This document shows positions 1 through 64,000 of a stretch of 64,000 nucleotides of DNA, in pieces. The position numbers and the translations under genes are program-made. A model generated the notes under the pieces. That model was given only the letters and a program-made list of their open reading frames with translations, was not told where the DNA came from and did not search any database. This DNA comes from Pseudomonadales bacterium (GTDB lineage: Bacteria > Pseudomonadota > Gammaproteobacteria > Pseudomonadales > JAUIET01): assembly GCA_045106985.1 (NCBI GenBank), contig JBGCFQ010000005.1, forward strand, positions 86,700 through 150,699, in the 5' to 3' direction. Numbering within the stretch: the first letter of the stretch is position 1; every line of letters begins with the position of its first letter.

Positions 1-59
1 ATTGCCTGGCTTTCACGATTTACAAACGATTCTTCGATTAGCTGTTTCGCTGAGTGCAT
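1..59 (-). CDS. possible 5' end of a gene running off the left edge (19 codons only)
   Basis: The reverse strand reads AGGAG, 8 nt, ATG, then MHSAKQLIEESFVNRESQA with no stop before the window edge. Too short to name. Confidence 0.25.
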   Translation of the reverse strand, partial: MHSAKQLIEESFVNRESQA

Positions 60-455
60 AGCAAACGCTCCTGGCCGCGACTTTTCTCGTTAGTACACCA
101 CGTTTAGGTTAAATAGTTAATTTCGTCAATTTGGTTTAAAAGTGAGCTTGCTTAGTAAACACCGTTGAATTGAGCTCTAAAACACTGAAAAACCGCAACT
201 TAACAACTAACTAATAACGGCTGTATAGCGAATTGTTATGAGCAATGAATGGCGTTAGCTTCAATTAGTCTAAGCTTCGCTTACCTGCCGCTCATCCACT
301 CGCCTGTCCGATTACACTAAAAACCGTTACCGGCTACCGATTGAAATGCCTATTTCGTCGCAGTTTCAACTGCAACAGCGCTAAAAACGTCTCAATTGGA
401 CTATGTTAAACGCAGAACCCACAACGTTTTGGCTATTCGTCAATGAGGTACTCAA

Positions 456-695
456 GTGATTAACTCGGTTCTTTCTGCAGGTCAAACAGGTTTACAAGAA
501 GGCGTTAAACGCGCCGAAGAAGCGGCACAAACAATTGTTGGTCAGGCCAATGTAGGTGATAGCGCCGCCCCGCTGCACAGCCTTAGTGAGGCGGTTGTTG
601 AGTTGAAAATTGCTGAAACCCAGGTGGTTGCAGCTGCCGCAGTTGTTAGCAGTGCAGACGAAACGCTAGGCTCGCTAATAGACACCTTTCAGTAA
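456..695 (+). CDS. small hypothetical protein with flagellar-rod-like terminal motifs
   Basis: GTG start about 8 nt after GAGG. 79 aa, Ala/Val-rich. The N-terminus (MINSVLSAGQTGLQ) and C-terminus (VELKIAETQVVAAAAVVSSADETLGSLID) resemble the conserved ends of FlgB/FlgC-type rod proteins by eye. Lies 22 nt upstream of the SprA-like gene. Confidence 0.5.
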   Translation: MINSVLSAGQTGLQEGVKRAEEAAQTIVGQANVGDSAAPLHSLSEAVVELKIAETQVVAAAAVVSSADETLGSLIDTFQ

Positions 696-717
696 CACGG
701 CTTTTCAATACCGTTAG

Positions 718-1578
718 ATGAATATTCAATCCACCAATTCCGCGCCGTTTTTGCCGCAGAACTACGGTGCGGCTGAGTCGCACTCACTACGAGAGTTTAC
801 TCCCGCCGAAGTCAAGCCTTTGGTAGAAACTCAAGCCACCGACAACAATTTACAACAATCTCATTCTCAACATCAATCTGACTCTAAAACACCTGAATAT
901 AAAACAGGGCCAGGTGGGCAGCCTGAAAAAGATCACGAACACGCTGAAGCGGCCAGAGATGCGAAAAGTCAGGCAAACGACATTGATAGCGCAGAAGCAC
1001 AGCAAGAGAAGGCCATCATTGCTGAACTCTCTGCAAGAGACCGCGAGGTACGCGCACATGAACAAGCGCATGCCGCCGTAGGCGGACCGTTCGCAGGTTC
1101 ACCTCAATACAGCTTTCAGAGCGGTCCTAACGGTAAGCAATACGCAGTAGGCGGAGAAGTATCAATATCTCTCAGCCCTATTGCGGGCAATCCTGAAGCA
1201 ACAATACGTAAAGCGGAAGTTGTTCACCGCGCGGCGTTAGCGCCAGCAGAACCATCATCTCAAGATCGCGCGGTTGCCAGCCAAGCAACACAAATGAAAT
1301 TGCAGGCGCAAATTGAACTGCGCGAAGCCGCAGCAGAACAACGCGCGCAAGACGCCAAGACAGCCGCTGAAACAGAGACTGCTGACATCACGGGTCCAGT
1401 TGACTCTTCAGCGACTGCGGCAGCGGCTCGCTCAGACAAAGAACAGGACTCAAAAGAAAGCGCAAACACGCCAGACAATTCCCTCAATGACAGAGTAAAC
1501 CAACGCCTAGCGCGCGAACTGATGACGGCTGCGTCAGTTAATAATGATCAAGCGACCACCGTGGATGCTCTCATATAG
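718..1578 (+). CDS. SprA-related family protein (putative metalloprotease, PF12118-like)
   Basis: Contains the family hallmark block ELSARDREVRAHEQAHAAVGG...YSFQSGPNGKQYAVGGEVSISLSP...HRAALAPAEPSSQDRAVAS. The flanks are low-complexity and Gln/acidic-rich. Confidence 0.75.
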   Translation: MNIQSTNSAPFLPQNYGAAESHSLREFTPAEVKPLVETQATDNNLQQSHSQHQSDSKTPEYKTGPGGQPEKDHEHAEAARDAKSQANDIDSAEAQQEKAIIAELSARDREVRAHEQAHAAVGGPFAGSPQYSFQSGPNGKQYAVGGEVSISLSPIAGNPEATIRKAEVVHRAALAPAEPSSQDRAVASQATQMKLQAQIELREAAAEQRAQDAKTAAETETADITGPVDSSATAAAARSDKEQDSKESANTPDNSLNDRVNQRLARELMTAASVNNDQATTVDALI

Positions 1579-1612
1579 CGGGCAGCTCTTAGCTCTCACA
1601 TGCGCCTTACAT

Positions 1613-2890
1613 CTATATTAATTTGCTAAGCGAATCTGTAACCCCGCCTTTAAGCAACTTGATTTGGTTTTCGAGCCAACCACTAAGCCAGAAATTTTCT
1701 GATTGCGACAGTAGGTCTTCGTGTACCGAAATACACAGTGATGTCGCGGCAGCATGAGAAGGCTCGGCCCCTAAGACAATGTTGAGCAGATGCAGAGCTT
1801 GCTCAGGCTGCCCCGAGCTTTGCTTTTCAGCCGCTCTCGCTACTAAGGCATCTGCGCCGGCCAGGTCTAGTAGATCTTTGTCTATCGCAGTAGCCGGAAC
1901 ACTGTACAGCTCGGTTGTGGATTGATGCTTAAACCAACCTGCATAGTTTTCCCAAATGGCGCGAATATTCCAGCTAACTTTTCCGTAGCCTTGCCCCACT
2001 TCCAGTTCCGCGGGCAGCTGAATTTCCTGTTGCAACGTGTTGAGGTCTTTGCCGGCGTTCATGCCTTTGACGGTTTCGTCATGGATGTAGAGAGTTGCGT
2101 CGCGGTAGGCTGTTAGTTCTTCTTGAATAAGTTGAGCGCCTTCTACGGCCTGATGATGACCATACAAAATGACCTCAGGGCCAAGATCCATCACTAGCTG
2201 CGCGGCCGCTGCACAGCTGATGGCATCGCGATAACGATCGCCACGAATAGTCACCAGATTCGGAATGTGGCCAAAAAAGGCCCCGAAGATATTGCCCGTT
2301 AAACAAATCTTGTCGTCAGGCAACCATACGATCAAGGAGTCGTTGGTTTCTGCACCTGGTGCTGCAATCAAAACGACGCTAAGTCCGCCCAAGGTCAGTT
2401 CATGACGTTGATCAAAAACAATATCTGGAGTGGGCTTATCTTGCGGATTGATATCGGTATAGCCTTGCTTCGCATAGTAGGTGAAGTCTTCGATAAAGCT
2501 GTCATGAAACCGAAACGCCGATCGTGCTGCGCGAAAAGCCTGCAGCCTGCCGTCGTATTCCTGATGCTCTTGATTGCCAGCTTGGGCAATGTAGCTTAGC
2601 CCTGGGTTTTTATCCCTAAAGAACTGCATGCCGCCAACATGATCTACATGACCCTGGGTAGTAATCGCGTACTTGATTGGCGCGTCGGTGAACGTACTGT
2701 AATTGCTATGATGCACGGGGGCTTCAAAACCCATGCCGGTATTGATTAGAATGTTGCCGTCTGGAGTTTCCAGCAAATACGAGTTGGAGTTACCAGATGA
2801 CTCAAGGACAAAATCATTTATTCGTTGAGATACGCCGAATCGAGCTGCGGCGAGCGTTTGTGGCCGAGCCGTGTAAAGAGGAGTTCGCAT
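1613..2890 (-). CDS. MBL-fold metallo-hydrolase, alkyl/aryl-sulfatase-like
   Basis: HxHxDH-type motif TTQGHVDHVGG. The C-terminal part (GYGKVSWNIRAIWENYAGWFK) resembles the alkyl-sulfatase dimerisation domain. I prefer the ATG at 2890 (AAGGA upstream) over the GTG at 2926. Confidence 0.7.
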   Translation of the reverse strand: MRTPLYTARPQTLAAARFGVSQRINDFVLESSGNSNSYLLETPDGNILINTGMGFEAPVHHSNYSTFTDAPIKYAITTQGHVDHVGGMQFFRDKNPGLSYIAQAGNQEHQEYDGRLQAFRAARSAFRFHDSFIEDFTYYAKQGYTDINPQDKPTPDIVFDQRHELTLGGLSVVLIAAPGAETNDSLIVWLPDDKICLTGNIFGAFFGHIPNLVTIRGDRYRDAISCAAAAQLVMDLGPEVILYGHHQAVEGAQLIQEELTAYRDATLYIHDETVKGMNAGKDLNTLQQEIQLPAELEVGQGYGKVSWNIRAIWENYAGWFKHQSTTELYSVPATAIDKDLLDLAGADALVARAAEKQSSGQPEQALHLLNIVLGAEPSHAAATSLCISVHEDLLSQSENFWLSGWLENQIKLLKGGVTDSLSKLI

Positions 2891-3012
2891 TACGGTACTT
2901 TTCCTTAGGAGCGTTGATACACGCACTTTACCTGATTGCGTAAAGCCGTGAATTACAACATCATGAGACTCATGAACACACTGTCAAAAAACTCGAAATC
3001 CATTCAGCGCGA

Positions 3013-3759
3013 ATGCCCATAAAAGCGAAGCTGGTACCCGTAGCAGACTCAGCCTTATTGGTTGAGTTCGACAATCGCATAGACCCTGTTGTTAATAGCC
3101 AGGTGCTTAGCTTGATGCATGCCATACAGGGTGTTGTAGACGCTAACGAGCTATCAGGCTCGCTAGCCGGAATTGTGGAACTGGTTCCAAGCTACCGTTC
3201 TCTGCTGGTGGAATACGACTGTACGCGTCTTGCCCTAGACGACTTAAGTATTTTGGTAAATAAGCTTCTCAATTTGGATGACAGCTCTGCCGTAGCAACG
3301 CAGCACTGGCGTGTGCCTGTGTGCTACGGAGGCGCTGCAGGCTGCGATCTTGACGAGGTTGCCAAGCTGCACGACATAAGCACAAATGAGGTGATTCGCT
3401 TGCACAGGGAGGCTGAGTTTCGCGCCTACATGCTTGGTTTTGCCCCAGGTTGGTGCTACCTGGGCGGCCTACCAGAAGCATTGCACACTCCCCGTTTGGA
3501 TGCCCCTCGATTAAAGGTGCCTGCCGGCTGCATTTCGATAGGAGGCCAGCAAGGAATGATTGGCGCATTGGAGATGCCTAGCGGCTGGCGTTTGCTAGGC
3601 CAAACACCCATTCGAAATTACGACCCGACCCGCGAACCCCCATTTCTTATAAAAGCGGGCGATACCGTGAGCTTTTATGAAATTGATGCGAACGAGTATG
3701 ACCGCCAGCAAAAGGCAGCCGTCAAAGGCGAACTGACGATTGAGCCAGAGCTCGTATGA
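3013..3759 (+). CDS. pxpB: 5-oxoprolinase subunit PxpB (allophanate hydrolase subunit 1 / KipI family)
   Basis: Size and motifs (VELVPSYRSLLVEYD, GFAPGWCYLGGLPE) fit the family. ATGA overlap with the next gene. Confidence 0.75.
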   Translation: MPIKAKLVPVADSALLVEFDNRIDPVVNSQVLSLMHAIQGVVDANELSGSLAGIVELVPSYRSLLVEYDCTRLALDDLSILVNKLLNLDDSSAVATQHWRVPVCYGGAAGCDLDEVAKLHDISTNEVIRLHREAEFRAYMLGFAPGWCYLGGLPEALHTPRLDAPRLKVPAGCISIGGQQGMIGALEMPSGWRLLGQTPIRNYDPTREPPFLIKAGDTVSFYEIDANEYDRQQKAAVKGELTIEPELV

Positions 3760-4700
3760 CTGCCGGACTATTGGTTAAACATGCCACGCCACTGTGCCAG
3801 CTGCAGGATTTAGGGCGTATCGGTTACCGCGCGCAAGGAGTTACTCGCAGTGGCGCAATGGACCGCTTCAATTTGAAAGTAGCCAACGCGCTGGTTGCTA
3901 ACCCATTGAATACCGCCTGCCTTGAACTAACGCTCACAGGAGCCACATTCGAACTTACGGCCACCAGCGCCCGCATAGCCTTAGCCGGCGACTTCGATTT
4001 CAAAATTAATGGCATTGCAAAGGAAGTGTTCTGCAGCCATAGAATTGTTGAGGGTGATACGATTGAAATTGGCGCACCGCAAACAGGATTGCGCGCCTAC
4101 CTGGCGATTGCCGGCGGTTTCGATAGCTCACCGATACTCGGCAGCTGCGCGACACATACTCGTTCAAAATTGGGCGGCTTTGCACACGGTATAAACTTTG
4201 GCGAAACGCTGCCTATTAAAGCGCCCATCGCAGTAAGTGGTCATGAATGTAGTTTGCGACAAGGTTTGCGTCGCGGCCCTAAGGAAATTGTTCGAGTTGT
4301 TGCTGGCCCACAGCAAGAACATTTCTCCTCATCAGGTATAGAAAGCTTCTATACCTCGGCGTACAAGGTAACAGATGAATGCGACCGCATGGGCATTCGG
4401 CTGGATGGGGCACGAATAGAGCATGTGGGCGATGGCAATATTATTTCTGACCCGGTGATGCCAGGCAGCGTTCAAGTACCGGCCGGCGGCCAACCGATTA
4501 TTCTGATGGCCGATGGTCCCACTACTGGCGGCTACCCAAAAATAGCAACCGTTGCCAGCGTAGACTTAGCTGTTTTGGCCCAACTTGCCCCGGGAGCAGG
4601 GCTTCAATTCGAACAGATCAGCGTAGAAGAGAGCCAAACACTCGTGCGTGACGAAGCGCGCTTTTTCGCGAGCTTGCCACAGAGACTGGATCGTTTTTGA
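3756..4700 (+). CDS. pxpC: 5-oxoprolinase subunit PxpC (biotin-dependent carboxyltransferase family / KipA)
   Basis: QDLGRIGYRAQGVTRSGAMD, DRMGIRLDG and TTGGYPKIATV motifs. Translationally coupled to pxpB. Confidence 0.75.
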   Translation: MTAGLLVKHATPLCQLQDLGRIGYRAQGVTRSGAMDRFNLKVANALVANPLNTACLELTLTGATFELTATSARIALAGDFDFKINGIAKEVFCSHRIVEGDTIEIGAPQTGLRAYLAIAGGFDSSPILGSCATHTRSKLGGFAHGINFGETLPIKAPIAVSGHECSLRQGLRRGPKEIVRVVAGPQQEHFSSSGIESFYTSAYKVTDECDRMGIRLDGARIEHVGDGNIISDPVMPGSVQVPAGGQPIILMADGPTTGGYPKIATVASVDLAVLAQLAPGAGLQFEQISVEESQTLVRDEARFFASLPQRLDRF

Positions 4701-4704
4701 CGAC

Positions 4705-5172
4705 CTAGCTTCCAGCTTTATTTACCGTGCCATCATTGTCAGGTAAGTAAGTTTGAAACATTTCGCCCAGCTCACCGTCATCGTGCTTGGGGATGCGATA
4801 CCAGGTTCGAATGGCAAGCGAGCCATCCGGCTCAAATCGAAATGACTCAATGCTCGGCTCTACATACTGCTCGCCGCCTTTGTTCACTTGGTTTTGCATT
4901 ACCCAACACACCTCGTTACCTAGAACGAACAATGTTTCTTTCCTTATGTTGAACTTAACGTTGGGTTGAAACAAGTCCCAGCTGTCTTCACAGCAGTGTT
5001 TAAAACCGAATTTCTCTGGTGTAGCCACCGGATCAAACATTCGAACGGCGTCGCCCTGCACTACTGTTCGGTAAGAGTCGATCCAGCCCTGCTTGTCACC
5101 GGCATTCCAAAGCTTGTCGTAGTTATTAGCCCAGGCTTTTAATGCCTCCTTACTCGGTATTCTAGAACTCAT
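4705..5172 (-). CDS. NTF2/SnoaL-like fold protein
   Basis: 155 aa. The N-terminal AWANNYDKLWNAGDKQGWIDSY pattern is typical of SnoaL-like proteins. Weak call. Confidence 0.4.
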   Translation of the reverse strand: MSSRIPSKEALKAWANNYDKLWNAGDKQGWIDSYRTVVQGDAVRMFDPVATPEKFGFKHCCEDSWDLFQPNVKFNIRKETLFVLGNEVCWVMQNQVNKGGEQYVEPSIESFRFEPDGSLAIRTWYRIPKHDDGELGEMFQTYLPDNDGTVNKAGS

Positions 5173-5208
5173 GGGGTTTTACTCCTGTTTCATAGTTTGT
5201 ATTTAGCG

Positions 5209-7449
5209 TTAGGATTCAGAAACGCCCTCTTGCGATACGTCGGTGGTTTCGAGGTGGTCAATGAAGATGGGCGAAGACCAGGCTCGTTCGCCAAGCGGTG
5301 CGAGGCAATCATCACTTTGATCAGTTCGGTTATCACCATAGCAAGGGTTTACCTTTATGCAGCGCCCGGCCTCATCAAGTTCACAGCGTACACCGCCGCC
5401 ATTAATTGCGTCGCTTTGCGCCTGAATAGCCCGCGCATAGTAAACATTTTCGCGTCCAGAGCTAAGGAACTCAACATCGTCAAACTCTACGGAACAAAGC
5501 GACTGCGCATCATCACATTGAAATGTTTTCCATGGGTCTTCTATAAGCGAGCCTACGTCTTCACCGGCTTCAATCTGCGGCCGTATTCTAACAATCTCTA
5601 TGCGCTCTATGTCTTTACGTGTATTAGATGGGTTGTAGCACTCTCCGCCACATAGTTGTTGCAGCGCGTCGACGCCCATCGCTTCTTCGGCATAGCTTGG
5701 GCAGCCGGGTAATTGCTCGAATGCCCCTGCCGCTTGCACCCTAAACCGAGGGTTTGTTGCCAGAGAGAATTCCGAGCCCATTGGTTTAGGCGCTGATTTG
5801 TCTGTGATTTCTTCGAACCACATCAAGGTTCTATCACCGGAGGTGCCGTAAACGTTCTTCGCGCTCATCGCGTCCCAAATAGAATCACGGTCACGCCCTT
5901 CGCTGTGCACTGCAACCAAACCACCTGTCATCCAGAACGATGCTTGACGCTCCATGTTGCGTTGCATATTCAAACCGTATTGACCAATTTCTGCAGCCGG
6001 CATTGACTCAGCTTCTGGTTCACGTGAATCGCGCATCATTCTGGCCGCCATTTTTTCGTTTTGCAGCATCAAGCCGTCCACAAGCCGGTTGCGATCAAGT
6101 TCCTTGTAACCTGTTCCTGGCGCGGCGCCATGGTTGTCACTGGAACCGATAAAACCGAAGCGAAATCTCAGAGGTTTATTCGGGTTGTCGAAGTTAGTAA
6201 TGGCAAGCGCATATTGCGCGGTGGTTTTAGGTCTATGATCCATCGGCTCGGCAAAGCAATCTGGGCAGAGGCCGCAATTGAGCCAGTCAGACACTTGTTG
6301 GCCGGGTACCGTCAGATGCCCGGATATTCCGGCGTCAATAAAATTTTGTCTAGCGTCTGCTGCTCTGGAGTAACACTCGAAAGCGTCAGTACGGCCAGCT
6401 ACACCTTCAGTTAAGCAACGTTGCTCAATAATACGACCGGCTTGCTGGCAACAGGGCAAGTAGTCGTCAGTCGATTCTGGGCAGCTTTGATTGCCTTTGT
6501 CGTCAATTTCGACCGAACGCCAATTGCGGTACTCTTCAGAATTACCATGCCCCGAATACACTTCAAACAAGGTTTGTAAGCGAGGGTCGTGCTGCTGACT
6601 ATTAAGCTGCTTATCAAAGCTGGTGCCTGGCGGTGTATTCATACCCCATGAATTTCCATGCGGTACTACCAATGTGTCAAAGCCCCACTCATTGAGCTTG
6701 CCAAACAGCTCCTTTGGGTCGTCGGCAACTTCCAGGCAATCGGTTGGCAGGTCGCGCGTGTTGATATTTTTTTCACAGATTGGCGTGTCACCAATCTCTT
6801 TATAGTAAGTGTCTATGCCTAAGTAGTAGTCGCGATTTTCGAAGTCGTTAAGACCCAGCATTAATTGCGCAGCTCGCCCCATAGGGGCTTCGTTTAGAAG
6901 CTCTCGTGGTGCTGCAATGGCACGCGCCGGTACCTTGTCATCCGCTGTGTCTCTGAATATTACGTTCTTGTGGCCATAATGTTTTGTGCGGTCTACATTC
7001 ACCTGGCTCCATTCCCAGCCTAGGAAAGCCACCATGTCCGGATTGGCAGGATTACCAGAAACCGCGTTACATTGCCGTATGAGGTTTTTGGTCTCCGACC
7101 AACGCCGCGGCGTAACACCTTCTGCGTGGTCGTTGATAGACCAGAAATCAAGTGCCGAGCAGTAGCGTGCGTAATCGCAGGCTGCGGCTGGAGGTGTGAG
7201 TCCCTGCCCACCTGCTGCAGGCATTGCAATAATAAAAGCATCGGGCGAAAAGGTGGTGTGTACATGCAGGTCGCCAAACAGTATTTGGCTGGCTGAAGCT
7301 TTGTTCGCGCCCAGTTCATTTTGGGCGAGTTGTTTGGCGCTCAGCACAGCCGCTGGCAACTCAGGCCCCTGCACCTCGCCAGCTTTCTGGGGGTCACTAC
7401 ACGCCGTTAGCAGCAATAGCCATACAACAACAAAAACCGGAGCACGCAT
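5209..7449 (-). CDS. DUF3604 domain-containing lipoprotein
   Basis: GDLHVHTTFSPDAF metal-binding opening motif and the overall length fit DUF3604. The internal start MRAPVFVVVWLLLLTAC supplies a lipobox and removes the overlap with the upstream gene (the track ORF extends to 7551). Confidence 0.75.
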   Translation of the reverse strand: MRAPVFVVVWLLLLTACSDPQKAGEVQGPELPAAVLSAKQLAQNELGANKASASQILFGDLHVHTTFSPDAFIIAMPAAGGQGLTPPAAACDYARYCSALDFWSINDHAEGVTPRRWSETKNLIRQCNAVSGNPANPDMVAFLGWEWSQVNVDRTKHYGHKNVIFRDTADDKVPARAIAAPRELLNEAPMGRAAQLMLGLNDFENRDYYLGIDTYYKEIGDTPICEKNINTRDLPTDCLEVADDPKELFGKLNEWGFDTLVVPHGNSWGMNTPPGTSFDKQLNSQQHDPRLQTLFEVYSGHGNSEEYRNWRSVEIDDKGNQSCPESTDDYLPCCQQAGRIIEQRCLTEGVAGRTDAFECYSRAADARQNFIDAGISGHLTVPGQQVSDWLNCGLCPDCFAEPMDHRPKTTAQYALAITNFDNPNKPLRFRFGFIGSSDNHGAAPGTGYKELDRNRLVDGLMLQNEKMAARMMRDSREPEAESMPAAEIGQYGLNMQRNMERQASFWMTGGLVAVHSEGRDRDSIWDAMSAKNVYGTSGDRTLMWFEEITDKSAPKPMGSEFSLATNPRFRVQAAGAFEQLPGCPSYAEEAMGVDALQQLCGGECYNPSNTRKDIERIEIVRIRPQIEAGEDVGSLIEDPWKTFQCDDAQSLCSVEFDDVEFLSSGRENVYYARAIQAQSDAINGGGVRCELDEAGRCIKVNPCYGDNRTDQSDDCLAPLGERAWSSPIFIDHLETTDVSQEGVSES

Positions 7450-7456
7450 AAAGCTA

Positions 7457-8506
7457 TTAAACGATAACAATAGTTCGCCCCACTGTTTTTCTATCGGCCA
7501 TGTCTTGCAAACACTGTGGCAGGTGTTCAAAGCTTTCTGTTCTTCCAACAACGGCCTTAAGCTTACCCTCGTTAACCAATTCTACCAATTGCTTTGTTAT
7601 TGACTCACCCAGGTTTCTGTGTGGAAAGTTCCAGCCCATCGCCTCTTTAATAAAAGCGCCGGAGGCATCATCGGCATACGCCAACAAAACGCCACATAAT
7701 CTAAAATTTCCTAGTGCTATTCGACGTGGTACCAGGAATTTTTCATCGGCCACTGATTTGTCGGAGGCAAAACCATTCATAACATAACGACCGTTATAGC
7801 GCAGGCAATTCATGGATTTTTCCATCACCGCCTCTCCTACATTATCGAACACTACATCAACCCCTTGCTTGTTGGTTAGCTCCATTACCTTTGCTGCAAA
7901 GTCGTCGGTTTCGTAATTAATCGTCGCATCGGCACCGAGCGAGGCGCACAACGCTAACTTCTCATTTGTTCCGGCTGTAGCGATGACCCTGGCGCCACGC
8001 AATTTCGCTAGCTGAATGGCCGCTGAGCCTGCGCCACCGGCGGCGGCATGAATAAGCACCGTTTCATTTTCTTGCAGGTCGGCTCGATCATACAAACCTA
8101 ACCAGGCAAGATGAAATGGAAAATACAAAGCGGCTGCGTCAGGTAAGGCAACAGAGTCTGGCATTTCAAACGCAGAGACTATTGGGCACACGGCATACTC
8201 AGCAAAGCCTCCATGGGCGCCAGCTGTGATGGCAACCACACGCTTGCCGGCCCAGCTTTCGGCCCCGGCACCGCACTGATGAACCACACCCATAACCTCC
8301 ATACCCGGGCTGTATGGCAGCTCTGGCTCCACCATCATGTTGCCACCCTTAACACGCTCAAGGTCATTCAGGTTAAGGGGTATTCCTTGAACCTTTACCA
8401 GCACCTCGTTATCACCCGGCTGAGGTATTGGCACCTCATCAAGCTTCAATGCTTCAAGTGGTTCTGCGTAGTACTGTGTGCGCCAGGCGCGCATTGTATC
8501 GGTCAT
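7457..8506 (-). CDS. NADPH:quinone oxidoreductase / zinc-type alcohol dehydrogenase (MDR) family
   Basis: Rossmann motif HAAAGGAGSAAIQLAK, MDR-type N-terminal GroES-like region, 349 aa. Confidence 0.8.
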   Translation of the reverse strand: MTDTMRAWRTQYYAEPLEALKLDEVPIPQPGDNEVLVKVQGIPLNLNDLERVKGGNMMVEPELPYSPGMEVMGVVHQCGAGAESWAGKRVVAITAGAHGGFAEYAVCPIVSAFEMPDSVALPDAAALYFPFHLAWLGLYDRADLQENETVLIHAAAGGAGSAAIQLAKLRGARVIATAGTNEKLALCASLGADATINYETDDFAAKVMELTNKQGVDVVFDNVGEAVMEKSMNCLRYNGRYVMNGFASDKSVADEKFLVPRRIALGNFRLCGVLLAYADDASGAFIKEAMGWNFPHRNLGESITKQLVELVNEGKLKAVVGRTESFEHLPQCLQDMADRKTVGRTIVIV

Positions 8507-8555
8507 GTGTTCTCTACCTGCTGTGGTGCATTTTAATGTTGGCCGTTAACACTTT

Positions 8556-8640
8556 GCTTTCTATACCTCGCTGGGCACAACTTTTTATGCTTGGCTTTCT
8601 ATACCTCGCTGGGCACGGCTTTTTATGCTTCGCTGGGCAC
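8556..8640. repeat. 38-bp tandem duplication (2 units plus a partial) reiterating the 3' end of the sulfotransferase gene
   Basis: Unit 1 (8556-8593) and unit 2 (8594-8631) match at 35/38 positions, followed by a partial gctgggcac (8632-8640). On the minus strand the true gene end GTGCCCAGCGAAGCATAA is followed by two degenerate copies, GTGCCCAGCGAGGTATAG. Confidence 0.8.
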
Positions 8641-9855
8641 GCCGTAGTGTTGTTGGTATTTTTCGAAGAAATGTCGCTCAGACACATCCGACTCGTAACT
8701 GTGTTTGCCAAACTTACCTTGTGGCTTGTCCGCAAGATACTCCAACATATTCGTTTTTGCCGCAGTGCTTAAGTTCATCCCGAAGTGCCCATAAATCTTC
8801 TCTACATTGGCTATGGGATCTTGAAGAAGATCGTAATAGTGCGAATCGCAAATACGCGCCTCTGGCACTATTCCATCGGCACGTTGTTGCATCACTTTTT
8901 CTAGCCGTTGCGCGGTGGGCACACCCATTAGAATGTTCTCAAATGCGACCGCATCAAAATCTCGATTGCTGCGCATTTTATATATGCAGGCCATTAAGTT
9001 GCTTGCCGATGCCATGCATTTAATCGGGTCTCTGTGCGTTTGCACAATGCTGGCGTCTGGATAGGTTTTTAGCAATAGATCGAGATAGTTCTGATGTGCC
9101 GGAGCTTTGAGCAACCATCGGCTGCGAGGGTTTTTCCATTGCAGAACCTGAAGAATAGTTTTATGCCACTCATAGGCCGGCGTTAAATCCGCGCTTGCGT
9201 GCCAGGCTCCGTAATTATCTGTCATCTGCATGCTCGCAACATGATCAGATATAAAGCTGCTGCTCATCAGCAAACCGCACTCAGCTGGAATCTGACCACC
9301 CATTTCATGCACGCTGGCGAACTCTGGCACCAAACGTTGCCACTGGGTAAACATACTGTGTGCTTTTTCTATGCGGGGGTCTGTTTCATAGCTGGCCGCC
9401 TCTGGCGGTGGGAAGGGAAACATAGCCTCCCACATCAGAGGCACGCCTACCTCAGGGTCTTGAGCCAACACTTCGAATAGAATACTGGTTCCTGAACGCG
9501 GCAGCCCTACAATGAACATAGGTGCGGCGATTTCCTGCTCGGCAATTTCCGGATGTCGCTGAATCAGATCAATTATTCGTAACCTGTTTTCAAGCCAAAT
9601 CAGCAGGTCACTGCGCGCAGCCACGCGTCCTAGCAGGGTAAGTTCAGCAACTGTATCTAGGTCTTTACATAGAATTTGCAGTGGCTCGCGCCAGTAATCT
9701 TCACCAAAATCATGCAGCCCGGTATTGCGCTTGGCATCGCTAACCAGCGAGCCTATATTCAATGGCAACACGGTGCGCAGGTTGATATAGTCGCCTTCGG
9801 CGTTCGCCTGTTGCACCCATTGAGGTTGTGTTGGTCCGCTCATTGCCCACCCCAT
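8623..9855 (-). CDS. sulfotransferase family protein
   Basis: PAPS-binding 5'-PSB motif VGLPRSGTSILFEVL, ~400 aa soluble sulfotransferase layout. Confidence 0.75.
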   Translation of the reverse strand: MGWAMSGPTQPQWVQQANAEGDYINLRTVLPLNIGSLVSDAKRNTGLHDFGEDYWREPLQILCKDLDTVAELTLLGRVAARSDLLIWLENRLRIIDLIQRHPEIAEQEIAAPMFIVGLPRSGTSILFEVLAQDPEVGVPLMWEAMFPFPPPEAASYETDPRIEKAHSMFTQWQRLVPEFASVHEMGGQIPAECGLLMSSSFISDHVASMQMTDNYGAWHASADLTPAYEWHKTILQVLQWKNPRSRWLLKAPAHQNYLDLLLKTYPDASIVQTHRDPIKCMASASNLMACIYKMRSNRDFDAVAFENILMGVPTAQRLEKVMQQRADGIVPEARICDSHYYDLLQDPIANVEKIYGHFGMNLSTAAKTNMLEYLADKPQGKFGKHSYESDVSERHFFEKYQQHYGVPSEA

Positions 9856-9923
9856 TTACAAAGCGTGTTATGTGTAACGCCAAAGGTTATTATCAGCGCT
9901 CACCATAGTAGTACAGATCGATT

Positions 9924-11606
9924 ATGAACCGTAAAGAAATCATTGCCCAACTCACAGCACCCGGCCAAGCTTACGAACTTGTTAATGTTGAGCAAAATGG
10001 CCAAAGCTGCCGCATGTACAAGAATATGCCGGCCACGCTGAAAGACTTGTACGAATCGGGGCGCAGTGAGCTTCCATTCATTGCCTATCTTGATGAATTG
10101 CTGAGCTATGAAGAAGCATGGCAGCAATCTTGCAGTATTGCTGCTGTCTTGATTGAACGCTTTGATGTTAAAAAAGGCGACCGTGTAGCGATTGCGATGC
10201 GCAATTACCCAGAGTGGATTACCTCGTTTTGCGCCATCACGTCAATAGGTGCCATAGCCGTAGCTGTGAACTCGCACTGGCAGGGTAAGGAGTTGTGTTA
10301 TGCACTCAATGACAGTGCGGCCAAAGTTCTGATTGCGGATCAACAACGTGCTGAACTCGTTGTAGAGCATGACGATTGCCCGTCCTCGCTGTCAACACTA
10401 ACAGTTCGTTCAACCAATGAGCTAAATTCACGCCTGACTGCGCTCGAACCACTAACACAATTGCACAGGTGTGACGAGATGCCTTCGTGCGTACTTACGC
10501 CGGACGACTCAGCCACTATTCTATACACCTCCGGTTCTACCGGTCACCCAAAGGGCGCTTTGTCCTGCCATCGCAGCGTGCTCAGCGCACTTGGGTCTTG
10601 GGAACTTGAATTTCAAATAGGTATTGCGTCTAAGAGTATTGAGAAGCCAATCCTGACGGAGCAGGCATCCGCTTTGTTGGCTATTCCATTGTTTCACGTA
10701 ACAGGTTCACACAGTGTCTTCCTCATGTCTTTTCGCGCACAAAGAAGACTAGAGATAATGTACAAATGGGACGCTAAACTTGCCGCTGAAATGATTGATA
10801 AAAACCAAATTACGCAATTTACGGCAACGCCAGCAATGACCGGCGACCTAGTGGCCGCCGCCCGTGCAGGTGGGTATAAGCTGGACTCATTACGCCTGGT
10901 AGGCGGTGGTGGCGCACCACGTGCGCCCGAACAGGTGCGCGCCATAGATGAAACGTTTTCAAACACTGCAGTGAACACTGGCTGGGGCATGACTGAAACA
11001 AATGCCATTGGCACGTTTGCAGGAGGGAAACACTACCTTGAAAAACCAGCCAGTTCCGGCGCATCCGCCGCCGTACTAGACCTTCGTATTGTGAATGAAT
11101 TAGGCGTGGAGCTGGGCACAGGAGAACGCGGAGAGTTGGAAGTACGAGGTACCTCAGTCATTAAGAACTACTGGAACAGACCAGACGCCAACGAAGAAGC
11201 TTTTCATGATGGTTGGTTTCGCTCAGGAGACTTGGCGTATATCGACAGCGACGGAGATGTTTTTATAGTCGATAGAATAAAAGACCTGGTTATCAGGGGT
11301 GGTGAGAACATTGGTTGCGGCGCGGTTGAAGCCGCAATTCTTGAGCACCCAGCGGTGCATGAGGTAGCGGTATATGGAGTGCCCGATGAACGTTTAGGCG
11401 AAGAAGTCGGCGCTAGCCTGTATTGCCTGGAAAATATGCCCGCTCCTGATGCCGATTCATTGCGAGAGTTTTTGAGTACGCGCTTAGCGCGCTATGAAAT
11501 TCCACGTTACCTTACTTTTGCGCCACTACCGCTGCCACGCACTGAGTCGGGTAAAATATTCAAGCGTCAAGTGAAGGCTGAGGCGGCTGAGCTATTGGCC
11601 GGATAG
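9924..11606 (+). CDS. AMP-dependent synthetase/ligase (acyl-CoA synthetase-like, class I adenylate-forming)
   Basis: AMP-binding motif LYTSGSTGHPKG, plus GWGMTE, GDLAYIDSDGDVFIVDRIKD and a C-terminal SGKIFKR. Confidence 0.85.
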   Translation: MNRKEIIAQLTAPGQAYELVNVEQNGQSCRMYKNMPATLKDLYESGRSELPFIAYLDELLSYEEAWQQSCSIAAVLIERFDVKKGDRVAIAMRNYPEWITSFCAITSIGAIAVAVNSHWQGKELCYALNDSAAKVLIADQQRAELVVEHDDCPSSLSTLTVRSTNELNSRLTALEPLTQLHRCDEMPSCVLTPDDSATILYTSGSTGHPKGALSCHRSVLSALGSWELEFQIGIASKSIEKPILTEQASALLAIPLFHVTGSHSVFLMSFRAQRRLEIMYKWDAKLAAEMIDKNQITQFTATPAMTGDLVAAARAGGYKLDSLRLVGGGGAPRAPEQVRAIDETFSNTAVNTGWGMTETNAIGTFAGGKHYLEKPASSGASAAVLDLRIVNELGVELGTGERGELEVRGTSVIKNYWNRPDANEEAFHDGWFRSGDLAYIDSDGDVFIVDRIKDLVIRGGENIGCGAVEAAILEHPAVHEVAVYGVPDERLGEEVGASLYCLENMPAPDADSLREFLSTRLARYEIPRYLTFAPLPLPRTESGKIFKRQVKAEAAELLAG

Positions 11607-11722
11607 ATGACGGAGACCAAGAGCGGAAGTTGAGTTTGTTGTACTGGCCCGAAGATACACGCTAGAAGACGTAATCGACCGCTTGATAAGGATGAAATTG
11701 CCTGTCTTTTGTCTACGTTAAA

Positions 11723-12655
11723 TCAATGCACACTACCCGCATCAGGGGCCTTAGAAACATTCACAGCGGCACTGCTAAAAAGTCTTGCTACATCAATCCG
11801 ATCTAAAACGTAGTTGGTGTTACAGAAATCACAGCTGGTAGAAATATTTCCTTGTTCTACAAGAATAGATTCCGCAGCTTCTTCGCCTATTGAGCGAATC
11901 GCTCGTTCAACCTTTTCATGCGAGCAGGAACAGTCAAAACGAACCCTCTTTGCATCGTAAATGCGTAAATCTTCTTCGTGATACAAGCGATGCAGCAAAT
12001 CTTGCGAGGGTAGCTCAAGTAACTCTTGATTCTTAATTGTGTCTGCAAGAATGCAGGCATGCTCCCAGCCGTCCAATTGGCTTCGCTCAGATTGCTCGGT
12101 TTCTTCCGAAGGCAAACTTTGAAGCATTAGCCCCGCAGCTGTTTTGTCGTCGACGGCCAACCATAATCGGGTATTTAGCTGCTCTGATTGCGCGAAATAG
12201 TGAGTTAAACACTCCATCAGTGATTTGCCTTCTAAAGGAACCAGACTTTGGTAGCGCTCACTTCGAGTAGAATTAGGTTCCACGCTAATCGCCATAATTG
12301 CTTGACTAGCTTCGCTGTTTTCACGGGTTGCTGGTTGGAACAGGTCTTTGAAGCTCGCGTTGTTAGCTATATCGCCCTCCCAATTCGCCATGCCTCTAAT
12401 GGAACCCTCTGAAGTAGCTTGAACGACGAGCATAGATACTGGTGCGGTACCGTGAATTTGTAGTACCAGAGAGCCATCAAACTTCAATGAATCGGCCAGC
12501 AGGCCTATCGCCACTAAAGCCTCACCCAATACCTGTTTTACCGCGGGCGGGTAATCCGCCGTGTTTTGGATGTCTTGCCAAGAATTGCTGAGTGAAAGCC
12601 ACTCGCCTCGAACATGAAGGTTTTCTAGTTGAAAACGATGGAGTGAATCAGACAT
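11723..12655 (-). CDS. hslO: Hsp33 family redox-regulated chaperone
   Basis: C-terminal zinc centre CSCSHEKV...CDFCNTNY. Length and N-terminal domain pattern fit Hsp33. Confidence 0.85.
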   Translation of the reverse strand: MSDSLHRFQLENLHVRGEWLSLSNSWQDIQNTADYPPAVKQVLGEALVAIGLLADSLKFDGSLVLQIHGTAPVSMLVVQATSEGSIRGMANWEGDIANNASFKDLFQPATRENSEASQAIMAISVEPNSTRSERYQSLVPLEGKSLMECLTHYFAQSEQLNTRLWLAVDDKTAAGLMLQSLPSEETEQSERSQLDGWEHACILADTIKNQELLELPSQDLLHRLYHEEDLRIYDAKRVRFDCSCSHEKVERAIRSIGEEAAESILVEQGNISTSCDFCNTNYVLDRIDVARLFSSAAVNVSKAPDAGSVH

Positions 12656-12757
12656 AGATGAAAGTAGTGTTGAACAAATACGAATCTTAACGCAGCTTAG
12701 GGCAGTACAGTAACACTTTCAACGGAACCGAAACAGAATAAGGGAAATTGGGGTCAG

Positions 12758-13392
12758 ACTGAAGCTCTCCCGGTTTAACGGACACTGTTAATCAGAGGCA
12801 AAGCCTCATTAAGGAGTGTTCAATAACAAATACGCGCAGAGCCTGGAAAACCTATCCCAAAGAGTTCAAACCGGAAGCTCTACGGCTGATGGAGGCCCCA
12901 GGCAAGCCCGCCAGCGAAGTGGCTATGCCGCTTGGCATCAGGCGCAATCAACTCTACAAGTGGAAGGAGAAAATGATCAAAAAAGGCGGCAAAGCGCTTC
13001 GCAAGGGAACAGTCGTGAAGTACACCTTTATCCGCGCTCACCGTGATGAGCATGCTGTTACCCGTCTGTGTGATTTACTGAACCTTTCCACCAGCGGCTA
13101 TTATGGTTGATGTGACCACCTAGAGAGCAGTCGAGCGAGCGAAAACCATGAGCTCACCGAGAAGATTCATCACTATCACCATTGTTTCAATAAAGTCTAT
13201 GGGTCGCCCAAGAACCACGAGGAACTGCCGGCGGATGGTGAGCGTTGCAGTGTTAACCGGGTTGACAGGCTGATGAAGCAGGCCGACATCCAGTCAAAGC
13301 TACGCCGTAAATTTGTGGTGACGACAAACTCAAAGAACACCACAGCAGCTGCACCTGATTTGTTGCAGCGCAACTTTTTCCGTGCCATCTAA
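12758..13392 (+). pseudogene. decayed IS3-family insertion sequence remnant (orfA HTH fused to the start of orfB, frameshifted, 3' truncated)
   Basis: One frame reads TRRAWKTYPKEFKPEALRLME...EVAMPLGIRRNQLYKWKEK, then jumps into orfB-like KYTFIRAHRDEHAVTRLCDLLNLSTSGYYG*. A second frame gives YGSPKNHEELPADGERCSVNRVDRLMKQADIQSKLRRKFVVTTNS...APDLLQRNF and then ends. No DDE domain follows. Confidence 0.7.
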
Positions 13393-13821
13393 GACGGGCA
13401 GTTTAGCGCCATTGAGACAACTTCATGGCCTTAAGCCCGCAAGCAGCGCAAGAGCCACCCCTAAAGTCTAACAGTTTTTAGCAGATCGAGTGCCGAGGTG
13501 CACACCGTACATCAGCTTGTATAGGTTGAGTTGCGATAATTGAGAGCATTCTGCGTCGCTTTTAATGATAACTTTTTCCACGCAGGATGAAGGGTCACTA
13601 CAAAGCTAAGCCTACGTTTTCCTACCACCGGGCATCAACCCCCTACAACCTGACGGACCTACTTTGAAGGTAAGGCTTCCACTAGTATAGAATTGACCCT
13701 AAAAAGGTTCGGTTCTGTTGCTGGTTTGATCTAGACGTCTTCGACTAGCTCAATCCCCGAAAGCGGACGTAGAGTTTGCCTGTCGCTGCGCGTGCTTTGT
13801 GCCCAAACTGTACGTAAGAAG

Positions 13822-14508
13822 TTATTTAACTTGGCCACCTTCACGAGAAAATTTCTTCCGGGAGAAATATAGGATATTCATGATCCAATACATAGTTATT
13901 ATCAGTATCAACAGTGTTGGTATGCCCACAATATAAAACAGTTGATCTACTGGCATTTCTCTAACGTTAAAACCTTGAGCCTTTATGATCTTATCGGTGA
14001 GTGCTAACGCAGTCCAAACCAAAGAGAATCCAATTCGCCACACATGTCTGATGACGCGTTGAACACCGGTCAAACCTGCTCTTCTCAAGTTACGGAGATC
14101 CCCAATAGCACAGAAAACCGCAAAGCCTGCCCAAAAGAGGTAAATACCTGGAGTACCAGCTTCAATACTGCTTGTGCTCAGAATAAATGCCGCTATCCCA
14201 ACCGCCATTATCCAAGTGAGTGCCGCTTTTTCCAAAAAGCCAGTTTCGCTAGTTTTTCGTTGGGCCGTGAGCCACGCGGTAAACACGGTATACATGACCA
14301 CAGCACTCAACAACATATCACCAGAGGACTCTTTAATTGTTGCAGCGACGAAACCGGCTATCAGCATGATCAGCATAGAAACCGTAAAGTACCTACCTGC
14401 CTTTAGATGCAGCGCAGCTCCCTTTACAGCAAACAAAGCAACAACGGCAGCAACCAATCCAACAGTTCCTGCAGGCGTATGAATTAGCCAAACTATCGTC
14501 TCTTTCAT
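13822..14508 (-). CDS. multi-pass inner-membrane protein, function unknown
   Basis: 228 aa with about 6 hydrophobic helices. I recognise no motif. Confidence 0.55.
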   Translation of the reverse strand: MKETIVWLIHTPAGTVGLVAAVVALFAVKGAALHLKAGRYFTVSMLIMLIAGFVAATIKESSGDMLLSAVVMYTVFTAWLTAQRKTSETGFLEKAALTWIMAVGIAAFILSTSSIEAGTPGIYLFWAGFAVFCAIGDLRNLRRAGLTGVQRVIRHVWRIGFSLVWTALALTDKIIKAQGFNVREMPVDQLFYIVGIPTLLILIITMYWIMNILYFSRKKFSREGGQVK

Positions 14509-14560
14509 GAAAATGTAGATACCATTAAAAGTTGTGGAATAGTATTGGGATAATTGAAAT

Positions 14561-14887
14561 CTAAAACTTCGCTTTCAATTTTTCACTTGCCAGATAGCCG
14601 TACTGAGTTTCTTTGTGTTCTTCGATCAGATATTCGTATAGCGTATTGGCAATTTTTTGTTGTCCTAGTTTTTCATGCGTTTGCGCTTTCAAATAAGTCA
14701 GCTCCGCTTTCATTTCAGGCGCCGTTTGTTTCGCATTTTCCGCCCTAGTGATTAGTTCTAACGTTCGTTCATATTCTTGAAGCTCGTACTTTTTGTAAGC
14801 GTCAGTGACGGATGTGCTTTGAATAAGGCTCGCACAGGCCCCCATAGAAAGAGTTAAGGCTAAGAGAAGTACTTTCTGAATAGTCAT
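14561..14887 (-). CDS. small putative lipoprotein (helical/TPR-like)
   Basis: Signal peptide MTIQKVLLLALTLSMGAC with a near-consensus lipobox. 108 aa. Confidence 0.55.
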   Translation of the reverse strand: MTIQKVLLLALTLSMGACASLIQSTSVTDAYKKYELQEYERTLELITRAENAKQTAPEMKAELTYLKAQTHEKLGQQKIANTLYEYLIEEHKETQYGYLASEKLKAKF

Positions 14888-14931
14888 TTACTAAGAGTCC
14901 GTTATTTGTTTGAGGTAATCTGCAAGGCATA

Positions 14932-14944
14932 TGCTATCAATGCA
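14932..14944. promoter_or_regulatory. candidate LysR-type T-N11-A box (TGC-N7-GCA)
   Basis: aTGCtatcaatGCAt lies in the 106-bp divergent intergenic region between the lipoprotein gene and the LysR regulator gene. Motif-level match only. Confidence 0.3.
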
Positions 14945-14993
14945 TAAACAAACATAATAGAATGAATAATGGACACCAGATATACGTATTCGC

Positions 14994-15896
14994 ATGGATT
15001 GGAGATCGGTAAAATTTGACTGGAATCGGGCAAGGGCCTTTTTGGTGACTGCCGAAGAAGGATCTCTTGCGGCTGCGGCTCGTGCTCTTGATATGACGCA
15101 ACCTACTTTAGGGCGTCAGGTTGCGGCTCTCGAAAAAGAAATTGGCGTCGATCTCTTCAATCGCAGAGGCCGAGGGTTGGAGCTGACCCCGAACGGGATG
15201 AACCTGGTTGAACACGTACGCGCGATGGGAGATGCAGCGAGCCGGTTTTCATTATCGGCAACAGGGAAGTCGGATCTAGTTGAAGGAAATATTTGCATTA
15301 CTTCTACTGAGCTCCTTGCAACATATGTCTTACCGCCAATGATTCAGAAGTTACGGCAAGCAGAGCCGGGTATCGAAATTGAAATAATTTCGACAAATGA
15401 CGAAAGCAATTTGAACCGTAGAGAAGCTGATATTGCCGTACGCAGCTTTCGACCATCACAGCCAGAACTAATCGTTAAGAAACTCAGTGATGTAAGAGGT
15501 CACCTCTACGCTGCAACTACCTATCTCGAGCGTCTGGGTAATCCCAAGTCTATGGCTGAGTTTAACAAAGCCAACTTTATTGATTTCGAGAAGTCAGGCC
15601 ATCTGCTCTCTTTGCTCAACTCCCGAGGCTTTGAGTTAAGCACTCACAATTTTCCCGTTGTGACCAGAAACCATGTAGTCCAGTGGGAACTAGTCAAGTT
15701 GGGTGTTGCAATTAGTGGGATGCCGGAGATGATCGGTGATCTCGAGCCTCTAGTTGAACGTCTTATTATTCCGGGTTTAGCTCCCATTGAGGCGGAGCTC
15801 TGGATCGTGACGCATCAGGAATTAAGAACTAGCCGACGAGTTCGAACGGTATTCGACTTTTTCGTTTCTGAATTCGCCAATTATCTGCCTCAATGA
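14994..15896 (+). CDS. LysR family transcriptional regulator
   Basis: N-terminal wHTH (RAFLVTAEEGSLAAAARALDMTQPTLGRQVAALEKEIG) plus a LysR substrate-binding domain. 300 aa. Confidence 0.9.
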   Translation: MDWRSVKFDWNRARAFLVTAEEGSLAAAARALDMTQPTLGRQVAALEKEIGVDLFNRRGRGLELTPNGMNLVEHVRAMGDAASRFSLSATGKSDLVEGNICITSTELLATYVLPPMIQKLRQAEPGIEIEIISTNDESNLNRREADIAVRSFRPSQPELIVKKLSDVRGHLYAATTYLERLGNPKSMAEFNKANFIDFEKSGHLLSLLNSRGFELSTHNFPVVTRNHVVQWELVKLGVAISGMPEMIGDLEPLVERLIIPGLAPIEAELWIVTHQELRTSRRVRTVFDFFVSEFANYLPQ

Positions 15897-16122
15897 GGAA
15901 TGACTGCATTTGGCCGAATGCTGCTATTGATATCTAGAAATCTGAAGTTCCGCTCCAAGGCAAAAGATGCCTGCCGGACCGATACGACCAACATAGACTT
16001 GAGTGATGTAGAACAGCACACTGTATTAATTTCTGCGACACAACACATACCCTAAACGACAGCCCTCTTAGCTAAAGCCAATAGAAGTTAGTATTTCATC
16101 GATTTTCCGTAGGCTTTAAACG

Positions 16123-16701
16123 CTATAAAATCAGATAGCGCCGAGTTGTTCGACAATAGTCTTCGAACGCCGCACCATGAACCCTTCGCAAGTAAGGTTC
16201 CTCTATATTTCTAACAATAAATTCAATGCTAATCCAACAGATTACAGCACAGGCCCAAATCGCTGGCTGCGGTAATGTCACACACATTGCAATCCAGTAG
16301 AGCAGTATTCCGAAGTAAATCGGATTTCTGGATTTTGAGTATAGGCCCGTTAAAATTAGATCAGTGCTTTCGCTTTGTTTTACCCCAATTCTCCAGGAAC
16401 GGCCCATTTGAACTTGGGCAATAACAACAATTGCAATACCGATAAAACCAATAGAAAGAGCAACGAAGCGCACGAGATCGGACACCGTGTTATCAACAGG
16501 AAGTAGACCCGTGTCGTAGAGAACAATTAACACAGTGCTAACCAGAAAAGACAGCAAGAACATTAAGCCGGGAATTTTTTCTGCCAGAGGAGCAGACGAA
16601 CTCGCCAAGCGCGCGCCGTGGTCACCTGTGAACCAAAATTGAATGGCTATCCGACCTATTACGGCAAATAGTATGAATGTAGAGGTAAGGAGTAATGACA
16701 T
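16123..16701 (-). CDS. isoprenylcysteine carboxyl methyltransferase (ICMT)/PEMT-family membrane methyltransferase
   Basis: Polytopic membrane protein with the signature GLYSKSRNPIYFGILLYW...EEPYLRRVHGAAFEDY. Confidence 0.75.
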   Translation of the reverse strand: MSLLLTSTFILFAVIGRIAIQFWFTGDHGARLASSSAPLAEKIPGLMFLLSFLVSTVLIVLYDTGLLPVDNTVSDLVRFVALSIGFIGIAIVVIAQVQMGRSWRIGVKQSESTDLILTGLYSKSRNPIYFGILLYWIAMCVTLPQPAIWACAVICWISIEFIVRNIEEPYLRRVHGAAFEDYCRTTRRYLIL

Positions 16702-16838
16702 GGCTCTAGCCCATATTTGTTAAGGAAGAGCTGAAGCCTAATACCTCTAGTTACTAGAGGTTCAAGTATTTTCTAGTGAGTGATGAATTTGATGCACTCA
16801 CACACTTGTTGAAATTATCTAAAAAGCAGGAATTCGCT

Positions 16839-17267
16839 CTATAAGTTACCTTCAAAAACGACCACGTTCCTTTTTACTAAGCCGAGTGATTCGTAGAATT
16901 TAATAGCCGTGGTATTTTCAGGCTCAGTCGCCACCCAAACCTCTTCGGCCCCTCTTTTTCTGCCAATATCGAAAAGAGCATCCAATAGCTTGCTGCCTAT
17001 GTTCTTCCTTTGTAAGTTCTCCGACACTGCCAAGTCATCGATGTACAACTCGGTATTTTTATCCGGATGTTTATGAATCACTCCCAATACCTGGCCTATC
17101 ACTAGTTTATTAAACACAGCAACTAGCATTATATGGCTCTCTTCGTGCACGTATTTTTCTAGAAGGCTAGGTTCTATTTTTTCATCAAATATTGCTTCAT
17201 CAATATTTTTTAAAACGGCCATAGTGTCTGTACTGACCGTTACAATTTCAATGTCTCTTAAATTCAT
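16839..17267 (-). CDS. GNAT family N-acetyltransferase
   Basis: Acetyl-CoA binding motif LQRKNIGSKLLDALFDIGRKRGAEEVWV. 142 aa. Confidence 0.8.
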   Translation of the reverse strand: MNLRDIEIVTVSTDTMAVLKNIDEAIFDEKIEPSLLEKYVHEESHIMLVAVFNKLVIGQVLGVIHKHPDKNTELYIDDLAVSENLQRKNIGSKLLDALFDIGRKRGAEEVWVATEPENTTAIKFYESLGLVKRNVVVFEGNL

Positions 17268-17504
17268 TCTTATACCTCTGAGGTCATAACAGGCGAATAG
17301 AAAACTATTTTCTGCTTAGCTATTCGATTTACAGCTCGTAAAAATTATAGAGTATTCAGTATCAGGAAAAACACTGGATGTACCTCAAAAAAGAACGACT
17401 AGCCTGTTTTAGCGTGATAAAGTGGTAGTTACTAAGATAGACCTCCCATCGCGATGGCTCTCACGTTATATTGACAACACATCAGTTCACACTGGAAATT
17501 ATTT

Positions 17505-18917
17505 ATGGCCCTATCAGAAGCTACAAGCTCAGTTAATTTCTTTCTCGACGGTAACTTTGCGCCTGTCTCCGAGGAACGTGACGCGAGTGACATGGAAATT
17601 CGCGGGCGCATCCCTACGGACTTAGCAGGTCACTTCTTAAGGGTTGGGCCAAATCCAGTTCATATTTTTAGCGAACAGGCATACCACACCTTTGACGGTG
17701 ACGGCATGATTCACTCTATTGAGTTTCGCGATGGTTCAGCGCATTACCGCAATCGTTTTGTTCAAACCGAAGGTTTCAAGCTCGAACAGCAACGTGGAGA
17801 CTGGTTGTACAAGGGCATGAATTCGATGATGGACCCTACGCCTTCTCGAGTTCCTGAGGGTGCACCGGCCGATAAGAACCTAGCGAACACCGCTCTTGCC
17901 TTTCATAACAACACACTTTATGCGCTTCATGAGCCGTCGCAACCAACAATAATACAACTACCTGGGCTCGAAACCGAAGGAGCCACTGACTTCAACGGCA
18001 AACTGCAGCACCCGTTTACTGCCCACCCCAAAGTGGATCAACACAGCGGTGAGATGATGACTTTTGGTTATGCCTTTGAGGTACCCTACGTTAACTACTC
18101 GGTTATTGATGCTGCTGGCGAATTGATCCACTCCACGCCTATTACTATTGAGAAGCCAGTCTTCATGCACGACTTTGCCGCGACAGAGAAGTATTCTCTG
18201 TTTCTAGACTTCCCCATTACGCTCGACATAGAACGTGCAATGGCGGGCGGTCCCGCACTGGATTTTGAGCCGGAACACGGTTCGCGTATAGGAGTGATAC
18301 CTCGCTTAGGTACTGATGCCGAGGTGCGTTGGTTTGAAGTAGACACCTGCTCAGTAATTCATACCGCAAATGCTTGGGACGAAGATGACGAGGTTGTTTT
18401 GCAGGCTTCGCGCTCTAAAACCAGCGACATAGCGGGCGCAGGTTTGGCTGCAGAAAATCTGGCGGATACTCAAGGGCAACTCTACCAATGGCGCATTAAT
18501 TTGAAGACTGGAGCTATTAAAGAACAACTGTTAAGCGAGGTGCATTGTGATTTCACTCGAGTGAATGATGCCCTTACCTGTCATAAAACGCGTTACGTTT
18601 ATGGCGCTGTATTTAACCCAACACGCCCATTCACCTTTGATGGTGTGATGAAGTTTGATAACGAAACGCAAACCACAGTCACCTACAGTTACGGCGAAAA
18701 GCGGTTTGGAGGCGAGGTTGTGTTTGCGCCAAAGCTGGGTTCACAGACAGAAGACGATGGCTATCTCATCTGCTTTGTTCAAGACGAGGCCGAAAACCAA
18801 AGCGAATGTTTGATTCTGGATGCGCAGGATGTAGCCGCAGGACCAGTCGCGACAATTTTGGTACCTTACCGGGTGCCGTATGGCTTCCACGCCAGCTGGG
18901 TTGGTGACATGGGCTAG
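17505..18917 (+). CDS. carotenoid oxygenase family protein (carotenoid/stilbene cleavage dioxygenase, RPE65 family)
   Basis: GNFAPV, FDGDGMIH, HPKVD, MHDFAATEKY and GFHASW blocks, including the conserved iron-ligand histidines. Confidence 0.85.
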   Translation: MALSEATSSVNFFLDGNFAPVSEERDASDMEIRGRIPTDLAGHFLRVGPNPVHIFSEQAYHTFDGDGMIHSIEFRDGSAHYRNRFVQTEGFKLEQQRGDWLYKGMNSMMDPTPSRVPEGAPADKNLANTALAFHNNTLYALHEPSQPTIIQLPGLETEGATDFNGKLQHPFTAHPKVDQHSGEMMTFGYAFEVPYVNYSVIDAAGELIHSTPITIEKPVFMHDFAATEKYSLFLDFPITLDIERAMAGGPALDFEPEHGSRIGVIPRLGTDAEVRWFEVDTCSVIHTANAWDEDDEVVLQASRSKTSDIAGAGLAAENLADTQGQLYQWRINLKTGAIKEQLLSEVHCDFTRVNDALTCHKTRYVYGAVFNPTRPFTFDGVMKFDNETQTTVTYSYGEKRFGGEVVFAPKLGSQTEDDGYLICFVQDEAENQSECLILDAQDVAAGPVATILVPYRVPYGFHASWVGDMG

Positions 18918-18966
18918 TGTCATAAAATAAATTGCAGAGACGTTTTCTTAGTAGGCTTTGATCAGT

Positions 18967-19101
18967 GTGAAGGAAGGTTCGGAGACAGAGTTAACTAATA
19001 CGCGACTGATTTATCGACGTTTTGGGCCGCCAACGGAAACACTGCAATTAGAGTTTGAAAGTTTGCCCCCGCTGCACTCAAACCATCTGCGAGTGCAAAT
19101 G
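18967..19101 (+). pseudogene. 5' fragment (45 codons) of an MDR/quinone-oxidoreductase-like gene cut off by the IS
   Basis: Reads ...RLIYRRFGPPTETLQLEFESLPPLHSNHLRVQM, matching the N-terminal pattern of MDR reductases. It ends exactly at the left IS inverted repeat, and no continuation is visible after the IS. Confidence 0.35.
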
Positions 19102-19176
19102 TGTAACCATCCCCTAAATTAGGTAGATGTCATCTTAGAGTTTCCCAGCGTAAACTACTCGTCAGGAGAGCAGAAG

Positions 19177-19443
19177 ATGAAGAAGTCACGATATTCAGAG
19201 AGCCAGATTGTTAAGGCGCTGAAGGAAGTTGAAGGCGGTCGGAACGTCAAAGATATGTGCCGCGACTATGGTATATCAGAGGCGACTTACTACAACTGGA
19301 AAAGCAAATACGGTGGCATGGAAGCCTCCGATGTAAAGCGACTCAAAGAGCTCGAAGATGAGAATAGCCGCTTGAAGCAGATGTACGCAGAGCTGAGTTT
19401 GGACAACAGGGTTCTGAAGGATATTGTTGAAAAAAAGCTGTAG
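19177..19443 (+). CDS. IS3-family transposase OrfA (HTH)
   Basis: MKKSRYSESQIVKALKEVEGG...ISEATYYNWKSKYGGMEASDVKRLKELEDEN is typical of IS407-group OrfA. Confidence 0.9.
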   Translation: MKKSRYSESQIVKALKEVEGGRNVKDMCRDYGISEATYYNWKSKYGGMEASDVKRLKELEDENSRLKQMYAELSLDNRVLKDIVEKKL

Positions 19444-20276
19444 CGCCAGCGGTGCGGCGTGAGCTCCACGACCATGCCAGACAGGTTTTTGGTATGAGTC
19501 TCAGACGAGCCTGCCGCCTCGTTGGCATCAGTGACTCAGTGTACCGGTATACACCGAACGCGAATCGAGACGATGAAGTGATCGCGGGATTGCAGTCCGC
19601 TATTGAGCGGTATCCAGCGTATGGGTTTCCGAAGCTATTCAAGATACTCAGGCACTGGGGCCACTCCTGGAATCATATAAGAGTACACAGGGTGTATTGC
19701 GAGTTGAATCTGAATAAGCGAAGGCGAGGCAAGAAACGGCTGCCAATCACTCTGGAAATGCCAATAGCCATCAACCGCTGCTGGTCCATCGACTTCATGG
19801 GCGACAGTTTGTACTGCGGCAGGCGTTTTAGGACGTTCAATGTGGTCGATGATTTTGGTAGAGAAGTATTGGCGATAGAGATCGACATAGGCTTGCCTGC
19901 TGAAAGTGTTGTGCGGGTGCTCGAACGAATAGTCGCCTGGCGTGGCTATCCGAGCAAGATGAGGATGGACAATGGTCCGGAGCTAATCTCTACCACCTTG
20001 GCCGAATGGGCTTAAGATCACAGCATTGAACTTGAGTTTATTCAGCCAGGCAAGCCAACTCAGAACTCGTATGTGGAGAGATTCAACCGCACCTATCGAG
20101 ATGAAATACTGAACATGTACGTGTTCAAAACGCTCACAGAAGTGCGCGCAAGAACTGAAGAATGGATGAACGAATACAACGAGGAAAGACCTCATGATTC
20201 ACTTGGTGATCTAACTCCGTTGGAGTTCATGGTCGCCAGCAAACGGCCAGGCAACTCTAATTTAGCGTGCCACTAA
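19431..20276 (+). pseudogene. IS3-family transposase OrfB (DDE) with an in-frame TAA
   Basis: The -1 frame continues from the slippery site. The DDE domain is recognisable (WSIDFMGD, MRMDNGPEL, SYVERFNRTYRDE). A TAA at 20013-20015 (AEWA*DHSIELEFIQPGKP) falls between the second Asp and the catalytic Glu. Confidence 0.85.
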
Positions 20277-20398
20277 AGAAGGGATGGTTACAGTGTGAAG
20301 GTGCGTAGTTTTCGCTACCTTATTTTCTGCAGTTAACACAAGCAACCTGAAAATTTAGGCGCTCTCTTTATAACTTACAAAATGCGCAATAAAACCAG

Positions 20399-22558
20399 TT
20401 AACACCCTAGTCGTGCATTCTTAAGCTGGGTTACTCTACTTTTCTTCGCAAACAAGTCTGCGGGTTTACGAACAACTGGCATTCCCGTCCTTCTACTCCA
20501 TATGACTACCTTATCAGCAAGTGATAATAAGCTTGGATTGTGTGTCACAAAAATACAGGTGATTGGCATAGCTCGAAGTGCATTCATGATCTTTAGTTCG
20601 CTTTCCTTACCAACATGCGCGGTACCTTCATCCAAAAATAGAACCTTCGGTTGCTGGTATAAAGCTCGCGCCATTAGCACGCGTTGTTGCTGCCCAACCG
20701 ATAATGATGTACCCATATCAGTGACCAAAGTGTCAAACGACATCGGCATTCGCTCTATCTCATGCAGTATATCCGCCGCAATACAAACCTGCCGCACGCG
20801 CTTTATGTCGGGCGACAAATCGAAGAATGTTATGTTCTCCAACAAGGAGCCACTGAACAAAGTGTCCTCCTGCATTACTGCGGATATTTGCGCACGATAT
20901 GAACTCATCCCGAGCGATTTCAGATCCATCCCGTCAATCGATATCGATCCAGAACTAGGCTCAGATAAGCCCATAAGTACAGTGAGAAGCGATGTCTTAC
21001 CAGAGCCTGACGCTCCAAATATCGACACGAACTCACCGGCCTCGACGGTCAGGTTTAAGTCCGAGAATATGAGCGGATCGTTATTCGAGTATCTATAACT
21101 CAGGTCGCTAACTTCTATACTGCCTTCAATAGGTAGCAACAGTTTGGATTTACGGTCCGAACCTACTTCCTTCTCGGTTCGAGTGATGTCAGACAATCGC
21201 TCCAGGTGCAGCCCAATCATCAGGTATTCCAGCAATAGATCGACGATAGACGTAAATGACTTACTGAAATGAGCACGGTATGCTATGAATGCAAACAACA
21301 TACCTATTGTCATGCCGCCAGCGAGCACAATTTTGGCGCCTAGATACACAATCAAAATGTACTCGACTCCTTGCGTAACACCGTGCACTGATTCACGGGT
21401 GATATCGAGCCGTTCTACTTTAGCGCCTGTGTCTATAGCTCTAGAAAATTGATTCGCCCATACGGTTTGCCGATCCAACTCTTTGGCAGCCAATTTAACG
21501 CCTTGAACCGACCGAACGGTTTCTATAAAGGTGGACTCCACCTTCGCTTCCGCAACTAAATGTTCCATGTTTGCTGCACGGAGGCTCCTAAACTGAATTA
21601 TCCTGAACGCAGAGTATAGCAATGCCGCAATAATGACGACGGATGCTAGCTTGGCCGAATAGAAAAACATTAAGGCAATTGTTAGAAGAGCGAGCAATCC
21701 GTCGATGATTCCTGAGATGAACCCATTGGTCAGGAAATCCTGCAGTGGTTTGAGCGAACCGACTCTGGATATAAGGTCGCCAATGTGTCGCTTCTTAAAA
21801 TAATCCAGTGGCAGTCGCAGCAGGTGGTGCAACACGCTGTTGCCCATGTTGAAACTGAGCTGATTTGAAATAAACAGGTTGGCGTAGCTCCTAACGGCCG
21901 TCGTCAGTACATTGATGAGTGTTACCGCCAGAAATCCGAGGGCCAATATTGTTACTAGGTCCTTATCGTTCTTTGAAAGTACTTCATCCACGACAACCTG
22001 CATATAGAACGGCATGGAAAGTGCAAATATCTGTACTAGAACCGAAAGAACCAAGACAAGCACTAAAGAGGAACGAAGACCTGCAGTTTGCCCCCAGAAC
22101 GCCAGTAAGCTCAACTTCTTTGAATTATCTTCTTGGCGAAACTCTTTTCTGGGCGCGAGCTCTAGCGCTACACCAGTGAAATGTTTGCTGAAATCGTCCA
22201 AAGAATAGCGTCGAACCCCGACGGCAGGATCGTAAATTTCGATTTGATTAGAGCGAGCTTTCGACAGCACCACAAAATGATCGAAATCCCAGTGTATGAT
22301 TGCGGGCAACTTCAGTTGACCAATGGCCGTCAAGTCCACCTTTACGGGTCTGGCTGTTAAGCCAATGGACTCGGCCAAGCCCATGATTGAGCGCAGGTTG
22401 GCGCCACTGGAAGAGATACCCATGGTTCGTCGGGCATCAATCAAGTCATTGTGCTGGCCGTAATAACTGGCAACCATCAAGACGCAGGCGAGACCACATT
22501 CAGCGGCTTCACTTTGCATGCAAAGGTTGATTTTCCCCGTACGAGAACCATTTGCCAT
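20399..22558 (-). CDS. peptidase C39 domain-containing bacteriocin/microcin ABC exporter (CvaB/LagD type)
   Basis: The N-terminal C39 domain has an intact Gln/Cys (QSEAAECGLAC), His (HWDFDHFVVL) and Asp (IYDPA). Then a six-helix TMD, Walker A GASGSGKTS, signature LSVGQQQR and Walker B VLFLDEGTA. Its start overlaps the HlyD stop (TAATG). Confidence 0.92.
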   Translation of the reverse strand: MANGSRTGKINLCMQSEAAECGLACVLMVASYYGQHNDLIDARRTMGISSSGANLRSIMGLAESIGLTARPVKVDLTAIGQLKLPAIIHWDFDHFVVLSKARSNQIEIYDPAVGVRRYSLDDFSKHFTGVALELAPRKEFRQEDNSKKLSLLAFWGQTAGLRSSLVLVLVLSVLVQIFALSMPFYMQVVVDEVLSKNDKDLVTILALGFLAVTLINVLTTAVRSYANLFISNQLSFNMGNSVLHHLLRLPLDYFKKRHIGDLISRVGSLKPLQDFLTNGFISGIIDGLLALLTIALMFFYSAKLASVVIIAALLYSAFRIIQFRSLRAANMEHLVAEAKVESTFIETVRSVQGVKLAAKELDRQTVWANQFSRAIDTGAKVERLDITRESVHGVTQGVEYILIVYLGAKIVLAGGMTIGMLFAFIAYRAHFSKSFTSIVDLLLEYLMIGLHLERLSDITRTEKEVGSDRKSKLLLPIEGSIEVSDLSYRYSNNDPLIFSDLNLTVEAGEFVSIFGASGSGKTSLLTVLMGLSEPSSGSISIDGMDLKSLGMSSYRAQISAVMQEDTLFSGSLLENITFFDLSPDIKRVRQVCIAADILHEIERMPMSFDTLVTDMGTSLSVGQQQRVLMARALYQQPKVLFLDEGTAHVGKESELKIMNALRAMPITCIFVTHNPSLLSLADKVVIWSRRTGMPVVRKPADLFAKKSRVTQLKNARLGC

Positions 22559-23817
22559 TAGCTTGTTCTCCCGCGTAAGTTGTAGAAGGGCTCAAGCAAC
22601 CACTGCGCTAGACTGCGACTCTCGAGTATTATGTCAGCCTGAAAAGCCATACCCGAGCGCAATGACCTCTCGGTTCCTAACACAGACATGGTTTTGGCGC
22701 GCAGCTTAGCCTTCGCTACATAAACAGAACCCTGTACCTGCATTGGTGAAAGTAGATCGTTGCCTGTGATAGGTGCTTCGGAAATTGAGCTAATTTCGGC
22801 CGGGTGGGTACCAAACTGTTGGTGTGGAAATGCGTCGAATCGAACCCGAATAGTCTGGCCTACCTCTACAAAACCAATCGCGGAACTTGGCAGTAGTAGC
22901 ACGCCCTCTATATCAGAACCCACAGGCTCTATGGATACCAGTGGCTTGTTGACAGCTATTGATTGGCCTAATTCGTACTGCAGGCTTACGACACGACCAT
23001 CGACCGGCGCTACAATAAGCTCGTCCTGCCGGTTTATAGACTCGGTTATTCGGTTTGAAATATCAGACAAAGACGTTTCTATTTCCGCTATACCATTTGC
23101 CGTTCTGTCTGGTAGCTGAGCCAGTTGATAGCGAATCGTATTCTGTGATGATTGCAGCTGCAGAACACTCTGCCTGGCCTCGATGAGCGAGCGTTCCTGA
23201 TCCAGATGCTCCGCCTTCGACCGCAGCAATTCAGACTTTGCAATTGCTCCACTGCGTGCGAGTTTTTCTTTTGAGCGACGTAAATCGCTTAAAACTCCGA
23301 CACGTTGTTGTTGTTTGCGCTCGAGAGACTTCTGCAGCTCTATATTCTCCACAGTTTCAGCGAGTTGCTGCTCTAGCCGAACGTGCTCTCTTTCTTTGGC
23401 CACCCGATAACTCAACAGTCTCTGCCGCAGAGTATTTCGCTGCTTTTTCAGCGAGTTGAGTATCTCCTGAGATGCATCTTTGCCACCTGGGAGCAGCTCC
23501 GAATACGACACTATAGCGAGCGGTTGTCCGGCAACAACGTCTTGGCCATTTTCAACCATCATTTTGCGTACAATCGCGCCACTGCTTTTAGATCGTACTA
23601 CCACCAAGCCGGCGTCCGGGTTTAAGTAGCCTGTCACGGTCTGCTTTCGCGCATACTCGCCGGCCCAAAGAAAAATGCCAGCCACTAGAACAATACCAAC
23701 AATAAGAACTGTTAAATACGTTAGGCCAATAGGCTGAACCCTGGTTGTGTCGCCATAGAACTTCTGCGATGCGTATTGTAACGATTCCGCTCGAAATAGA
23801 TTGCTAACAACACTCAT
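22558..23817 (-). CDS. HlyD-family periplasmic adaptor (CvaA type)
   Basis: N-terminal FRAESLQYASQKFYGD, one TM helix, a long coiled coil, and beta-barrel and lipoyl-like segments. I prefer the start at 23817 (AAGGAGG 6 nt upstream); it forms an ATGA overlap with the upstream gene. The track ORF runs to 23868. Confidence 0.9.
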   Translation of the reverse strand: MSVVSNLFRAESLQYASQKFYGDTTRVQPIGLTYLTVLIVGIVLVAGIFLWAGEYARKQTVTGYLNPDAGLVVVRSKSSGAIVRKMMVENGQDVVAGQPLAIVSYSELLPGGKDASQEILNSLKKQRNTLRQRLLSYRVAKEREHVRLEQQLAETVENIELQKSLERKQQQRVGVLSDLRRSKEKLARSGAIAKSELLRSKAEHLDQERSLIEARQSVLQLQSSQNTIRYQLAQLPDRTANGIAEIETSLSDISNRITESINRQDELIVAPVDGRVVSLQYELGQSIAVNKPLVSIEPVGSDIEGVLLLPSSAIGFVEVGQTIRVRFDAFPHQQFGTHPAEISSISEAPITGNDLLSPMQVQGSVYVAKAKLRAKTMSVLGTERSLRSGMAFQADIILESRSLAQWLLEPFYNLRGRTS

Positions 23818-24641
23818 TGTGCGCCTCCTTCGTACAGCATTTCTGGCACTAAGGGCCAATTGTGCCATTCACTCGGGTAGAGCTTGAGATATCTACCAGC
23901 CGTGTCAATGAGGTCTCGCGCTACCGAATCAAAATAGTCCGCACTGTCTTTAGTGCCTCTTGGCCTTGCAAAACATTGTTGCAGTTCACACTGAATACCT
24001 GAGGGCGAAGATGTGGTGATAAATGGTACTAGCAGGGAATTAGTTATGGAAAAAGCCGTAATATGGGCCTTTACCCATCGAACTCTTCTATTGAGAAGGT
24101 CTGTTTCATAGTAGTCGTTTTGGTCTTTCGGTTGATCATAGAACATAACGACCATCGACTTATTCTGCAGCTCTTTACATACTTGCTGAAAGCTTCGCAA
24201 TCCATTCTGCTCAATGAGTACGACATTAAAAGGTAAGGATTGGATGCTTGTAAGTTGCTCTAGCTGCTTGTACCCCATGCTTTTTGGGTGCACAAGCACG
24301 ACACGCTCGCGTCTAAGCTGAATGGCTAATGCTGTAATAGCTGTGATGTAATCACCCATGTGTATTGTGGCGACGACAATGCCTGCGTCCCTTTTATCGA
24401 TGAATGCGCGCAAACGCTCTATGTCCTGAATTGGTAGCTCATTTGCCTTAAGAACAATGTCTTCCATATTTGCCTTTAGTGTGCTGTCCCAATGTTGATT
24501 AAGGGCTTCCATAGACATTTCCCGGTTTGAAGCGATAAGGTTTGCCATAGTAGGTGACTCTCGTAACATCCATTGCACGCAGTGGGATATCAACTCCTTG
24601 CCTTCGACTGCGCTTATCGCTTGAGAACTGGTGGTTTTCAT
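23814..24641 (-). CDS. divergent LpxL/HtrB-like (lysophospholipid/lipid A acyltransferase superfamily, PF03279-like) protein
   Basis: By-eye alignment to E. coli LpxL: GIVVATIHMGDYITA vs GILLVGIHFLTLELG (the HX4E region); SMVVMFYDQPKD...LVPFIT vs GEVVWYAPDHDY...LVPFVP; C-terminal YLKLYPSEWHNW vs MAPEQYMWLHRRF. No TM helix. The motif reads H-M-G-D-Y-I (consensus HxGNWE), so the catalytic acid is not canonical. Confidence 0.6.
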   Translation of the reverse strand: MKTTSSQAISAVEGKELISHCVQWMLRESPTMANLIASNREMSMEALNQHWDSTLKANMEDIVLKANELPIQDIERLRAFIDKRDAGIVVATIHMGDYITAITALAIQLRRERVVLVHPKSMGYKQLEQLTSIQSLPFNVVLIEQNGLRSFQQVCKELQNKSMVVMFYDQPKDQNDYYETDLLNRRVRWVKAHITAFSITNSLLVPFITTSSPSGIQCELQQCFARPRGTKDSADYFDSVARDLIDTAGRYLKLYPSEWHNWPLVPEMLYEGGAQ

Positions 24642-24775
24642 AATGGCTCTGGATTTGACTGCCTGTGCTTCAAGAGTGGGTTGCTACACCGACACTTACT
24701 TAATGTGTCTTTTTTAGAGCAAGTTTCTCGAGATAGGTCTCAACCTTCAAGTCGCTCGGAAAAGGAAGTCGTTCG

Positions 24776-24806
24776 AAAAAGTATGGAGCCAGGCAAGCCC
24801 AGCCCC
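24776..24806 (-). terminator. candidate intrinsic terminator/attenuator after the peptide gene
   Basis: The minus-strand RNA GGGGCUGGG-CUUG-CCUGGCUCC can form a 9-bp stem (three G-U pairs) with a tetraloop, followed by AUAC-UUUUU. It sits 44 nt after the peptide stop. The U-tract is not directly next to the stem. Confidence 0.3.
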
Positions 24807-24849
24807 ACACAACGTTTACTAATTTTTAGTGAAAAAATCAGTATCGACT

Positions 24850-25011
24850 TTAGTGGTGCTTACGTCTCCACCAGGAGAAAAAGCCTTTAGCTACTTTAAC
24901 GGCAACAACGGCTGCTGCTGCTTTAAATAGGAAAAAGCCGAAAAAGCCACCGCTTACAGCGTCGATTTCTTCTTCGGTCATCGCTTGGATGCCAGGGTTT
25001 TGATCAATCAT
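24850..25011 (-). CDS. double-glycine-leader bacteriocin/microcin-like precursor peptide (53 aa; not in the ORF track)
   Basis: Manual translation gives MIDQNPGIQAMTEEEIDAVSGG/FFGFFLFKAAAAVVAVKVAKGFFSWWRRKHH*. GAGG lies 7 nt upstream of the ATG. The leader fits the LSxxELxxIxGG consensus: G-1, G-2, V-4, I-7, E-8, M-12, I-15. It is first in the operon that ends with a C39-ABC exporter. Confidence 0.75.
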   Translation of the reverse strand: MIDQNPGIQAMTEEEIDAVSGGFFGFFLFKAAAAVVAVKVAKGFFSWWRRKHH

Positions 25012-25368
25012 AATTACACCTCTGTTTAGTTAAATAAATCAAAATTATGCCTCCTAACTATTTAGGCTGCGCAGTGATAGTACAATAAATAGCCAATGAA
25101 AAGACAGTGATGTTGCTACCGAGTATCGATAAAAAAGCCTATATATATAGCCTTTTTACGAAATTCGGTAGATATGAATCGTGAGGGAGAAGTATGGTTA
25201 GATTAGGGCGAAGTGATTACTGAAAGGCGAAGGAGTGTTGAATTAAAATTTACATTCCAATGGCTAAAAATAGACGAGTCAATTTTACAAATTTTCCGCG
25301 AAAAATTGAAATTGGGAAAAACTGTTTCTCATATTGCCCTATTGATGAAACTATTTTTTTTCACTAGT

Positions 25369-26301
25369 TCACTTCAGTCTTTGCACTGTAGAAATATGCG
25401 ACATAGGTTTTCTGTAGATCGAAGGCACTATGCCAACTCTGCTTCGAAAAAGTTCACTGAATCGAGATTGACTTTGATATCCGCATTGCAGCGCTATCTG
25501 ACCAATTGTCAGTTTTGTGTTGTCGAGCAAGTATAATGCGTGCTCTAGCCGAGCCTCATCCTTTATTTCCTGCAAACTTATACCTTCTTTGGCAAGTCTT
25601 CGCCGCATGGTCGACTTGCTCATTGAGAGTTTAGAGGACAGAATATCAACGTTGTTTTCTGCTGAGAAATTCTGGGAAATAATATTTTTCACGCTGTGCT
25701 TCAAAGAGCGTTCAAACATCAACCCTGGTATATCTTGGTAACCTTCTGCGCAAAGAAGGTCTATAACTTCTTTTCGACGATGTGAGTAATCGGCGCTGGG
25801 CGAGCGTGCGGCCCATTCTAAAAATTGTTTTAGGCACATGGCGAACCTGTCGCTAATTGCGCCTTGTACATGATTTAGCATCGAGCTCGAAACACCATAT
25901 TTCTCAGTGCAATCCCTATCCTCAAACTCTATTGCGATTACCATGTGTCTTTGCTCTTCGGTTTTTTCGATAATCTTGAACTCGGTTTTCCGTGGTAGAA
26001 AAAGAAAGCTCCCAGCGGAGCAGATAGTATGTTCTCCGTTATTTATGGAGCATTCGCCAATGAGTACAATAAGAAGTAGGGGTTTGCTGTGAATGGATTT
26101 CTTTTGCCGTATTGAATCGTTCGATGAATACAGGGAGATTGGCGAGCACTCTGTGATGCCGTCCAGTTCCTCAAACGAAGATATCAGGCTAGTTATCGCT
26201 GCGTTTGAATACTCCGATACGACTGGTTGTACTTCTGCTTCCGTCGGTTTCATGTATCTAAGCTTTTCAATTCTCATGTTTTTCGACCTTTCTTCCGCCA
26301 T
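25369..26301 (-). CDS. AraC family transcriptional regulator
   Basis: C-terminal double HTH (STMRRRLAKEGISLQEIKDEARLEHALYLL...IALQCGYQSQSRFSELFRSRVGIVPSIYR) with a cupin-like N-terminal domain. Confidence 0.88.
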   Translation of the reverse strand: MAEERSKNMRIEKLRYMKPTEAEVQPVVSEYSNAAITSLISSFEELDGITECSPISLYSSNDSIRQKKSIHSKPLLLIVLIGECSINNGEHTICSAGSFLFLPRKTEFKIIEKTEEQRHMVIAIEFEDRDCTEKYGVSSSMLNHVQGAISDRFAMCLKQFLEWAARSPSADYSHRRKEVIDLLCAEGYQDIPGLMFERSLKHSVKNIISQNFSAENNVDILSSKLSMSKSTMRRRLAKEGISLQEIKDEARLEHALYLLDNTKLTIGQIALQCGYQSQSRFSELFRSRVGIVPSIYRKPMSHISTVQRLK

Positions 26302-26402
26302 TCATTGGCGGAGCTATTAGGCTCCTTTCAAGAAACTAATTTCGAAAACCTATAACTGGCATTTTTAATGTCCCCCTCAGGCAATTGGTAATGACCTGTA
26401 GG

Positions 26403-27260
26403 TCAGGACCTACCCAAAATTCGTCTTAATTGAGATTGCGCTCGCGTAAATCTAATCTTCGATGCGAATCTTCGGCGCTTTTCGAGTGGGCCGACCCGAA
26501 AAACAAAATGTGCACTACCAATTTGTATCTGATCCATGTCACCAAGATAGGACGACAGCTTTCTGACCCCGTTGACATATATTCCATTAGTAGAGACGAG
26601 ATTAACCATTTTCCATCGCCCTGCAGCGCTGATAAGCTGCGCATGCCGTGTCGATACTGTTTCGTCGTTTATAACTATGTTGCAGGCCTGATCACGCCCA
26701 AGTTCCCACACAGAAACCTTGGGAGCAGTGCTCATTTCCAAATCTATTTGAGACGTCACTGATTGCACACCTAGTCGTATCAAACGGGCAGTGTTCTTCT
26801 TTGGCGCTTGTAATTTATGAAGTGCGAGGTCTACTTCCAAGAAGGAATCAGCGAAGCTGTCGCAAAATACGGTCTCGCCAATACTATTGTGTTGCTTCCA
26901 GCAGCCTGGAATTTGATTGTCAGCCATTTGTGTAGGTAGTAGTGTGTATTCATGCGTTGCAAATCTAAGCACGTCACCTGGGTGCACTCGGCTCTTTGTC
27001 GTCACCGGCTTACCATTGAGGAAAGTAGAATTGCAGGATTTCATATCCTCTAACACTACCAGTCCTTTTCGACAGTACACGCGCGCATGCAAGCGAGAGA
27101 CTGCAGGATCTGCGATAATTAGATCGCAACTCGGTGCTCTACCTACAGAGAGAGTCGACGTTAGCTCGATCTTGAGTCCTTCGAAGTCTATAAGTTGATA
27201 CTCCTCTGTTTCTCTCGATTTGGCACTTACCTTCGAGCCAACTGATATAGGTTTATTCAC
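26403..27260 (-). CDS. protein with two FHA domains
   Basis: FHA1: VGRAPSCDLIIADPAVSRLHARV...STFLNGKPV. FHA2: LGRDQACNIVINDETVSTRHAQL...TNGIYVNGVR. Confidence 0.85.
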   Translation of the reverse strand: MNKPISVGSKVSAKSRETEEYQLIDFEGLKIELTSTLSVGRAPSCDLIIADPAVSRLHARVYCRKGLVVLEDMKSCNSTFLNGKPVTTKSRVHPGDVLRFATHEYTLLPTQMADNQIPGCWKQHNSIGETVFCDSFADSFLEVDLALHKLQAPKKNTARLIRLGVQSVTSQIDLEMSTAPKVSVWELGRDQACNIVINDETVSTRHAQLISAAGRWKMVNLVSTNGIYVNGVRKLSSYLGDMDQIQIGSAHFVFRVGPLEKRRRFASKIRFTRAQSQLRRILGRS

Positions 27261-27441
27261 GTTCTCTCCTTACTTAGTTACTTAAGGTTTCACTTAATGC
27301 GATCTGATGGAGATTCTTACTATTCAGAATAGTCAGTGTGAGCGGAAGTTTATAAAGACTATTGATTGTTACGCGCTTCAGGTTTTCGGTATTAGCCACC
27401 GGCTGCAGCGCTTTGACATTCTCATTAGTGTTTGGGTTACT

Positions 27442-29697
27442 TCAAGAGCTCGCGGCAGAGTTGCTTTCAAAGCTGCTTTCCGCTTCACGAAGCGAAGCCT
27501 GATCCTTGCCAGTCGATAGCATGCGTGACAATTCGAGTTCTCTAAATGTCCTGGCGTCATCGGCTTGCACTCCTTGTTCAACTTCGTTAATAAGGATGTT
27601 GCGTAGCTTTTGCAGTCTTCGGTTGCCCGGCATCAAACGTTGTCCACGAGACAAAAACACGTCGGCCTTATCAAGCGCACCGATTTTCATTTCAGTTTCC
27701 GCCAGTGCTGCGTACTCATTTCCTATTGCTTTAATGCCGTCCCATGCTTCCGCATTTAACGGGTCAATACTTAGGACCTGTTGATAGATTTTCTCCACAT
27801 TTTCTATAAGACTATCTTGCGTGCCACTGACGCCAGATATGAGTCGTGCTTCAGCTAGAAATCGCCTGATACGATCAGCTTGTTCGGCGTCCTTTTTCTT
27901 CTGGCGTGCAATCAATTGTTTTGTCGATTGCGGATTCTGGGTTTTCGCTGAATTAGTCGCTAATTGGCGGTCGCTTCTTTCAAGGTCGGCGATAAGTTTA
28001 TAGGTGCTTTTTCCTTCTGGATGCGTTAAGTCAACCTGGTATGCAATCGCTATCAGACTTCTCGCTTTTGCATAGTCCTTTACTATGGCCGCTTTTTGCG
28101 CTCTGTTGAGATACGAGCTGGCAACGGCTCGAATTCCGCCTAATGCCAACTTGTTTTCTGGATCAATTTGAAGCACCGCCTGGAATCGGCTAAATGCATC
28201 ATCTCCGTCCACAGTCTTGTATCGATTTTCTCGCATTGCTTTGTTAGCCTGCTCAATGCTGGTAGCTATTAGAGTCGCCTTTTCCTCCCGACGCGCTTGG
28301 TGTTGTTCGGTTTGGAACACCAATGCTCTTAGCTCTTGTTGTTGGCCCAGCAATTCAGCGTCATCTAGATAGAATGCTATTTGGGTAATGCGATCAAGCC
28401 CGGCACTGGCCGCTGCGCTGTCACCGGCGGTTATGTGCGCCTTTGACTCGGCCAGGTAATTTTCCAGCAAGTCACGAACTCCACTAATCGCTTCCTGATT
28501 CTGTGGGTCCCACGCAAGCGCAGTAGTAAAGAAGAATTGGGCATTGTCGTCGAGCGGCGAATGGAGCCGCTGATCAAGTAGCGCGGCCTTTCCTTGCTGT
28601 ACTAGATTGAATACGGTTTGATCTTTAACTGAACTTACCTTTGGTGTAACTTCAGCTGTAGGCGCATAGGATGCGTCATTGATCGCCCAGAGACCGCTTA
28701 CGATTGTTGCTCCGCACATAAAACCAAGAGCCACTTTGCCTGCTTGTGCCGCTGTTCGATATTTGACACCTTGTTTGCGTGATTCGCTATTTTTCGTTTT
28801 TCGCTCAATACCATCGTTAACCAGGCCTTTCTTTGGCCGGGTATAAAGCGTGCGGTCACTTGCGTTTGGATCTGAGTTTAAGCGATGCATATGGATTTCT
28901 AGCGCCCTGTCCAAAGCAACAATAAATGCCTCGCCACAGGAGAATCTGTCGTCCGCATTTTTTGCTAACGCTCTATCGATTACGGGTTGAAATGCCTCAA
29001 GATCTTCTCGCAGCGTGGGAATGCTAGAGAAAACGTGCTCATGGGCAATACCGATTGCTGAATCGGCTGTGTATGGAAGTCTTCCCTCGAGAAGCTCAAA
29101 CAATATAACGCCAAGACTGTAAATATCTGATCGACGCTCAAGTGGCTTGCCGCGAGCTTGCTCAGGACTCATGTATGCAGGCGTACCCAGTACCGACCCT
29201 GCGATAGTAATTTGAGTTCCGGCATTGGTTGGCCGCGCAATACCGAAATCACTAACCACCGCGCTGCCATTCTCGCTTAACAGTACGTTGGCTGGTTTTA
29301 TATCACGGTGAATAAATCCTTTTTCGGATGCATAGTGCAATGCTGATGCAACTTCTCTTACTATTGTTGCGCTGCGCTCAAGCGGCACAGGCGATTGCAT
29401 TAGGTTTTTGAGATCGCCACGATTGAGGTATTCCATGGCAATGTAGAGAGTACCGTTGTGTTGGCCTACGTCGTAGACAGAGACAATGTGGCGATGCGAT
29501 AACTTGGCGATAATTCTCGCCTCACGCACGAACCTGACAGCATAGGCTCTTTTGCTTGCGCCGGGATCCGAAATTATCTTCAGTGCAACCTGGCGCTGAA
29601 TTTTCTCTTGCATAGCCAAGTAGACCGTTGCTTGGCCGCCTCTACCGAGGACTTTCTCGATACGATAACCTGGCAAATTCGGGTATTGCATGTCCAA
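27442..29697 (-). CDS. Hanks-type serine/threonine protein kinase, membrane-anchored, with a TPR-like extracytoplasmic region
   Basis: GRGGQATVY, VALK, HRDIKPANVLL, DFGIAR and GTPAYMSPEQ. One TM helix (VALGFMCGATIVSGLWAI). About 400 aa of repeated helical TPR-like sequence follows. Confidence 0.9.
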   Translation of the reverse strand: MDMQYPNLPGYRIEKVLGRGGQATVYLAMQEKIQRQVALKIISDPGASKRAYAVRFVREARIIAKLSHRHIVSVYDVGQHNGTLYIAMEYLNRGDLKNLMQSPVPLERSATIVREVASALHYASEKGFIHRDIKPANVLLSENGSAVVSDFGIARPTNAGTQITIAGSVLGTPAYMSPEQARGKPLERRSDIYSLGVILFELLEGRLPYTADSAIGIAHEHVFSSIPTLREDLEAFQPVIDRALAKNADDRFSCGEAFIVALDRALEIHMHRLNSDPNASDRTLYTRPKKGLVNDGIERKTKNSESRKQGVKYRTAAQAGKVALGFMCGATIVSGLWAINDASYAPTAEVTPKVSSVKDQTVFNLVQQGKAALLDQRLHSPLDDNAQFFFTTALAWDPQNQEAISGVRDLLENYLAESKAHITAGDSAAASAGLDRITQIAFYLDDAELLGQQQELRALVFQTEQHQARREEKATLIATSIEQANKAMRENRYKTVDGDDAFSRFQAVLQIDPENKLALGGIRAVASSYLNRAQKAAIVKDYAKARSLIAIAYQVDLTHPEGKSTYKLIADLERSDRQLATNSAKTQNPQSTKQLIARQKKKDAEQADRIRRFLAEARLISGVSGTQDSLIENVEKIYQQVLSIDPLNAEAWDGIKAIGNEYAALAETEMKIGALDKADVFLSRGQRLMPGNRRLQKLRNILINEVEQGVQADDARTFRELELSRMLSTGKDQASLREAESSFESNSAASS

Positions 29698-30123
29698 CTC
29701 CTAATCTATGTCAGCGTTAACATGAGGAAGAATTTCCAAATGTTTGTGCTGGATCAATAATCCGGAAAAGACAGGAGAGACTCAATAAATACAAAGTATG
29801 GCTTTGTAAGTGTGGGCTTAGGCTTTAAGTGCTAATTGCACCGTTCATCGATTAAGGTTTCTTGGTGATTCGTCGCAAGTGCTTGAAACTACTAATTATT
29901 ATCCAGTCATTATCTTGAATCCGAATAGTGTCGAACTGTATATGGAGTGATTGATAAAAGATGCCTTATCGATCAAGAGTGCTGTGGCTTTCCAGTTCTT
30001 TGTTTGAGCAAGCTGACGGACGGTTGCGTAGCTTCAAAGGCCTTGACTACACTTAAAACAACCTCCAAACAGTAGGCGAAAGCGCTATTTTGTCTTCCTT
30101 ATACACCCTATCACTGATCGAAG

Positions 30124-30918
30124 ATGCGCTGCACCTTCTTTCGTTTCATTGATATACGAATAACTATGCGGGATAAGTTGATGGAACAAGACATCTTTCT
30201 GATCGTTGACGATAATGACGAGCTCCGGCAGGAAATGGTGAGCTATCTAAATCGTTATGGCGTTGTGTCTGTTGACGTTGATAGTGCAAAAGCTGCTAGA
30301 GAAGTTTTACTTTCTCAGCCAATTTCAATCGTCATTCTTGACGTGGTTATGCCGGGTGAATCCGGTTTGGATTTGACTAAATGGATCGTTCAGAACCTGG
30401 GCACGCCAGTTATTCTGCTTACATCACTAGATGATGTAACTGATCGAGTAACGGGATTAGAAGTAGGGGCGGACGACTATATACCAAAACCCTTTGATCA
30501 GCGTGAGCTATTAGCCAGAGCACGGTCTGTGCTACGTCGGGTAACCACCGATGAAGCTGACACAGCCAAGACTGCACCGAGTCCCAGTCTTTCTTTGTGC
30601 ACCGTTACGAGCCGACTTACGCTTCCGCATGGTGAGCAGACAAAGCTCAAAAGCCAAGAACTGAAAGTGCTGCGTTTCTTGTCAGACAACGCGGGTAAGG
30701 TGGTCACCAGGGAAATGCTGTATTCGCATGTCTACCAGCGACCGTGGAACCCCGATGATAGGGCCATCGATAACATCGTTGTGCAGCTGCGGAAGATAAT
30801 CGATTGTGATGACAGCACTGGAGACAGCAGGATAAAAACCGTACGCAATAAAGGGTATTTTCTGGATGTGGGCTTTATTGATTGCGCTCAAGGCACTGAA
30901 ATGCAGGCGGGACAATGA
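30124..30918 (+). CDS. OmpR-family response regulator (REC + winged helix)
   Basis: The REC domain (LIVDDNDEL...ILDVVMPG...DDYIPKPF) is followed by a trans_reg_C-like domain (IDNIVVQLRKI...IKTVRNKGYF). The real start is probably internal (ATG at 30166 or 30181). Confidence 0.85.
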   Translation: MRCTFFRFIDIRITMRDKLMEQDIFLIVDDNDELRQEMVSYLNRYGVVSVDVDSAKAAREVLLSQPISIVILDVVMPGESGLDLTKWIVQNLGTPVILLTSLDDVTDRVTGLEVGADDYIPKPFDQRELLARARSVLRRVTTDEADTAKTAPSPSLSLCTVTSRLTLPHGEQTKLKSQELKVLRFLSDNAGKVVTREMLYSHVYQRPWNPDDRAIDNIVVQLRKIIDCDDSTGDSRIKTVRNKGYFLDVGFIDCAQGTEMQAGQ

Positions 30919-30951
30919 CCAGCCGCTTTCAGCTTCACCGGAGGCGATGAC

Positions 30952-32244
30952 ATGGGCTTACTGAAGTTTTTGAACAAGAGAGCCAGAGAGGTTTATGGCC
31001 GCGAATCCCGTCGCTATATTTCAACCACGGGTGGTTATGTAAGACGAAGGCAGAGCATGGTTCATGTTAGTCAATTGAGCATTGGCATGTATGTTTCGGG
31101 TCTGGACAGGCCTTGGCTGGACACGCCCTTTTGTACGCAAGGCTTTTATGTTCGCTCTCAGGAAGACATTGACCAAATAAAACGTTATTGCGAGCGCGTC
31201 TATATAGACATAATACACAAGAAAGCAGTGTCGCTGGCTGATCCAACTCGCGAGAAAGAGATTGATGTTTCGATCCATAAATTACCAGACAAAAGCGCCT
31301 GGAATGGTGAGGAAAAGAGTTATCTTCGTTCTCAAGAACTTACCAGGTCTATATTGGACGAAGTCCGTTTACGCGGAATTATAAGAGAGGAATCAGTCAG
31401 AGACACAGTACGCACTTGCCTTGACAGTATTCTGCAGAATTCGCATACCTTATTGTGGGTATCGCAACTTGCTAAGCAGGGCAATAGTACCTTGGAGCGC
31501 CATGCTTTAAGTGTCTGTATCTTGGCTATTGCGTTCGGGCGATACCTTGGGCTTAGCAAAGAGGAGCTGGAGAAACTTGGCTCGAGCGCCATCTTGCATG
31601 ATGTAGGCATGCTTGCGCTAGATGAGGACGTTAGAGAGCGAATATATTCTGGCCAAGCTGAACTCAGCGATACTGATCGAACTGCCGTAAACGCGCATAC
31701 GGAACTGGGCCGAGATCTGTTGGTTTCCAATGATTGGCTGATGTCTGCTATCGACGTGGCTTACTGTCATCATGAGCACTTTGATGGTACGGGTTATCCT
31801 CGAGGGCTGCGGGGAGGGGCTATTCCAGAACTGGCACAGATTGTTGCACTTGCAGATACCTACGACGCTATAACCAATGCGCAAAGCTATCAATCGAACA
31901 AGTCGTCCCTTGATGCATTAAAGATCATCTATGACCAGCGCGACCAACAGTTCGACCCGAATCTGGCGCTCAGCTTTATTCGATTCATTACGATCTACCC
32001 ACCCGGTGCAATCGTTGAACTCAAAAACGAGCTCATTGGCATAGTGATTGATGCCACTAGCGGTCACAAACATTTGCCTACTATTATGTTGCTGCTCAAT
32101 GCAGATCGTTCTGCGCGCAAGCCGGAACTGATCTCGCTTGCTGAGAAATACAAGATGCCTGAAGGTCAAAACTACAGTATTGTCAAAATGTACCCTCCGG
32201 GTAGTTTCGATATAGATACGCGACTGTATTTAGATCCTTCCTAG
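30952..32244 (+). CDS. HD-GYP domain protein (putative c-di-GMP phosphodiesterase) with a DUF3391-like N-terminus
   Basis: HDVGM...HHEHFDGTGYPRGL signature. The N-terminal VHVSQLSIGMYVSGLDRPWLDTPF is typical of DUF3391. Confidence 0.85.
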   Translation: MGLLKFLNKRAREVYGRESRRYISTTGGYVRRRQSMVHVSQLSIGMYVSGLDRPWLDTPFCTQGFYVRSQEDIDQIKRYCERVYIDIIHKKAVSLADPTREKEIDVSIHKLPDKSAWNGEEKSYLRSQELTRSILDEVRLRGIIREESVRDTVRTCLDSILQNSHTLLWVSQLAKQGNSTLERHALSVCILAIAFGRYLGLSKEELEKLGSSAILHDVGMLALDEDVRERIYSGQAELSDTDRTAVNAHTELGRDLLVSNDWLMSAIDVAYCHHEHFDGTGYPRGLRGGAIPELAQIVALADTYDAITNAQSYQSNKSSLDALKIIYDQRDQQFDPNLALSFIRFITIYPPGAIVELKNELIGIVIDATSGHKHLPTIMLLLNADRSARKPELISLAEKYKMPEGQNYSIVKMYPPGSFDIDTRLYLDPS

Positions 32245-32276
32245 TTTAGCAAGCGAGTCTGTTTTTTAAATTCACT

Positions 32277-33788
32277 ATGAATATACCGTTGCTAAAAAAA
32301 AATGGGCGGGCGCCTAACCGCTTGTTGAGCACGCTGGCTAGAAGCTGGTATTTCGAAAGTTCTTATTTGCTGGTTGGTAGTTTGGTCTGGACTTTTGTTG
32401 TTTCCTTGTTGGTTTATGCCTGGGTCAGCCTAATTCCGAAAACGTATTTGCCTTTTCTCTTTCTACTCATTTTCGCTTCCGCAATAGTACTCAAATGGGT
32501 GTTGTACAGTCTCATTATCAGCCAATTCATTCGTTTTGATGAATACTTCCGGCTAGGCTTGGAACAAAGAGACATTACGAGCAGCCTACCTAACAAACCA
32601 GCTTATACTCTGCATCAATGGTACGACCTACTTGATCAGCTTCTGGATCGATTGTATCAGAACACGCATACCATCTCCGAAGTCGAAGATCGTTATCAAT
32701 CGATTCTGGATACGCAATCTGAGTTTGTCTTTAAGATCGACGAAAATCGATTCATGATTTATTCGAATCGCTCCTTCAATGATTTTATTTCTATGGGTAG
32801 TGACCAAAACGACAACTTTCTTGTTCTTGACTTTCTGGTTGACAACGTAGTTTCAGATATTATAAAGCAACAAGAAAAATTGTTAGAGTCGCTAAAAGAG
32901 GCTCCAGAAGGTATCGAATTTACTGTCAACTTGTTTTTAGCCGGTGAAGAACATATTGTTCGTTGGCATGCTATCTGTGTTCGAGAACACGTCAACGATT
33001 CTAATAGCGCCTGTAATTATGTGTTTGTAGGTCGAGACATCACTAATACATTGAAGCTGGAAGAGCGTGCCAGGAGACAGGAGAGCTTAGCCACTGTTGG
33101 GCAGTCTGCTTCATTTATCTGTCACGAAATCAGTCAGCCCTTGTCAGTCATAGAGTTGGCGACAAGGAATTTGATGGATTTGCGGCAAAGCAATTTATTG
33201 TCAGCCAATGACTTTGAGCAGAAGACCGCAACGGTACTGGCGAATGTGAGTCGTATCAGTAAAATTTCTCGCGAGCTCACTCACTTTGGGCGATATTCGA
33301 GCCAGGGCGACAGCGTATTTGATTTACATGAGCTGGTTTCTGATACTCTTGATGAAGGTAGAGATCTCAGTAGGCACGCTCGCATTAAAACGCCGCAACC
33401 TCAGTCTCAGCAATCGTTGCTTGTGAATGGAAATTCGACGCTGTTTAGACAAGTGATCTGCAATTTGCTAAAGAACTCTAGCTATGCGCTTGCAAAAAAT
33501 AAACCGGAAAACCCTGAGATCACCTTAGATGTTTGGCACGATACCTTAGGGGTTAACTTGCGAGTGAAAGATAACGCCGGTGGTGTCCCAACCCGGGATT
33601 TGGAAAAATTATTGATGCCTTTCTATTCCACAAAGCCGCCTGGAGAGGGCTCTGGGCTTGGCTTGGCTTTTTGCTTCGACGTAGTGCAGAAAATGGCTGG
33701 TTCCATAGAATGCAAAAACGACGAGCAGAAAGGTTTTTCAGTGCACATTACCCTACCACAACATCAGGCTGCGAATTCCGCGGCTTGA
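32277..33788 (+). CDS. sensor histidine kinase (2 TM helices, PAS-like, HisKA, HATPase_c)
   Basis: H-box FICHEISQPLSVI, N-box LLKNSSYAL, G-boxes DNAGGV and GSGLGLAF. Confidence 0.85.
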   Translation: MNIPLLKKNGRAPNRLLSTLARSWYFESSYLLVGSLVWTFVVSLLVYAWVSLIPKTYLPFLFLLIFASAIVLKWVLYSLIISQFIRFDEYFRLGLEQRDITSSLPNKPAYTLHQWYDLLDQLLDRLYQNTHTISEVEDRYQSILDTQSEFVFKIDENRFMIYSNRSFNDFISMGSDQNDNFLVLDFLVDNVVSDIIKQQEKLLESLKEAPEGIEFTVNLFLAGEEHIVRWHAICVREHVNDSNSACNYVFVGRDITNTLKLEERARRQESLATVGQSASFICHEISQPLSVIELATRNLMDLRQSNLLSANDFEQKTATVLANVSRISKISRELTHFGRYSSQGDSVFDLHELVSDTLDEGRDLSRHARIKTPQPQSQQSLLVNGNSTLFRQVICNLLKNSSYALAKNKPENPEITLDVWHDTLGVNLRVKDNAGGVPTRDLEKLLMPFYSTKPPGEGSGLGLAFCFDVVQKMAGSIECKNDEQKGFSVHITLPQHQAANSAA

Positions 33789-34031
33789 AAGTCTGATCTT
33801 GCTCGTCACTTTTTCATTTTTGCTTGAATTAGCATCTTGGTTCTGTCGCGAGTTCGCTGATTTTCAGTATCGATCTATACTCAATTATCCAAAACGAGCA
33901 TTATTCGGATAATGTACTATCAGCTTTAAGGGACGTCACCACCAACAAGATATCATTTTGCAATGCGTCCGTTGGTATGTGGCTTATTAGGCGTCAATGA
34001 TGTTGGCCGGTTGAGCGCTTAACTATTGGAT

Positions 34032-34285
34032 CTATTTCGTAGTTGTCGCCCTCCTTTTAATTGACGCCTTCTTGCGATAACTCTCTGCTTCAATTTCCAG
34101 AATCGCGGTATGTTGCACCAGTCGATCGATCGCGGCCACGGACATCATATTGTCGTCATCGTTGGCTGCAACATCAAACACACATGACAATACTTGCTGA
34201 TGGCTTCGCTTATGGCAGTGTCAACTTGATGTTCAGTGACTACTTTAAACCTGCAGTCTTCTTGACATGCAACATGTACAGCCAT
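34032..34285 (-). pseudogene. IS21-family IstB (helper ATPase) C-terminal remnant, frameshifted
   Basis: The minus strand reads ...DDDNMMSVAAIDRLVQHTAILEIEAESYRKKASIKRRATTTK*, matching the IstB tail pattern AA.DRLVHH..I.E..GESYR. Upstream sequence continues in another frame. There is no IstA or Walker region. Confidence 0.6.
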
Positions 34286-34442
34286 GCTCAACCTTGAACT
34301 CATCATCTACCAAACAGCTCAGTTTAACTAATTTAAAGCGCTGAGATCATTGATAATTAGCAGCTCATGCCGAGACTAAGGTAAGATCTTAGGGTATCAA
34401 CCTACTCTTCCTTCCACTCTACAATACTAAGAGGAATAACAA

Positions 34443-34874
34443 ATGGGTCATTCAATTTTAGCACCGGCGGCCGTTCTAATTCTTTGGTCTTTAATTATGC
34501 TGCTCTGGATAGTGGTTACGCGTTTCCCGGCGTTTAAAAAAGCGGGCGTTGACCTCGCAAATGCCGAACCGGGCGGCCGCTACGGTGATATCGAAAGCAC
34601 CATGCCCGCCAACGTAAACTGGAAGTCGCATAACTTCACACACCTTATGGAGCAGCCTACCTTGTTCTACGCCGTGGTCGCGGTTCTTGCACTTGCAGGT
34701 GCGACCAGCCCAATCAATGTGACTTTAGCGTGGGGTTATGTGGCACTGCGAATCCTTCACAGCCTTTGGCAATCATTGATTAACACAGTACCGGTTCGCT
34801 TTCTTTTGTTTGCGCTGTCTACTCTGTGTCTTTTAGCTTTGGCAGTTAACGCTGTGCGCGCAACCGTTTTCTAA
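34443..34874 (+). CDS. MAPEG family membrane protein
   Basis: 143 aa, 4 TM helices. Size and pattern (HNFTHLMEQPTLFY...ALRILHS) fit MAPEG. Confidence 0.5.
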   Translation: MGHSILAPAAVLILWSLIMLLWIVVTRFPAFKKAGVDLANAEPGGRYGDIESTMPANVNWKSHNFTHLMEQPTLFYAVVAVLALAGATSPINVTLAWGYVALRILHSLWQSLINTVPVRFLLFALSTLCLLALAVNAVRATVF

Positions 34875-34882
34875 GCCGAGCG

Positions 34883-35314
34883 CTAGAAGACGTCGCGACC
34901 GGTGAGATAGGCTTCGATGCTGTCGGCACTTTCTACCACCGCATTAATAACGGTTAGCAAGGTTTGCGCATCGGTATTGGCCGAGATCTGTGCGTTATAG
35001 GCGGCGAAATACTCGCCGTCGGACGCCATAACTTGCCAGGCACCTAATTTGGAGCTGTGGTTAATGCCCAACAGAAGGTTAGCGATCTTCTGCCCTAGCG
35101 GTTCCGCACTCTTATAGCCTATAGAATAGATCTTTCGAATCTCCAAATCGCCAATACGCTTGGTAGATGAGCTAATAACCACCTGCTGGTATCTGTCGCC
35201 ACTTAGCTGCAATACAGCTTGATAATCGCCATCGCTATCGGTTTCGTAGTCTATATTAAGCTGGTCTAGCAACGGCGCAATGCGCTCATCTGCCATTTTT
35301 TTACTTCCTAACAT
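34883..35314 (-). CDS. YbjN-like (T3SS-chaperone-like fold) protein
   Basis: Acidic, ~140 aa. LDQLNIDYETDSDGDYQAVL...LLGINHSSKLGAW...DAQTLLTVINAVVESAD matches the YbjN pattern. The start may be the ATG at 35296. Confidence 0.45.
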   Translation of the reverse strand: MLGSKKMADERIAPLLDQLNIDYETDSDGDYQAVLQLSGDRYQQVVISSSTKRIGDLEIRKIYSIGYKSAEPLGQKIANLLLGINHSSKLGAWQVMASDGEYFAAYNAQISANTDAQTLLTVINAVVESADSIEAYLTGRDVF

Positions 35315-35387
35315 CGTCTGATAAAGCTCGCAGGGAATTGAATGTTATTATTGGCGTCGGTCAAAGAACAACGAACCACGCCATACC

Positions 35388-35708
35388 ATGAAGACTACTT
35401 TAAATTCCGATGCTGAACAACGCCGCCTCAGCGAGAAACTGAACCTCGAAACTGCAAAAATGCCGTGGACGGAGCTACAGACCTTTTTCGCCACTGGCGT
35501 TGTGATAAAGGTTGCCACCTCCCTGGACCTGCTGCAGGTTGCCGAGCAACTTGTGGCAGATAATGCCGACCTAGTAGCAGAATGGATGAATGACGGCTCG
35601 GTCTCTCAAGTAAGCGATGAGCAGGCACATCAATGGTTTGAGCAGGACAGCGAGCTTTGGACCGTGGTTATCAAGCCCTGGGTGCTGGTACAGCAGGCAG
35701 ACTCCTAA
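35388..35708 (+). CDS. DUF2288-like protein
   Basis: 106 aa. LNLETAKMPWTELQTFFATGVVIKVATSLDLLQVA...LWTVVIKPWVLVQ resembles DUF2288. Confidence 0.4.
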   Translation: MKTTLNSDAEQRRLSEKLNLETAKMPWTELQTFFATGVVIKVATSLDLLQVAEQLVADNADLVAEWMNDGSVSQVSDEQAHQWFEQDSELWTVVIKPWVLVQQADS

Positions 35709-35742
35709 GCTTCTCTATAGCGCTTTCAGAGATCGCACCTCG

Positions 35743-38700
35743 CTAGTCGTCTTCAGTAGCCGCCAGAAGCGCTGCGTTGCCACCCGCAGCGGTGGTATCA
35801 ATACACACATGTTGCTCAGTCAACAGCCTTTTTTGAAGCCCTGCATCCATTACCAGTGGAATTATTGCTCCATCTCGGCTTGCCAATTCTAGCCTGAGTT
35901 CTCGAGAGCCCAATTCTGCCCAGTAAACTACGGCACCTAGCTGATCGAGCTCTTTGAGTGCGCCAGGCGCGAGACAGCCATCAATCCCAAGCTCTTTCAC
36001 ATCCTCTCCAGCCACGCTGGCTACACCTTCGGCGACAGCTAGCGCACTACAGCCTAAGTCCCTGGCTTGCTGCACTTGCTGGCTGGCCAATTCAGCGCCT
36101 GGCCCAAGACACAGTACCCGGGCGCGGGGCTTGTAACTGAGGCGATTCGATTCCCCGGTGGGACCTGGCATCTCTATTGCTGTTTCCATCGACAGATGTA
36201 ATTCCTTAATGGCCTGCGCAGAAGCTGCTGTGGGGTTTTTCTTCTTTGCGTCCTTTGCTGTGTCGGCCTCACAGGCCTGAAACCCACGATTAATCTCGTT
36301 CGCTGTAACGTGACCACCAAGCGGCTGGATAGTGTGATTGTCCGAGCTTATGAACGGAAGCTTTGCCTGAGTAAAGCGCGCAACATAATTAGGACCACCC
36401 GCTTTCGGACCTGTGCCGCTTAGCCCTACGCCGCCAAAGGGCTGGGTTCCAACCACCGCACCAATCTGATTGCGGTTTACATATATATTGCCAGCGTTTA
36501 TCTGCTCTACGACCAATTGAACGCGATCATCAATCCGGCTGTGCATACCGAAGGTAAGGCCATAGCCGCTGCCATTGATGTCGGCCACAACAGTGCGCAA
36601 CTGGTCTGCTGCGAAGGTTGCAACATGCAGCACTGGCCCAAAAACTTCTTCCTGCAAATCAGCAATACCCTTAACCTGAATCACGCTGGGACCGACAAAA
36701 CACCCCTCACTAGGGGCTTTCAGAGACTTCAAAAGCCGACCGTCCTTATCGGCGGCGCTCAAGTAGGCAGAAATACTCTGTTGCGCGCCAGCAGAAATCA
36801 CCGGGCCAATATCAACGCCAAGATTGGACGTGTCACCAAGGCGCAATTCATCCATCGCTTGCAGCAACAACGACAAAATGCCGTCAGCAACATCTTCTTG
36901 CACATAGAGTATTCGAAGCGCGCTGCAGCGCTGGCCTGCAGACTGAAAAGCCGACTCAAGAATGTCTCTCACGGCTTGTTCTGGTAGCGCTGTACTGTCA
37001 ACAATCATTGCGTTCAGCCCACCCGTTTCAGCGATAAGAGGCGCTGTTGGCGATAGCGATTCAGCCATGCTTCGATTAATGTGCTGGGCCGTTGCAGTTG
37101 AGCCAGTGAAACATATGCCGTCAACGTTCGAAGAAGAGCTAAGAGCCGCGCCCACAGAGTTACCCATTCCTGGCAGTAAGAGCAAACACTGCTCAGGTAC
37201 GCCAGCCTCATGCAGACAGTTGATAGCAAACTGAGCCACCAATGAGGTGGTTTCCGCAGGCTTTGCCGCAACCGCATTGCCCGCCGCTAACGCGGCTGCT
37301 ATTTGCCCGGTAAAAATGGCTAGTGGGAAATTCCAGGGCGATATACACGCCACAACACCCAATGGCATAAGTGGTCCCGCCTGTTCCAGACGCTCTCCTT
37401 CAGCCGCATAAAAGCGAAGAAAATCGACCGCTTCACGCAGCTCTGCAACACAATCGTTAATAGATTTACCAGATTCTCGAATGAGCAGCGAAAACAATTC
37501 TATAGCGTTGGACTCATAGGCATCAGCCGCTTTGGCTAATATTGTCGATCGCTCTTTTGCCGACACCCCCCAGGTCTTGAGTTGTAGTAACTGAGTTTCA
37601 ACATCAGCCACAGTCGCCATCTGTAATTCACCTACCACTGCGCCCGTAGCAGGATTAAGCACTGCTTCGGTTATACCATTGCGATCCGGGCTGGTGCTTT
37701 GCCATTGGCGGTTAGCAAACTGCTCCAGCTCTGCACTTATATACGCTATCTGATCGGGGTCGCTAAGGTCCCAACCCTTTGAATTGCTGCGCTGCGGCAT
37801 ATAAAGATCAGCAGGTTTGGCAATTGCCGGGTTGTGTGCGTTCTGCAGGTAATTTTCTACCGCTACGAAGGGGTCAGCGGCAACCTGCTCCGCTGGCACA
37901 TTTTCATCAACAATCTGACTAACAAAGGAACTGTTTGCACCGTTTTCTAGAAGCCGACGCACAAGATAGGCCAGCAGATCCTTATGCCGCCCGACGGGTG
38001 CGTAAATTCTGCATCGTGTGTCATGACGCTCTTTAAGAGTTTCATGAAGGGCTTCGCCCATGCCATGTAAACGCTGAAACTCAAACGACTGCTTGTCGTC
38101 TGCCAGCTCAATAATAGCAGCAGCAGAGTGCGCACTGTGCGTGGCAAACTGAGGATACAAACGATCGGTTTTCTCTAGCAGTTGCTTCGCACAACAAATA
38201 TAACTAACGTCAGTAGAAGACTTGCGGGTATACACAGGGAAGTCTTTGAAGCCCTCCACTTGCGAGTGTTTGATTTCAGTGTCCCAGTAGGCCCCCTTAA
38301 CCAAGCGAACCATAATGCGTCTGTCGAGGCGAACAGCCAGCTCATAAAGCCAATCGATAACAAATGAGGCGCGCTTGCTGTACGCCTGCACCACTACGCC
38401 AAAACCGTCCCAACCCGCGAGCATCGAGTCTGAAAGCATCGCGTCAATTACATCGAGCGAAAGGTCGAGCCGATCCGCTTCCTCGGCATCAATATTCAAG
38501 CCAATGTTTGCCGACTTAGCGAGCACAGCTAAAGAGCGTGCACGCGGCATGAGCTCTTTCAATACGCGGTCTTTCTGTAAAAACTCATAGCGTGGGTGCA
38601 AAGCTGAGAGCTTGATTGATATACCAGGATTGTTTCTAATGTCTTCAGTTTTACTTGAGCCTGCGAGTGCCGTTATCGCTTCCGCATAGTCAATATGGTA

Positions 38701-39354
38701 GCGTTTTGCGTCTCGCTCACTACGAGCGGCTTCGCCCAACATATCGTAAGAATGAGTGAAACCGGATTTCTGCATCGTTTCTGCGCGCTTCATGGCAGAA
38801 GTAATCGTTTCGCCTAGTACGAATTGATCCCCCAGCTCTTTCATCACGCGGGTTACCGCTTGGCGAATAATGGGTTCACCCAAACGCTTTACCGCAGAAG
38901 CCAAAACGCTGCCAACTTTAGAGCCATGCTCTTCATCAAGCACTTTACCCGTGATGAACAAGGCCCAGGTTGAGGCGTTAATGAGTGAGGAGTGCGACTG
39001 ACCTAAGTGGGCGCCCCATTCGCTGGGTGTAATCTTGTCATCGATGAGCTCATCCATCGTGTCGCCGTCGGGTACTCGAAGCAATGCTTCAGCAAGGCAC
39101 ATCAAGGCAACACCTTCATCAGTCGACAGCCCGTATTCGCCAAGAAACAACTCCATCATCGTTGGATCGCTGTCTTCCCGAATGCGCTTAACAAGATCTA
39201 CTGCGCGCTCGTGCATTTGCTGGCGCAACGGCAGGCTCACCTCAAATCGATCGATTAGCTCGGCCAGTACACGCCCTTCTTCAATGTGGGCATGCGCGCG
39301 GATTTGTTGACGCTGTTGGTTCATTGGATATGGCCGGTCATTGTAGGGTTTCAA
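35743..39354 (-). CDS. putA: bifunctional proline dehydrogenase / L-glutamate-gamma-semialdehyde dehydrogenase
   Basis: ~1200 aa. A PRODH TIM barrel is followed by an ALDH domain (catalytic-Cys region FQSAGQRCSALR, plus EETFGPV-like EEVFGPVL) and a C-terminal ALDH-like domain. No N-terminal RHH domain is evident. Confidence 0.92.
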   Translation of the reverse strand: MKPYNDRPYPMNQQRQQIRAHAHIEEGRVLAELIDRFEVSLPLRQQMHERAVDLVKRIREDSDPTMMELFLGEYGLSTDEGVALMCLAEALLRVPDGDTMDELIDDKITPSEWGAHLGQSHSSLINASTWALFITGKVLDEEHGSKVGSVLASAVKRLGEPIIRQAVTRVMKELGDQFVLGETITSAMKRAETMQKSGFTHSYDMLGEAARSERDAKRYHIDYAEAITALAGSSKTEDIRNNPGISIKLSALHPRYEFLQKDRVLKELMPRARSLAVLAKSANIGLNIDAEEADRLDLSLDVIDAMLSDSMLAGWDGFGVVVQAYSKRASFVIDWLYELAVRLDRRIMVRLVKGAYWDTEIKHSQVEGFKDFPVYTRKSSTDVSYICCAKQLLEKTDRLYPQFATHSAHSAAAIIELADDKQSFEFQRLHGMGEALHETLKERHDTRCRIYAPVGRHKDLLAYLVRRLLENGANSSFVSQIVDENVPAEQVAADPFVAVENYLQNAHNPAIAKPADLYMPQRSNSKGWDLSDPDQIAYISAELEQFANRQWQSTSPDRNGITEAVLNPATGAVVGELQMATVADVETQLLQLKTWGVSAKERSTILAKAADAYESNAIELFSLLIRESGKSINDCVAELREAVDFLRFYAAEGERLEQAGPLMPLGVVACISPWNFPLAIFTGQIAAALAAGNAVAAKPAETTSLVAQFAINCLHEAGVPEQCLLLLPGMGNSVGAALSSSSNVDGICFTGSTATAQHINRSMAESLSPTAPLIAETGGLNAMIVDSTALPEQAVRDILESAFQSAGQRCSALRILYVQEDVADGILSLLLQAMDELRLGDTSNLGVDIGPVISAGAQQSISAYLSAADKDGRLLKSLKAPSEGCFVGPSVIQVKGIADLQEEVFGPVLHVATFAADQLRTVVADINGSGYGLTFGMHSRIDDRVQLVVEQINAGNIYVNRNQIGAVVGTQPFGGVGLSGTGPKAGGPNYVARFTQAKLPFISSDNHTIQPLGGHVTANEINRGFQACEADTAKDAKKKNPTAASAQAIKELHLSMETAIEMPGPTGESNRLSYKPRARVLCLGPGAELASQQVQQARDLGCSALAVAEGVASVAGEDVKELGIDGCLAPGALKELDQLGAVVYWAELGSRELRLELASRDGAIIPLVMDAGLQKRLLTEQHVCIDTTAAGGNAALLAATEDD

Positions 39355-39385
39355 TTTTCTTTGGCTATCGCGTTGGCTTTGCTTT

Positions 39386-40537
39386 TTAAAACGCTTTTAA
39401 ATGAGACTCGTTTAATTGGTCAACGCTAGTGCAACCTAATAGTGCCATCGAACGCTCAAGTTCGTCGCGCAATAGCGACAAAGCATGTTCTACCCCAGCC
39501 TGCCCGCCAGCTGCTAAGCCATACAAGTAGGCACGACCGATAGAACAGCCGTCAGCCCCCATTGCGAGGGCCTTAATAATATGTGTACCGCGACGAATAC
39601 CACCGTCAACAATCAATTCCAAATCGCTGCCCACCGCATCGCGCATATCTCGAATACAGTCAAATGGCGCAGGAGATGTGTCGAGTTGCCGGCCACCATG
39701 ATTCGAAATCATCACCGAACTGGCGCCCACATCAACGGCTCGCTTAGCGTCGGCGGCTGATTGCAGGCCCTTAATCGCAAAGGGGCCGCCCCATAACTCC
39801 ACAAGCCAGGCAACGTCATCCCAATTTACTGAGCGATCAAACTGACTGTTCACGTAATCAATCAATGCCATCGTGCCGCTACCTATCGCGTCTACCCGAT
39901 GGCTAACATTTGCCAGCCTGAAATCTGAGTCTTGCAGCAACCCTAACAACCATTCAAAGCTGGTGGCAAAGCTAAGCAAATTAGACGGACTGAGTGTAGG
40001 CGGCACGGTAAGCCCGTACTTTTTTTCACGCTCGCGATTGCCAGCCAGCATTGTGTCAACCGTGAGGCACATAGCGCTGTAGCCGGCGGCCTTGCAGCGC
40101 TCTACAAACTCACGCGTGAGTTCTCTGTCTTTCAGAATATAGATCTGAAACATTTTTGCCGCCTGCGTTTCCGCGGCTACATCTTCAAGGCTGGTAGTTG
40201 CTAAGGTCGACAAACTGTACAGCGTATTGAACTTAGCAGCCGCTCTGCACACGCCAAGCTCCTTGTCGCGATGAAACAATCGCGACATGCCGGTAGGCGC
40301 AAGAAAAAAGGGCAGCGCCAAATCGCATCCCATAATTTGTGCGGACGTATCAATCGCCGAAATATCGCGAAGATAATTCGGCATTAACTGATAATCATTG
40401 AACGCAGCCGTATTACGCCGCAGCGTCCACTCATCATCCGCACCGCCGTCGATGTAGTGAAACATAGGCGCAGGCAGCTTTCGCTGTGCCTTCACCCGCA
40501 GATCTTCTATGTTGTAGCAGCGGCTTAAGCTAGGCAT
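39386..40537 (-). CDS. FMN-dependent alpha-hydroxy acid dehydrogenase/oxidase (L-lactate dehydrogenase LldD-like)
   Basis: NIEDLRVKAQRKLPAPMFHYIDGGADDE...SNHGGRQLD...VDGGIRRGTHIIKALAMGA. Starting at the internal ATG (40537) avoids overlap with the upstream gene. Confidence 0.85.
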   Translation of the reverse strand: MPSLSRCYNIEDLRVKAQRKLPAPMFHYIDGGADDEWTLRRNTAAFNDYQLMPNYLRDISAIDTSAQIMGCDLALPFFLAPTGMSRLFHRDKELGVCRAAAKFNTLYSLSTLATTSLEDVAAETQAAKMFQIYILKDRELTREFVERCKAAGYSAMCLTVDTMLAGNREREKKYGLTVPPTLSPSNLLSFATSFEWLLGLLQDSDFRLANVSHRVDAIGSGTMALIDYVNSQFDRSVNWDDVAWLVELWGGPFAIKGLQSAADAKRAVDVGASSVMISNHGGRQLDTSPAPFDCIRDMRDAVGSDLELIVDGGIRRGTHIIKALAMGADGCSIGRAYLYGLAAGGQAGVEHALSLLRDELERSMALLGCTSVDQLNESHLKAF

Positions 40538-40550
40538 ACCCGTAACCGAG

Positions 40551-41699
40551 TTACTGAGCCACGTCTGCGCGAGCTTGGTCAATGGCCGCAGCCACCAACG
40601 GTATAATCTCACCTAAGGTCAATCCAACCGGTGCGCCAGAGTCAACACGAGTGTAATCATCCACAGCAAGATAGCCTGCGTAATTGCGCTCGGTATCTAT
40701 CCATGAAACGGCACCAAAGGCACCCGGGTCATAAAACAAGCTTGTAGGACCACCATCAGTTGAATCGATAAGCCACCAACCCATTCCATAGGGCGTGCCT
40801 AAGGCACCGCCTTTGTCTTCACGCATGAAGGCAAGTGACTCGGCGCTCAATACTTGCGTGTCACCACACATCCCGCCATCCAGGGTCATCTTCAACAATT
40901 TGGCGTAATCGCGCATATTACTGATCGCGCCGCCTTCGATGTTTGGATTGTCTCGTCCTATCAAACTGTCAGGCGATCCGGTCCAGGCGCCGACGTTGCT
41001 CCAGGGATTACCAAAGGAAAACACTTCAAGGTCGCAAGGCTCTGCTATGTACTGTGCAAAAAGCTGCGCCCAACTCGCACCACCCACTACTTCGGCAACG
41101 GCGCCCGCCAATTGCCATTGGCTGCCGCCATAACTGAAGCGAGTGCCGGGGGCTACCGAGCCCGCGACCGGGGTTGTGTATATAGTCTCAGCGCAACCCA
41201 AGAGGTCTGGTAAAGGCGCAAACTGGCACAAGCTGGCACCGTAAGACCCTAGGCCTTCCAAGCCCGGAATACCTGATGTGTTGCTTAGAAGTTGCGCTGT
41301 GGTGGCATCACCATAAAGCCCCATCCACGGTAAATAGTTTGATATTGGCGTGTTAATGTCAAACTCTACATCTGGATCGTCGTGCAAGGCCATCATCAGC
41401 AGAGCAACCGGCATTTTGCTTGTGGAGGCCAGTAGAACCACGATATCGAGTTCATGATCTCCAAAAGCCGCTTCGTGAACAGTGCCCTGCTCTTGATCAA
41501 CAATCGTATAAGAAATGCCTTCAAAAACAGCATTTTCATCAACAAAAGTCTGCATTGCGCTGTCGGGTGCATCAAAGTTGTAGCTTGCCAAGGGAATTGA
41601 TTCGGTAAAGCCTCCACTACCATCATTGCCGCCGCTGCATGCAGCGAGGCCAAAGACCATAATAGGAATACTGAATATTCTATTAACTAACGTTTTCAT
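40551..41699 (-). CDS. serine hydrolase, beta-lactamase/PBP4-like family, lipoprotein
   Basis: Lipobox FGLAAC. SxxK motif ASTSK. 382 aa. Confidence 0.65.
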   Translation of the reverse strand: MKTLVNRIFSIPIMVFGLAACSGGNDGSGGFTESIPLASYNFDAPDSAMQTFVDENAVFEGISYTIVDQEQGTVHEAAFGDHELDIVVLLASTSKMPVALLMMALHDDPDVEFDINTPISNYLPWMGLYGDATTAQLLSNTSGIPGLEGLGSYGASLCQFAPLPDLLGCAETIYTTPVAGSVAPGTRFSYGGSQWQLAGAVAEVVGGASWAQLFAQYIAEPCDLEVFSFGNPWSNVGAWTGSPDSLIGRDNPNIEGGAISNMRDYAKLLKMTLDGGMCGDTQVLSAESLAFMREDKGGALGTPYGMGWWLIDSTDGGPTSLFYDPGAFGAVSWIDTERNYAGYLAVDDYTRVDSGAPVGLTLGEIIPLVAAAIDQARADVAQ

Positions 41700-41761
41700 A
41701 CTACTTCTCTCTTCTCTTATTGCTGTTTAAAACAAGCCTACTTCAATTTTTCTTTCGAATT

Positions 41762-43957
41762 TCATGACAATCTAAAAGGTAAGCTTCGCAAGCGCTGACC
41801 CGTTGCTGCAAAAATTGCGTTCCCTACCGCCGCCGCTATAGGTGGTAGTCCCGGCTCACCAACACCGGTTGGCGGCTCTGCGCTTTCTATAATGTGCACT
41901 TCAATGTTCGGACATTCGTTCATGCGTAGCACTGGATAGTCATGGAAGTTGCTTTGCTGAACTGCGCCTTGCTCCAATGTAATTTCACCCAACAGCGCCA
42001 TACTAAGCCCATACACTATCGCACTTTCCATTTGCGCACGAACAATATCAGGGTTAACCACCAGCCCACAATCAACAACGCACACAACCCGATGAACATG
42101 TATGCCCTGCTCGTCGATTGAAAGCTCAACCATTTGAGCAACATAGGTATCGAAACTCAAGTGAGCCGCCACACCTCGAAACAGATCGCCACCGGCCACG
42201 CCACCTTGCCAATCACTAACACTGGCAAGCCGCTCAACGACACCTTTAAACCTGGAATCTTTCGGGCTGTTACGTAAACGGAACTCAAGCGGGTCTTGCG
42301 AAGCATGATGCGCAAGTTCATCTATGAAACTTTCTTTGAAGAAACCACTATAAGATGAACCTACCGCCCGCAAACTGCCCAGGCGCAAACCGGGGTCTAT
42401 TGTCACGTGTCGAACTTCGCGATGCTCAACCGCGTACTCTCCGTCGAGACCGTCAACACTGGTCATGTCTACTATCCAGTTTGCAAACACACTGTGAGGG
42501 CTGCGGCTCAACCAAACATTCATAGCTTCCGGCACAAAACTGGGAAGCATGGAGCGCAGCGCAGACTCTGCCGAATAGGGCAGCACATTGGGACCTGCTC
42601 GCTTAACAGACCAGGCATACAGCTCGCCATTGTCGTTGACGCTTGCACTCATTCTAGCCATGGACACTGGTCTATAAAAGTCATTACGGGTATCGTCCTC
42701 GCGACTCCACACCAAGTGCACTGGTTGCTCCAACTGCAGTGCGATTTGTACGGCCTCGGCAACAAAATCATTGTCGAGCCGGCGACCAAAACCGCCACCC
42801 AGCCAGGGCGTGTGTATACGAATATTATCGGTGTCTATGCCGCTCACAAAACTGGCTATTGCCTGGGCCAAGCTTGGCGATTGCGTACCTGTCCATACAT
42901 CAATCTTGCCATCGCTTATGTGGGCCGCGCAATTCATGGGCTCCATTGTTGCGTGCGCCATATAGGGCACATAGTAGTCGGCGGTAATTGACTTGCTAGC
43001 CGCCACGACGGCAGCATGACCTTGCCCTTCCAAAATATGTTCTTCGCCGTCCTGCTCTAGCGCCATCGTTAGATCTTGCTTAATGGTGTCGCTCGATTGA
43101 GTCGATAGCTCTGGCAATTGCCACTCGGCTTTCAGCAAGGACACAGCGTTTTTTGCTTGCCAGTATTTTTGCGCAATAACCGCCACGCCGCTGTCGATTG
43201 TCATTATCTTTACGATACCGTCTAGCGTTAGCAGCTCTTCACGATTGTCACTAACAACGACGCCACCAATCACCGGGCAACGTAAAACAGCGGCCTTAAG
43301 CATATTGGCATGCTCGAAATCTATTCCGAATTCCGCTTGTCCAGTTACCTTCGCGAGAGCGTCAACCCTTTGCAGGCCTTCCTTACCTATAAGGCGGCAC
43401 TTTGCCTCTGGCTTCAAAGGGCTTTCTGTACTCACCGATAATGTTGCGGCTAAATCAACAAACTCTCCATAAGAAAAGGATTGTTGCCCTAGAAGTATCA
43501 AACCGCTATCAAAGCTAATTGCAGACTCTTCTACCTTTAGCTGCTGTGCAGCGGCCCGGCGCAATGTTTCTCTCGCATCGGCTGCCGCTTGGCGTATTGG
43601 AAGATAGAAATTCCGGATGCTGCTGCTGCCACCTGTTACCTGCAACGCGCCATAGTCTTTATGCACACCGGCATGACGAACCTCAATGTCGGCGGGCTTT
43701 ACTTCAAGCTCTTCGGCAATAAGCGTTGTGAAGCCGGTTGCAGTGCCTTGCCCCATTTCAACGCTGGGCAAGAAGAACGTAATGTGGCCGTCGTCTGAAA
43801 TTTGCAAAAACGCATTTGGTTGAAAATCCCCAGCTTGCGCACCAGGCCAAGGCTTGGAGCTTGAGCATGATGTTAACGGCACAGCAATGACCAACCCTGC
43901 CCCAGTCACGCCCAAGGCTTTAAGAAACTGACGTCTTGCTAGCCCAGTGCTATTCAT
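41762..43957 (-). CDS. molybdopterin-binding subunit of a xanthine dehydrogenase-family oxidoreductase (IorB/aldehyde oxidase-like), TAT-exported
   Basis: Twin-arginine signal [15 protein letters not shown], then aldehyde-oxidase/XDH a/b-hammerhead and Moco-binding blocks. The start is probably MNSTG (43957). Confidence 0.85.
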
Positions 43958-44471
43958 GCTGGTCACTCGCGGCGGCTTCACTCGCCATTTCGTGAGGCGT
44001 CTGTGCGCTGGTGGCTACTAGTTGATCTGAAGCCTGCCGAATGGCTTGGCGAATTCTCGGGTAGGTACCGCAACGACATATATTGCCACTCATAGCCGAG
44101 TCTATTTGCTCGTTAGTGGGTTGTGGATTAGCTGCTAAAAGCGCACTCGCCGACATGATTTGCCCAGACTGACAGTAACCACACTGCGGTACGTTGTGGT
44201 CCAACCACGCCTGCTGCACTTGGTGCAATTGATCTTTTGGCGCGAGCCCTTCTATTGTTGTGACCGACTTGCCTTGCACTTGGGCAATGGGGAGTATGCA
44301 AGTACGTTGGGCTTGCCCATCAATATGCATAGTGCATGCGCCACATAAACCCATGCCGCAGCCAAACTTGGAGCCCTTTAGCTTAAAGTGATCACGCACA
44401 GCCCATAGCAAGGGTACATCGTTGGGCAATTCAGCGCTAACTTGCTCGCCATTAAGCGTAAACTCGATCAT
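43950..44471 (-). CDS. (2Fe-2S)-binding small subunit (IorA-like)
   Basis: Two [2Fe-2S] cysteine clusters: [10 protein letters not shown] and CGYCQSG...CRCGTY. Confidence 0.9.
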
Positions 44472-44636
44472 GCCTTAACCCTTCACTTCTCTCAAAAATC
44501 TGCACGCACAGTTTACCGTAATTAGCGCACGCTGACTGCGATTGAAAAAGACCTTAATTGAGGATAATTTGCTGGTGCTCGTTTCACCTACACACAGTTT
44601 GCCTGTACAACTTTCACACGCACAAAGGACTTCCAA

Positions 44637-45242
44637 TTGACAATGCACTGGGCGGAGGTTGCAACACTGGCAACTACCTTATTTTTTGTAATGGACCCAT
44701 TGGGTAACATACCCTTATTCAATTCCATTTTGGCGCGCTTCGACAGCCAACGTCGGGCAAAAATAGTGGCGCGCGAAATGGTGATCGCACTAGCGATCCT
44801 GATGTTCTTCCTGTTTGCTGGCACGACCATAATGGAGTTTCTGGGTCTGTCGCAGTCATCGCTGAGCATTTCTGGTGGCATTCTATTGTTCATCATCGCC
44901 TTGAAAATGATATTTCCTAAGCCCGCCGCCCTAGAAGAAACCGATGAAACGGAAGACCCTTTTATAGTGCCATTGGCCATACCGCTGGTTGCAGGCCCAT
45001 CAACCATCGCCATTTTACTACTGACGGCCTCATCGGCCCCTGATCAAATGCACGATTGGAGCATGGCCTTGTTTTTGGCTTGGGCTACCTCAGCTATTTT
45101 GTTGACCGCTTCACCCTACATGATGCGCGTTCTGGGTACTCGCGGCCTGAGAGCGCTTGAACGCCTAATGGGGATGTTGCTGGTCATTATGGCAACCCAG
45201 TTGTTGCTGAACGGCGTGCGTGAGTTTATTGGCAGTTTATAG
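44637..45242 (+). CDS. MarC family (UPF0056/NAAT) membrane protein
   Basis: FFVMDPLGNIPLF motif. 6 TM helices, ~200 aa. Confidence 0.75.
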   Translation: MTMHWAEVATLATTLFFVMDPLGNIPLFNSILARFDSQRRAKIVAREMVIALAILMFFLFAGTTIMEFLGLSQSSLSISGGILLFIIALKMIFPKPAALEETDETEDPFIVPLAIPLVAGPSTIAILLLTASSAPDQMHDWSMALFLAWATSAILLTASPYMMRVLGTRGLRALERLMGMLLVIMATQLLLNGVREFIGSL

Positions 45243-45401
45243 CGGTTGTGCTCCCCGGCTCTTGACCGTATTTGCACACACAGCTCTGAAGTTGGGCACT
45301 AATGCCGCATCCCGGCGCCGCTTATGGGCGCTGGCATGGGACTTGGATATACTCAGCAAGTCCACTGGGTAATTGGATGCCAGCCTGTCGTGATTCGTTT
45401 T

Positions 45402-46592
45402 ATGCTCTCATACAAAACTTGCAGCTTAGCCCTATTAGGCGCCTTGCTGATTTTAACCGCCGTTAACAGCCAAGCAAACGAAGCCTGCTTTGCTTCCATT
45501 CGCGAGCAGGCCATTGATGCCGGTGTGGCCGCCGACACGGTAGAGCGCGTAATGGCCCACGCCAAGATTGAACCAAAGATAGTAGCGCTGGACCGAAAGC
45601 AACCCGAGTTCTCAACTACGTTTGCTGATTATATGGGTAAACGCGTCAACGAGACGCGCATTGAAAAGGGCCGCGCTCTGCGCCAAACGCACAGCAGACT
45701 GCTTGCTGAGCTGACACGGAAGTACGGTGTTCCCGGGCATTACCTACTCGCCTTCTGGGGTTTGGAAACTAACTTCGGCGGTTACATGGGCAAAAAAAAT
45801 GCGCCTTCAGCACTGGCCACGCTAGCGTGTGACGGACGCCGCGCATCGTTTTTTACCGCCGAGCTGATTGAAACGATGCGTCTGGTAGAAAAGTACAAAC
45901 TTGATCCGGCCAAAATGGAAAGCTCTTGGGCTGGTGCTATGGGACAAACCCAATTTATGCCCTCTACATTTGCACGTTACGCCGTAGATGGCGACAACGA
46001 CGGTAAAGTAGATTTATGGAACAGCACGGCCGACGCTTTAGCGTCAGGCGCCAACTATTTAAAAGCACTGGATTGGCAAACTCGGCGTAGGTGGGGCCGT
46101 GAAGTGCTTTTGCCGGCTGGCTTTGAATGGTCGGTAACTGGAAGAAAAGCGTCCAAAAAAACGCTCGCACAATGGCGCGCGCTGGGTGTAAGAACAGCGG
46201 CCGGCCACCAGCTGCCTGATGTAAGTGATATAGAAGCCGCTATTATTGCCCCGGCCGGCCATAAGGGCCCTGCGTTCATAATCTATAAGAACTTCAATGT
46301 GATTATGGGCTGGAACCGATCAGAGTATTACGCGTTATCTGTTGGGCATCTTGCAGACAGAATAGCCGGTGCTGGCGAGCTTCGCCGAGCACCGCCTACC
46401 GATAAGGGCCTGCGCCGCTTGGAGGTAAAAGCTATTCAGCAATCACTTAACGAACTTGGTTTCGACGCGGGCAAACCGGATGGCATCATTGGCTCTGCCA
46501 CTCGACGCGCCGTTCGTGCTTATCAACTGCAAAACAAAATGATTGCTGACGGTTATCCGGATGAAGAGCTTTTTAGACGTTTGAAATCTTGA
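45402..46592 (+). CDS. lytic murein transglycosylase (MltB/Slt35-like) with a C-terminal PG-binding domain
   Basis: FWGLETNFGGYMG and GAMGQTQFMPSTF catalytic-region blocks. C-terminal IQQSLNELGFDAGKPDGIIGSATRRAVRAYQ. The signal peptide begins at MLSYKTCSLALLG (the track ORF starts at 45324). Confidence 0.85.
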   Translation: MLSYKTCSLALLGALLILTAVNSQANEACFASIREQAIDAGVAADTVERVMAHAKIEPKIVALDRKQPEFSTTFADYMGKRVNETRIEKGRALRQTHSRLLAELTRKYGVPGHYLLAFWGLETNFGGYMGKKNAPSALATLACDGRRASFFTAELIETMRLVEKYKLDPAKMESSWAGAMGQTQFMPSTFARYAVDGDNDGKVDLWNSTADALASGANYLKALDWQTRRRWGREVLLPAGFEWSVTGRKASKKTLAQWRALGVRTAAGHQLPDVSDIEAAIIAPAGHKGPAFIIYKNFNVIMGWNRSEYYALSVGHLADRIAGAGELRRAPPTDKGLRRLEVKAIQQSLNELGFDAGKPDGIIGSATRRAVRAYQLQNKMIADGYPDEELFRRLKS

Positions 46593-46608
46593 GCCGCTGC
46601 GCGGCTTT
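46592..46608 (+). terminator. possible intrinsic terminator
   Basis: AGCCGC-TGC-GCGGCT hairpin directly at the stop codon, followed by TTT. The stem and U-tract are both short. Confidence 0.3.
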
Positions 46609-46682
46609 CGAGTCACAAGCAACGCAATAAAAACAAACGAGGCTGATTCAAGTTAAACAGTTAGCGCAAGGTATGTTATGGA

Positions 46683-47600
46683 TTAAACACGCATGCTGTG
46701 CAGATAGTTAAAAGAATTTGTAGCCGTTGCCATAGGATCTTCAGGTTTATCATGCTCTACAAAGAAGTCCTTAATGCCGCTATCGAGTGCGATACGCGTC
46801 AGACTTGGAAAATCAATAGTGCCACTACCCACATCGGTAAAACTGCCATCGGCCGCCATGTCTTTCATATGACAACTACTGATGCGATCTGAATAGCGTT
46901 TTAGATACTCCGCAGGGTTTTTTCCGGCTTTTGTAGCCCAGTACAAATCCAACTGAAATGTGACAGCATCCGCGTCTGTTTTTTCGATTAAGTATTCGAA
47001 TGGGATTGTGCCGTCGACCGGCTTGAAATCGAAATCATGATTATGGTATCCAAACTTCATACCATTAGCTTGGCAGATCGATCCTGCCTCATTGAACAGT
47101 GAAGCAAGTCTATCCAGAGCCTTCCTACTGGTCATTTCAGCTGGGGGTACTGCAGACAGAATAATGTTCTCGTAGCCAAGCTCCTTAGCTTCGGGCAGCA
47201 TTGCCTTCAGATTGCCCAGCAATTTATCGGTGGCCGCCAGTTCCATATATAGCTTCATGGCCTGCTCGCGCGGCATAGACATCAGATCGGCTGGCAATTT
47301 AGGGCGAAGTCGGCCGTTAGGTGCCTCAAGCTTAAGCTCGGCCAGTAGAGCTTTTACTTCTGAGGCTCCGCGCCCTTGCAGGCCTCCCGCCGTGGAAAAC
47401 TCAATTTGTCGATAGCCAATGGCTGCCACTTGTTTGAGGGTCTCCTCGAAGTCGTTACGCAGCAACTTATCCACTGTAAACAACTGCAATCCAATATTGT
47501 CCAACCGTCGCACTTCGGAGGCGACCAGGTCGAGGGAGTTTGCCAGTAGCAAGCCCAAACTGGACTGACTCGTGTACTTTAGAAATTCGCGTCGACGCAT
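46683..47600 (-). CDS. sugar phosphate isomerase/epimerase (xylose-isomerase-like TIM barrel), TAT signal
   Basis: MRRREFLKYT twin-arginine leader. AP-endonuclease-2/TIM-barrel pattern (GYRQIEFS...GYHNHDFDF...HMKD). Confidence 0.65.
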   Translation of the reverse strand: MRRREFLKYTSQSSLGLLLANSLDLVASEVRRLDNIGLQLFTVDKLLRNDFEETLKQVAAIGYRQIEFSTAGGLQGRGASEVKALLAELKLEAPNGRLRPKLPADLMSMPREQAMKLYMELAATDKLLGNLKAMLPEAKELGYENIILSAVPPAEMTSRKALDRLASLFNEAGSICQANGMKFGYHNHDFDFKPVDGTIPFEYLIEKTDADAVTFQLDLYWATKAGKNPAEYLKRYSDRISSCHMKDMAADGSFTDVGSGTIDFPSLTRIALDSGIKDFFVEHDKPEDPMATATNSFNYLHSMRV

Positions 47601-48007
47601 TGTATTTGATCCTAGCAGTGCTGCTGGAGAGCCAATGGGTTAATGGGCATCTTTGAAGATGGTTCTGTGGCTACGAGCTACACTATTCTACCTATAATTC
47701 GACACATTTAAAGTAAGCGCGAATCGTCGCAGGTAGTCCATTTTCATCGAGGCGTTTATTCGTGAATAGCAATTCAGACCGGCAAGGCTTGGATCGATTA
47801 ACTGGAACCCCGAACTAGAACCCGTTCGCGCCAGCTTTGGATGATGCAACCGCCGAAAAGCATCTAAGCGGCGTCATGGAACCGCTTTCGAATTGGCGCA
47901 TGGAGGCATGTTGAATATCCGCTTCTAAGCGTTAGTCGCCAGTCAGCCCAGTAGAGCTACCCACGTCCCAGCAGATTCTTTGTCGCGAAATTTGATAAGA
48001 TTACCGC

Positions 48008-48784
48008 ATGAAAATGCTGCCCTTGTTTCCCTTAGCGATATTCGGCTCTCTGCTCATTGCCGAGATTTTACTGGGACACTTATCCCGACAGCGTGGCAAC
48101 CACCAAGAGAAAATCTTGGCCTGGGGCTCCTACCTTCAACAAGCCGCCGTGGTTCGACCGGTAATAGCCTTTTTGCTGGCGGCTATTGCGGGGTTACTCG
48201 CCCCTACTTCTGCTGACAGTCTGGACCACTTGCCCTTCTGGCCAGTGTTCGTCGTGTATTTGTTCAGTCGCGAGTTAATGCAGTATTGGTACCACCGTTT
48301 TTCGCACGAGTGGCCTTGGCTATGGCGGCTGCATCGCACTCATCACTCGGCCCAACAAATGAATGTGCTGGTAACCAGCCGTGGAAACTTACTGTGGTTT
48401 CTGTTGATGCCAACACTCTACTTTGAGGCATGGATGATTTATGTGGGTCTTGGCGAGCCGTATCTGTTGGCATACGCCATACTGGCTGCTGTTTCGATCA
48501 GCTCGCACAGCGGCTTTCGCTGGGATTTGCCGCTGTTTGCCAACCGCGTAAGCGGGCCAATCATGCACAAGCTTAAATACATCATAACCCTGCCTGACAC
48601 GCACCACGCACACCATGGCATGGGCGAGGGGGCAAACCCGAACGGCAATTACGCCCCAATGTTTTTCTTCTATGACGTGTTGTTTGGCACCGCCAAAAAT
48701 CCAGTGCAGCGGCAAAGCCAGCTCGGCATTGAGGAAGGTGATAGTTTGCCTTGGTGGCGCCAGCTTTGGTCACCCAAAGGCTAG
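48008..48784 (+). CDS. sterol desaturase / fatty acid hydroxylase superfamily membrane protein
   Basis: Histidine boxes HRFSHE, HRTHHS and HHAHH, with 4 TM helices. Confidence 0.75.
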   Translation: MKMLPLFPLAIFGSLLIAEILLGHLSRQRGNHQEKILAWGSYLQQAAVVRPVIAFLLAAIAGLLAPTSADSLDHLPFWPVFVVYLFSRELMQYWYHRFSHEWPWLWRLHRTHHSAQQMNVLVTSRGNLLWFLLMPTLYFEAWMIYVGLGEPYLLAYAILAAVSISSHSGFRWDLPLFANRVSGPIMHKLKYIITLPDTHHAHHGMGEGANPNGNYAPMFFFYDVLFGTAKNPVQRQSQLGIEEGDSLPWWRQLWSPKG

Positions 48785-48800
48785 CAGACCGACTAAATTA

Positions 48801-49934
48801 CTATTCCAGTTCTGCGGTAAGGTCGGCCAGCGCCACAACCCGGCAACGCGGTTGCTCTATCTCGCCTTCCGACATCAGGTAACGAAAGTACAGGCTACCC
48901 ACCATATGGCCTTCGGTATCAATCCAATTGGCCACACCGGGGTCTTCATGGGCCAACACAAAGGTCCAGCTGCCATCGGCATTCAAGGCCATTTGTTTTC
49001 GATTCAGCGAACCGGGCCTATACCGATAATCAATCGCCTGCTGATACCGATTCCAAAAACACACATTGGCGTACACACATTCTGGCCAACTGCCTTCCAC
49101 GATGAGCGCCTGGTCCGGAGCCAAAATGGTTAAGCCGGCGCAGTAAGCATTGTCGACGGCACCGGCACCGCCACCTTCGGTGGGCACCCAGCGTTCTGGT
49201 TTAGGTAGGTCATTGGGCACCATAGAGAACCAGGTCGGTGTTTCGGCCTGACCGGGCAATGGCCGATCAAGCGTTTGCCCTTTGATGAAAGTTTGAGCGG
49301 CTCTAAGCTTGCTGGCCAAAGATGATGGTGCGAGTGGACGTGGATATCCCGGCTCGTCCAGGCACACTATATCTAATTCGGCAACACAATCGGGGTTGGC
49401 TAAACCTGATACGGGCTCTTCCCAATAGTGCCGGGCAATCACGCAATTCGGTTTGCCCGCCTCCATATGAAGGGCGCCGGGCGTTGGGCTTGCCTCAATA
49501 AAGAGCTCGTAATTACCTTCTTCATCACGCGTAAATTCCGTATGGTTCATGGCTGAGATAACACCATCATTCCAATCGCCTTCTTCTTTACCCGTGTATA
49601 TCGTGTAGCTTATGTACACCTCATTACTCATTTTTCCGCGTATTCTATAACGCTTACTTGGGTTGAGTGGAGCCAGGTGCGAGGGGTTGTCTGGCCCCTC
49701 CCCGCCCCACTTCATAACAGGTGATGCTTGCAATGCAAAGCGCGGTCGGCTGGCGTCATTGTCTACCCAAGCGTCCAACCCCACTTTCATTAAATGCATC
49801 AGCATATGCTGACCTTCTGCGATGTCAGCCGCTTCAGTGATAAAGCGTTCTTCGCTGAAGTATTTCTTATCAACAGTTGAGAGAAATTCTAGAAACTCTT
49901 GAAAAGCTTTTCTATCTTGGCTAGTTACACTCAC
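48801..49934 (-). CDS. hypothetical protein (possibly DUF1214-like)
   Basis: A long ORF with coding-like composition. The family assignment is only an impression. Confidence 0.5.
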   Translation of the reverse strand: MSVTSQDRKAFQEFLEFLSTVDKKYFSEERFITEAADIAEGQHMLMHLMKVGLDAWVDNDASRPRFALQASPVMKWGGEGPDNPSHLAPLNPSKRYRIRGKMSNEVYISYTIYTGKEEGDWNDGVISAMNHTEFTRDEEGNYELFIEASPTPGALHMEAGKPNCVIARHYWEEPVSGLANPDCVAELDIVCLDEPGYPRPLAPSSLASKLRAAQTFIKGQTLDRPLPGQAETPTWFSMVPNDLPKPERWVPTEGGGAGAVDNAYCAGLTILAPDQALIVEGSWPECVYANVCFWNRYQQAIDYRYRPGSLNRKQMALNADGSWTFVLAHEDPGVANWIDTEGHMVGSLYFRYLMSEGEIEQPRCRVVALADLTAELE

Positions 49935-50139
49935 TTCCTCTCCTTGTTTATCATCAAAGTTTTAAACGCTTTTGAACAAAGTAGTGCCGAATCAGCAACA
50001 GCGGCTCGGCAATGCTCGCACGATGTTAGCACTGTGCTGGCATCCTTAATCTTACCGAGTATCAAGTATTTGAAAGTAGAACTCATTTCCTTTGTATACT
50101 GCCTTCCTTTCAACGAATTCGACCAAAGGCTAACTTTCT

Positions 50140-52629
50140 GTGCCCTCTACCACCCCCGCTGTTCAAGTTGCAACGCCTCAAATAATACGTATAGAAGACA
50201 TCACTACCGAAGCGGTGGGTGGTAAAGCGGCAGGCTTAGCTGAGTTAATACGTTGGGGCTTAAATGTGCCTGCTGCCTTCGTTATTCTTGACGCCGCTAT
50301 TGATAGCATCTCTGACGAGAAGTCTGCCGATAACTCTGAGAGCTCGCAGTACTTAGCCGAGCTGGAAGATCACTACCAACAACTGGGTGGTGGCAAAGTA
50401 GCCGTTCGTTCATCTGCTTTGGGAGAAGATGGCGAGCAAGCATCCTTTGCTGGCCAGTACGACACCGTGCTAAATGTTGAGGGCTTGGATGAGCTTAAGT
50501 CGGCCATTCAGCAATGCCTGCACTCACTGAGCAATCAACGGGCAAGCGCATACCAGAGTGAACGAGCTGAGCAAGAAGCGACACAGGCAGATGAACAAAA
50601 AATGTGCGTTGTTGTTCAGTGCATGGCCGAGGCCAGCGTCGCTGGCGTGCTGTTCACGGCCGACCCCGTGTCGGGCCGTCACGATCGATTGGTCATTGAT
50701 TCAGCACCCGGCTTGGGGGAAGCACTTGTTAGCGGCGAAGTCACGCCTGATCACTTTGAGCTCAATCGTGGCAACGAGATAATCAACAGAGATTTGGCGG
50801 CAGAAGATGCCTCATTAAGCGACCAACAGATTTTGACACTGGCCAAGGACGCAAGAAAGGCCCAGAAAGCCGCCGGCGAACACCTGGATATGGAATGGGC
50901 GATTGAAGCTGATGGAACCGTACGCTGGTTGCAAGCACGTCCTATTACCACTCTGGGTCTTGACCTGAATGACGGCTACACAAGTGTTCCCCCAGATCAT
51001 ATTGTTACTCGCTGCAATGTTGGCGAGATGATGCCGGGGCCTGTCTGCCCTTTGACCTTTTCGGTGCAAGGCCGAGCGATAGAGCACGGCATGCAATACA
51101 TGCATACCCAGTACGCAAGCCGGCCCGCCATCACTGATGAGTGGACCCAAATCAACTTATTCTTTGGTCACATGTTTATCAACCTCACAGGCAGCCTCAA
51201 TGCAGGGCGATCAGTGTCGTTGAACACAGCTGAAACAACCGCCATGTCGATGTGCGGCCGCCTGATTCCAGAGTTAAAAGACCCGAAAGATAAGAAGGCC
51301 CTGCCTCTGCGCTGGTGGGGTTCGATCAAGTTCGTACGGTTTTGTTTGTTAGCTCGACGCTATATGGCTGAATTTGAGTCCAGGTTCCGCCACTTCCACA
51401 TCCGTTATAGCGATGACCCCGTCACCATGGTGGAAGAGATGGAGCGCCAGTTTCCTTGGCTGTGTGAAACGACCGAAGTACATCTGCGTACTTCGGCATA
51501 CTCAGGCGTAATGGAAGGCGTGGTGCAAGGGATAGTGTCGGGCCGCAGCAGAAACCCATCCGCAGCCGAGCAGGCGTCTTTGCAAGCGGAAGCCGCGCGC
51601 CTACTGGCCGGTGCCAGCGATGTTGAAAGCGCCGTGATGGTGGAGCAACTGGACGCGGTGATTGATTTATTGGCCGAAAACGAAGAGGCCGCGGAAAATT
51701 TCCGCGTTAGCTCAAGCAAAATGGCCGTCGCCTGGTTACGTAACCCTTCGAGTGGCGCCGTGGGCAAACGCTTTAAAGACTTTATGACTCACCACGGGCA
51801 TCGTGGCTACAGAGAACTATGTGTGCGCAGCAAGGCCTGGAATGACGAACCCGAAGTGCTGGTAAAAACAATGCAAGCCTCCGTTGCAGCACGCTTAAAT
51901 GCAGCTTACGAAGCAAAGCACAGTGAAGAAATTGATTGGGCCGCTGAAAGCTGGCTGCTGCGCAAAACACTGCCCAAAGCGCATGAAGCCATTCGGCTGC
52001 GAGAACAAACTAAATCCGATTTGGTATTGGTTACTTACAAACTGAAATGTGGCTATCGTCATTTGGGTAGCCTGTTAGCCAAACGCGGGCTGCTTGAAGA
52101 TGCCGACCTGGTGTTCTTTATGTCGCGCGAGGAACTCTCGGCATTTTGCCGAGAGCCGAGTGACGAAATGGCGGCATTGACAATAAAACGCCGACGAACC
52201 ATTGAGTTTCAAGAACGACTTGAATTTGAAGACATACATATTGGCTGTGCCGAACCTAGCGAGCGACAAGTACTGCACACGGGCAAAGACGGCGAGTATG
52301 TTGGTCGACCCGTGAGCTGTGGCGTTGTTGAAGGACGTGCGCGAGTGGCGACTACGCTTGAGCAAGCGGCCGAGCTGCAGCCCGGTGAGATTTTGATTTC
52401 GCATATCACCGATATAGGCTGGACACCCTACTTCAGCCTCATTGGGGGTTTAGCCACTGATGTGGGCAGCGCGGTATCGCACGGCGCGGTTATCGCTCGC
52501 GAGTACGGCCTGCCGGCGATCGTGAATTTACGAGTAGCCACCAAAGTCTTTAATACTGGCGACCTAGTGAGATTAGATGCTGATAAAGGCATACTGACCA
52601 AACTAGAAAACGCTGCAGCTTTACACTAA
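50140..52629 (+). CDS. PEP/pyruvate-binding (ATP-grasp) plus PEP-utilising swivel-domain protein (PEP synthase / rifampicin-phosphotransferase-like architecture)
   Basis: N-terminal GGKAAGLAEL...VAVRSSALGEDG...FAGQYDT (PPDK_N). Extreme C-terminal mobile His domain GGLATDVGSAVSHGAVIAREYGLPAI. GTG start. Confidence 0.75.
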   Translation: MPSTTPAVQVATPQIIRIEDITTEAVGGKAAGLAELIRWGLNVPAAFVILDAAIDSISDEKSADNSESSQYLAELEDHYQQLGGGKVAVRSSALGEDGEQASFAGQYDTVLNVEGLDELKSAIQQCLHSLSNQRASAYQSERAEQEATQADEQKMCVVVQCMAEASVAGVLFTADPVSGRHDRLVIDSAPGLGEALVSGEVTPDHFELNRGNEIINRDLAAEDASLSDQQILTLAKDARKAQKAAGEHLDMEWAIEADGTVRWLQARPITTLGLDLNDGYTSVPPDHIVTRCNVGEMMPGPVCPLTFSVQGRAIEHGMQYMHTQYASRPAITDEWTQINLFFGHMFINLTGSLNAGRSVSLNTAETTAMSMCGRLIPELKDPKDKKALPLRWWGSIKFVRFCLLARRYMAEFESRFRHFHIRYSDDPVTMVEEMERQFPWLCETTEVHLRTSAYSGVMEGVVQGIVSGRSRNPSAAEQASLQAEAARLLAGASDVESAVMVEQLDAVIDLLAENEEAAENFRVSSSKMAVAWLRNPSSGAVGKRFKDFMTHHGHRGYRELCVRSKAWNDEPEVLVKTMQASVAARLNAAYEAKHSEEIDWAAESWLLRKTLPKAHEAIRLREQTKSDLVLVTYKLKCGYRHLGSLLAKRGLLEDADLVFFMSREELSAFCREPSDEMAALTIKRRRTIEFQERLEFEDIHIGCAEPSERQVLHTGKDGEYVGRPVSCGVVEGRARVATTLEQAAELQPGEILISHITDIGWTPYFSLIGGLATDVGSAVSHGAVIAREYGLPAIVNLRVATKVFNTGDLVRLDADKGILTKLENAAALH

Positions 52630-52641
52630 GGGGAACACAGA

Positions 52642-53790
52642 ATGCGCACAATTCTTATACTCATCAGTCTGTTACTTGGGTTTTCCGCGCCCCACCTATG
52701 GGCCGATGGCTACGCTAAATCACCGGTAGCTCTTGTAACGCAAACGGAAACCGATGCAGAACAGTTGCCCGCGGCACTTGCAGGCTATGCACTCGCCGAG
52801 AAAGCCCTTCGCGATACGCCTGAATGGACACCACCAAAACGCATTCTTATTACATTGAATGCATTCGGCATAACAGAGGGCATGGATGACGTACTGCACG
52901 GCATAGAGCTTGTTGTCACGCCCGGTTTTACTGGCGGCCCAGACGCTCGCGGAGATTTTGATGCTGTGCTACTTATGTGTGGCGCCGCACTTGATGAAGT
53001 CGGTTCTGTTCGCTGGATTCATACCTACAGCGCGGGCGTAGAAGGATGCCTGAACCACAAAACAATGCTCGCAAACCCTGATGCCTTAGTAACGAACAGC
53101 CGTGGTGCCGCAGCCGCTACCATTGCGGAACACGCTATAGCGATGATGATGTCCTTAGGTCGCAAGCTGCCGACGTTTCGAGACAAAATGAAAGATGCAA
53201 AGTGGGCTTCTCAAGCAGTGCCCCGACAAGAATTCTCGACCGTTCGTGGCAAAACAGTACTGGTTCTTGGTCTGGGTCGTATAGGAACGGAAAGCGCACG
53301 CTTGGCGAATGCATTGGGCATGCGTGTAATGGCCACACGAAACAGCCGTCGTGAAGGGCCAGACTTCGTCGATTATGTCGGCCTGTCTAGTGAGAGCGTA
53401 GAGTTGGCCGCGAAAGCTGACGTAGTTATAAACGCCCTGCCGTATACAGCAGCAACCAAGCACATAGTTAACGCTGAGTTCTTAGAAGCTATGCCGGCGC
53501 ATGCAACGTTTATTAATGTTGGCCGAGGCGGAACAGTCGATACCGAAGCCTTGATTAAAGCCCTGGAAGAAAAATCCATCGCAGCGGCGGGACTGGATGT
53601 TACCGACCCTGAACCACTGCCTGCTAACAGTAAATTGTGGGCTATGGACAATGTGTTAATAACCCCGCACATAGCAGCGGCGTCTGTAGAAGCCTTACAA
53701 CTAACCGGAATGATAGCCCGCGAAAATCTTAAGCGATTTATCAGAGGCGACAAACTCATTAACCCGGTTAACCGGGATAAAGCCTATTAG
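52642..53790 (+). CDS. D-isomer-specific 2-hydroxyacid dehydrogenase family protein with an N-terminal signal-like sequence
   Basis: NAD-binding VLGLGRIGTESARL, plus the catalytic-region blocks FINVGRG, LDVTDPEP and ITPHIAA. The N-terminus MRTILILISLLLGFSAPHLWA looks like a signal peptide. Confidence 0.75.
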   Translation: MRTILILISLLLGFSAPHLWADGYAKSPVALVTQTETDAEQLPAALAGYALAEKALRDTPEWTPPKRILITLNAFGITEGMDDVLHGIELVVTPGFTGGPDARGDFDAVLLMCGAALDEVGSVRWIHTYSAGVEGCLNHKTMLANPDALVTNSRGAAAATIAEHAIAMMMSLGRKLPTFRDKMKDAKWASQAVPRQEFSTVRGKTVLVLGLGRIGTESARLANALGMRVMATRNSRREGPDFVDYVGLSSESVELAAKADVVINALPYTAATKHIVNAEFLEAMPAHATFINVGRGGTVDTEALIKALEEKSIAAAGLDVTDPEPLPANSKLWAMDNVLITPHIAAASVEALQLTGMIARENLKRFIRGDKLINPVNRDKAY

Positions 53791-53822
53791 GTCACCGCTG
53801 AGTTAAATCATTCTGCGGGCGG

Positions 53823-54494
53823 TTAAAGCCGCCCAATCGCCGACACAATGCTATCGCTAATGAGCTCCGCAATACAAAGCTCGCCCCCATCAAAGGTGTA
53901 CCTATAGCGTCGCGCCCACAGTATTTGCACGTCTGAAGCAAAGTTCGTATGCCATGGACTGTTTCCTTGCACAGCCTGGTAAAGCACGCCGGAACGCACG
54001 GCACTGACACTACTCTCAAGCGTCTCGCCAATCGGCTTGCTGCCTAGATTGGCCAACCAAGGGTAACGATCAATAACGGCCTGCTCTACTAGCGTGGAGG
54101 CGATGGCCGCTGTACAGTTCCCTACTCTAATAACAACATCTCGCCGCACTGTTGTGCTGTTGTTATTGCCTGTACAAGGGCCTTGGCGTATTAACTCAAC
54201 GCTTACAGGGCCGCGACTTAAAGCGCGCAGATATTCAGTGAACAAGCCAGGATACGCCAAGGCGCCTACATCGCTGTTGGCGTGCTGCTCTTCAAAGCTC
54301 GGCCAGGTTTGCCATTGCTCTACAGATTGAATAAAACTCAGAGGTGGGTGAACAGACACTACATTCTCAGATTGCAACTCAGTCTGTGACAATACTGAAA
54401 TAACGCCGTGTGACCAAGCCTTGGAATTGGCCCTATTTACACAGCTACAGCAAATCAAGAAGACAAACATATTCCACATCGCTCTATTGCCCAA
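53823..54494 (-). CDS. hypothetical protein, chorismate-lyase/UTRA-like fold (DUF98-like)
   Basis: LGSKPIGETL...LWARRYRYTFDGGELCIAELI resembles the UbiC-family core. Hydrophobic N-terminus. Weak call. Confidence 0.35.
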   Translation of the reverse strand: MGNRAMWNMFVFLICCSCVNRANSKAWSHGVISVLSQTELQSENVVSVHPPLSFIQSVEQWQTWPSFEEQHANSDVGALAYPGLFTEYLRALSRGPVSVELIRQGPCTGNNNSTTVRRDVVIRVGNCTAAIASTLVEQAVIDRYPWLANLGSKPIGETLESSVSAVRSGVLYQAVQGNSPWHTNFASDVQILWARRYRYTFDGGELCIAELISDSIVSAIGRL

Positions 54495-54543
54495 ATGCGA
54501 GTGATGACAGAGAATAGTGCGGTTAGTTTATTGGAATGTGCTT

Positions 54544-55050
54544 ATGTCCTCTTCGCTTGAAACTGTCATAGAAAAAATGATCTATCGGTCACGCTGGCTA
54601 CTGGCCCCTATCTACCTGGGTCTGTCTTTGGCGTTAATCGCTCTAGGTTTCAAGTTTTTTGAAGAATGTTGGCACCTCTTAACGCACCTCATTGGCATGA
54701 AAGAAGCCGACATGGTGTTGGTGGTTTTATCACTGATTGACATGGCCATGGTTGGCGGATTGATTGTGATGGTAATGATGAGTGGCTATGAGAACTTTGT
54801 GTCACAGCTGGATGTCGGTGATGATGAAGAAAAGCTCAGCTGGCTCGGAACAATGGATTCGTCGTCGCTGAAGGCTAAAATTGCAGCCAGCATTGTGGCA
54901 ATATCAAGCATTCACCTGCTGCAAATATTCATGAATACCCAGAATATCGATAACGCGAAAATCATGTGGTACATCATTCTGCATATGACCTTCGTTGCGT
55001 CGGCGTTTGCGATGGGACTTCTTGATCACATCACTAAAAAGAAAACATGA
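54544..55050 (+). CDS. yqhA: UPF0114 (YqhA) family membrane protein
   Basis: [23 protein letters not shown] opening and ~165 aa with 4 TM helices are typical of YqhA. Confidence 0.7.
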
Positions 55051-56537
55051 GTACGCAGACACCTATTCCGTTCAGCAATAGTTTCGCTCGCCTGCCTGAC
55101 GCGTTTTATTCAATTCAAAACCCCACGCCTGTGAAGCAGCCGGGGCTAATACAGGTAAATGAGGCACTTGCCGAGGTGCTTGGCATTAGCGCCGAATGGC
55201 TGCGCTCGGAGCAAGGCATTGCCTCAATTGCCGGCAACTTTGTTCCTGAAGGTGCCGAACCATTAGCCGCAGCTTACGCAGGACATCAGTTCGGCGGCTG
55301 GAACCCACAGTTAGGTGATGGACGTGCTGTGCTGCTAGGCGAAGTACTGGGCAACGACGGTCAACAATACGACATTCAACTTAAAGGCAGCGGCCGAACC
55401 CATTGGTCGCGTGGTGGTGATGGTCGTTCGCCATTAGGTCCTGTGCTGCGCGAGTACATTGTTAGTGAAGCAATGGCTAAGCTTGGTGTTGCCACCAGTC
55501 GCAGTCTTGCGGCGGTAACGACTGGCGAACAAGTTCATCGTGAAGAATCCCTGCCGGGCGCGGTTTTATGTCGAGTTGCTAAAAGTCATGTGCGTATTGG
55601 TAGCTTCCAGTACTTTGCTGCGCGCCAGGATACTGACTCATTAAAAACCTTGTGCGACTTTGTAATTGATCGGCACTACCCGGCGGCCGCTCAGGCAAGC
55701 AATCCAATATTAGAGATGCTTAACAGTGCGATACAACGCCAAGCGGAGTTAGTCGCCAGCTGGCAGGGCTTTGGCTTTATTCATGGCGTAATGAACACCG
55801 ACAATATGTTGCTCAGTGGCGAAACTATTGACTACGGCCCTTGCGCATTTATGGACACTTATCACCCCGAGAAAGTGTTCAGCTCTATAGATCATCAAGG
55901 CCGTTACGCCTATCAAAACCAGCCAGGTATTGCCCATTGGAACCTGATGCAATTGGCGCAATGTCTGCTGCCTCTATTAGACGATGACCAGGAATCGGCC
56001 GTGGGCTTAGCTCAATCGGCTATCGATACTTTTCCCGCCGTGTTTGCAGAAGCTTACAACGCGCGATTGAATGAAAAGTTTGGCTTCACTCGCTCGAATG
56101 AAGACGACCAAGCCATGACCCAGCAATTCTTTTCGCTGATGGCTGAGCACAAGCTCGACTTTACCTTGAGCTTTCGTTGTCTGTATGAGTTACTCGATGA
56201 AAAAGAAAGTAACTCAACAATTGCGAAGGCCGCCCAGTTACAAGGCTTCCCGCAAGAGTTTGATATCTGGATAGCAAACTGGAAGCTGCGAGTCGCCAGT
56301 GACGGAAGTAACTCTGACGCAGCTGAAAGAATGAAGTACGCCAACCCAGCGGTTATCGCGAGAAACCACCAGGTTGAACATGTTATTCGGAAGGCCAGCA
56401 ACGAAGGTGACTTTGAACCATTCTACCGCTTACTTGCGGTACTGCAGTCACCTTGGTCTCTTGCCGGCGATGATCTTTCCTTCGCAGAGGCTCCAGCTAC
56501 ACATGAAATTGTAAGCCAAACCTTTTGCGGCACTTAG
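55047..56537 (+). CDS. selO: protein adenylyltransferase SelO (YdiU/UPF0061)
   Basis: [39 protein letters not shown] and HGVMNTDNM blocks. ATGA overlap with yqhA. Confidence 0.92.
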
Positions 56538-56605
56538 CTTTAACTTAGCGTCGCGACTCTGCATTAGCGGCTGTAAAGGAATCCAATTGTTTCGCTAACA
56601 GTGGG

Positions 56606-57436
56606 CTAGCCCTTACCGCCGCCAAAAAGATCTTTCATATTGGGCATAGCCGGCATCTCTTCAGGTGTTTCTGTTATCAGAGACGTTGCTCCAGAAGTGC
56701 CATACTCAAGTAACTCAGAAGTATTTTGTGAGACCTTGCCATTGATTGTGCTGTCGCCATTCACCTTCACAATACCAAAAGGCACGTTTTCAGAATAGTA
56801 ACTAGTCGTGTTGCTAGTGACGTTGATCTTCTTAAACAGTACTTTCATCGATACCGAACCGCTGCCCTGCAGCTTGCGCGTATCAAACGAGCCGGCTTGC
56901 ACAGTTACTTTCTCGCTGCCTTGATCTTCAAAATCGTAGGTAACTTCCGTTCCCATGCCTTTCATCATGCCTTGAGCAAAACCACCCGCTCCGCTCATTC
57001 GCATAGGTTTGTTCTTACCACTTTGCACAATCATTTCTTCACCCACACCACGCAAATTACGCATGGCATTAGCAGGGTCGCCGGTAAACATGTCTTCAGC
57101 GACGAGAATTTTTATCACGGCACGATCGTCAGCTGGTTTGCGCTTGCCTTTCTTAACCTTAAAGGAATCCATTACCATTTCAATCCAGTAATAGGTCTTA
57201 CCATTACGCTCTTCTTTGCTGAGCATCGACGAACGCATTACGCTCACGGTTTGCCGCCCTTTGTGATCCGTGGTTATTTCTTCACGAAGCGACCAGCTGC
57301 CAATAGGCGTAGCCTTGAGAAGGTTTAGGCTGGGCGCAGCAGAAGCAATGCCAGGCAGCAGCAATACAAGGCTGAGCGCCCCCACGACTAGCGAGCGAAG
57401 GCCTGAACGATAACTTGTACGAATAAGTGTAAACAT
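56606..57436 (-). CDS. secreted hypothetical protein
   Basis: Signal peptide ...LLLPGIASAAPS. Beta-rich, Gly/Lys-rich. No family recognised. Confidence 0.55.
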   Translation of the reverse strand: MFTLIRTSYRSGLRSLVVGALSLVLLLPGIASAAPSLNLLKATPIGSWSLREEITTDHKGRQTVSVMRSSMLSKEERNGKTYYWIEMVMDSFKVKKGKRKPADDRAVIKILVAEDMFTGDPANAMRNLRGVGEEMIVQSGKNKPMRMSGAGGFAQGMMKGMGTEVTYDFEDQGSEKVTVQAGSFDTRKLQGSGSVSMKVLFKKINVTSNTTSYYSENVPFGIVKVNGDSTINGKVSQNTSELLEYGTSGATSLITETPEEMPAMPNMKDLFGGGKG

Positions 57437-57505
57437 ATCCTTTGTTTCCTATTTAGTATTGATAAAGGGCATTGAAGGTCGGTGTCGAAAGCGACAGCGT
57501 AATAT

Positions 57506-58759
57506 TTAAGCGCTTCGAGGTAAAGCTGTTCTGAAGTCAGAGCCACTTGGATTTTGAAACAACTGTAAATCGAACTCGGGAATTACGGCAATGATGTGGT
57601 CGAAAATATCGGCCTGTATCGCTTCGTATTGAACCCAGCGTTTTTCCGTACTGAATACGTAAATCTCTATAGGAACACCAGTTTCAGTTGGTTTTAGCTG
57701 CCGTACCAAAAACGTAAGATCCTGGCTGATTTGAGAATGATGTCGTAAATACGCCTGTATATAGGCTCTAAACGTTCCCAAATTCGTCAAGCGTCTGCCG
57801 TTCGCACTGCTGGCTAGATCGATCTGTTGACCACTATTAAACTCATCTACTTCGCGCTGTTTGGTTTGGATATATTCATTGATATGCTGGATTTTAGCGA
57901 AGCGTTCCAACATCGACGCATCACAAAATTTCACAGATGATAGATCGATGCTTACTGAACGCTTAATTCTTCGACCGCCTGAACGCTGCATACCCGCCCA
58001 GTTTTTAAATGAGTCATTTATCAATGCTTGGGTAGGAACGGTGGTAATTGTATTATCGAAGTTACGTACTTTCACGGTCGTCAACGCAATTTCCAGTACG
58101 TCACCATCAACCCCATGTTTTGGCATCTCGATCCAATCGCCGATTGACACCATGCGGTTGGAACTCAATTGCAGGCCAGCCACAAAACCTAATATAGGGT
58201 CTTTAAACACCAACATCAGCACCGCTGTCATTGCGCCTAAACCGGCGATTAACTGTAATGGAGATTCTCCAACCACCATCGATATAAGCGCAATCACAGC
58301 CACAAAGTAGCTGATCAACTTAATAGCTTGGATGAAGCTCTTAATCGGAAAATGCTTGGAAATCTCGAAGCTGCGATAAATGTCTAGCATCACATTCAAC
58401 AGCGCATCGACGAACAACACGATCATTATAATCATGTAGAGCATGCTGCATTTTTCAAGAAATGATGCCAGCTGCGGATAGTCAGGTAACATTGGCGCCG
58501 CCAGCGAGTAGATCACCAGTGCCGGAATAATATGCACTAGACGTCTAAACACATGACGCCTTACAAACAGATCATCGCGTTTTGTATTTCGGCTGCTCAG
58601 CAGCTTTTCAACCAAGCGCAACAATACAACACGACCGAGAAAATGAGCGCACAAGGCAAGGAATGCGATTGTCGCGAGCGCCGCAAACACGCCCGCCACG
58701 CCTTGCTGAGTAAACGAAATAGGAAGAAGGGAGATTAACTGTTCAATTTTTTCATTCAT
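57506..58759 (-). CDS. mechanosensitive ion channel family protein (MscS family, YbdG-size)
   Basis: TM3-beta domain signature FKDPILGFVAGLQLSSNRMVSIGDWIEMP...GDVLEIALTTVKVRNFDNTITTVPTQALI. 417 aa. Confidence 0.8.
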   Translation of the reverse strand: MNEKIEQLISLLPISFTQQGVAGVFAALATIAFLALCAHFLGRVVLLRLVEKLLSSRNTKRDDLFVRRHVFRRLVHIIPALVIYSLAAPMLPDYPQLASFLEKCSMLYMIIMIVLFVDALLNVMLDIYRSFEISKHFPIKSFIQAIKLISYFVAVIALISMVVGESPLQLIAGLGAMTAVLMLVFKDPILGFVAGLQLSSNRMVSIGDWIEMPKHGVDGDVLEIALTTVKVRNFDNTITTVPTQALINDSFKNWAGMQRSGGRRIKRSVSIDLSSVKFCDASMLERFAKIQHINEYIQTKQREVDEFNSGQQIDLASSANGRRLTNLGTFRAYIQAYLRHHSQISQDLTFLVRQLKPTETGVPIEIYVFSTEKRWVQYEAIQADIFDHIIAVIPEFDLQLFQNPSGSDFRTALPRSA

Positions 58760-58859
58760 GACGTGATTCTACACAGAGCCAAGCAAAATTTCAGCGTTGG
58801 TATCGGCTTTCTGTTCGCATCTGGGAATTCAACCCACCGAATTGATGCTGTACTATGTC

Positions 58860-59294
58860 ATGTCTAATAGAGAGGAATGGGCAGTGAACTGGAAATTTTT
58901 CGGCAAAATACACGCCTGGATTTACACCGCCAGTGGCGGGCGCTTTGGCGCCAATGCAGGCCCGCTAAAGATAGCACTGGTAACAACCACTGGCCGAAAG
59001 TCCGGCAAACAGCGTTCTGTGCCCATCGCGTCCTACCCCTATAAAGATTCTGTCGCAGTGTCTGCGTCAAACAGTGGTCAGTCTTCGCACCCTGCATGGT
59101 TTCTTAACATGCAAGCCAACCCAGAAGTCACTGTGCAATTAGGGACCGACAAATATTCAGCCATTGCAGAAGTGGTGGCTGACGAACAACGAGATGAGCT
59201 GTGGGCCATTGCTACAAAAATAAACCCACATCAAAAGGAATATCGCGCCAAAACGGACCGAGAAATTCCTTTGGTTTGGTTTCGGCGCGTGTAG
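58860..59294 (+). CDS. DUF385 / deazaflavin-dependent nitroreductase family protein
   Basis: LVTTTGRKSGKQRSVPI...SNSGQSSHPAWFLNMQANPEVTVQ motif. I prefer the internal start MSNREEW over the track start at 58797. Confidence 0.6.
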   Translation: MSNREEWAVNWKFFGKIHAWIYTASGGRFGANAGPLKIALVTTTGRKSGKQRSVPIASYPYKDSVAVSASNSGQSSHPAWFLNMQANPEVTVQLGTDKYSAIAEVVADEQRDELWAIATKINPHQKEYRAKTDREIPLVWFRRV

Positions 59295-59367
59295 AGCAAG
59301 CTTGCTGATAGCAGAAGAACCGCTATGCAGTAATCGCTAGTTAAGTCGATTTGCCTAAGTGGTGTAT

Positions 59368-61452
59368 CTACTTAGCAGCCGTTTCGATCCATATAGGTGA
59401 TGTCCATGCGCGCTCTTGAATAGTCGGTGAATAAAAAGGCTGAGTGTCAGGGTCAATACAGCATTTACCAAATACATCGCCTTTCGCACCACGTTCTTGC
59501 GCTGCGGCAGTCTCCTTCTCAGCCTGTGCAACACATTGCTCTGAAAATGGATCAACTCCAGCGGCCTTACATTGCAGTGTACTCCAACGACAGCTTGGAT
59601 TTTCTAGCACGCGCGCGTAATAGAAGGCATCCTGAGCGGGATCATATTGCTCGTCTCGCCAAACTGAACACAATGCCTGCGCGCCACTGCCCTTCGGCTT
59701 GCAGCTCAGAGGGTCGACCGACGCGCCATTGCGCGCATTGCCCGCGACGTCAAATACTTGCTCATGTGTCGAGCCGGCAGCGTCTACCCAACCCTTAATA
59801 ATCTGCACACGCTGTAGATCTGTTCCAGGGTGCCCTTCCGAGCCACTGTCCTTTAACGCAGAGACAACGAAACTAGGAGTAGCGCCTTCTGTATTCACCG
59901 CGGACAACTTGCCCCCCATAGGAACACCGCCGGCATAAGCAGATGCCACCATGTCGTCAGACTGACAGAGGTTCTCGTCGTAATCCCACCCACCAAAAAA
60001 TCGAACGATAGGTCGCGTGCCACTCGTGGCATAGGTTTCTTTTCGTCGCATACCGGCAAAAATCGAATCTCTTGCATTTTCCTCGGCCCACACCACGGCA
60101 TGACCGCCCGGATTATCAAAAAAGTGATCTTGTACGTTTCTATAACCTGAGTCGCGTCGGCCTAGATGGCCCGTATAATTATCTTCCTCAGCAGCGCCAG
60201 GTGTGGCGCTGTGTGTATCTGTAGCACCTATAAAACCAAACTGGAATGGATTGGCTCCGCTTTTTTGACGTAGCAGCAAACCATCTTTCAGAGCATTTCT
60301 CGCCATGTTTCTCGACGCGAAGTCTTCCATTGCAACCGCTGCAGCACGATCGGTTGACACCTTTCCGTGCAAGGTTCCAAGCATGCCAAGGTTGTCTGCA
60401 ACAGCTTGCTCAAAATCACATAGCTCATCTTCAGTATCAAGCCCTATGCCGCGCATGCGGTCGAAGCGACATTCAGAACTGGCCTTGTGCTGGGTTAATT
60501 CGATGATTGGCTCGAAGAATATACGATCAACTGTTTCGCGCTGAGACTGAGGATCGCGAAACATCAAACCACCAGACAGATTGGGGTTGTGCGGTATCGC
60601 CAACACATCGCAGCCGGCACCACCATCTATACATTGATCGCGAAGTTGTACCCAAAGATCGGGAAAGTTGTAAGAGCCGGTATCATAGGTAGAAATCGCC
60701 TTCCTGGTTACATTCTCATTGCGGAAAATCACGTTGCGATGCATGTTTTTGTGATCGGGCGCGTCGGTGTATTCGTAACCTACAAAGGTGGTAAAACTGC
60801 ATTCTGAACTGCGGTCGTAATGGTCTTCGGCCGCGTCTTGTATGTTTTGCCAGTAATCCGCATGCCCCTTTTCGCAGTCACCTAATGTACACGCAAAACT
60901 CTTACCGCCCACAGACGTTGCCGCCTTGCCAGCCCAGCCATTCGCGGCAAGCAATTGTACGATGTAGATGTTTGAACGTGTCATCACACAATGTGGCCAC
61001 CAGTAGCCTGCAGACCACGGATCTTCGGTGCACACATTAATGGGGCCCAACAGCTCCGAATGATCGGTAACCGCGGTGAAATCCAAGGGCCGCTGTATCT
61101 GTGCTGTGACGGTTTGCTCACCGTCCTCATCAGGAAGAGTAATAGGCTCACCTTTTGCATAACGGTAGGCGTCCCAAGGGTCATTACGTTGGCTGGAAAT
61201 ATAGGAATCGAACGAGTAGCGCGTATGCACGTGTAAGTCGCCAAACATTGGCTTACGCTGTGCGTCGTAATTTGAACATGGTTCCCGAAGCTCGGTGCGC
61301 TCGAATGGTGCGGCCATTTTACTCGAGGTTTGCGCTGTTTCTGGCGCTTGAGCGAATAGCACGCTAGGTAAAAGCAGTGCCTTGGCAAAAATGACAGCGA
61401 TAACGCCCGTACGCATTGGGATTGCCTTTTTTCGTTTATTTAGGGTCGACAC
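59368..61452 (-). CDS. DUF3604 domain-containing secreted protein (second paralogue)
   Basis: GDLHVHTRYSFDSY opening motif. Shares blocks with the 5209..7449 protein (HKNMHRNVIF / HYGHKNVIF, FGFIG.[ST]D.H, ERAW[TS]SPI[WF]I). The signal peptide may start at the ATG at 61416. Confidence 0.8.
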   Translation of the reverse strand: MSTLNKRKKAIPMRTGVIAVIFAKALLLPSVLFAQAPETAQTSSKMAAPFERTELREPCSNYDAQRKPMFGDLHVHTRYSFDSYISSQRNDPWDAYRYAKGEPITLPDEDGEQTVTAQIQRPLDFTAVTDHSELLGPINVCTEDPWSAGYWWPHCVMTRSNIYIVQLLAANGWAGKAATSVGGKSFACTLGDCEKGHADYWQNIQDAAEDHYDRSSECSFTTFVGYEYTDAPDHKNMHRNVIFRNENVTRKAISTYDTGSYNFPDLWVQLRDQCIDGGAGCDVLAIPHNPNLSGGLMFRDPQSQRETVDRIFFEPIIELTQHKASSECRFDRMRGIGLDTEDELCDFEQAVADNLGMLGTLHGKVSTDRAAAVAMEDFASRNMARNALKDGLLLRQKSGANPFQFGFIGATDTHSATPGAAEEDNYTGHLGRRDSGYRNVQDHFFDNPGGHAVVWAEENARDSIFAGMRRKETYATSGTRPIVRFFGGWDYDENLCQSDDMVASAYAGGVPMGGKLSAVNTEGATPSFVVSALKDSGSEGHPGTDLQRVQIIKGWVDAAGSTHEQVFDVAGNARNGASVDPLSCKPKGSGAQALCSVWRDEQYDPAQDAFYYARVLENPSCRWSTLQCKAAGVDPFSEQCVAQAEKETAAAQERGAKGDVFGKCCIDPDTQPFYSPTIQERAWTSPIWIETAAK

Positions 61453-61559
61453 CGCATGATAGCAAATACAAAAGGGGTCAATTCATTAAATGGCTAGGAA
61501 TGGCTAAAGCTTAAGATCTGTTCTTTCTCCACTCTTTGAACGGACTCCACTTCCCACGT

Positions 61560-62756
61560 CTAACTCTTTTCTGGAGGCCCCTGTTGCCTTACACGCGACT
61601 CAAATTCGGAAACGTCTTGCACTCTATCTGTCTGCAAGTCGATTTGGCCAAGTTTTGGCGTAGCTAACTGCAGGCCTTCAATGACAGAGCAACGATACAC
61701 AAGCTCATTTACGCGGTTAATAGTGCCTGCATAGTGTTTACGCATTGTCGCAGTTACTTTAGTACTTGGTATTCGCTCCAAATAGACCCACAGCGTATAT
61801 TCCAAGGCATCATCACCGGCTGATGTCATGGCCCATTCAAAGGGCTTATTCTCATTGATACAAGCGCGATTGTCTTCAATCGCCATCTTATTCGCACCAC
61901 CAAACATGTCATCTACATTCTTAATCTGCGCATCCATAACGGCAACCCGGGTTTCTCGATTCAGCGATGTAGCGTCGGGGTATCCAATGTTGTATTTTAT
62001 GGCTCTACGGATGCCATCACTGCTAGCGATACGACTAAGATTATCAATTTTACCGTTAAGCAACCGACTGTTTCGCAACAAAGTTCGGTTGTTATTGTGG
62101 ATATCAAACAGCACGGTATAGATAAATGTTATTCGGCTGATGACGAATTCGTCCTTGTAGCCTTCGACCTTGATTAGATCACCGTCTTCAAGCGTTTGCG
62201 AATTCAACATCACCAAACCGCTCAAAACGTCCGGCGCCCACTGACCACTAGTAAACGCTAAAAAAGCAAACACTATGCCGAATATTCCTGTTGTTTCTAG
62301 CAGGCTGTCGGCACCCCAAATTTTAATCAGAACATACAGAGCAACCACAGAAATTATTACAACTAAGACAATGTTCATCAGTCGGCTGCTGTAGGTTTCC
62401 ACATACAGTTCGCTGTCATCCAGCGATTTTTTTCGACCGAAGCGTTTCAACGAGTAATGCGACGCCAACTGAAAAATCAGTAACCCGCCATACACAGCCA
62501 TAAAGGAGTAAGCCAGCCGCATTACATAAGGCGAAAGCTCTGGCAAAACGTTCAAAATCACAATATCAAGTAGAATTAAAATACAGATAATTCCGCTTAC
62601 CATTCTGCCAACCTGCACGCGATAGTCTTGGTCAATGCTCGCCTGCGTAGCAGACACTATGCGCTCGACCGAAAAGAAGAACGCTAAGTTCACCACCAAC
62701 CAAAGTCCGTGAGACGCCCATTGGCTGGCGCTTAGATTGATCGCAAATGTATCCAT
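61560..62756 (-). CDS. MscS-like mechanosensitive channel family protein
   Basis: Four or more TM helices, then LEDGDLIKVEGYKDEFVISRITFIYTVLFDIHNNNRTLLRNSRLL (MscS beta-domain pattern). Confidence 0.55.
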   Translation of the reverse strand: MDTFAINLSASQWASHGLWLVVNLAFFFSVERIVSATQASIDQDYRVQVGRMVSGIICILILLDIVILNVLPELSPYVMRLAYSFMAVYGGLLIFQLASHYSLKRFGRKKSLDDSELYVETYSSRLMNIVLVVIISVVALYVLIKIWGADSLLETTGIFGIVFAFLAFTSGQWAPDVLSGLVMLNSQTLEDGDLIKVEGYKDEFVISRITFIYTVLFDIHNNNRTLLRNSRLLNGKIDNLSRIASSDGIRRAIKYNIGYPDATSLNRETRVAVMDAQIKNVDDMFGGANKMAIEDNRACINENKPFEWAMTSAGDDALEYTLWVYLERIPSTKVTATMRKHYAGTINRVNELVYRCSVIEGLQLATPKLGQIDLQTDRVQDVSEFESRVRQQGPPEKS

Positions 62757-63001
62757 TACTCAACCACAATATCGCTTAAGCCCCTAGTCTAGCGTAAGCG
62801 ATGAGCGTTGGCACTGGAACTTGATGCAAACTACTGCGCCTAGAATCCATATTTCTCTAGAGAATAGGGCACCTTAAAGTGCTCTATGACGGTATAATAG
62901 GAAAGAGCTAACGGCAATCGCCGACTACACACTCCCCCTTGGTATCAGTTGGTGCTAACACCAATTATCTGGACAGGCCCATTTAGAGTAATTGTAAGAC
63001 C

Positions 63002-63706
63002 ATGCAACAGAAAAAATCAGTTGTGCTACTCAGCGGCGGACTTGACTCCTCAACCGTACTCTCTATTGCCAAGCAAGAAGGCTATGAGTGCTATGCACTT
63101 TCTTTTAATTATGGTCAAAGACATTCCTTTGAGTTAGAAGCCGCAGCGGCTGTTGCCGCCGCCACAGGTGTTGCTGAACATTTGGTAGCCGACATCGATC
63201 TTCGAATGTTTGGCGGCTCGGCATTAACCGCTGAAATAGATGTACCCAAAGAACGTTCTAACAATGAGATAGGCGAAGGCATTCCTATTACCTATGTGCC
63301 TGCCAGAAATACAGTGTTTCTTTCTTTTGCTCTGGCATGGGCCGAAGTTCTAGGCGCCGATGATATTTACATAGGGGTTAACGCCGTAGACTATTCCGGG
63401 TACCCGGATTGCCGGCCGGAGTACATAGAAGCATTCCAGACCATGGCAAACCTGGCAACAAAAGCGGGCGTTGAAGGTAAGCAAAAAATCAAGATCCGTA
63501 TGCCTCTGGCTGAGTTGAGCAAAGCACAAATTATTGAACAAGGCATTAGCCTAGGCGTTGATTACGGCATTACCAGCAGCTGTTACGATCCTCTGCCTAG
63601 CGGTCAGCCCTGCCAACACTGCGACTCCTGTATTCTGAGGGCGAAGGGCTTTGCCGAAGCAGACCGTGCCGACCCATTAATAGAACGCTTCAGTGCAGCG
63701 CTGTGA
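63002..63706 (+). CDS. queC: 7-cyano-7-deazaguanine synthase
   Basis: PP-loop [12 protein letters not shown] and the C-terminal zinc cluster SCY...CQHCDSC. Confidence 0.92.
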
Positions 63707-64000
63707 AGAAACGAGTATTTTACGCTGCGACTCAGCGCTTTGAGGCCGCCCGACAGATTGAGTCGCTTTCGGCTGAACATCCAGCAAGGCGCCTCCATGG
63801 TCATGGTTTTCGAGCAAACATTCGAACTGAACTTGCCGACACTTGGGCTCCCTTCGCTGGAGCTGAAACGTCAGCGCTAGCTTCATTACTGAATGAATCG
63901 CTGGAACCGCTCGACTATCAGTTATTGAATGAATGCGTGCCCTGCCCCACTGACGAAAACCTGGCTTACTGGCTAAAGACCAAACTTGCACAGTTGCCGG
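63703..64000 (+). CDS. 6-carboxytetrahydropterin synthase (QueD/PTPS family)-like, 3' partial
   Basis: A GTG overlaps the queC stop (GTGA). The frame stays open to the window edge: [16 protein letters not shown]...[12 protein letters not shown]...LDYQLLNE...[10 protein letters not shown], matching the PTPS/QueD His and PT.EN blocks. Confidence 0.5.

Follow-up and report, generated by a model that had tools for sequence, protein, structure and literature searches.

The window analysed here, a 64,000-nucleotide stretch of a Pseudomonadales contig, contains four minus-strand open reading frames (ORFs) that encode, in 5′ to 3′ order, a double-glycine (GG)-leader peptide, a 275-residue acyltransferase-like protein, a HlyD-family adaptor and a C39 peptidase-containing ABC transporter (PCAT; Table 1). 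The stop codon of the acyltransferase-like gene overlaps the HlyD start in an ATGA and the HlyD stop overlaps the ABC start in a TAATG; together with the peptide gene, these three genes form a single unit with translational coupling. An earlier note on this DNA had described the arrangement, and all of its ORFs and junctions were found as it gave them. The longest HlyD reading frame (to 23868) was set aside in favour of the ATG at 23817, which has an AAGGAGG Shine-Dalgarno sequence 7 nt upstream as well as the ATGA overlap. The note also saw no immunity or TolC-like gene, and we likewise found neither a small membrane ORF of the immunity type nor a TolC-type gene in the window's cluster.

Table 1. 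Features of the cluster and its flanks (positions in the window).
Feature	Position	Strand	Basis or remark
Degraded IS3-family element (orfA + split orfB)	19177..20276	+	HTH_Tnp_1, rve and rve_3 on three separate ORFs
PCAT, 719 aa	20399..22558	-	Pfam C39 peptidase + ABC_membrane + ABC_tran
HlyD-family membrane-fusion protein, 419 aa from ATG at 23817	22558..23817	-	Pfam HlyD_3
PatA/LpxM-fold (PF03279/LPLAT superfamily) acyltransferase-like protein, 275 aa	23814..24641	-	Family profile, AF2, Foldseek
Spacer, 208 nt, peptide gene to acyltransferase-like gene	24642..24849	-	
Terminator-like hairpin, 13-bp stem, 4-nt loop, T-run	24781..24810	-	In the spacer
GG-leader precursor, 53 aa	24850..25011	-	ORF call
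AraC-family regulator	25369..26301	-	HTH_18/HTH_AraC (Pfam); directly upstream of cluster

The AraC-family gene possibly regulates the cluster. An AraC-type gene (Arabinose_bd domain) also lies beside L020/L021, the related locus most similar to the window's, and phmmer gave no match between the two proteins at E <= 1e-5. At the other end, the cluster is bounded by the IS3-family element, which directly adjoins the ABC gene on its 3′ side; downstream genes may have been displaced by it. Two other related loci, L015 and L022, are likewise flanked by IS or transposase remnants.

The peptide precursor consists of a canonical GG leader, MIDQNPGIQAMTEEEIDAVSGG, and a core, FFGFFLFKAAAAVVAVKVAKGFFSWWRRKHH, that begins with FFGFF and ends with RRKHH (31 aa, 3657.3 Da, pI 12, charge +6, one Ser and four Lys); a GAGGTG ribosome-binding site precedes its gene by 7 nt. 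It matches TIGR03949, the model for class IIb bacteriocins of the lactobin A/cerein 7B type, weakly and below threshold, and the similarly built peptide of L020 matches the same model above cutoff. The leader consensus E-I/L-D-x-V-S/A-G-G is common to the window, L004, L006, L007, L009, L015, L020 and L022. Folding of the spacer beats 200 of 200 shuffles (z = -2.9), and its hairpin may be a leaky attenuator that sets a high ratio of peptide to enzyme transcript. An equivalent hairpin was sought at L020 and L022 and found at neither, so its functional weight is low.

The export proteins are readily classified. The HlyD protein matches the type I HlyD model TIGR01843 at 1e-36 and has one N-terminal transmembrane (TM) segment, and the best NCBIfam matches of the ABC protein are bacteriocin-export ABC families. 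The C39 Gln, Cys, His and Asp positions, which the note had read as kept, are present in the window's exporter and conserved in an alignment of the linked exporters. Because these ABC proteins keep a catalytically intact C39 domain, GG-peptide cargo is indicated.

The 275-residue protein alone has no Pfam, NCBIfam or PDB match. An exhaustive HMMER search for its family gave 68 representatives, at most 29% identical; PF03279 is matched by 54 of 58 family members, and the family profile finds PatA (1.3e-15) and LpxM (8.9e-5) in the PDB. The AlphaFold (AF2) model has a pLDDT of 91.4, and Foldseek matches it only to PatA and LpxM (TM 0.72), in alignments of 11-15% sequence identity. Family and model thus indirectly place the protein in the LpxL/LpxM/PatA (PF03279, LPLAT) fold. 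The note's fold assignment is borne out, but its LpxL/HtrB likeness is not: the protein is PatA/VexE-like instead, having no membrane anchor at its N terminus, no TM segment anywhere (hydropathy maximum 1.52) and no HX4D/E acid. The motif reads H-M-G-D-Y-I, with the acid replaced by Ile/Leu. Three residues, His94, Asp169 and Trp259, do not vary within the family; His94 aligns with the general base His126 of PatA, and Asp169 lies at most 2 residues from PatA Glu200 (PMC8519569). The window's enzyme diverges furthest from the rest of the family: of 29 strongly conserved positions it retains 17, and the 'GP' motif is lost, so its activity may be altered or reduced. It has derived substitutions in common with the enzyme of L020, where the peptide design is also the same, yet P0002/L014 combines a similar peptide tail with a consensus-type enzyme, and the correlation of sub-clade with peptide type is incomplete.

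The earlier note had argued that the acyltransferase-like gene is no chance neighbour of the exporter, and its homologues bear this out. Of 23 distinct related loci, 19 have the order acyltransferase-like gene, HlyD, PCAT, and adjoining genes there mostly overlap at their stop and start codons; the association is far beyond chance. Divergence is correlated among the three genes (Mantel r = 0.82 and 0.75, p ~2e-4). The hosts are marine Pseudomonadales/Gammaproteobacteria metagenome-assembled genomes (MAGs). GG-leader, microcin-like peptides lie nearby in eight of the 23 loci, in addition to the window; relatives carry separate small ORFs with 2-4 TM segments, of the classical immunity type, beside the peptides. 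No GG-leader ORF was found within 4-10 kb at L001, L003, L005, L010, L013, L026 or L028, about half of the well-sampled loci, where the trio is surrounded by housekeeping genes. At L006 no pump is present, and the enzyme is accompanied by a GG peptide and a small TM ORF; that MAG also has a separate trio with its own enzyme paralogue (L008). The enzyme thus goes with the peptide and not just with the exporter. For a distant family member the gene order is PCAT - GDSL lipase - ACP (PP-binding) - acyltransferase, and the dedicated ACP implies that genuine acyl-ACP chemistry operates alongside a PCAT. An MMPL lipid-transporter gene lies directly upstream at one related locus. Across loci, the core peptides have no conserved acceptor residue or motif.

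We tentatively favour a reading in which the enzyme acylates the precursor before export, giving a lipidated microcin-type peptide. The cluster would be a class-II-microcin-type secretion system with an LPLAT enzyme as the fixed first gene of its export operon. Probably a peripheral PatA/VexE-like acyltransferase, the enzyme would draw the acyl group from a thioester, either acyl-ACP or acyl-CoA. With the dyad His94/Asp169 it would transfer this group to a side chain of the core, which is hydrophobic and membrane-seeking, before the leader is removed. The candidate acceptor in the window's peptide is Ser24, the sole hydroxyl of the core, in the interfacial GFFSWWRRK segment, with Lys8, 17, 20 and 29 as alternatives. 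The PCAT would then export the lipidated peptide, its C39 domain cleaving the GG leader, through the HlyD adaptor and an unlinked TolC-type channel. Lys acylation as the general chemistry is ruled out, as the Gly-rich peptides at five related loci have no Lys. In favour of precursor acylation are the fold with its invariant active-site residues, the co-diverging linkage to the exporter genes, the recurrent GG peptides and the analogues VexE and raxX-raxSTAB. The peptide-less loci, the lack of a common acceptor residue, the divergence of the window's copy and the incomplete match of sub-clade and peptide type speak against it, as do the non-peptide acceptors of all characterised LPLAT-fold enzymes and the use of GNAT enzymes by the fatty-acylated RiPPs described so far. 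In the literature we found no described GG-leader system with a PF03279-type enzyme, in keeping with the note. The presence of the enzyme beside peptide pumps in many marine bacteria hints at an undescribed fat-tagging, or other servicing, of exported antibacterial peptides.

Alternatively, the acceptor could be a membrane lipid, a glycolipid or a nucleotide-sugar instead of a peptide. The acylated product would be needed by or travel with PCAT/HlyD, for example as a lipid cofactor, carrier or co-exported lipid, and the GG peptides would be ordinary unmodified cargo. We consider this unlikely. We know of no PCAT that needs a lipid cofactor; the intact C39 peptidase of the linked ABC proteins points to GG-peptide cargo; and L006, which lacks an exporter, has the enzyme together with a peptide and an immunity-like ORF. 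The enzyme's tightest and most universal partner is nevertheless the exporter pair (19 of 23 loci, versus eight for the peptide), many trios sit in housekeeping contexts without a visible peptide, one locus has the MMPL gene just upstream, and every characterised enzyme of the LPLAT fold acylates a lipid, a glycolipid or a sugar nucleotide (UDP-GlcNAc; PMC9597891, PMC8519569), never a peptide. CvaAB-type systems, on the other hand, function without such a gene (PMC12219008).

Less likely than precursor acylation, and rather improbable in itself, is self-protection, in which envelope lipid acylation (lipid A or another glycolipid) would be remodelled against a membrane-active peptide. Bacteria are known to resist cationic peptides by altering lipid A acylation, the window's core carries a strong positive charge, and neither its cluster nor L020 has a separate small membrane immunity ORF. 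However, relatives with non-cationic, Lys-free, Gly-rich peptides keep both the enzyme and the separate 2-4-TM ORFs, and some trios have no peptide nearby. The enzyme, without an LpxL-type anchor or any TM segment and nearer PatA than LpxL/M, does not look immunity-like, and the microcin immunity proteins that have been validated are small and reside in the inner membrane (PMC12219008). Peptide acylation is modestly favoured over immunity because relatives have immunity-type ORFs of their own and L006 pairs peptide and enzyme without a pump. Least probable is that the LPLAT-fold protein has lost catalysis or been repurposed and serves as an accessory, such as a chaperone or docking factor, that keeps hydrophobic precursors at the membrane and passes them to the PCAT: the missing HX4D/E acid, the window copy's departure from 12 of 29 strongly conserved positions and a coupling to the exporter that suggests stoichiometric partnership would fit it, but VexE is active with the same non-acidic position (PMC9597891), a dedicated ACP accompanies the distant member, and a catalysis-free role is unlikely since neither His94 nor Asp169 varies among 58 highly divergent sequences whose column identity averages ~24%.

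Among known systems, the class II microcins with CvaAB-type export (MccV, MccL, MccN and the 2025 expanded set; PMC12219008) likewise have a GG-leader precursor with a hydrophobic core, a C39-ABC protein whose catalytic residues are intact, an adaptor of the HlyD family and a TolC outside the cluster, and the adjacent small multi-TM immunity-type ORFs also occur in this cluster's relatives. Their clusters have no acyltransferase-fold gene, whereas here a PF03279-fold gene is fixed in first place; their hosts are Enterobacterales rather than marine bacteria, and the window's cluster differs in having no recognisable immunity gene. The sole known class II microcin modification is the C-terminal siderophore of class IIb.

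The HlyC/TAAT enzymes are also encoded with ABC/HlyD type I secretion and acylate a secreted polypeptide from acyl-ACP, but the 275-residue protein has no HlyC-family Pfam match and a different fold. RTX substrates are large, carry their signal at the C terminus and are targeted at internal Lys residues; the C39-like domain of their exporters (HlyBD) is inactive. Here C39 is predicted to be active and the substrates would be small GG-leader peptides, several without Lys. In the fatty-acylated RiPPs (selidamides, lipolanthines, goadvionins and lipoavitides; PMC8784127, PMC13647313), a cluster-encoded enzyme acylates a ribosomal precursor, as proposed here, and some precursors have GG-type leader cleavage sites. 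Those described so far all use GNAT-superfamily N-acyltransferases (PMC13647313), and no LPLAT/PF03279-fold enzyme is reported among them in the literature.

VexE, PatA (PDB 5f2t/5oce) and LpxM (PDB 5knk) have the LPLAT fold in common with the window's enzyme, as well as a catalytic His with a topologically distinct Asp/Glu, and no PCAT or ribosomal peptide is associated with any of them. The acceptor of PatA is PIM mannose, and that of the membrane-anchored LpxL/M is lipid A. Like the window's enzyme, VexE has a non-acidic sixth H(X)4D/E residue. It is active through a His/Asp dyad and shows that a non-lipid acceptor is possible; it is encoded in the Vi-antigen ABC-export locus and lipidates the exported cargo (PMC9597891), but it includes a TPR domain, its acceptor is UDP-GlcNAc and the exporter that it serves transports a polysaccharide. 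The raxX-raxSTAB locus of Xanthomonas follows the same four-part plan, with a GG-leader precursor, one tailoring enzyme, a membrane-fusion protein (RaxA) and a PCAT (RaxB; PMC6637879). RaxST is a tyrosyl-protein sulfotransferase unrelated in sequence to the window's enzyme, and RaxX is a hormone mimic whereas the window's peptide is hydrophobic and microcin-like, but RaxST modifies the precursor ahead of cleavage and export by the PCAT (PMC6637879), as is proposed for the window's enzyme.

We read the 275-aa acyltransferase-like protein of the cluster, tentatively and at slightly less than even chances, as a tailoring acyltransferase of the GG-leader precursor. Working at the cytoplasmic face, the enzyme would pass an acyl group from a thioester to the membrane-seeking precursor while this still bears its leader; the peptidase-containing ABC transporter (PCAT, or C39-ABC) would then cut the leader and export the product through the HlyD-family adaptor and an unlinked TolC. 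This reading draws on the gene anatomy, the fold, the conservation of catalytic residues, the linkage to and co-divergence with the exporter, the recurrent peptides and an ACP-linked relative, and from these we infer the acceptor, the site, the acyl donor and the bioactivity.

Features of the cluster and its surroundings in the window (feature, coordinates, strand, remarks)
GG-leader precursor, 53 aa	24850..25011	-	ORF; leader MIDQNPGIQAMTEEEIDAVSGG, core FFGFFLFKAAAAVVAVKVAKGFFSWWRRKHH; GAGGTG ribosome-binding site
Spacer, 208 nt	24642..24849	-	from peptide gene to acyltransferase-like gene
Terminator-like hairpin in spacer	24810..24781	-	13-bp stem, T-run
Acyltransferase-like ORF, 275 aa	23814..24641	-	
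HlyD-family gene	22558..23817	-	Pfam HlyD_3
C39-ABC gene (PCAT)	20399..22558	-	Pfam Peptidase_C39 (1.5e-33), ABC_membrane and ABC_tran
Degraded IS3-family element	19177..20276	+	abuts 3' side of ABC gene; orfA whole (HTH_Tnp_1); orfB split (rve 19452-20015, rve_3 20073-20276)
AraC-family regulator	25369..26301	-	upstream bound of cluster
Imperfect AT-rich palindrome	25131-25157		AAAAAGGCTATATATATAGGCTTTTTT; flanking A- and T-runs; between AraC and peptide genes
Two-FHA-domain protein	26403-27260	-	just upstream of AraC regulator, same strand
Ser/Thr protein kinase	27442-29697	-	C-terminal TPR repeats; same strand as AraC regulator
RPE65-family carotenoid-cleavage oxygenase	17505-18917	+	E = 1e-137; beyond IS remnant
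PEMT/ICMT-type membrane methyltransferase	16123-16701	-	beyond IS remnant

The four ORFs that the earlier note had drawn on the minus strand are all there, at its exact coordinates, and its accompanying claims, that the last three genes are translationally coupled, that the C39 catalytic residues are intact and that the cluster holds no visible immunity or TolC-like gene, were likewise borne out. The longest HlyD ORF begins at 23868, but the ATG at 23817 has AAGGAGG ahead of it and overlaps the stop of the acyltransferase-like gene (ATGA); the HlyD stop and the ABC start overlap as TAATG. The exporter is nearest to bacteriocin-export ABC families in NCBIfam, and alignment shows the C39 Gln/Cys/His/Asp positions to be kept both in the window's PCAT and in seven related exporters. 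Neither within the cluster nor close to it was a small membrane ORF or a TolC-type gene seen. None of 200 shuffles folds as well as the spacer (z = -2.9); the spacer's hairpin has no counterpart at L020 or L022 (L-numbers denote related loci, P-numbers family members) and is therefore given little weight, and a conserved attenuator after the precursor gene is rejected because neither locus has a terminator-like site. The palindrome, at which the terminator scan made no call, might serve as an operator or terminate transcription in both directions. No homology was detected, at E <= 1e-5, between the window's AraC regulator and that of L020.

The IS3 remnant may have displaced genes downstream of the exporter, and an immunity gene could be among those lost. 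This remnant, together with a dip in G+C to 42% at 24-26 kb of the window against about 50% elsewhere, suggests that the cluster sits in a rearranged or acquired patch. A blastn comparison of the cluster with plasmids gave just a 65-nt chance match. The RPE65-family and PEMT/ICMT-type genes are probably neighbours unrelated to the cluster.

Searched alone, the 275-aa protein has no relevant match in Pfam (E <= 0.1) or NCBIfam, no match among PDB sequences and no record in an exact-sequence contig look-up. A word-indexed search of 5.8 billion proteins returned only the protein itself, and just 7 proteins with the family profile. HMMER, run exhaustively over 1.84 billion representatives, yielded a small, very divergent family of 68 proteins at E <= 1e-3, in which the best homologue of the window's protein is 29% identical (best E = 2e-27). 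The homologues all come from uncultured MAGs or metagenomes and are called "hypothetical protein", "lysophospholipid acyltransferase family protein" or "lauroyl/myristoyl acyltransferase". PF03279 (Lip_A_acyltrans) is matched individually by 54 of 58 family members (best 1.8e-18), so the membership of the 275-aa protein, which does not match alone, is transitive. Against the PDB, the family profile found PatA at 1.3e-15 and LpxM at 8.9e-5. An AlphaFold2 model built on the family alignment (pLDDT 91.4, pTM 0.90) has nothing but PatA and LpxM among its 14 top Foldseek matches in the PDB (E = 1e-12 to 3e-10, TM 0.70-0.73), the next match falling to E = 4e-3 and TM 0.31. Family Pfam matches, profile search, AlphaFold2 and Foldseek thus confirm the fold that the earlier note had assigned by eye, and place the protein in the PF03279/LPLAT superfamily. 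The same note had called it LpxL-like, which stands as to the LPLAT fold and gives way as to the subtype: the protein has no TM segment (hydropathy maximum 1.52, below the TM threshold) and the E-value of the family profile is lower for PatA than for LpxM by ten orders of magnitude, which makes it PatA-like instead. The NCBIfam LpxL and LpxM models do not match it. LpxL proper is rejected on the missing membrane anchor, the missing HX4E motif and the much closer PatA, as is a GNAT or HlyC fold, for which there is no Pfam match and against which the structure matches PatA and LpxM alone.

Three residues, His94, Asp169 and Trp259, are invariant in the 58-sequence alignment, whose family motifs are T-I-H-M-G-D-Y, D-L-P and P-x-Q-W-x-H-W. 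His94 aligns with the histidine of PatA "PHSGNW" (chain index 122), the general base His126; PatA His126 and LpxM His122 are the catalytic histidines of these enzymes. The sixth position of the H(X)4D/E motif is non-acidic: Ile in the window's protein (H-M-G-D-Y-I) and Leu in the family consensus (H-M-G-D-Y-L). Asp169 comes after strand 163-167 of the model and pairs in the HMMER alignment with PatA Asp202, two residues from Glu200, which assists His126 in PatA (PMC8519569). VexE, a PatA/LpxM-like protein encoded in the locus for Vi-antigen export, carries Tyr as the sixth residue of this motif and is still active, working via His466 and Asp532, the equivalent of PatA Glu200 (PMC9597891), so the missing acid does not exclude catalysis here. 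Judged from the alignment, the conservation is what one would expect of an active PatA/VexE-type enzyme.

The window's enzyme is the most divergent member of the family, 23-31% identical to every other complete copy. Of 29 positions conserved to 75% or more in the other members, it keeps only 17 (median 27). Random decay is rejected as the reason, since P0017, the L020 enzyme, shows several of the same departures from the consensus: R118 to H, G192 to A, Q258 to E, a polar residue in place of L170, and the missing "GP" of WV.GP. L020 also has the same peptide design and an AraC-type neighbour, and the two enzymes look like a specialised sub-clade. The correlation of sub-clade with peptide is incomplete: P0002 (L014) has a tail like that of the window's peptide design and consensus-type residues.

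A GTDB genome scan, a metagenome scan (2 loci) and exact look-ups of family representatives gave 31 related loci, which reduce to 23 distinct acyltransferase-like genes at 90% identity; the hosts are mainly marine Pseudomonadales/Gammaproteobacteria MAGs. An HlyD gene lies directly 3' on the same strand in 19 of the 23, usually with overlapping stop and start; it is adjacent but divergent in one (L009), its position is undecidable from short sequence in one (L024), and it is absent from two (L006, L011). Wherever there is enough sequence, the gene after HlyD encodes a C39-ABC transporter (15 of 15 loci). Even P0045 (E = 1.5e-8), P0048 (2.9e-8) and P0044 (1.2e-8), which are the remotest members in the sample, keep the linkage. 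Over 11 complete trios of enzyme, HlyD and PCAT genes, identities of the enzyme correlate with those of the ABC protein (Mantel r = 0.82) and of HlyD (0.75; p about 2e-4), with identical sub-clusters in all three matrices and ranges of 43-76% for ABC and 23-63% for the enzyme, so the trio was inherited as a unit over deep divergence. One family member turns up in 40 index blocks, TARA Oceans assemblies among them; the P0048 lineage (L028-L030) abounds in such assemblies. Directly upstream of the P0045 trio stands a transporter gene of the MMPL family (lipid/RND type; L026, 1114-3666). In P0063, a distant member (JGI sample 3300043331), the order is PCAT, GDSL-type lipase/esterase, PP-binding protein (ACP) and PF03279 enzyme, the last two genes overlapping, and this variant appears from its gene order to have a dedicated acyl donor.

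GG-leader peptides accompany the enzyme in 8 of the 23 loci (counting L014, a partial C-terminal fragment) as well as in the window, so that the recurrence predicted in the earlier note, of homologues beside both exporter and GG-leader ORFs, is found at 19 and 8 of the 23 loci, respectively. The leader consensus R-E-L-T-x-E-E-I-D-x-V-S/A-G-G is seen at L004, L006, L007, L009, L015/16, L020/21 and L022; the window's leader ends in EEEIDAVSGG, before a hydrophobic core opening with FFGFF. The peptide gene precedes that of the enzyme in the window, L020, L022 and L015; in L004 and L007 it follows the PCAT gene, and in L006 and L009 the enzyme gene. The full order of peptide, enzyme, adaptor and PCAT is that of the window, L020/L021 and L022. 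At seven well-sampled loci (L001, L003, L005, L010, L013, L026 and L028) there is no GG-leader ORF within 4-10 kb, and these peptide-less trios stand among housekeeping genes. At L028/L029/L030 (8001-12371), L005 and L010 the neighbourhood, with homoserine O-succinyltransferase and short-chain dehydrogenases, is conserved and holds no GG-leader ORF within 8 kb of the trio, so the substrates there are encoded elsewhere or are something else.

That the enzyme acts on a non-peptide acceptor whose acylation serves the exporter is, to our minds, unlikely, for while lipids or sugars are the substrates of all known members of the fold, and no partner of the enzyme is as universal as the exporter pair, the C39 domains are intact and L006 (1589-3218) pairs the enzyme with a GG-leader peptide and a 91-aa membrane ORF without an exporter. 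The same MAG (SRP216583_co2_46) carries at L008 (9935-12227) the usual trio with its own paralogue and no visible peptide.

The peptide cores fall into two designs. The first, found in the window, at L020 (YVWWAVGVGAAVV...KLIKKWKNYRNNHGGHGNHGGHHGYSH) and in the L014 fragment, begins with aromatic residues, continues in a helix rich in Ala, Val and Gly, and ends in a cationic tail rich in His; the second, at L004, L007, L009, L015 and L022, and at L006 as far as its contig extends, is Gly/Ala/Ser-rich and microcin-like, lacks Lys and often has an acidic C-terminus. TIGR03949 (lactobin A/cerein 7B class IIb bacteriocins) matches the L020 peptide above its curated cutoff and the window's peptide below it. 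Short acidic tails end the Gly-rich GG peptides of L004 (6049-6357, EPDEDS), L007 (7897-8142, AREEDS) and L015 (8475-8684, EERDDC); class IIb microcins have Ser-rich C-termini, to which the siderophore is attached. At L004, L006 and L022, peptides of the second design have next to them small ORFs that contain 2-4 hydrophobic segments, as is classical for microcin immunity proteins (PMC12219008); none lies beside the window's peptide. This lack, and the cationic nature of the window's peptide, would suit an enzyme that confers immunity by lipid remodelling, a role that the separate immunity-type ORFs of relatives with non-cationic peptides make quite improbable.

We modestly favour peptide acylation over these rivals. 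The window's core, with an average mass of 3657.3 Da when unmodified, holds four Lys and a single hydroxyl residue (Ser24, in GFFSWWRRK). Universal N-acylation of Lys is rejected, because the Gly-rich cores at L004, L007, L009, L015/16 and L022 have none; if the chemistry is shared across the family, O-acylation is the more likely, and it fits a fold in which PatA, LpxL/M and VexE are all O-acyltransferases. A non-catalytic accessory role is very improbable given the invariant His and Asp and the ACP-linked relative.

To our knowledge, the PatA/LpxL fold has so far been known from lipid and glycolipid biosynthesis alone, and all known fatty-acylated ribosomal peptides depend on GNAT enzymes. 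Full-text literature searches turned up no description of an acyltransferase, LpxL or lysophospholipid acyltransferase with double-glycine, PCAT, microcin, bacteriocin, C39 or HlyD systems, in keeping with the earlier note's claim that no GG-leader system with such an enzyme had been described. Acyltransferases go unmentioned in a survey of class II microcins from 2025, which gives the C-terminal siderophore as the sole class II modification (PMC12219008), a 2026 paper on RiPP acyltransferases treats GNAT enzymes alone (PMC13647313), and a 2011 census of cyanobacterial bacteriocin clusters mentions no acyltransferase. It is possible, at rather less than even chances, that LPLAT enzymes encoded first in PCAT-HlyD operons O- or N-acylate ribosomal GG-leader peptides before export and define a new class of lipidated microcins or RiPPs, widespread in uncultured marine Gammaproteobacteria. 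A lipid-A/PIM-type fold that co-diverges with peptide-cleaving exporters would offer either a new route to genetically encoded lipopeptides, of use in engineering, or a new accessory or immunity principle in type I peptide secretion. Since uncultured marine Gammaproteobacteria commonly carry the module, among them a lineage abundant in TARA Oceans metagenomes, it may influence how microbes compete in the ocean. For testing, the window has a compact set of four genes in 4.6 kb, in which the single hydroxyl residue of the 31-aa core simplifies the key experiment.

It is now recognised that class II microcins abound across Gram-negative bacteria. The window's cluster resembles theirs in its GG leader and hydrophobic core, its intact C39 PCAT and its HlyD adaptor, but differs in having no small inner-membrane immunity ORF beside it. 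A parallel is raxX-raxSTAB, in which RaxST modifies the precursor that RaxA and RaxB export (PMC6637879); the same type of layout, with precursor, enzyme, adaptor and PCAT genes together, is present in the window, L020/L021 and L022, and in L004 and L007 with the peptide after the PCAT. VexE is another parallel, as it lipidates the cargo of its own ABC exporter (PMC9597891). The export machinery and the peptide type of the cluster are ordinary, and the conserved LPLAT-fold partner is the new element.

Follow-up and report, generated by a model that had tools for sequence, protein, structure and literature searches.

What does a short reading frame ahead of a peptide exporter gene encode, and does its product leave the cell as it was translated or in a modified form? 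We addressed this question for a minus-strand frame at 24850..25011 of the window, by which we mean the whole stretch of 64,000 nucleotides that was analyzed. The initial annotation had proposed an unannotated gene of 53 codons with GAGG 7 nt upstream, and both are present exactly as claimed.

A short reading frame with a predicted double-glycine leader

The frame translates to MIDQNPGIQAMTEEEIDAVSGGFFGFFLFKAAAAVVAVKVAKGFFSWWRRKHH followed by a stop codon, and its ATG is the sole start codon within the stop-to-stop segment. We defined a double-glycine (GG) leader as one of 15-30 aa with GG (or GA/GS) at -2/-1 hydrophobic residues at -4, -7 and -12 (and -15) and acidic residues around -8 to -10. 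The N-terminal part of the peptide lies within this length, has GG at -2/-1 and hydrophobic residues at -4, -7, -12 and -15, and has Glu at -8; the individual residues listed previously (G-1, G-2, V-4, I-7, E-8, M-12 and I-15) were all found when read off the sequence. The 53-aa peptide is therefore predicted to carry a canonical double-glycine leader, as the initial annotation held, and this leader is homologous to those of related exporter loci and to that of a 74-aa GG peptide from a syntenic metagenomic locus, L061 (9 of 17 leader residues identical, pairwise E=1e-6). The core of 31 aa begins with an aromatic cap, continues as a hydrophobic helix rich in Ala and Val, and ends in a tail of Trp, basic residues and His, a design shared by the L061 peptide. 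Our recount of its composition gave the same numbers as before (no Cys, 4 Lys, 2 Arg and 2 His), together with 7 Phe and 2 Trp. The computed mass of the core is 3657 Da, with a pI of 12 and a net charge of about +6, and cleavage after GG would release products of 2305.5 and 3657.3 Da. The core is hydrophobic and not amphipathic, with a helical hydrophobic moment of 0.02-0.2 across most of its length.

A strict regular expression for the leader matched mostly the ABC signature LSGGQ, and we used in its place an HMM of 15 columns made from 14 leaders, all of them from other loci. Among the 1,939 six-frame segments of the window this model had a single match, the peptide frame (E=3e-4; runner-up 4.7). 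The codon log-likelihood of the frame is 0.267 bits/codon, compared with a mean of 0.232 (sd 0.10) for 53-codon windows of real genes and of -0.071 for 549 small non-coding segments, only 0.2% of which reach the value of the peptide. Moreover, an independent assembly (L057) is 100% identical over 2,546 nt, and a 53-aa gene is called there. It is the sole second copy of the core, and no divergent ortholog was available for an analysis of synonymous and non-synonymous selection.

The frame could also be open by chance and remain untranslated. It is short, the peptide had 0 candidates in an index of 5.8 billion proteins, and the core half taken alone has a neutral codon bias (0.05 bits/codon). 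However, the leader match, a coding signal that puts the whole frame within the top 0.2% of small ORFs, the Shine-Dalgarno sequence at 7 nt, the location on the right strand and in the right position ahead of a PCAT operon, and the counterpart in L061 all argue against chance, which we consider very improbable. The frame is very likely a real gene, and we hold it highly probable that it is both a gene and a substrate of the neighboring exporter. Failure of syntenic loci to keep the frame had been named as grounds for doubt; L061 has a GG-leader ORF at the same position. The plus-strand ORF at 24573..24890 that overlaps the gene, previously suspected to be spurious, indeed looks so, with 0.027 bits/codon and no Pfam match.

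Organization of the operon

The peptide gene is the first of a four-gene operon in which the precursor gene is followed by a hairpin and by the genes of an acyltransferase, an HlyD-type adaptor (a membrane fusion protein, MFP) and a C39-peptidase ABC exporter (PCAT) (Table 1). Translational coupling links the last three genes. The likely start of the MFP gene, Met18 of a longest ORF that begins at 23868, comes after GGAGG and overlaps the acyltransferase stop (ATGA), and the PCAT start overlaps the MFP stop (TAATG). The RNA fold of the hairpin has an energy of -33.1 kcal/mol (z = -5.3; 0/200 shuffles as stable). It may act as a terminator or attenuator, and a hairpin likewise lies downstream of the small ORF in L061 and L043. 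Upstream of the peptide gene lie regulators, namely the AraC-type protein, an FHA protein and a Ser/Thr kinase; AraC-type genes flank related cassettes in L061 and L046 too. A sigma-70 scan gave no minus-strand promoter upstream of the peptide gene, and a search of the intergenic regions against Rfam gave nothing significant.

Table 1. Features of the peptide locus, with positions in the window
Feature	Position	Strand	Remarks
AraC-family transcriptional regulator, probably pathway-specific	25369..26301	-	PF12833/PF00165; regulatory role presumed
Shine-Dalgarno sequence GAGG	25019..25022	-	7 nt before the ATG of the peptide gene; read from sequence
Leader part of the precursor gene	24946..25011	-	22 codons, MIDQNPGIQAMTEEEIDAVSGG, net charge about -5.5; leader HMM E=3e-4
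Core part of the precursor gene and stop codon	24850..24945	-	31 codons, FFGFFLFKAAAAVVAVKVAKGFFSWWRRKHH
G+C-rich hairpin, 13 bp, then T-run	24771..24810	-	Between peptide and acyltransferase genes; terminator- or attenuator-like
Divergent PatA/LpxL-type (LPLAT superfamily) acyltransferase	23814..24641	-	275 aa; putative catalytic His94, Asp169
HlyD-type membrane fusion protein	22558..23817	-	PF13437/PF16576, TIGR01843
Peptidase-containing ABC transporter	20399..22558	-	C39 peptidase, transmembrane domain and ATPase; PF03412, PF00664, PF00005
Degenerate IS3-family element	19177..20276	+	HTH_Tnp_1, rve, C-terminal transposase fragment; edge of the operon, outside the system

No immunity gene was found beside or between the genes of the operon, whose neighbors are the acyltransferase gene, the AraC gene and IS3 remnants; the products of the small ORFs near the peptide gene are not membrane proteins, and the ORFs themselves overlap either real genes or the IS remnant. 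This leaves an immunity role for the acyltransferase as a possibility.

The exporter and the 275-aa acyltransferase

A C39 peptidase ABC transporter had been assumed to be the cognate exporter, and the gene content agrees with this. The C39 domain matches PF03412 at 1.5e-33 and LahT (6mpz) at 7e-21, as well as PCAT1 and ComA, and when aligned to these three proteins it keeps the Cys, His and Asp motifs (ECG, HFVV, DP). With C39, transmembrane and ATPase domains that carry catalytic motifs, and the HlyD-type adaptor encoded beside it, the exporter appears competent as judged from its sequence. The adaptor also points to a producer of the Gram-negative type.

The protein encoded between the peptide and exporter genes had been overlooked in the initial annotation. 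It has no Pfam match at E<=0.01, PF03279 included, but 36 of 38 relatives match PF03279 at E<=1 (best 1.9e-11), so its membership in that family holds at the superfamily level only. A profile of the family matches PatA at E=1.5e-10. Moreover, an AF2 model of the protein (pLDDT 90.9, pTM 0.90) was compared with known structures using Foldseek, which returned PatA (TM 0.72-0.79, E=2e-12) and LpxM (TM 0.68), with the next unrelated fold at E=3e-3; the model thus predicts the alpha/beta acyltransferase fold of PatA/LpxM. Particularly, His94 is invariant in 38 sequences and aligns to PatA H126, the His of the PHSGNW motif. Asp169 is invariant in the same sequences, and the HMM alignment puts it one residue off PatA E200, beside a gap. 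The canonical HX4D/E motif is absent (H94-M-G-D-Y-I), position +5 being Ile or Leu across the family. PatA uses H126/E200 and does not use its own +5 Asp catalytically, and a block-3 acid is used by HtrB, MsbB and PatA (PMC4792965). The protein has the family-specific N-terminal LGESP motif; two other motifs of the family, GP and YDLP, are absent. Its AF2 model shows no N-terminal transmembrane anchor of the kind usual in LpxL, and no leader-binding (RRE-type) domain could be recognized. The presence of a conserved PatA/LpxL-type acyltransferase in the operon suggests that the product may be modified and not plain.

Searches with the 275-aa protein found only the protein itself in the 5.8-billion-protein index and 0 relatives in a scan of genome representatives. 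A profile search of the word index gave only 4 proteins, and the narrower A2 family alignment only 4 metagenome loci in a pattern scan. When about 15 billion proteins are grouped at 50% identity, the whole family comprises 68 representatives.

Related loci and gene linkage

The order in L061 is AraC, GG peptide, hairpin, acyltransferase, MFP and PCAT. Of the 12 other distinct loci that were sampled, 11 have an HlyD-type gene after the enzyme gene, and a C39-ABC gene is present wherever the contig extends that far. The seven complete PCATs that are linked to the acyltransferase group in a single clade (bootstrap 200/200), and the enzyme and the exporter are co-inherited. A double-glycine peptide adjoins the enzyme in four loci (the window, L061, L044 and L042), plus one frame-ambiguous case. 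The enzyme of L042 has no exporter nearby and is instead directly coupled to a peptide with a GG leader, which indicates that it tracks peptides as well as the exporter. The flanks of the well-covered family loci L046, L048, L052 and L058 yielded no ORF with a GG leader, so the peptide is not an obligatory neighbor of the enzyme. The cores found beside the enzyme (the window/L061 type, L044 and L042) are unrelated to one another and include a Gly-rich core of 90 aa and an acidic-tailed one, and the leaders share EIDxV(S/A)GG; this combination is easier to explain if the enzyme is guided by the leader than if it is an immunity protein specific for one core.

In L043, which has the closest homologue of the enzyme, a truncated ORF lies upstream of the enzyme gene. 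This ORF was considered as a homologue of the core (A/V-rich, with a basic tail) and dropped as frame-ambiguous: the DNA there consists of a repeat of the GGCGGT type, and reading it in another frame yields a tail that is rich in Gly and Ser and resembles those of microcins. Covariation between an enzyme loop and the peptide, compared between the window and P0017, was too weak to be used (loop identity of 0.33, a value that other members equal, compared with a family mean of 0.21). In the literature library that was searched, there was no paper that links an LPLAT-type enzyme, a PCAT/MFP exporter and GG-leader peptides.

Proposed mechanism and alternatives

The reading that we favor, and consider reasonably likely, is that the precursor is cleaved at its GG leader and exported, probably after being fatty-acylated. 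Transcription of the operon would probably be controlled by the adjacent AraC-type regulator, and the hairpin after the precursor gene would result in more precursor mRNA than enzyme/exporter mRNA. The anionic leader of 22 aa (about -5.5) would offset the hydrophobic core (+6), so we propose that the precursor carries almost no net charge and does no harm in the cytoplasm. The acyltransferase would take a fatty acyl group from acyl-CoA or acyl-ACP and attach it to the core, with His94 as the base and Asp169 as the relay, as in PatA; the acceptor could be the side chain of a Lys near the end of the helix or Ser46. The C39 domain would bind the leader and cut after Gly22, and the product of 31 aa would be exported via the PCAT and the adaptor, together with an outer-membrane channel whose gene lies elsewhere. 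The mature peptide may then enter target membranes through its aromatic cap, its Ala/Val helix and its Trp/Arg/Lys/His tail.

It is gene linkage that suggests acylation, and we give the action of the enzyme on the peptide somewhat less than an even chance. To our knowledge, the characterized enzymes of the PatA/LpxL type all acylate lipids or glycolipids and never peptides, which counts against this step. So does the fact that the known fatty-acyltransferases of RiPPs are GNATs (PMC13647313). The family loci whose flanks gave no GG-leader ORF, the lack of a recognizable RRE-type domain, and the sub-threshold Pfam scores and missing GP and YDLP motifs of the window enzyme weigh against it as well. 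More tentatively still, the locus might represent an unrecognized class of ribosomal lipopeptides in which an LPLAT acyltransferase acylates GG-leader peptides before PCAT/MFP export. The peptides of the window and L061 would then be one type of product, made by what would be, by analogy, a miniature of the hemolysin-like logic of acylating first and exporting afterwards.

The enzyme might instead protect the producer. The peptide would then be an unmodified toxin resembling a bacteriocin or microcin, and the acyltransferase would harden the envelope by acylating lipid A or a membrane phospholipid or glycolipid. Increased acylation of lipid A raises resistance to cationic peptides, glycolipids and lipid A are what PatA and LpxM, the nearest structural relatives of the enzyme, acylate, and the enzyme gene directly follows that of the toxin, where an immunity gene would usually be expected. 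The microcin immunity genes that have been validated are adjacent, encode at most 216 aa and give membrane-located products (PMC12219008), and no such conventional small transmembrane gene flanks the peptide here. Nevertheless, the coupling of the enzyme gene to those of the MFP and the PCAT persists in loci without a detectable peptide, the enzyme has co-diverged with the exporter, and it accompanies very different cores, which would not be expected of a specific immunity protein; its modeled structure, without an LpxL-type anchor, speaks in the same direction. We regard self-protection as unlikely. If the adjacency is incidental, with the peptide exported unmodified and the enzyme serving the exporter otherwise (other cargo, or a lipid co-substrate), one can understand that the conserved unit is acyltransferase-MFP-PCAT and that a precursor is adjacent in so few loci. 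This is difficult to reconcile with the coupling of enzyme and GG peptide in L042, with the likeness of the window and L061 in peptide type, regulator type and gene order, and with the active-site motifs of the C39 domain, which imply a GG-leader peptide as cargo, and it seems to us quite improbable.

The mature peptide could also be a pheromone or a small membrane-anchored effector for the producer itself, and not an antimicrobial, an option that is independent of the role of the acyltransferase. According to two reports, PCAT-exported GG-leader peptides include quorum-sensing pheromones (PMC7018657, PMC7595303). Here the three regulators lie directly upstream, and the core looks less like an amphipathic helix than like one transmembrane helix followed by a positively charged tail. 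However, the peptide gene is not paired with a cognate sensor kinase, and a charge of +6 with aromatic, Trp-rich ends is typical of membrane-active peptides; we consider this option distinctly unlikely.

Significance

A double-glycine peptide beside a PCAT is ordinary, and the new part of this locus is the partner enzyme, which belongs to a small and very divergent family with the PatA/LpxM fold that is tied to a monophyletic PCAT/MFP clade and recurs beside GG-leader peptides. The conserved cassette of a GG peptide and a lipid-type acyltransferase points to a possible new route to fatty-acylated peptides. As far as we know, GNATs and the lipoprotein pathway are the only means so far described for ribosomal lipopeptide biosynthesis. 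Acylation of the peptide by this enzyme would bring a new enzyme superfamily into this biosynthesis and offer a compact, genetically encodable tool for lipidation; the products would form a new family of lipopeptide antimicrobials, cationic and very short. Should the enzyme remodel the envelope of the producer instead, it would represent a form of bacteriocin immunity that is new.

Comparison with known systems

The locus resembles those of class II microcins that use the CvaA/CvaB exporter, such as microcin V, in its N-terminal GG signal, its C39-ABC transporter with an HlyD-type adaptor, and a locus without an outer-membrane channel gene (PMC12219008); by gene content it encodes the PCAT and MFP of type I export by which these microcins are recognized. 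In contrast, the mature peptide is predicted at 3.66 kDa, which bears out the earlier remark that it is shorter than class II microcins (~5-10 kDa; PMC12219008). It also differs from them in lacking an adjacent small (<=216 aa) transmembrane immunity gene and the Ser-rich C-terminus of class IIb, and in having an acyltransferase gene between the peptide and exporter genes. Unlike the Gram-positive class II bacteriocins with GG leaders of the lactobin A/cerein 7B type, it has neither a partner peptide nor an immunity gene, and its adaptor is of the HlyD type, as in Gram-negative systems. It shares with them a short, cationic, hydrophobic core free of Cys, and TIGR03949 matches the peptide with a weak profile similarity (12.8 bits, under the curated cutoff of 21.5; E=0.074).

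Fatty-acylated RiPPs, that is, the selidamides (kamptornamide, phaeornamide, nostolysamides), lipolanthines, goadvionins and lipoavitides, have in common with this system a ribosomal precursor, a Gly-Gly leader junction, a neighboring acyltransferase and a lipidated outcome, the last of which we propose here (PMC13647313). Their enzymes belong to the GNAT superfamily, whereas the one described here has the predicted PatA/LpxM (LPLAT) fold, and the operon has no lanthionine, arginase or other tailoring genes. The mycobacterial PIM acyltransferase PatA and the lipid A secondary acyltransferases LpxL/LpxM (PF03279) share with the enzyme the catalytic His and the modeled fold (TM 0.68-0.79), and perhaps also the use of a block-3 acid as relay partner. 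They differ from it in sequence (about 12-15% identity), in the +5 acid of HX4D/E, replaced here within HMGDYI, in the family-specific LGESP motif and in Pfam scores, which for the window protein stay under every threshold; its context, moreover, is a peptide exporter and not lipid A or PIM biosynthesis.

Finally, the RTX toxin operons (hlyCABD) offer a parallel in gene content, with a toxin gene, an acyltransferase (activating in RTX systems), an ABC exporter and an HlyD adaptor. HlyC has an unrelated fold (PF02794), and neither PF02794 nor RTX matches were found in the operon. HlyA is large, with RTX repeats and a C-terminal signal, whereas the precursor described here has 53 aa and an N-terminal leader; and while the C39-like domain of HlyB is inactive, that of the present exporter keeps the catalytic Cys and His.

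The small ORF encodes a double-glycine precursor

The 53-codon ORF translates to MIDQNPGIQAMTEEEIDAVSGG-FFGFFLFKAAAAVVAVKVAKGFFSWWRRKHH-stop, a double-glycine (GG) leader of 22 residues followed by a 31-aa core, and three independent tests agree that it is more than a chance reading frame. A leader HMM of 15 columns, built from 14 double-glycine leaders of other loci with the window's own leader left out, was run against the window's 1,939 six-frame segments; the peptide ORF was its single match (E=3e-4), with the runner-up at 4.7. On a codon log-likelihood for which 26 long window ORFs served as the training set, it scored 0.267 bits/codon; 53-codon windows of real genes average 0.232 (sd 0.10), and the mean of the 549 small stop-to-stop segments is -0.071, with only 0.2% of them reaching the value of the peptide ORF. 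The 53-aa gene is also called on L057, a contig of 2.5 kb whose sequencing run was unrelated; this is an independent gene call on a copy 100% identical to the window, which hence provides zero substitutions for comparison. The ATG is the sole possible start in its stop-to-stop segment, with GAGG 7 nt 5′ of it. The sequence thus directly supports a genuine small gene whose leader is canonical, and the initial annotation, which had proposed it, is supported: the leader residues it listed (G-1, G-2, V-4, I-7, E-8, M-12, and I-15) are all correct on re-reading, and in the third test the overlapping + strand ORF that it took to be spurious has a codon score of 0.027 and no Pfam match.

The core (3657 Da, pI 12) has a net charge of ~ +6 against ~ -5.5 for the leader, so the precursor is nearly neutral. 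It is hydrophobic and not amphipathic, with a helical moment of 0.02-0.2 over most windows, and it resembles one membrane helix, capped by aromatic residues and ending in a Trp/Arg/Lys/His tail.

Features of the window and of the compared loci
Sequence	Position	Strand	Feature
Window	17505-18917	+	RPE65-type carotenoid oxygenase gene, flank of locus
Window	19177-20276	+	Degenerate IS3-family remnants abutting transporter gene end
Window		-	ABC transporter, 719 aa, N-terminal C39 peptidase (PF03412 at 1.5e-33, PF00664, PF00005)
Window		-	HlyD-type adaptor gene, after 275-aa ORF
Window	24641..23814	-	275-aa ORF (probable acyltransferase), after hairpin
Window	24573..24890	+	ORF claimed spurious
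Window	24810..24771	-	13-bp G+C-rich hairpin with T-run, 3′ of peptide ORF
Window	24850..25011	-	53-codon precursor ORF
Window	26403-29697	-	Double-FHA-domain protein; Ser/Thr protein kinase with TPR repeats
Window	30124-33788	+	Response regulator, HD-GYP-type phosphodiesterase (HD_5 + DUF3391), histidine kinase; opposite flank
L061 (also L062)	1206-1430		Peptide with His/Gly-rich C-terminal tail (NHGGHGNHGGHHGYSH)
L042	7695-9647		Enzyme and 105-aa GG peptide genes
L043	1-230		Truncated small ORF before enzyme
L044	6777-7328		Separate IS fragment (rve_3) between GG peptide and acyltransferase
L052, L058	1-10200 each		Cassette right after conserved recA-recX-alaS-lysC-csrA block
L025	4973-5349		Two tandem hydrophobic GG peptides between adaptor and transporter genes
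L002-L008, L035	about 2600-4500 each		Tandem tiny GG-leader peptides 5′ of HlyD-PCAT
L009	8082-8327		GG-leader peptide, Cys-rich core
L012	2284-2490		GG-leader peptide, Cys-rich core
L023	2082-2276		GG-leader peptide, Cys-rich core

The operon includes a divergent acyltransferase

The hairpin RNA has a folding energy of -33.1 kcal/mol (z = -5.3), which none of 200 shuffles matches. Beyond it, the stop of the 275-aa gene overlaps Met18 of the adaptor ORF (ATGA, with GGAGG just 5′) and the adaptor stop overlaps the start of the peptidase-containing ABC transporter, or PCAT (TAATG). The C39 domain of the latter aligns with LahT (6mpz, 7e-21), PCAT1, and ComA and should be an active double-glycine peptidase, as it retains the Cys (ECG), His (HFVV), and Asp (DP) motifs; by sequence there is direct support for a competent PCAT and adaptor. 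The operon is bordered directly upstream by an AraC-family regulator gene and directly downstream by a degenerate IS3 element, and no classical immunity candidate (a small membrane protein) was found beside the peptide gene. The FHA and kinase genes directly precede the AraC gene on its own strand and may provide regulatory input to the peptide operon; the FHA gene is also present on L057. Considering the IS remnants in the window and in L044, a related locus, the DNA that holds the acyltransferase cassette seems to be mobile or rearranged.

The 275-aa gene between peptide and exporter went undiscussed in the initial annotation. Its product has no match in Pfam or NCBIfam and no relative in a word-indexed protein search; when 1.84 billion representatives were searched exhaustively with HMMER, a small family emerged, 68 proteins with E<=1e-3 and identities of <=30%. 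H94, G96, D169, W259, and W262 are invariant in the family alignment, whose motifs are TIHMGDY, YDLP, GP, VPF, and PxQWxHW. For the family profile, PatA (the phosphatidylinositol-mannoside acyltransferase of mycobacteria) is a match at E=1.5e-10 and LpxM a weak one, and PF03279 (lipid A biosynthesis acyltransferase) is matched by 36 of 38 members at E<=1 (best 1.9e-11). A confident AlphaFold model (pLDDT 90.9, pTM 0.90) retrieved only PatA (TM 0.72-0.79, E about 1e-12) and LpxM (0.68) with Foldseek before unrelated folds set in at E=3e-3. The HMM alignment pairs H94 with the catalytic H126 of PatA and puts D169 one residue off E200; in the PatA structure, H126 and E200 are the general base and its charge-relay partner, and HtrB, MsbB, and PatA rely on a block-3 acid and not on the +5 Asp of HX4D (PMC4792965). 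A PatA-fold enzyme with the catalytic His and a putative relay Asp is thereby directly supported, and from profile, fold, and residue alignment the protein is a divergent PatA/LpxL-type acyltransferase that is probably active. It is classed as a non-canonical relative of PF03279 and not a canonical member, because it falls below threshold, lacks HX4D/E, and has YDQP and KAH in place of YDLP and GP. Across the window enzyme and P0017, a relative also paired with an aromatic-cap/Ala-Val/basic-tail peptide, YDLP becomes YDQP/FDEP and GP becomes KAH/KAY, which hints weakly at an acceptor loop that varies with peptide type.

The enzyme and its exporter form an old cassette

Genomic context was recovered for 12 other distinct loci of the enzyme family. 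An HlyD-type gene lies immediately 3′ of the enzyme gene, usually overlapping it, in 11 of them (L043, L044/45, L046, L048, L049, L050/51, L052/53, L054, L055/56, L058/59, and L061/62), and a C39-ABC gene is next wherever the contig extends that far; in the twelfth, L060, which is not among these cases, some gene overlaps the end of the enzyme gene. PCATs of enzyme-free loci are <=44% identical to that of the window, and no enzyme relative was found in any of 41 loci with such PCATs. When 34 PCATs were placed in a neighbour-joining tree, all seven complete sequences with a linked enzyme fell into one clade (bootstrap 200/200). Given this gene order, the low identity of the enzyme-free PCATs, and the single clade, we conclude that enzyme, adaptor, and PCAT are an old, co-inherited cassette; translational coupling and co-inheritance of enzyme and exporter are both directly supported. 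The sister group of the clade includes the PCAT of Eilatimonas milleporae (L025), whose locus is without an acyltransferase.

The PCAT closest to that of the window (57% over the available 265 aa) belongs to the syntenic metagenomic locus L061, which runs AraC-type regulator, 74-aa gene, hairpin, enzyme, membrane fusion protein (MFP), and PCAT. Its 74-aa product, MQTMNATGIRPLSDTELDAVSGG-YVWWAVGVGAAVVGAAAVGVVVGAKLIKKWKNYRNNHGGHGNHGGHHGYSH (leader-core), is the top match within that locus of the leader HMM, which was not trained on it (E=0.001). Frame conservation at syntenic loci, the check set by the initial annotation, is thus observed: L061 keeps the GG-leader ORF, a homologous leader (9/17 identical, E=1e-6), and, as direct evidence from the closest related locus, the same core design of aromatic cap, Ala/Val/Gly hydrophobic helix, and Trp/Lys/Arg/His tail. 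The window peptide ends KHH and that of L061 in a His/Gly-rich tail, which could point to metal binding or pH-dependent charge in peptides of this type.

L044/45 encode a different GG peptide (...RELTSREIDLVAGG-PAPLIAAGV...), with an IS fragment between peptide and enzyme. In L042 the enzyme keeps the family motifs (hhalign E=2.6e-43), and its real reading frame probably extends beyond the gene as called. It overlaps the start of a Gly-rich GG peptide gene, to which it is translationally coupled. No exporter genes were found near this pair, whose neighbours are P450, TauD, and a short-chain dehydrogenase; the gene after the peptide encodes 155 aa with an N-terminus resembling a signal peptide. 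The flanks of L046, L048, L052, and L058, although well covered, yielded no GG leader, and in the last two loci, both MAGs, the substrate is encoded elsewhere or absent. From this survey the enzyme appears to track GG peptides and their exporter, the peptide gene not always being adjacent. The cores adjoining the enzyme are mutually unrelated and their leaders share EIDxV(S/A)GG.

L043 encodes the closest homologue of the window enzyme, preceded by a truncated ORF with a hairpin and T-run after it. We did not count this ORF as a peptide, its frame being ambiguous in a GGCGGT-type repeat; one frame is Ala/Val-rich with a basic tail, another has a Gly/Ser-rich tail, like class IIb microcin C-termini. 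The tandem peptides of the Janthinobacterium loci (L002-L008, L035) have conserved cores of about 14 aa, (N/L)MPE(A/S)SVGG(N/S)(S/T)DW(N/G), unusually short and with a second internal GG. The GG-leader peptides with Cys-rich cores in the Bryobacterales loci L009, L012, and L023 (e.g. ...HGSAGTCCGCGYDDVCY), beside related PCATs, may be disulfide- or thioether-containing products.

Proposed role of the acyltransferase

We propose that the leader would hold the cationic core inert and steer the precursor to the C39 domain, which would cleave after Gly22. The 31-mer would then leave the cell through the PCAT, the MFP, and an outer-membrane channel whose gene lies elsewhere, and would act on membranes; the hairpin would increase precursor mRNA relative to machinery mRNA. 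Prior to export the enzyme would attach a fatty acyl group to the peptide, either at a Lys close to the end of the helix or at its only Ser. We consider this the most likely single role of the acyltransferase, with a probability somewhat short of even, because an enzyme gene with the precursor on one side and the exporter on the other normally codes for a tailoring enzyme, because it accompanies different cores with a common leader, and because in L042 it is coupled to the peptide alone. The main rival is self-protection by acylation of lipid A or another envelope lipid, which agrees with the chemistry known for the PatA/LpxM fold and with a locus in which no conventional immunity gene was found; we regard it as unlikely.

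Comparison with known systems

The system operates like class II microcin and GG-bacteriocin export. Class II microcins are ~5-10 kDa and have an adjacent membrane immunity protein (PMC12219008); the window peptide differs in both respects, and at 3.66 kDa its core is indeed shorter, as had been claimed. It also scores under the cutoff of the lactobin A/cerein 7B model. The operon logic is similar to that of hlyCABD, whose parts are unrelated. A full-text literature search found no paper linking PF03279, LpxL, or PatA-type enzymes to GG-leader peptides or PCATs, the nearest mention being an HlyC-type 'toxin-activating lysine-acyltransferase' near Serratia microcins (PMC13101503). The peptide alone is another example of a known GG-peptide type, and the novelty comes with the conserved PatA-type acyltransferase cassette. 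That the system represents a new class of ribosomal lipopeptides is possible, if rather doubtful; if acylated, its product would be like the selidamides and other lipidated RiPPs, all of which, however, use GNAT enzymes (PMC13647313).
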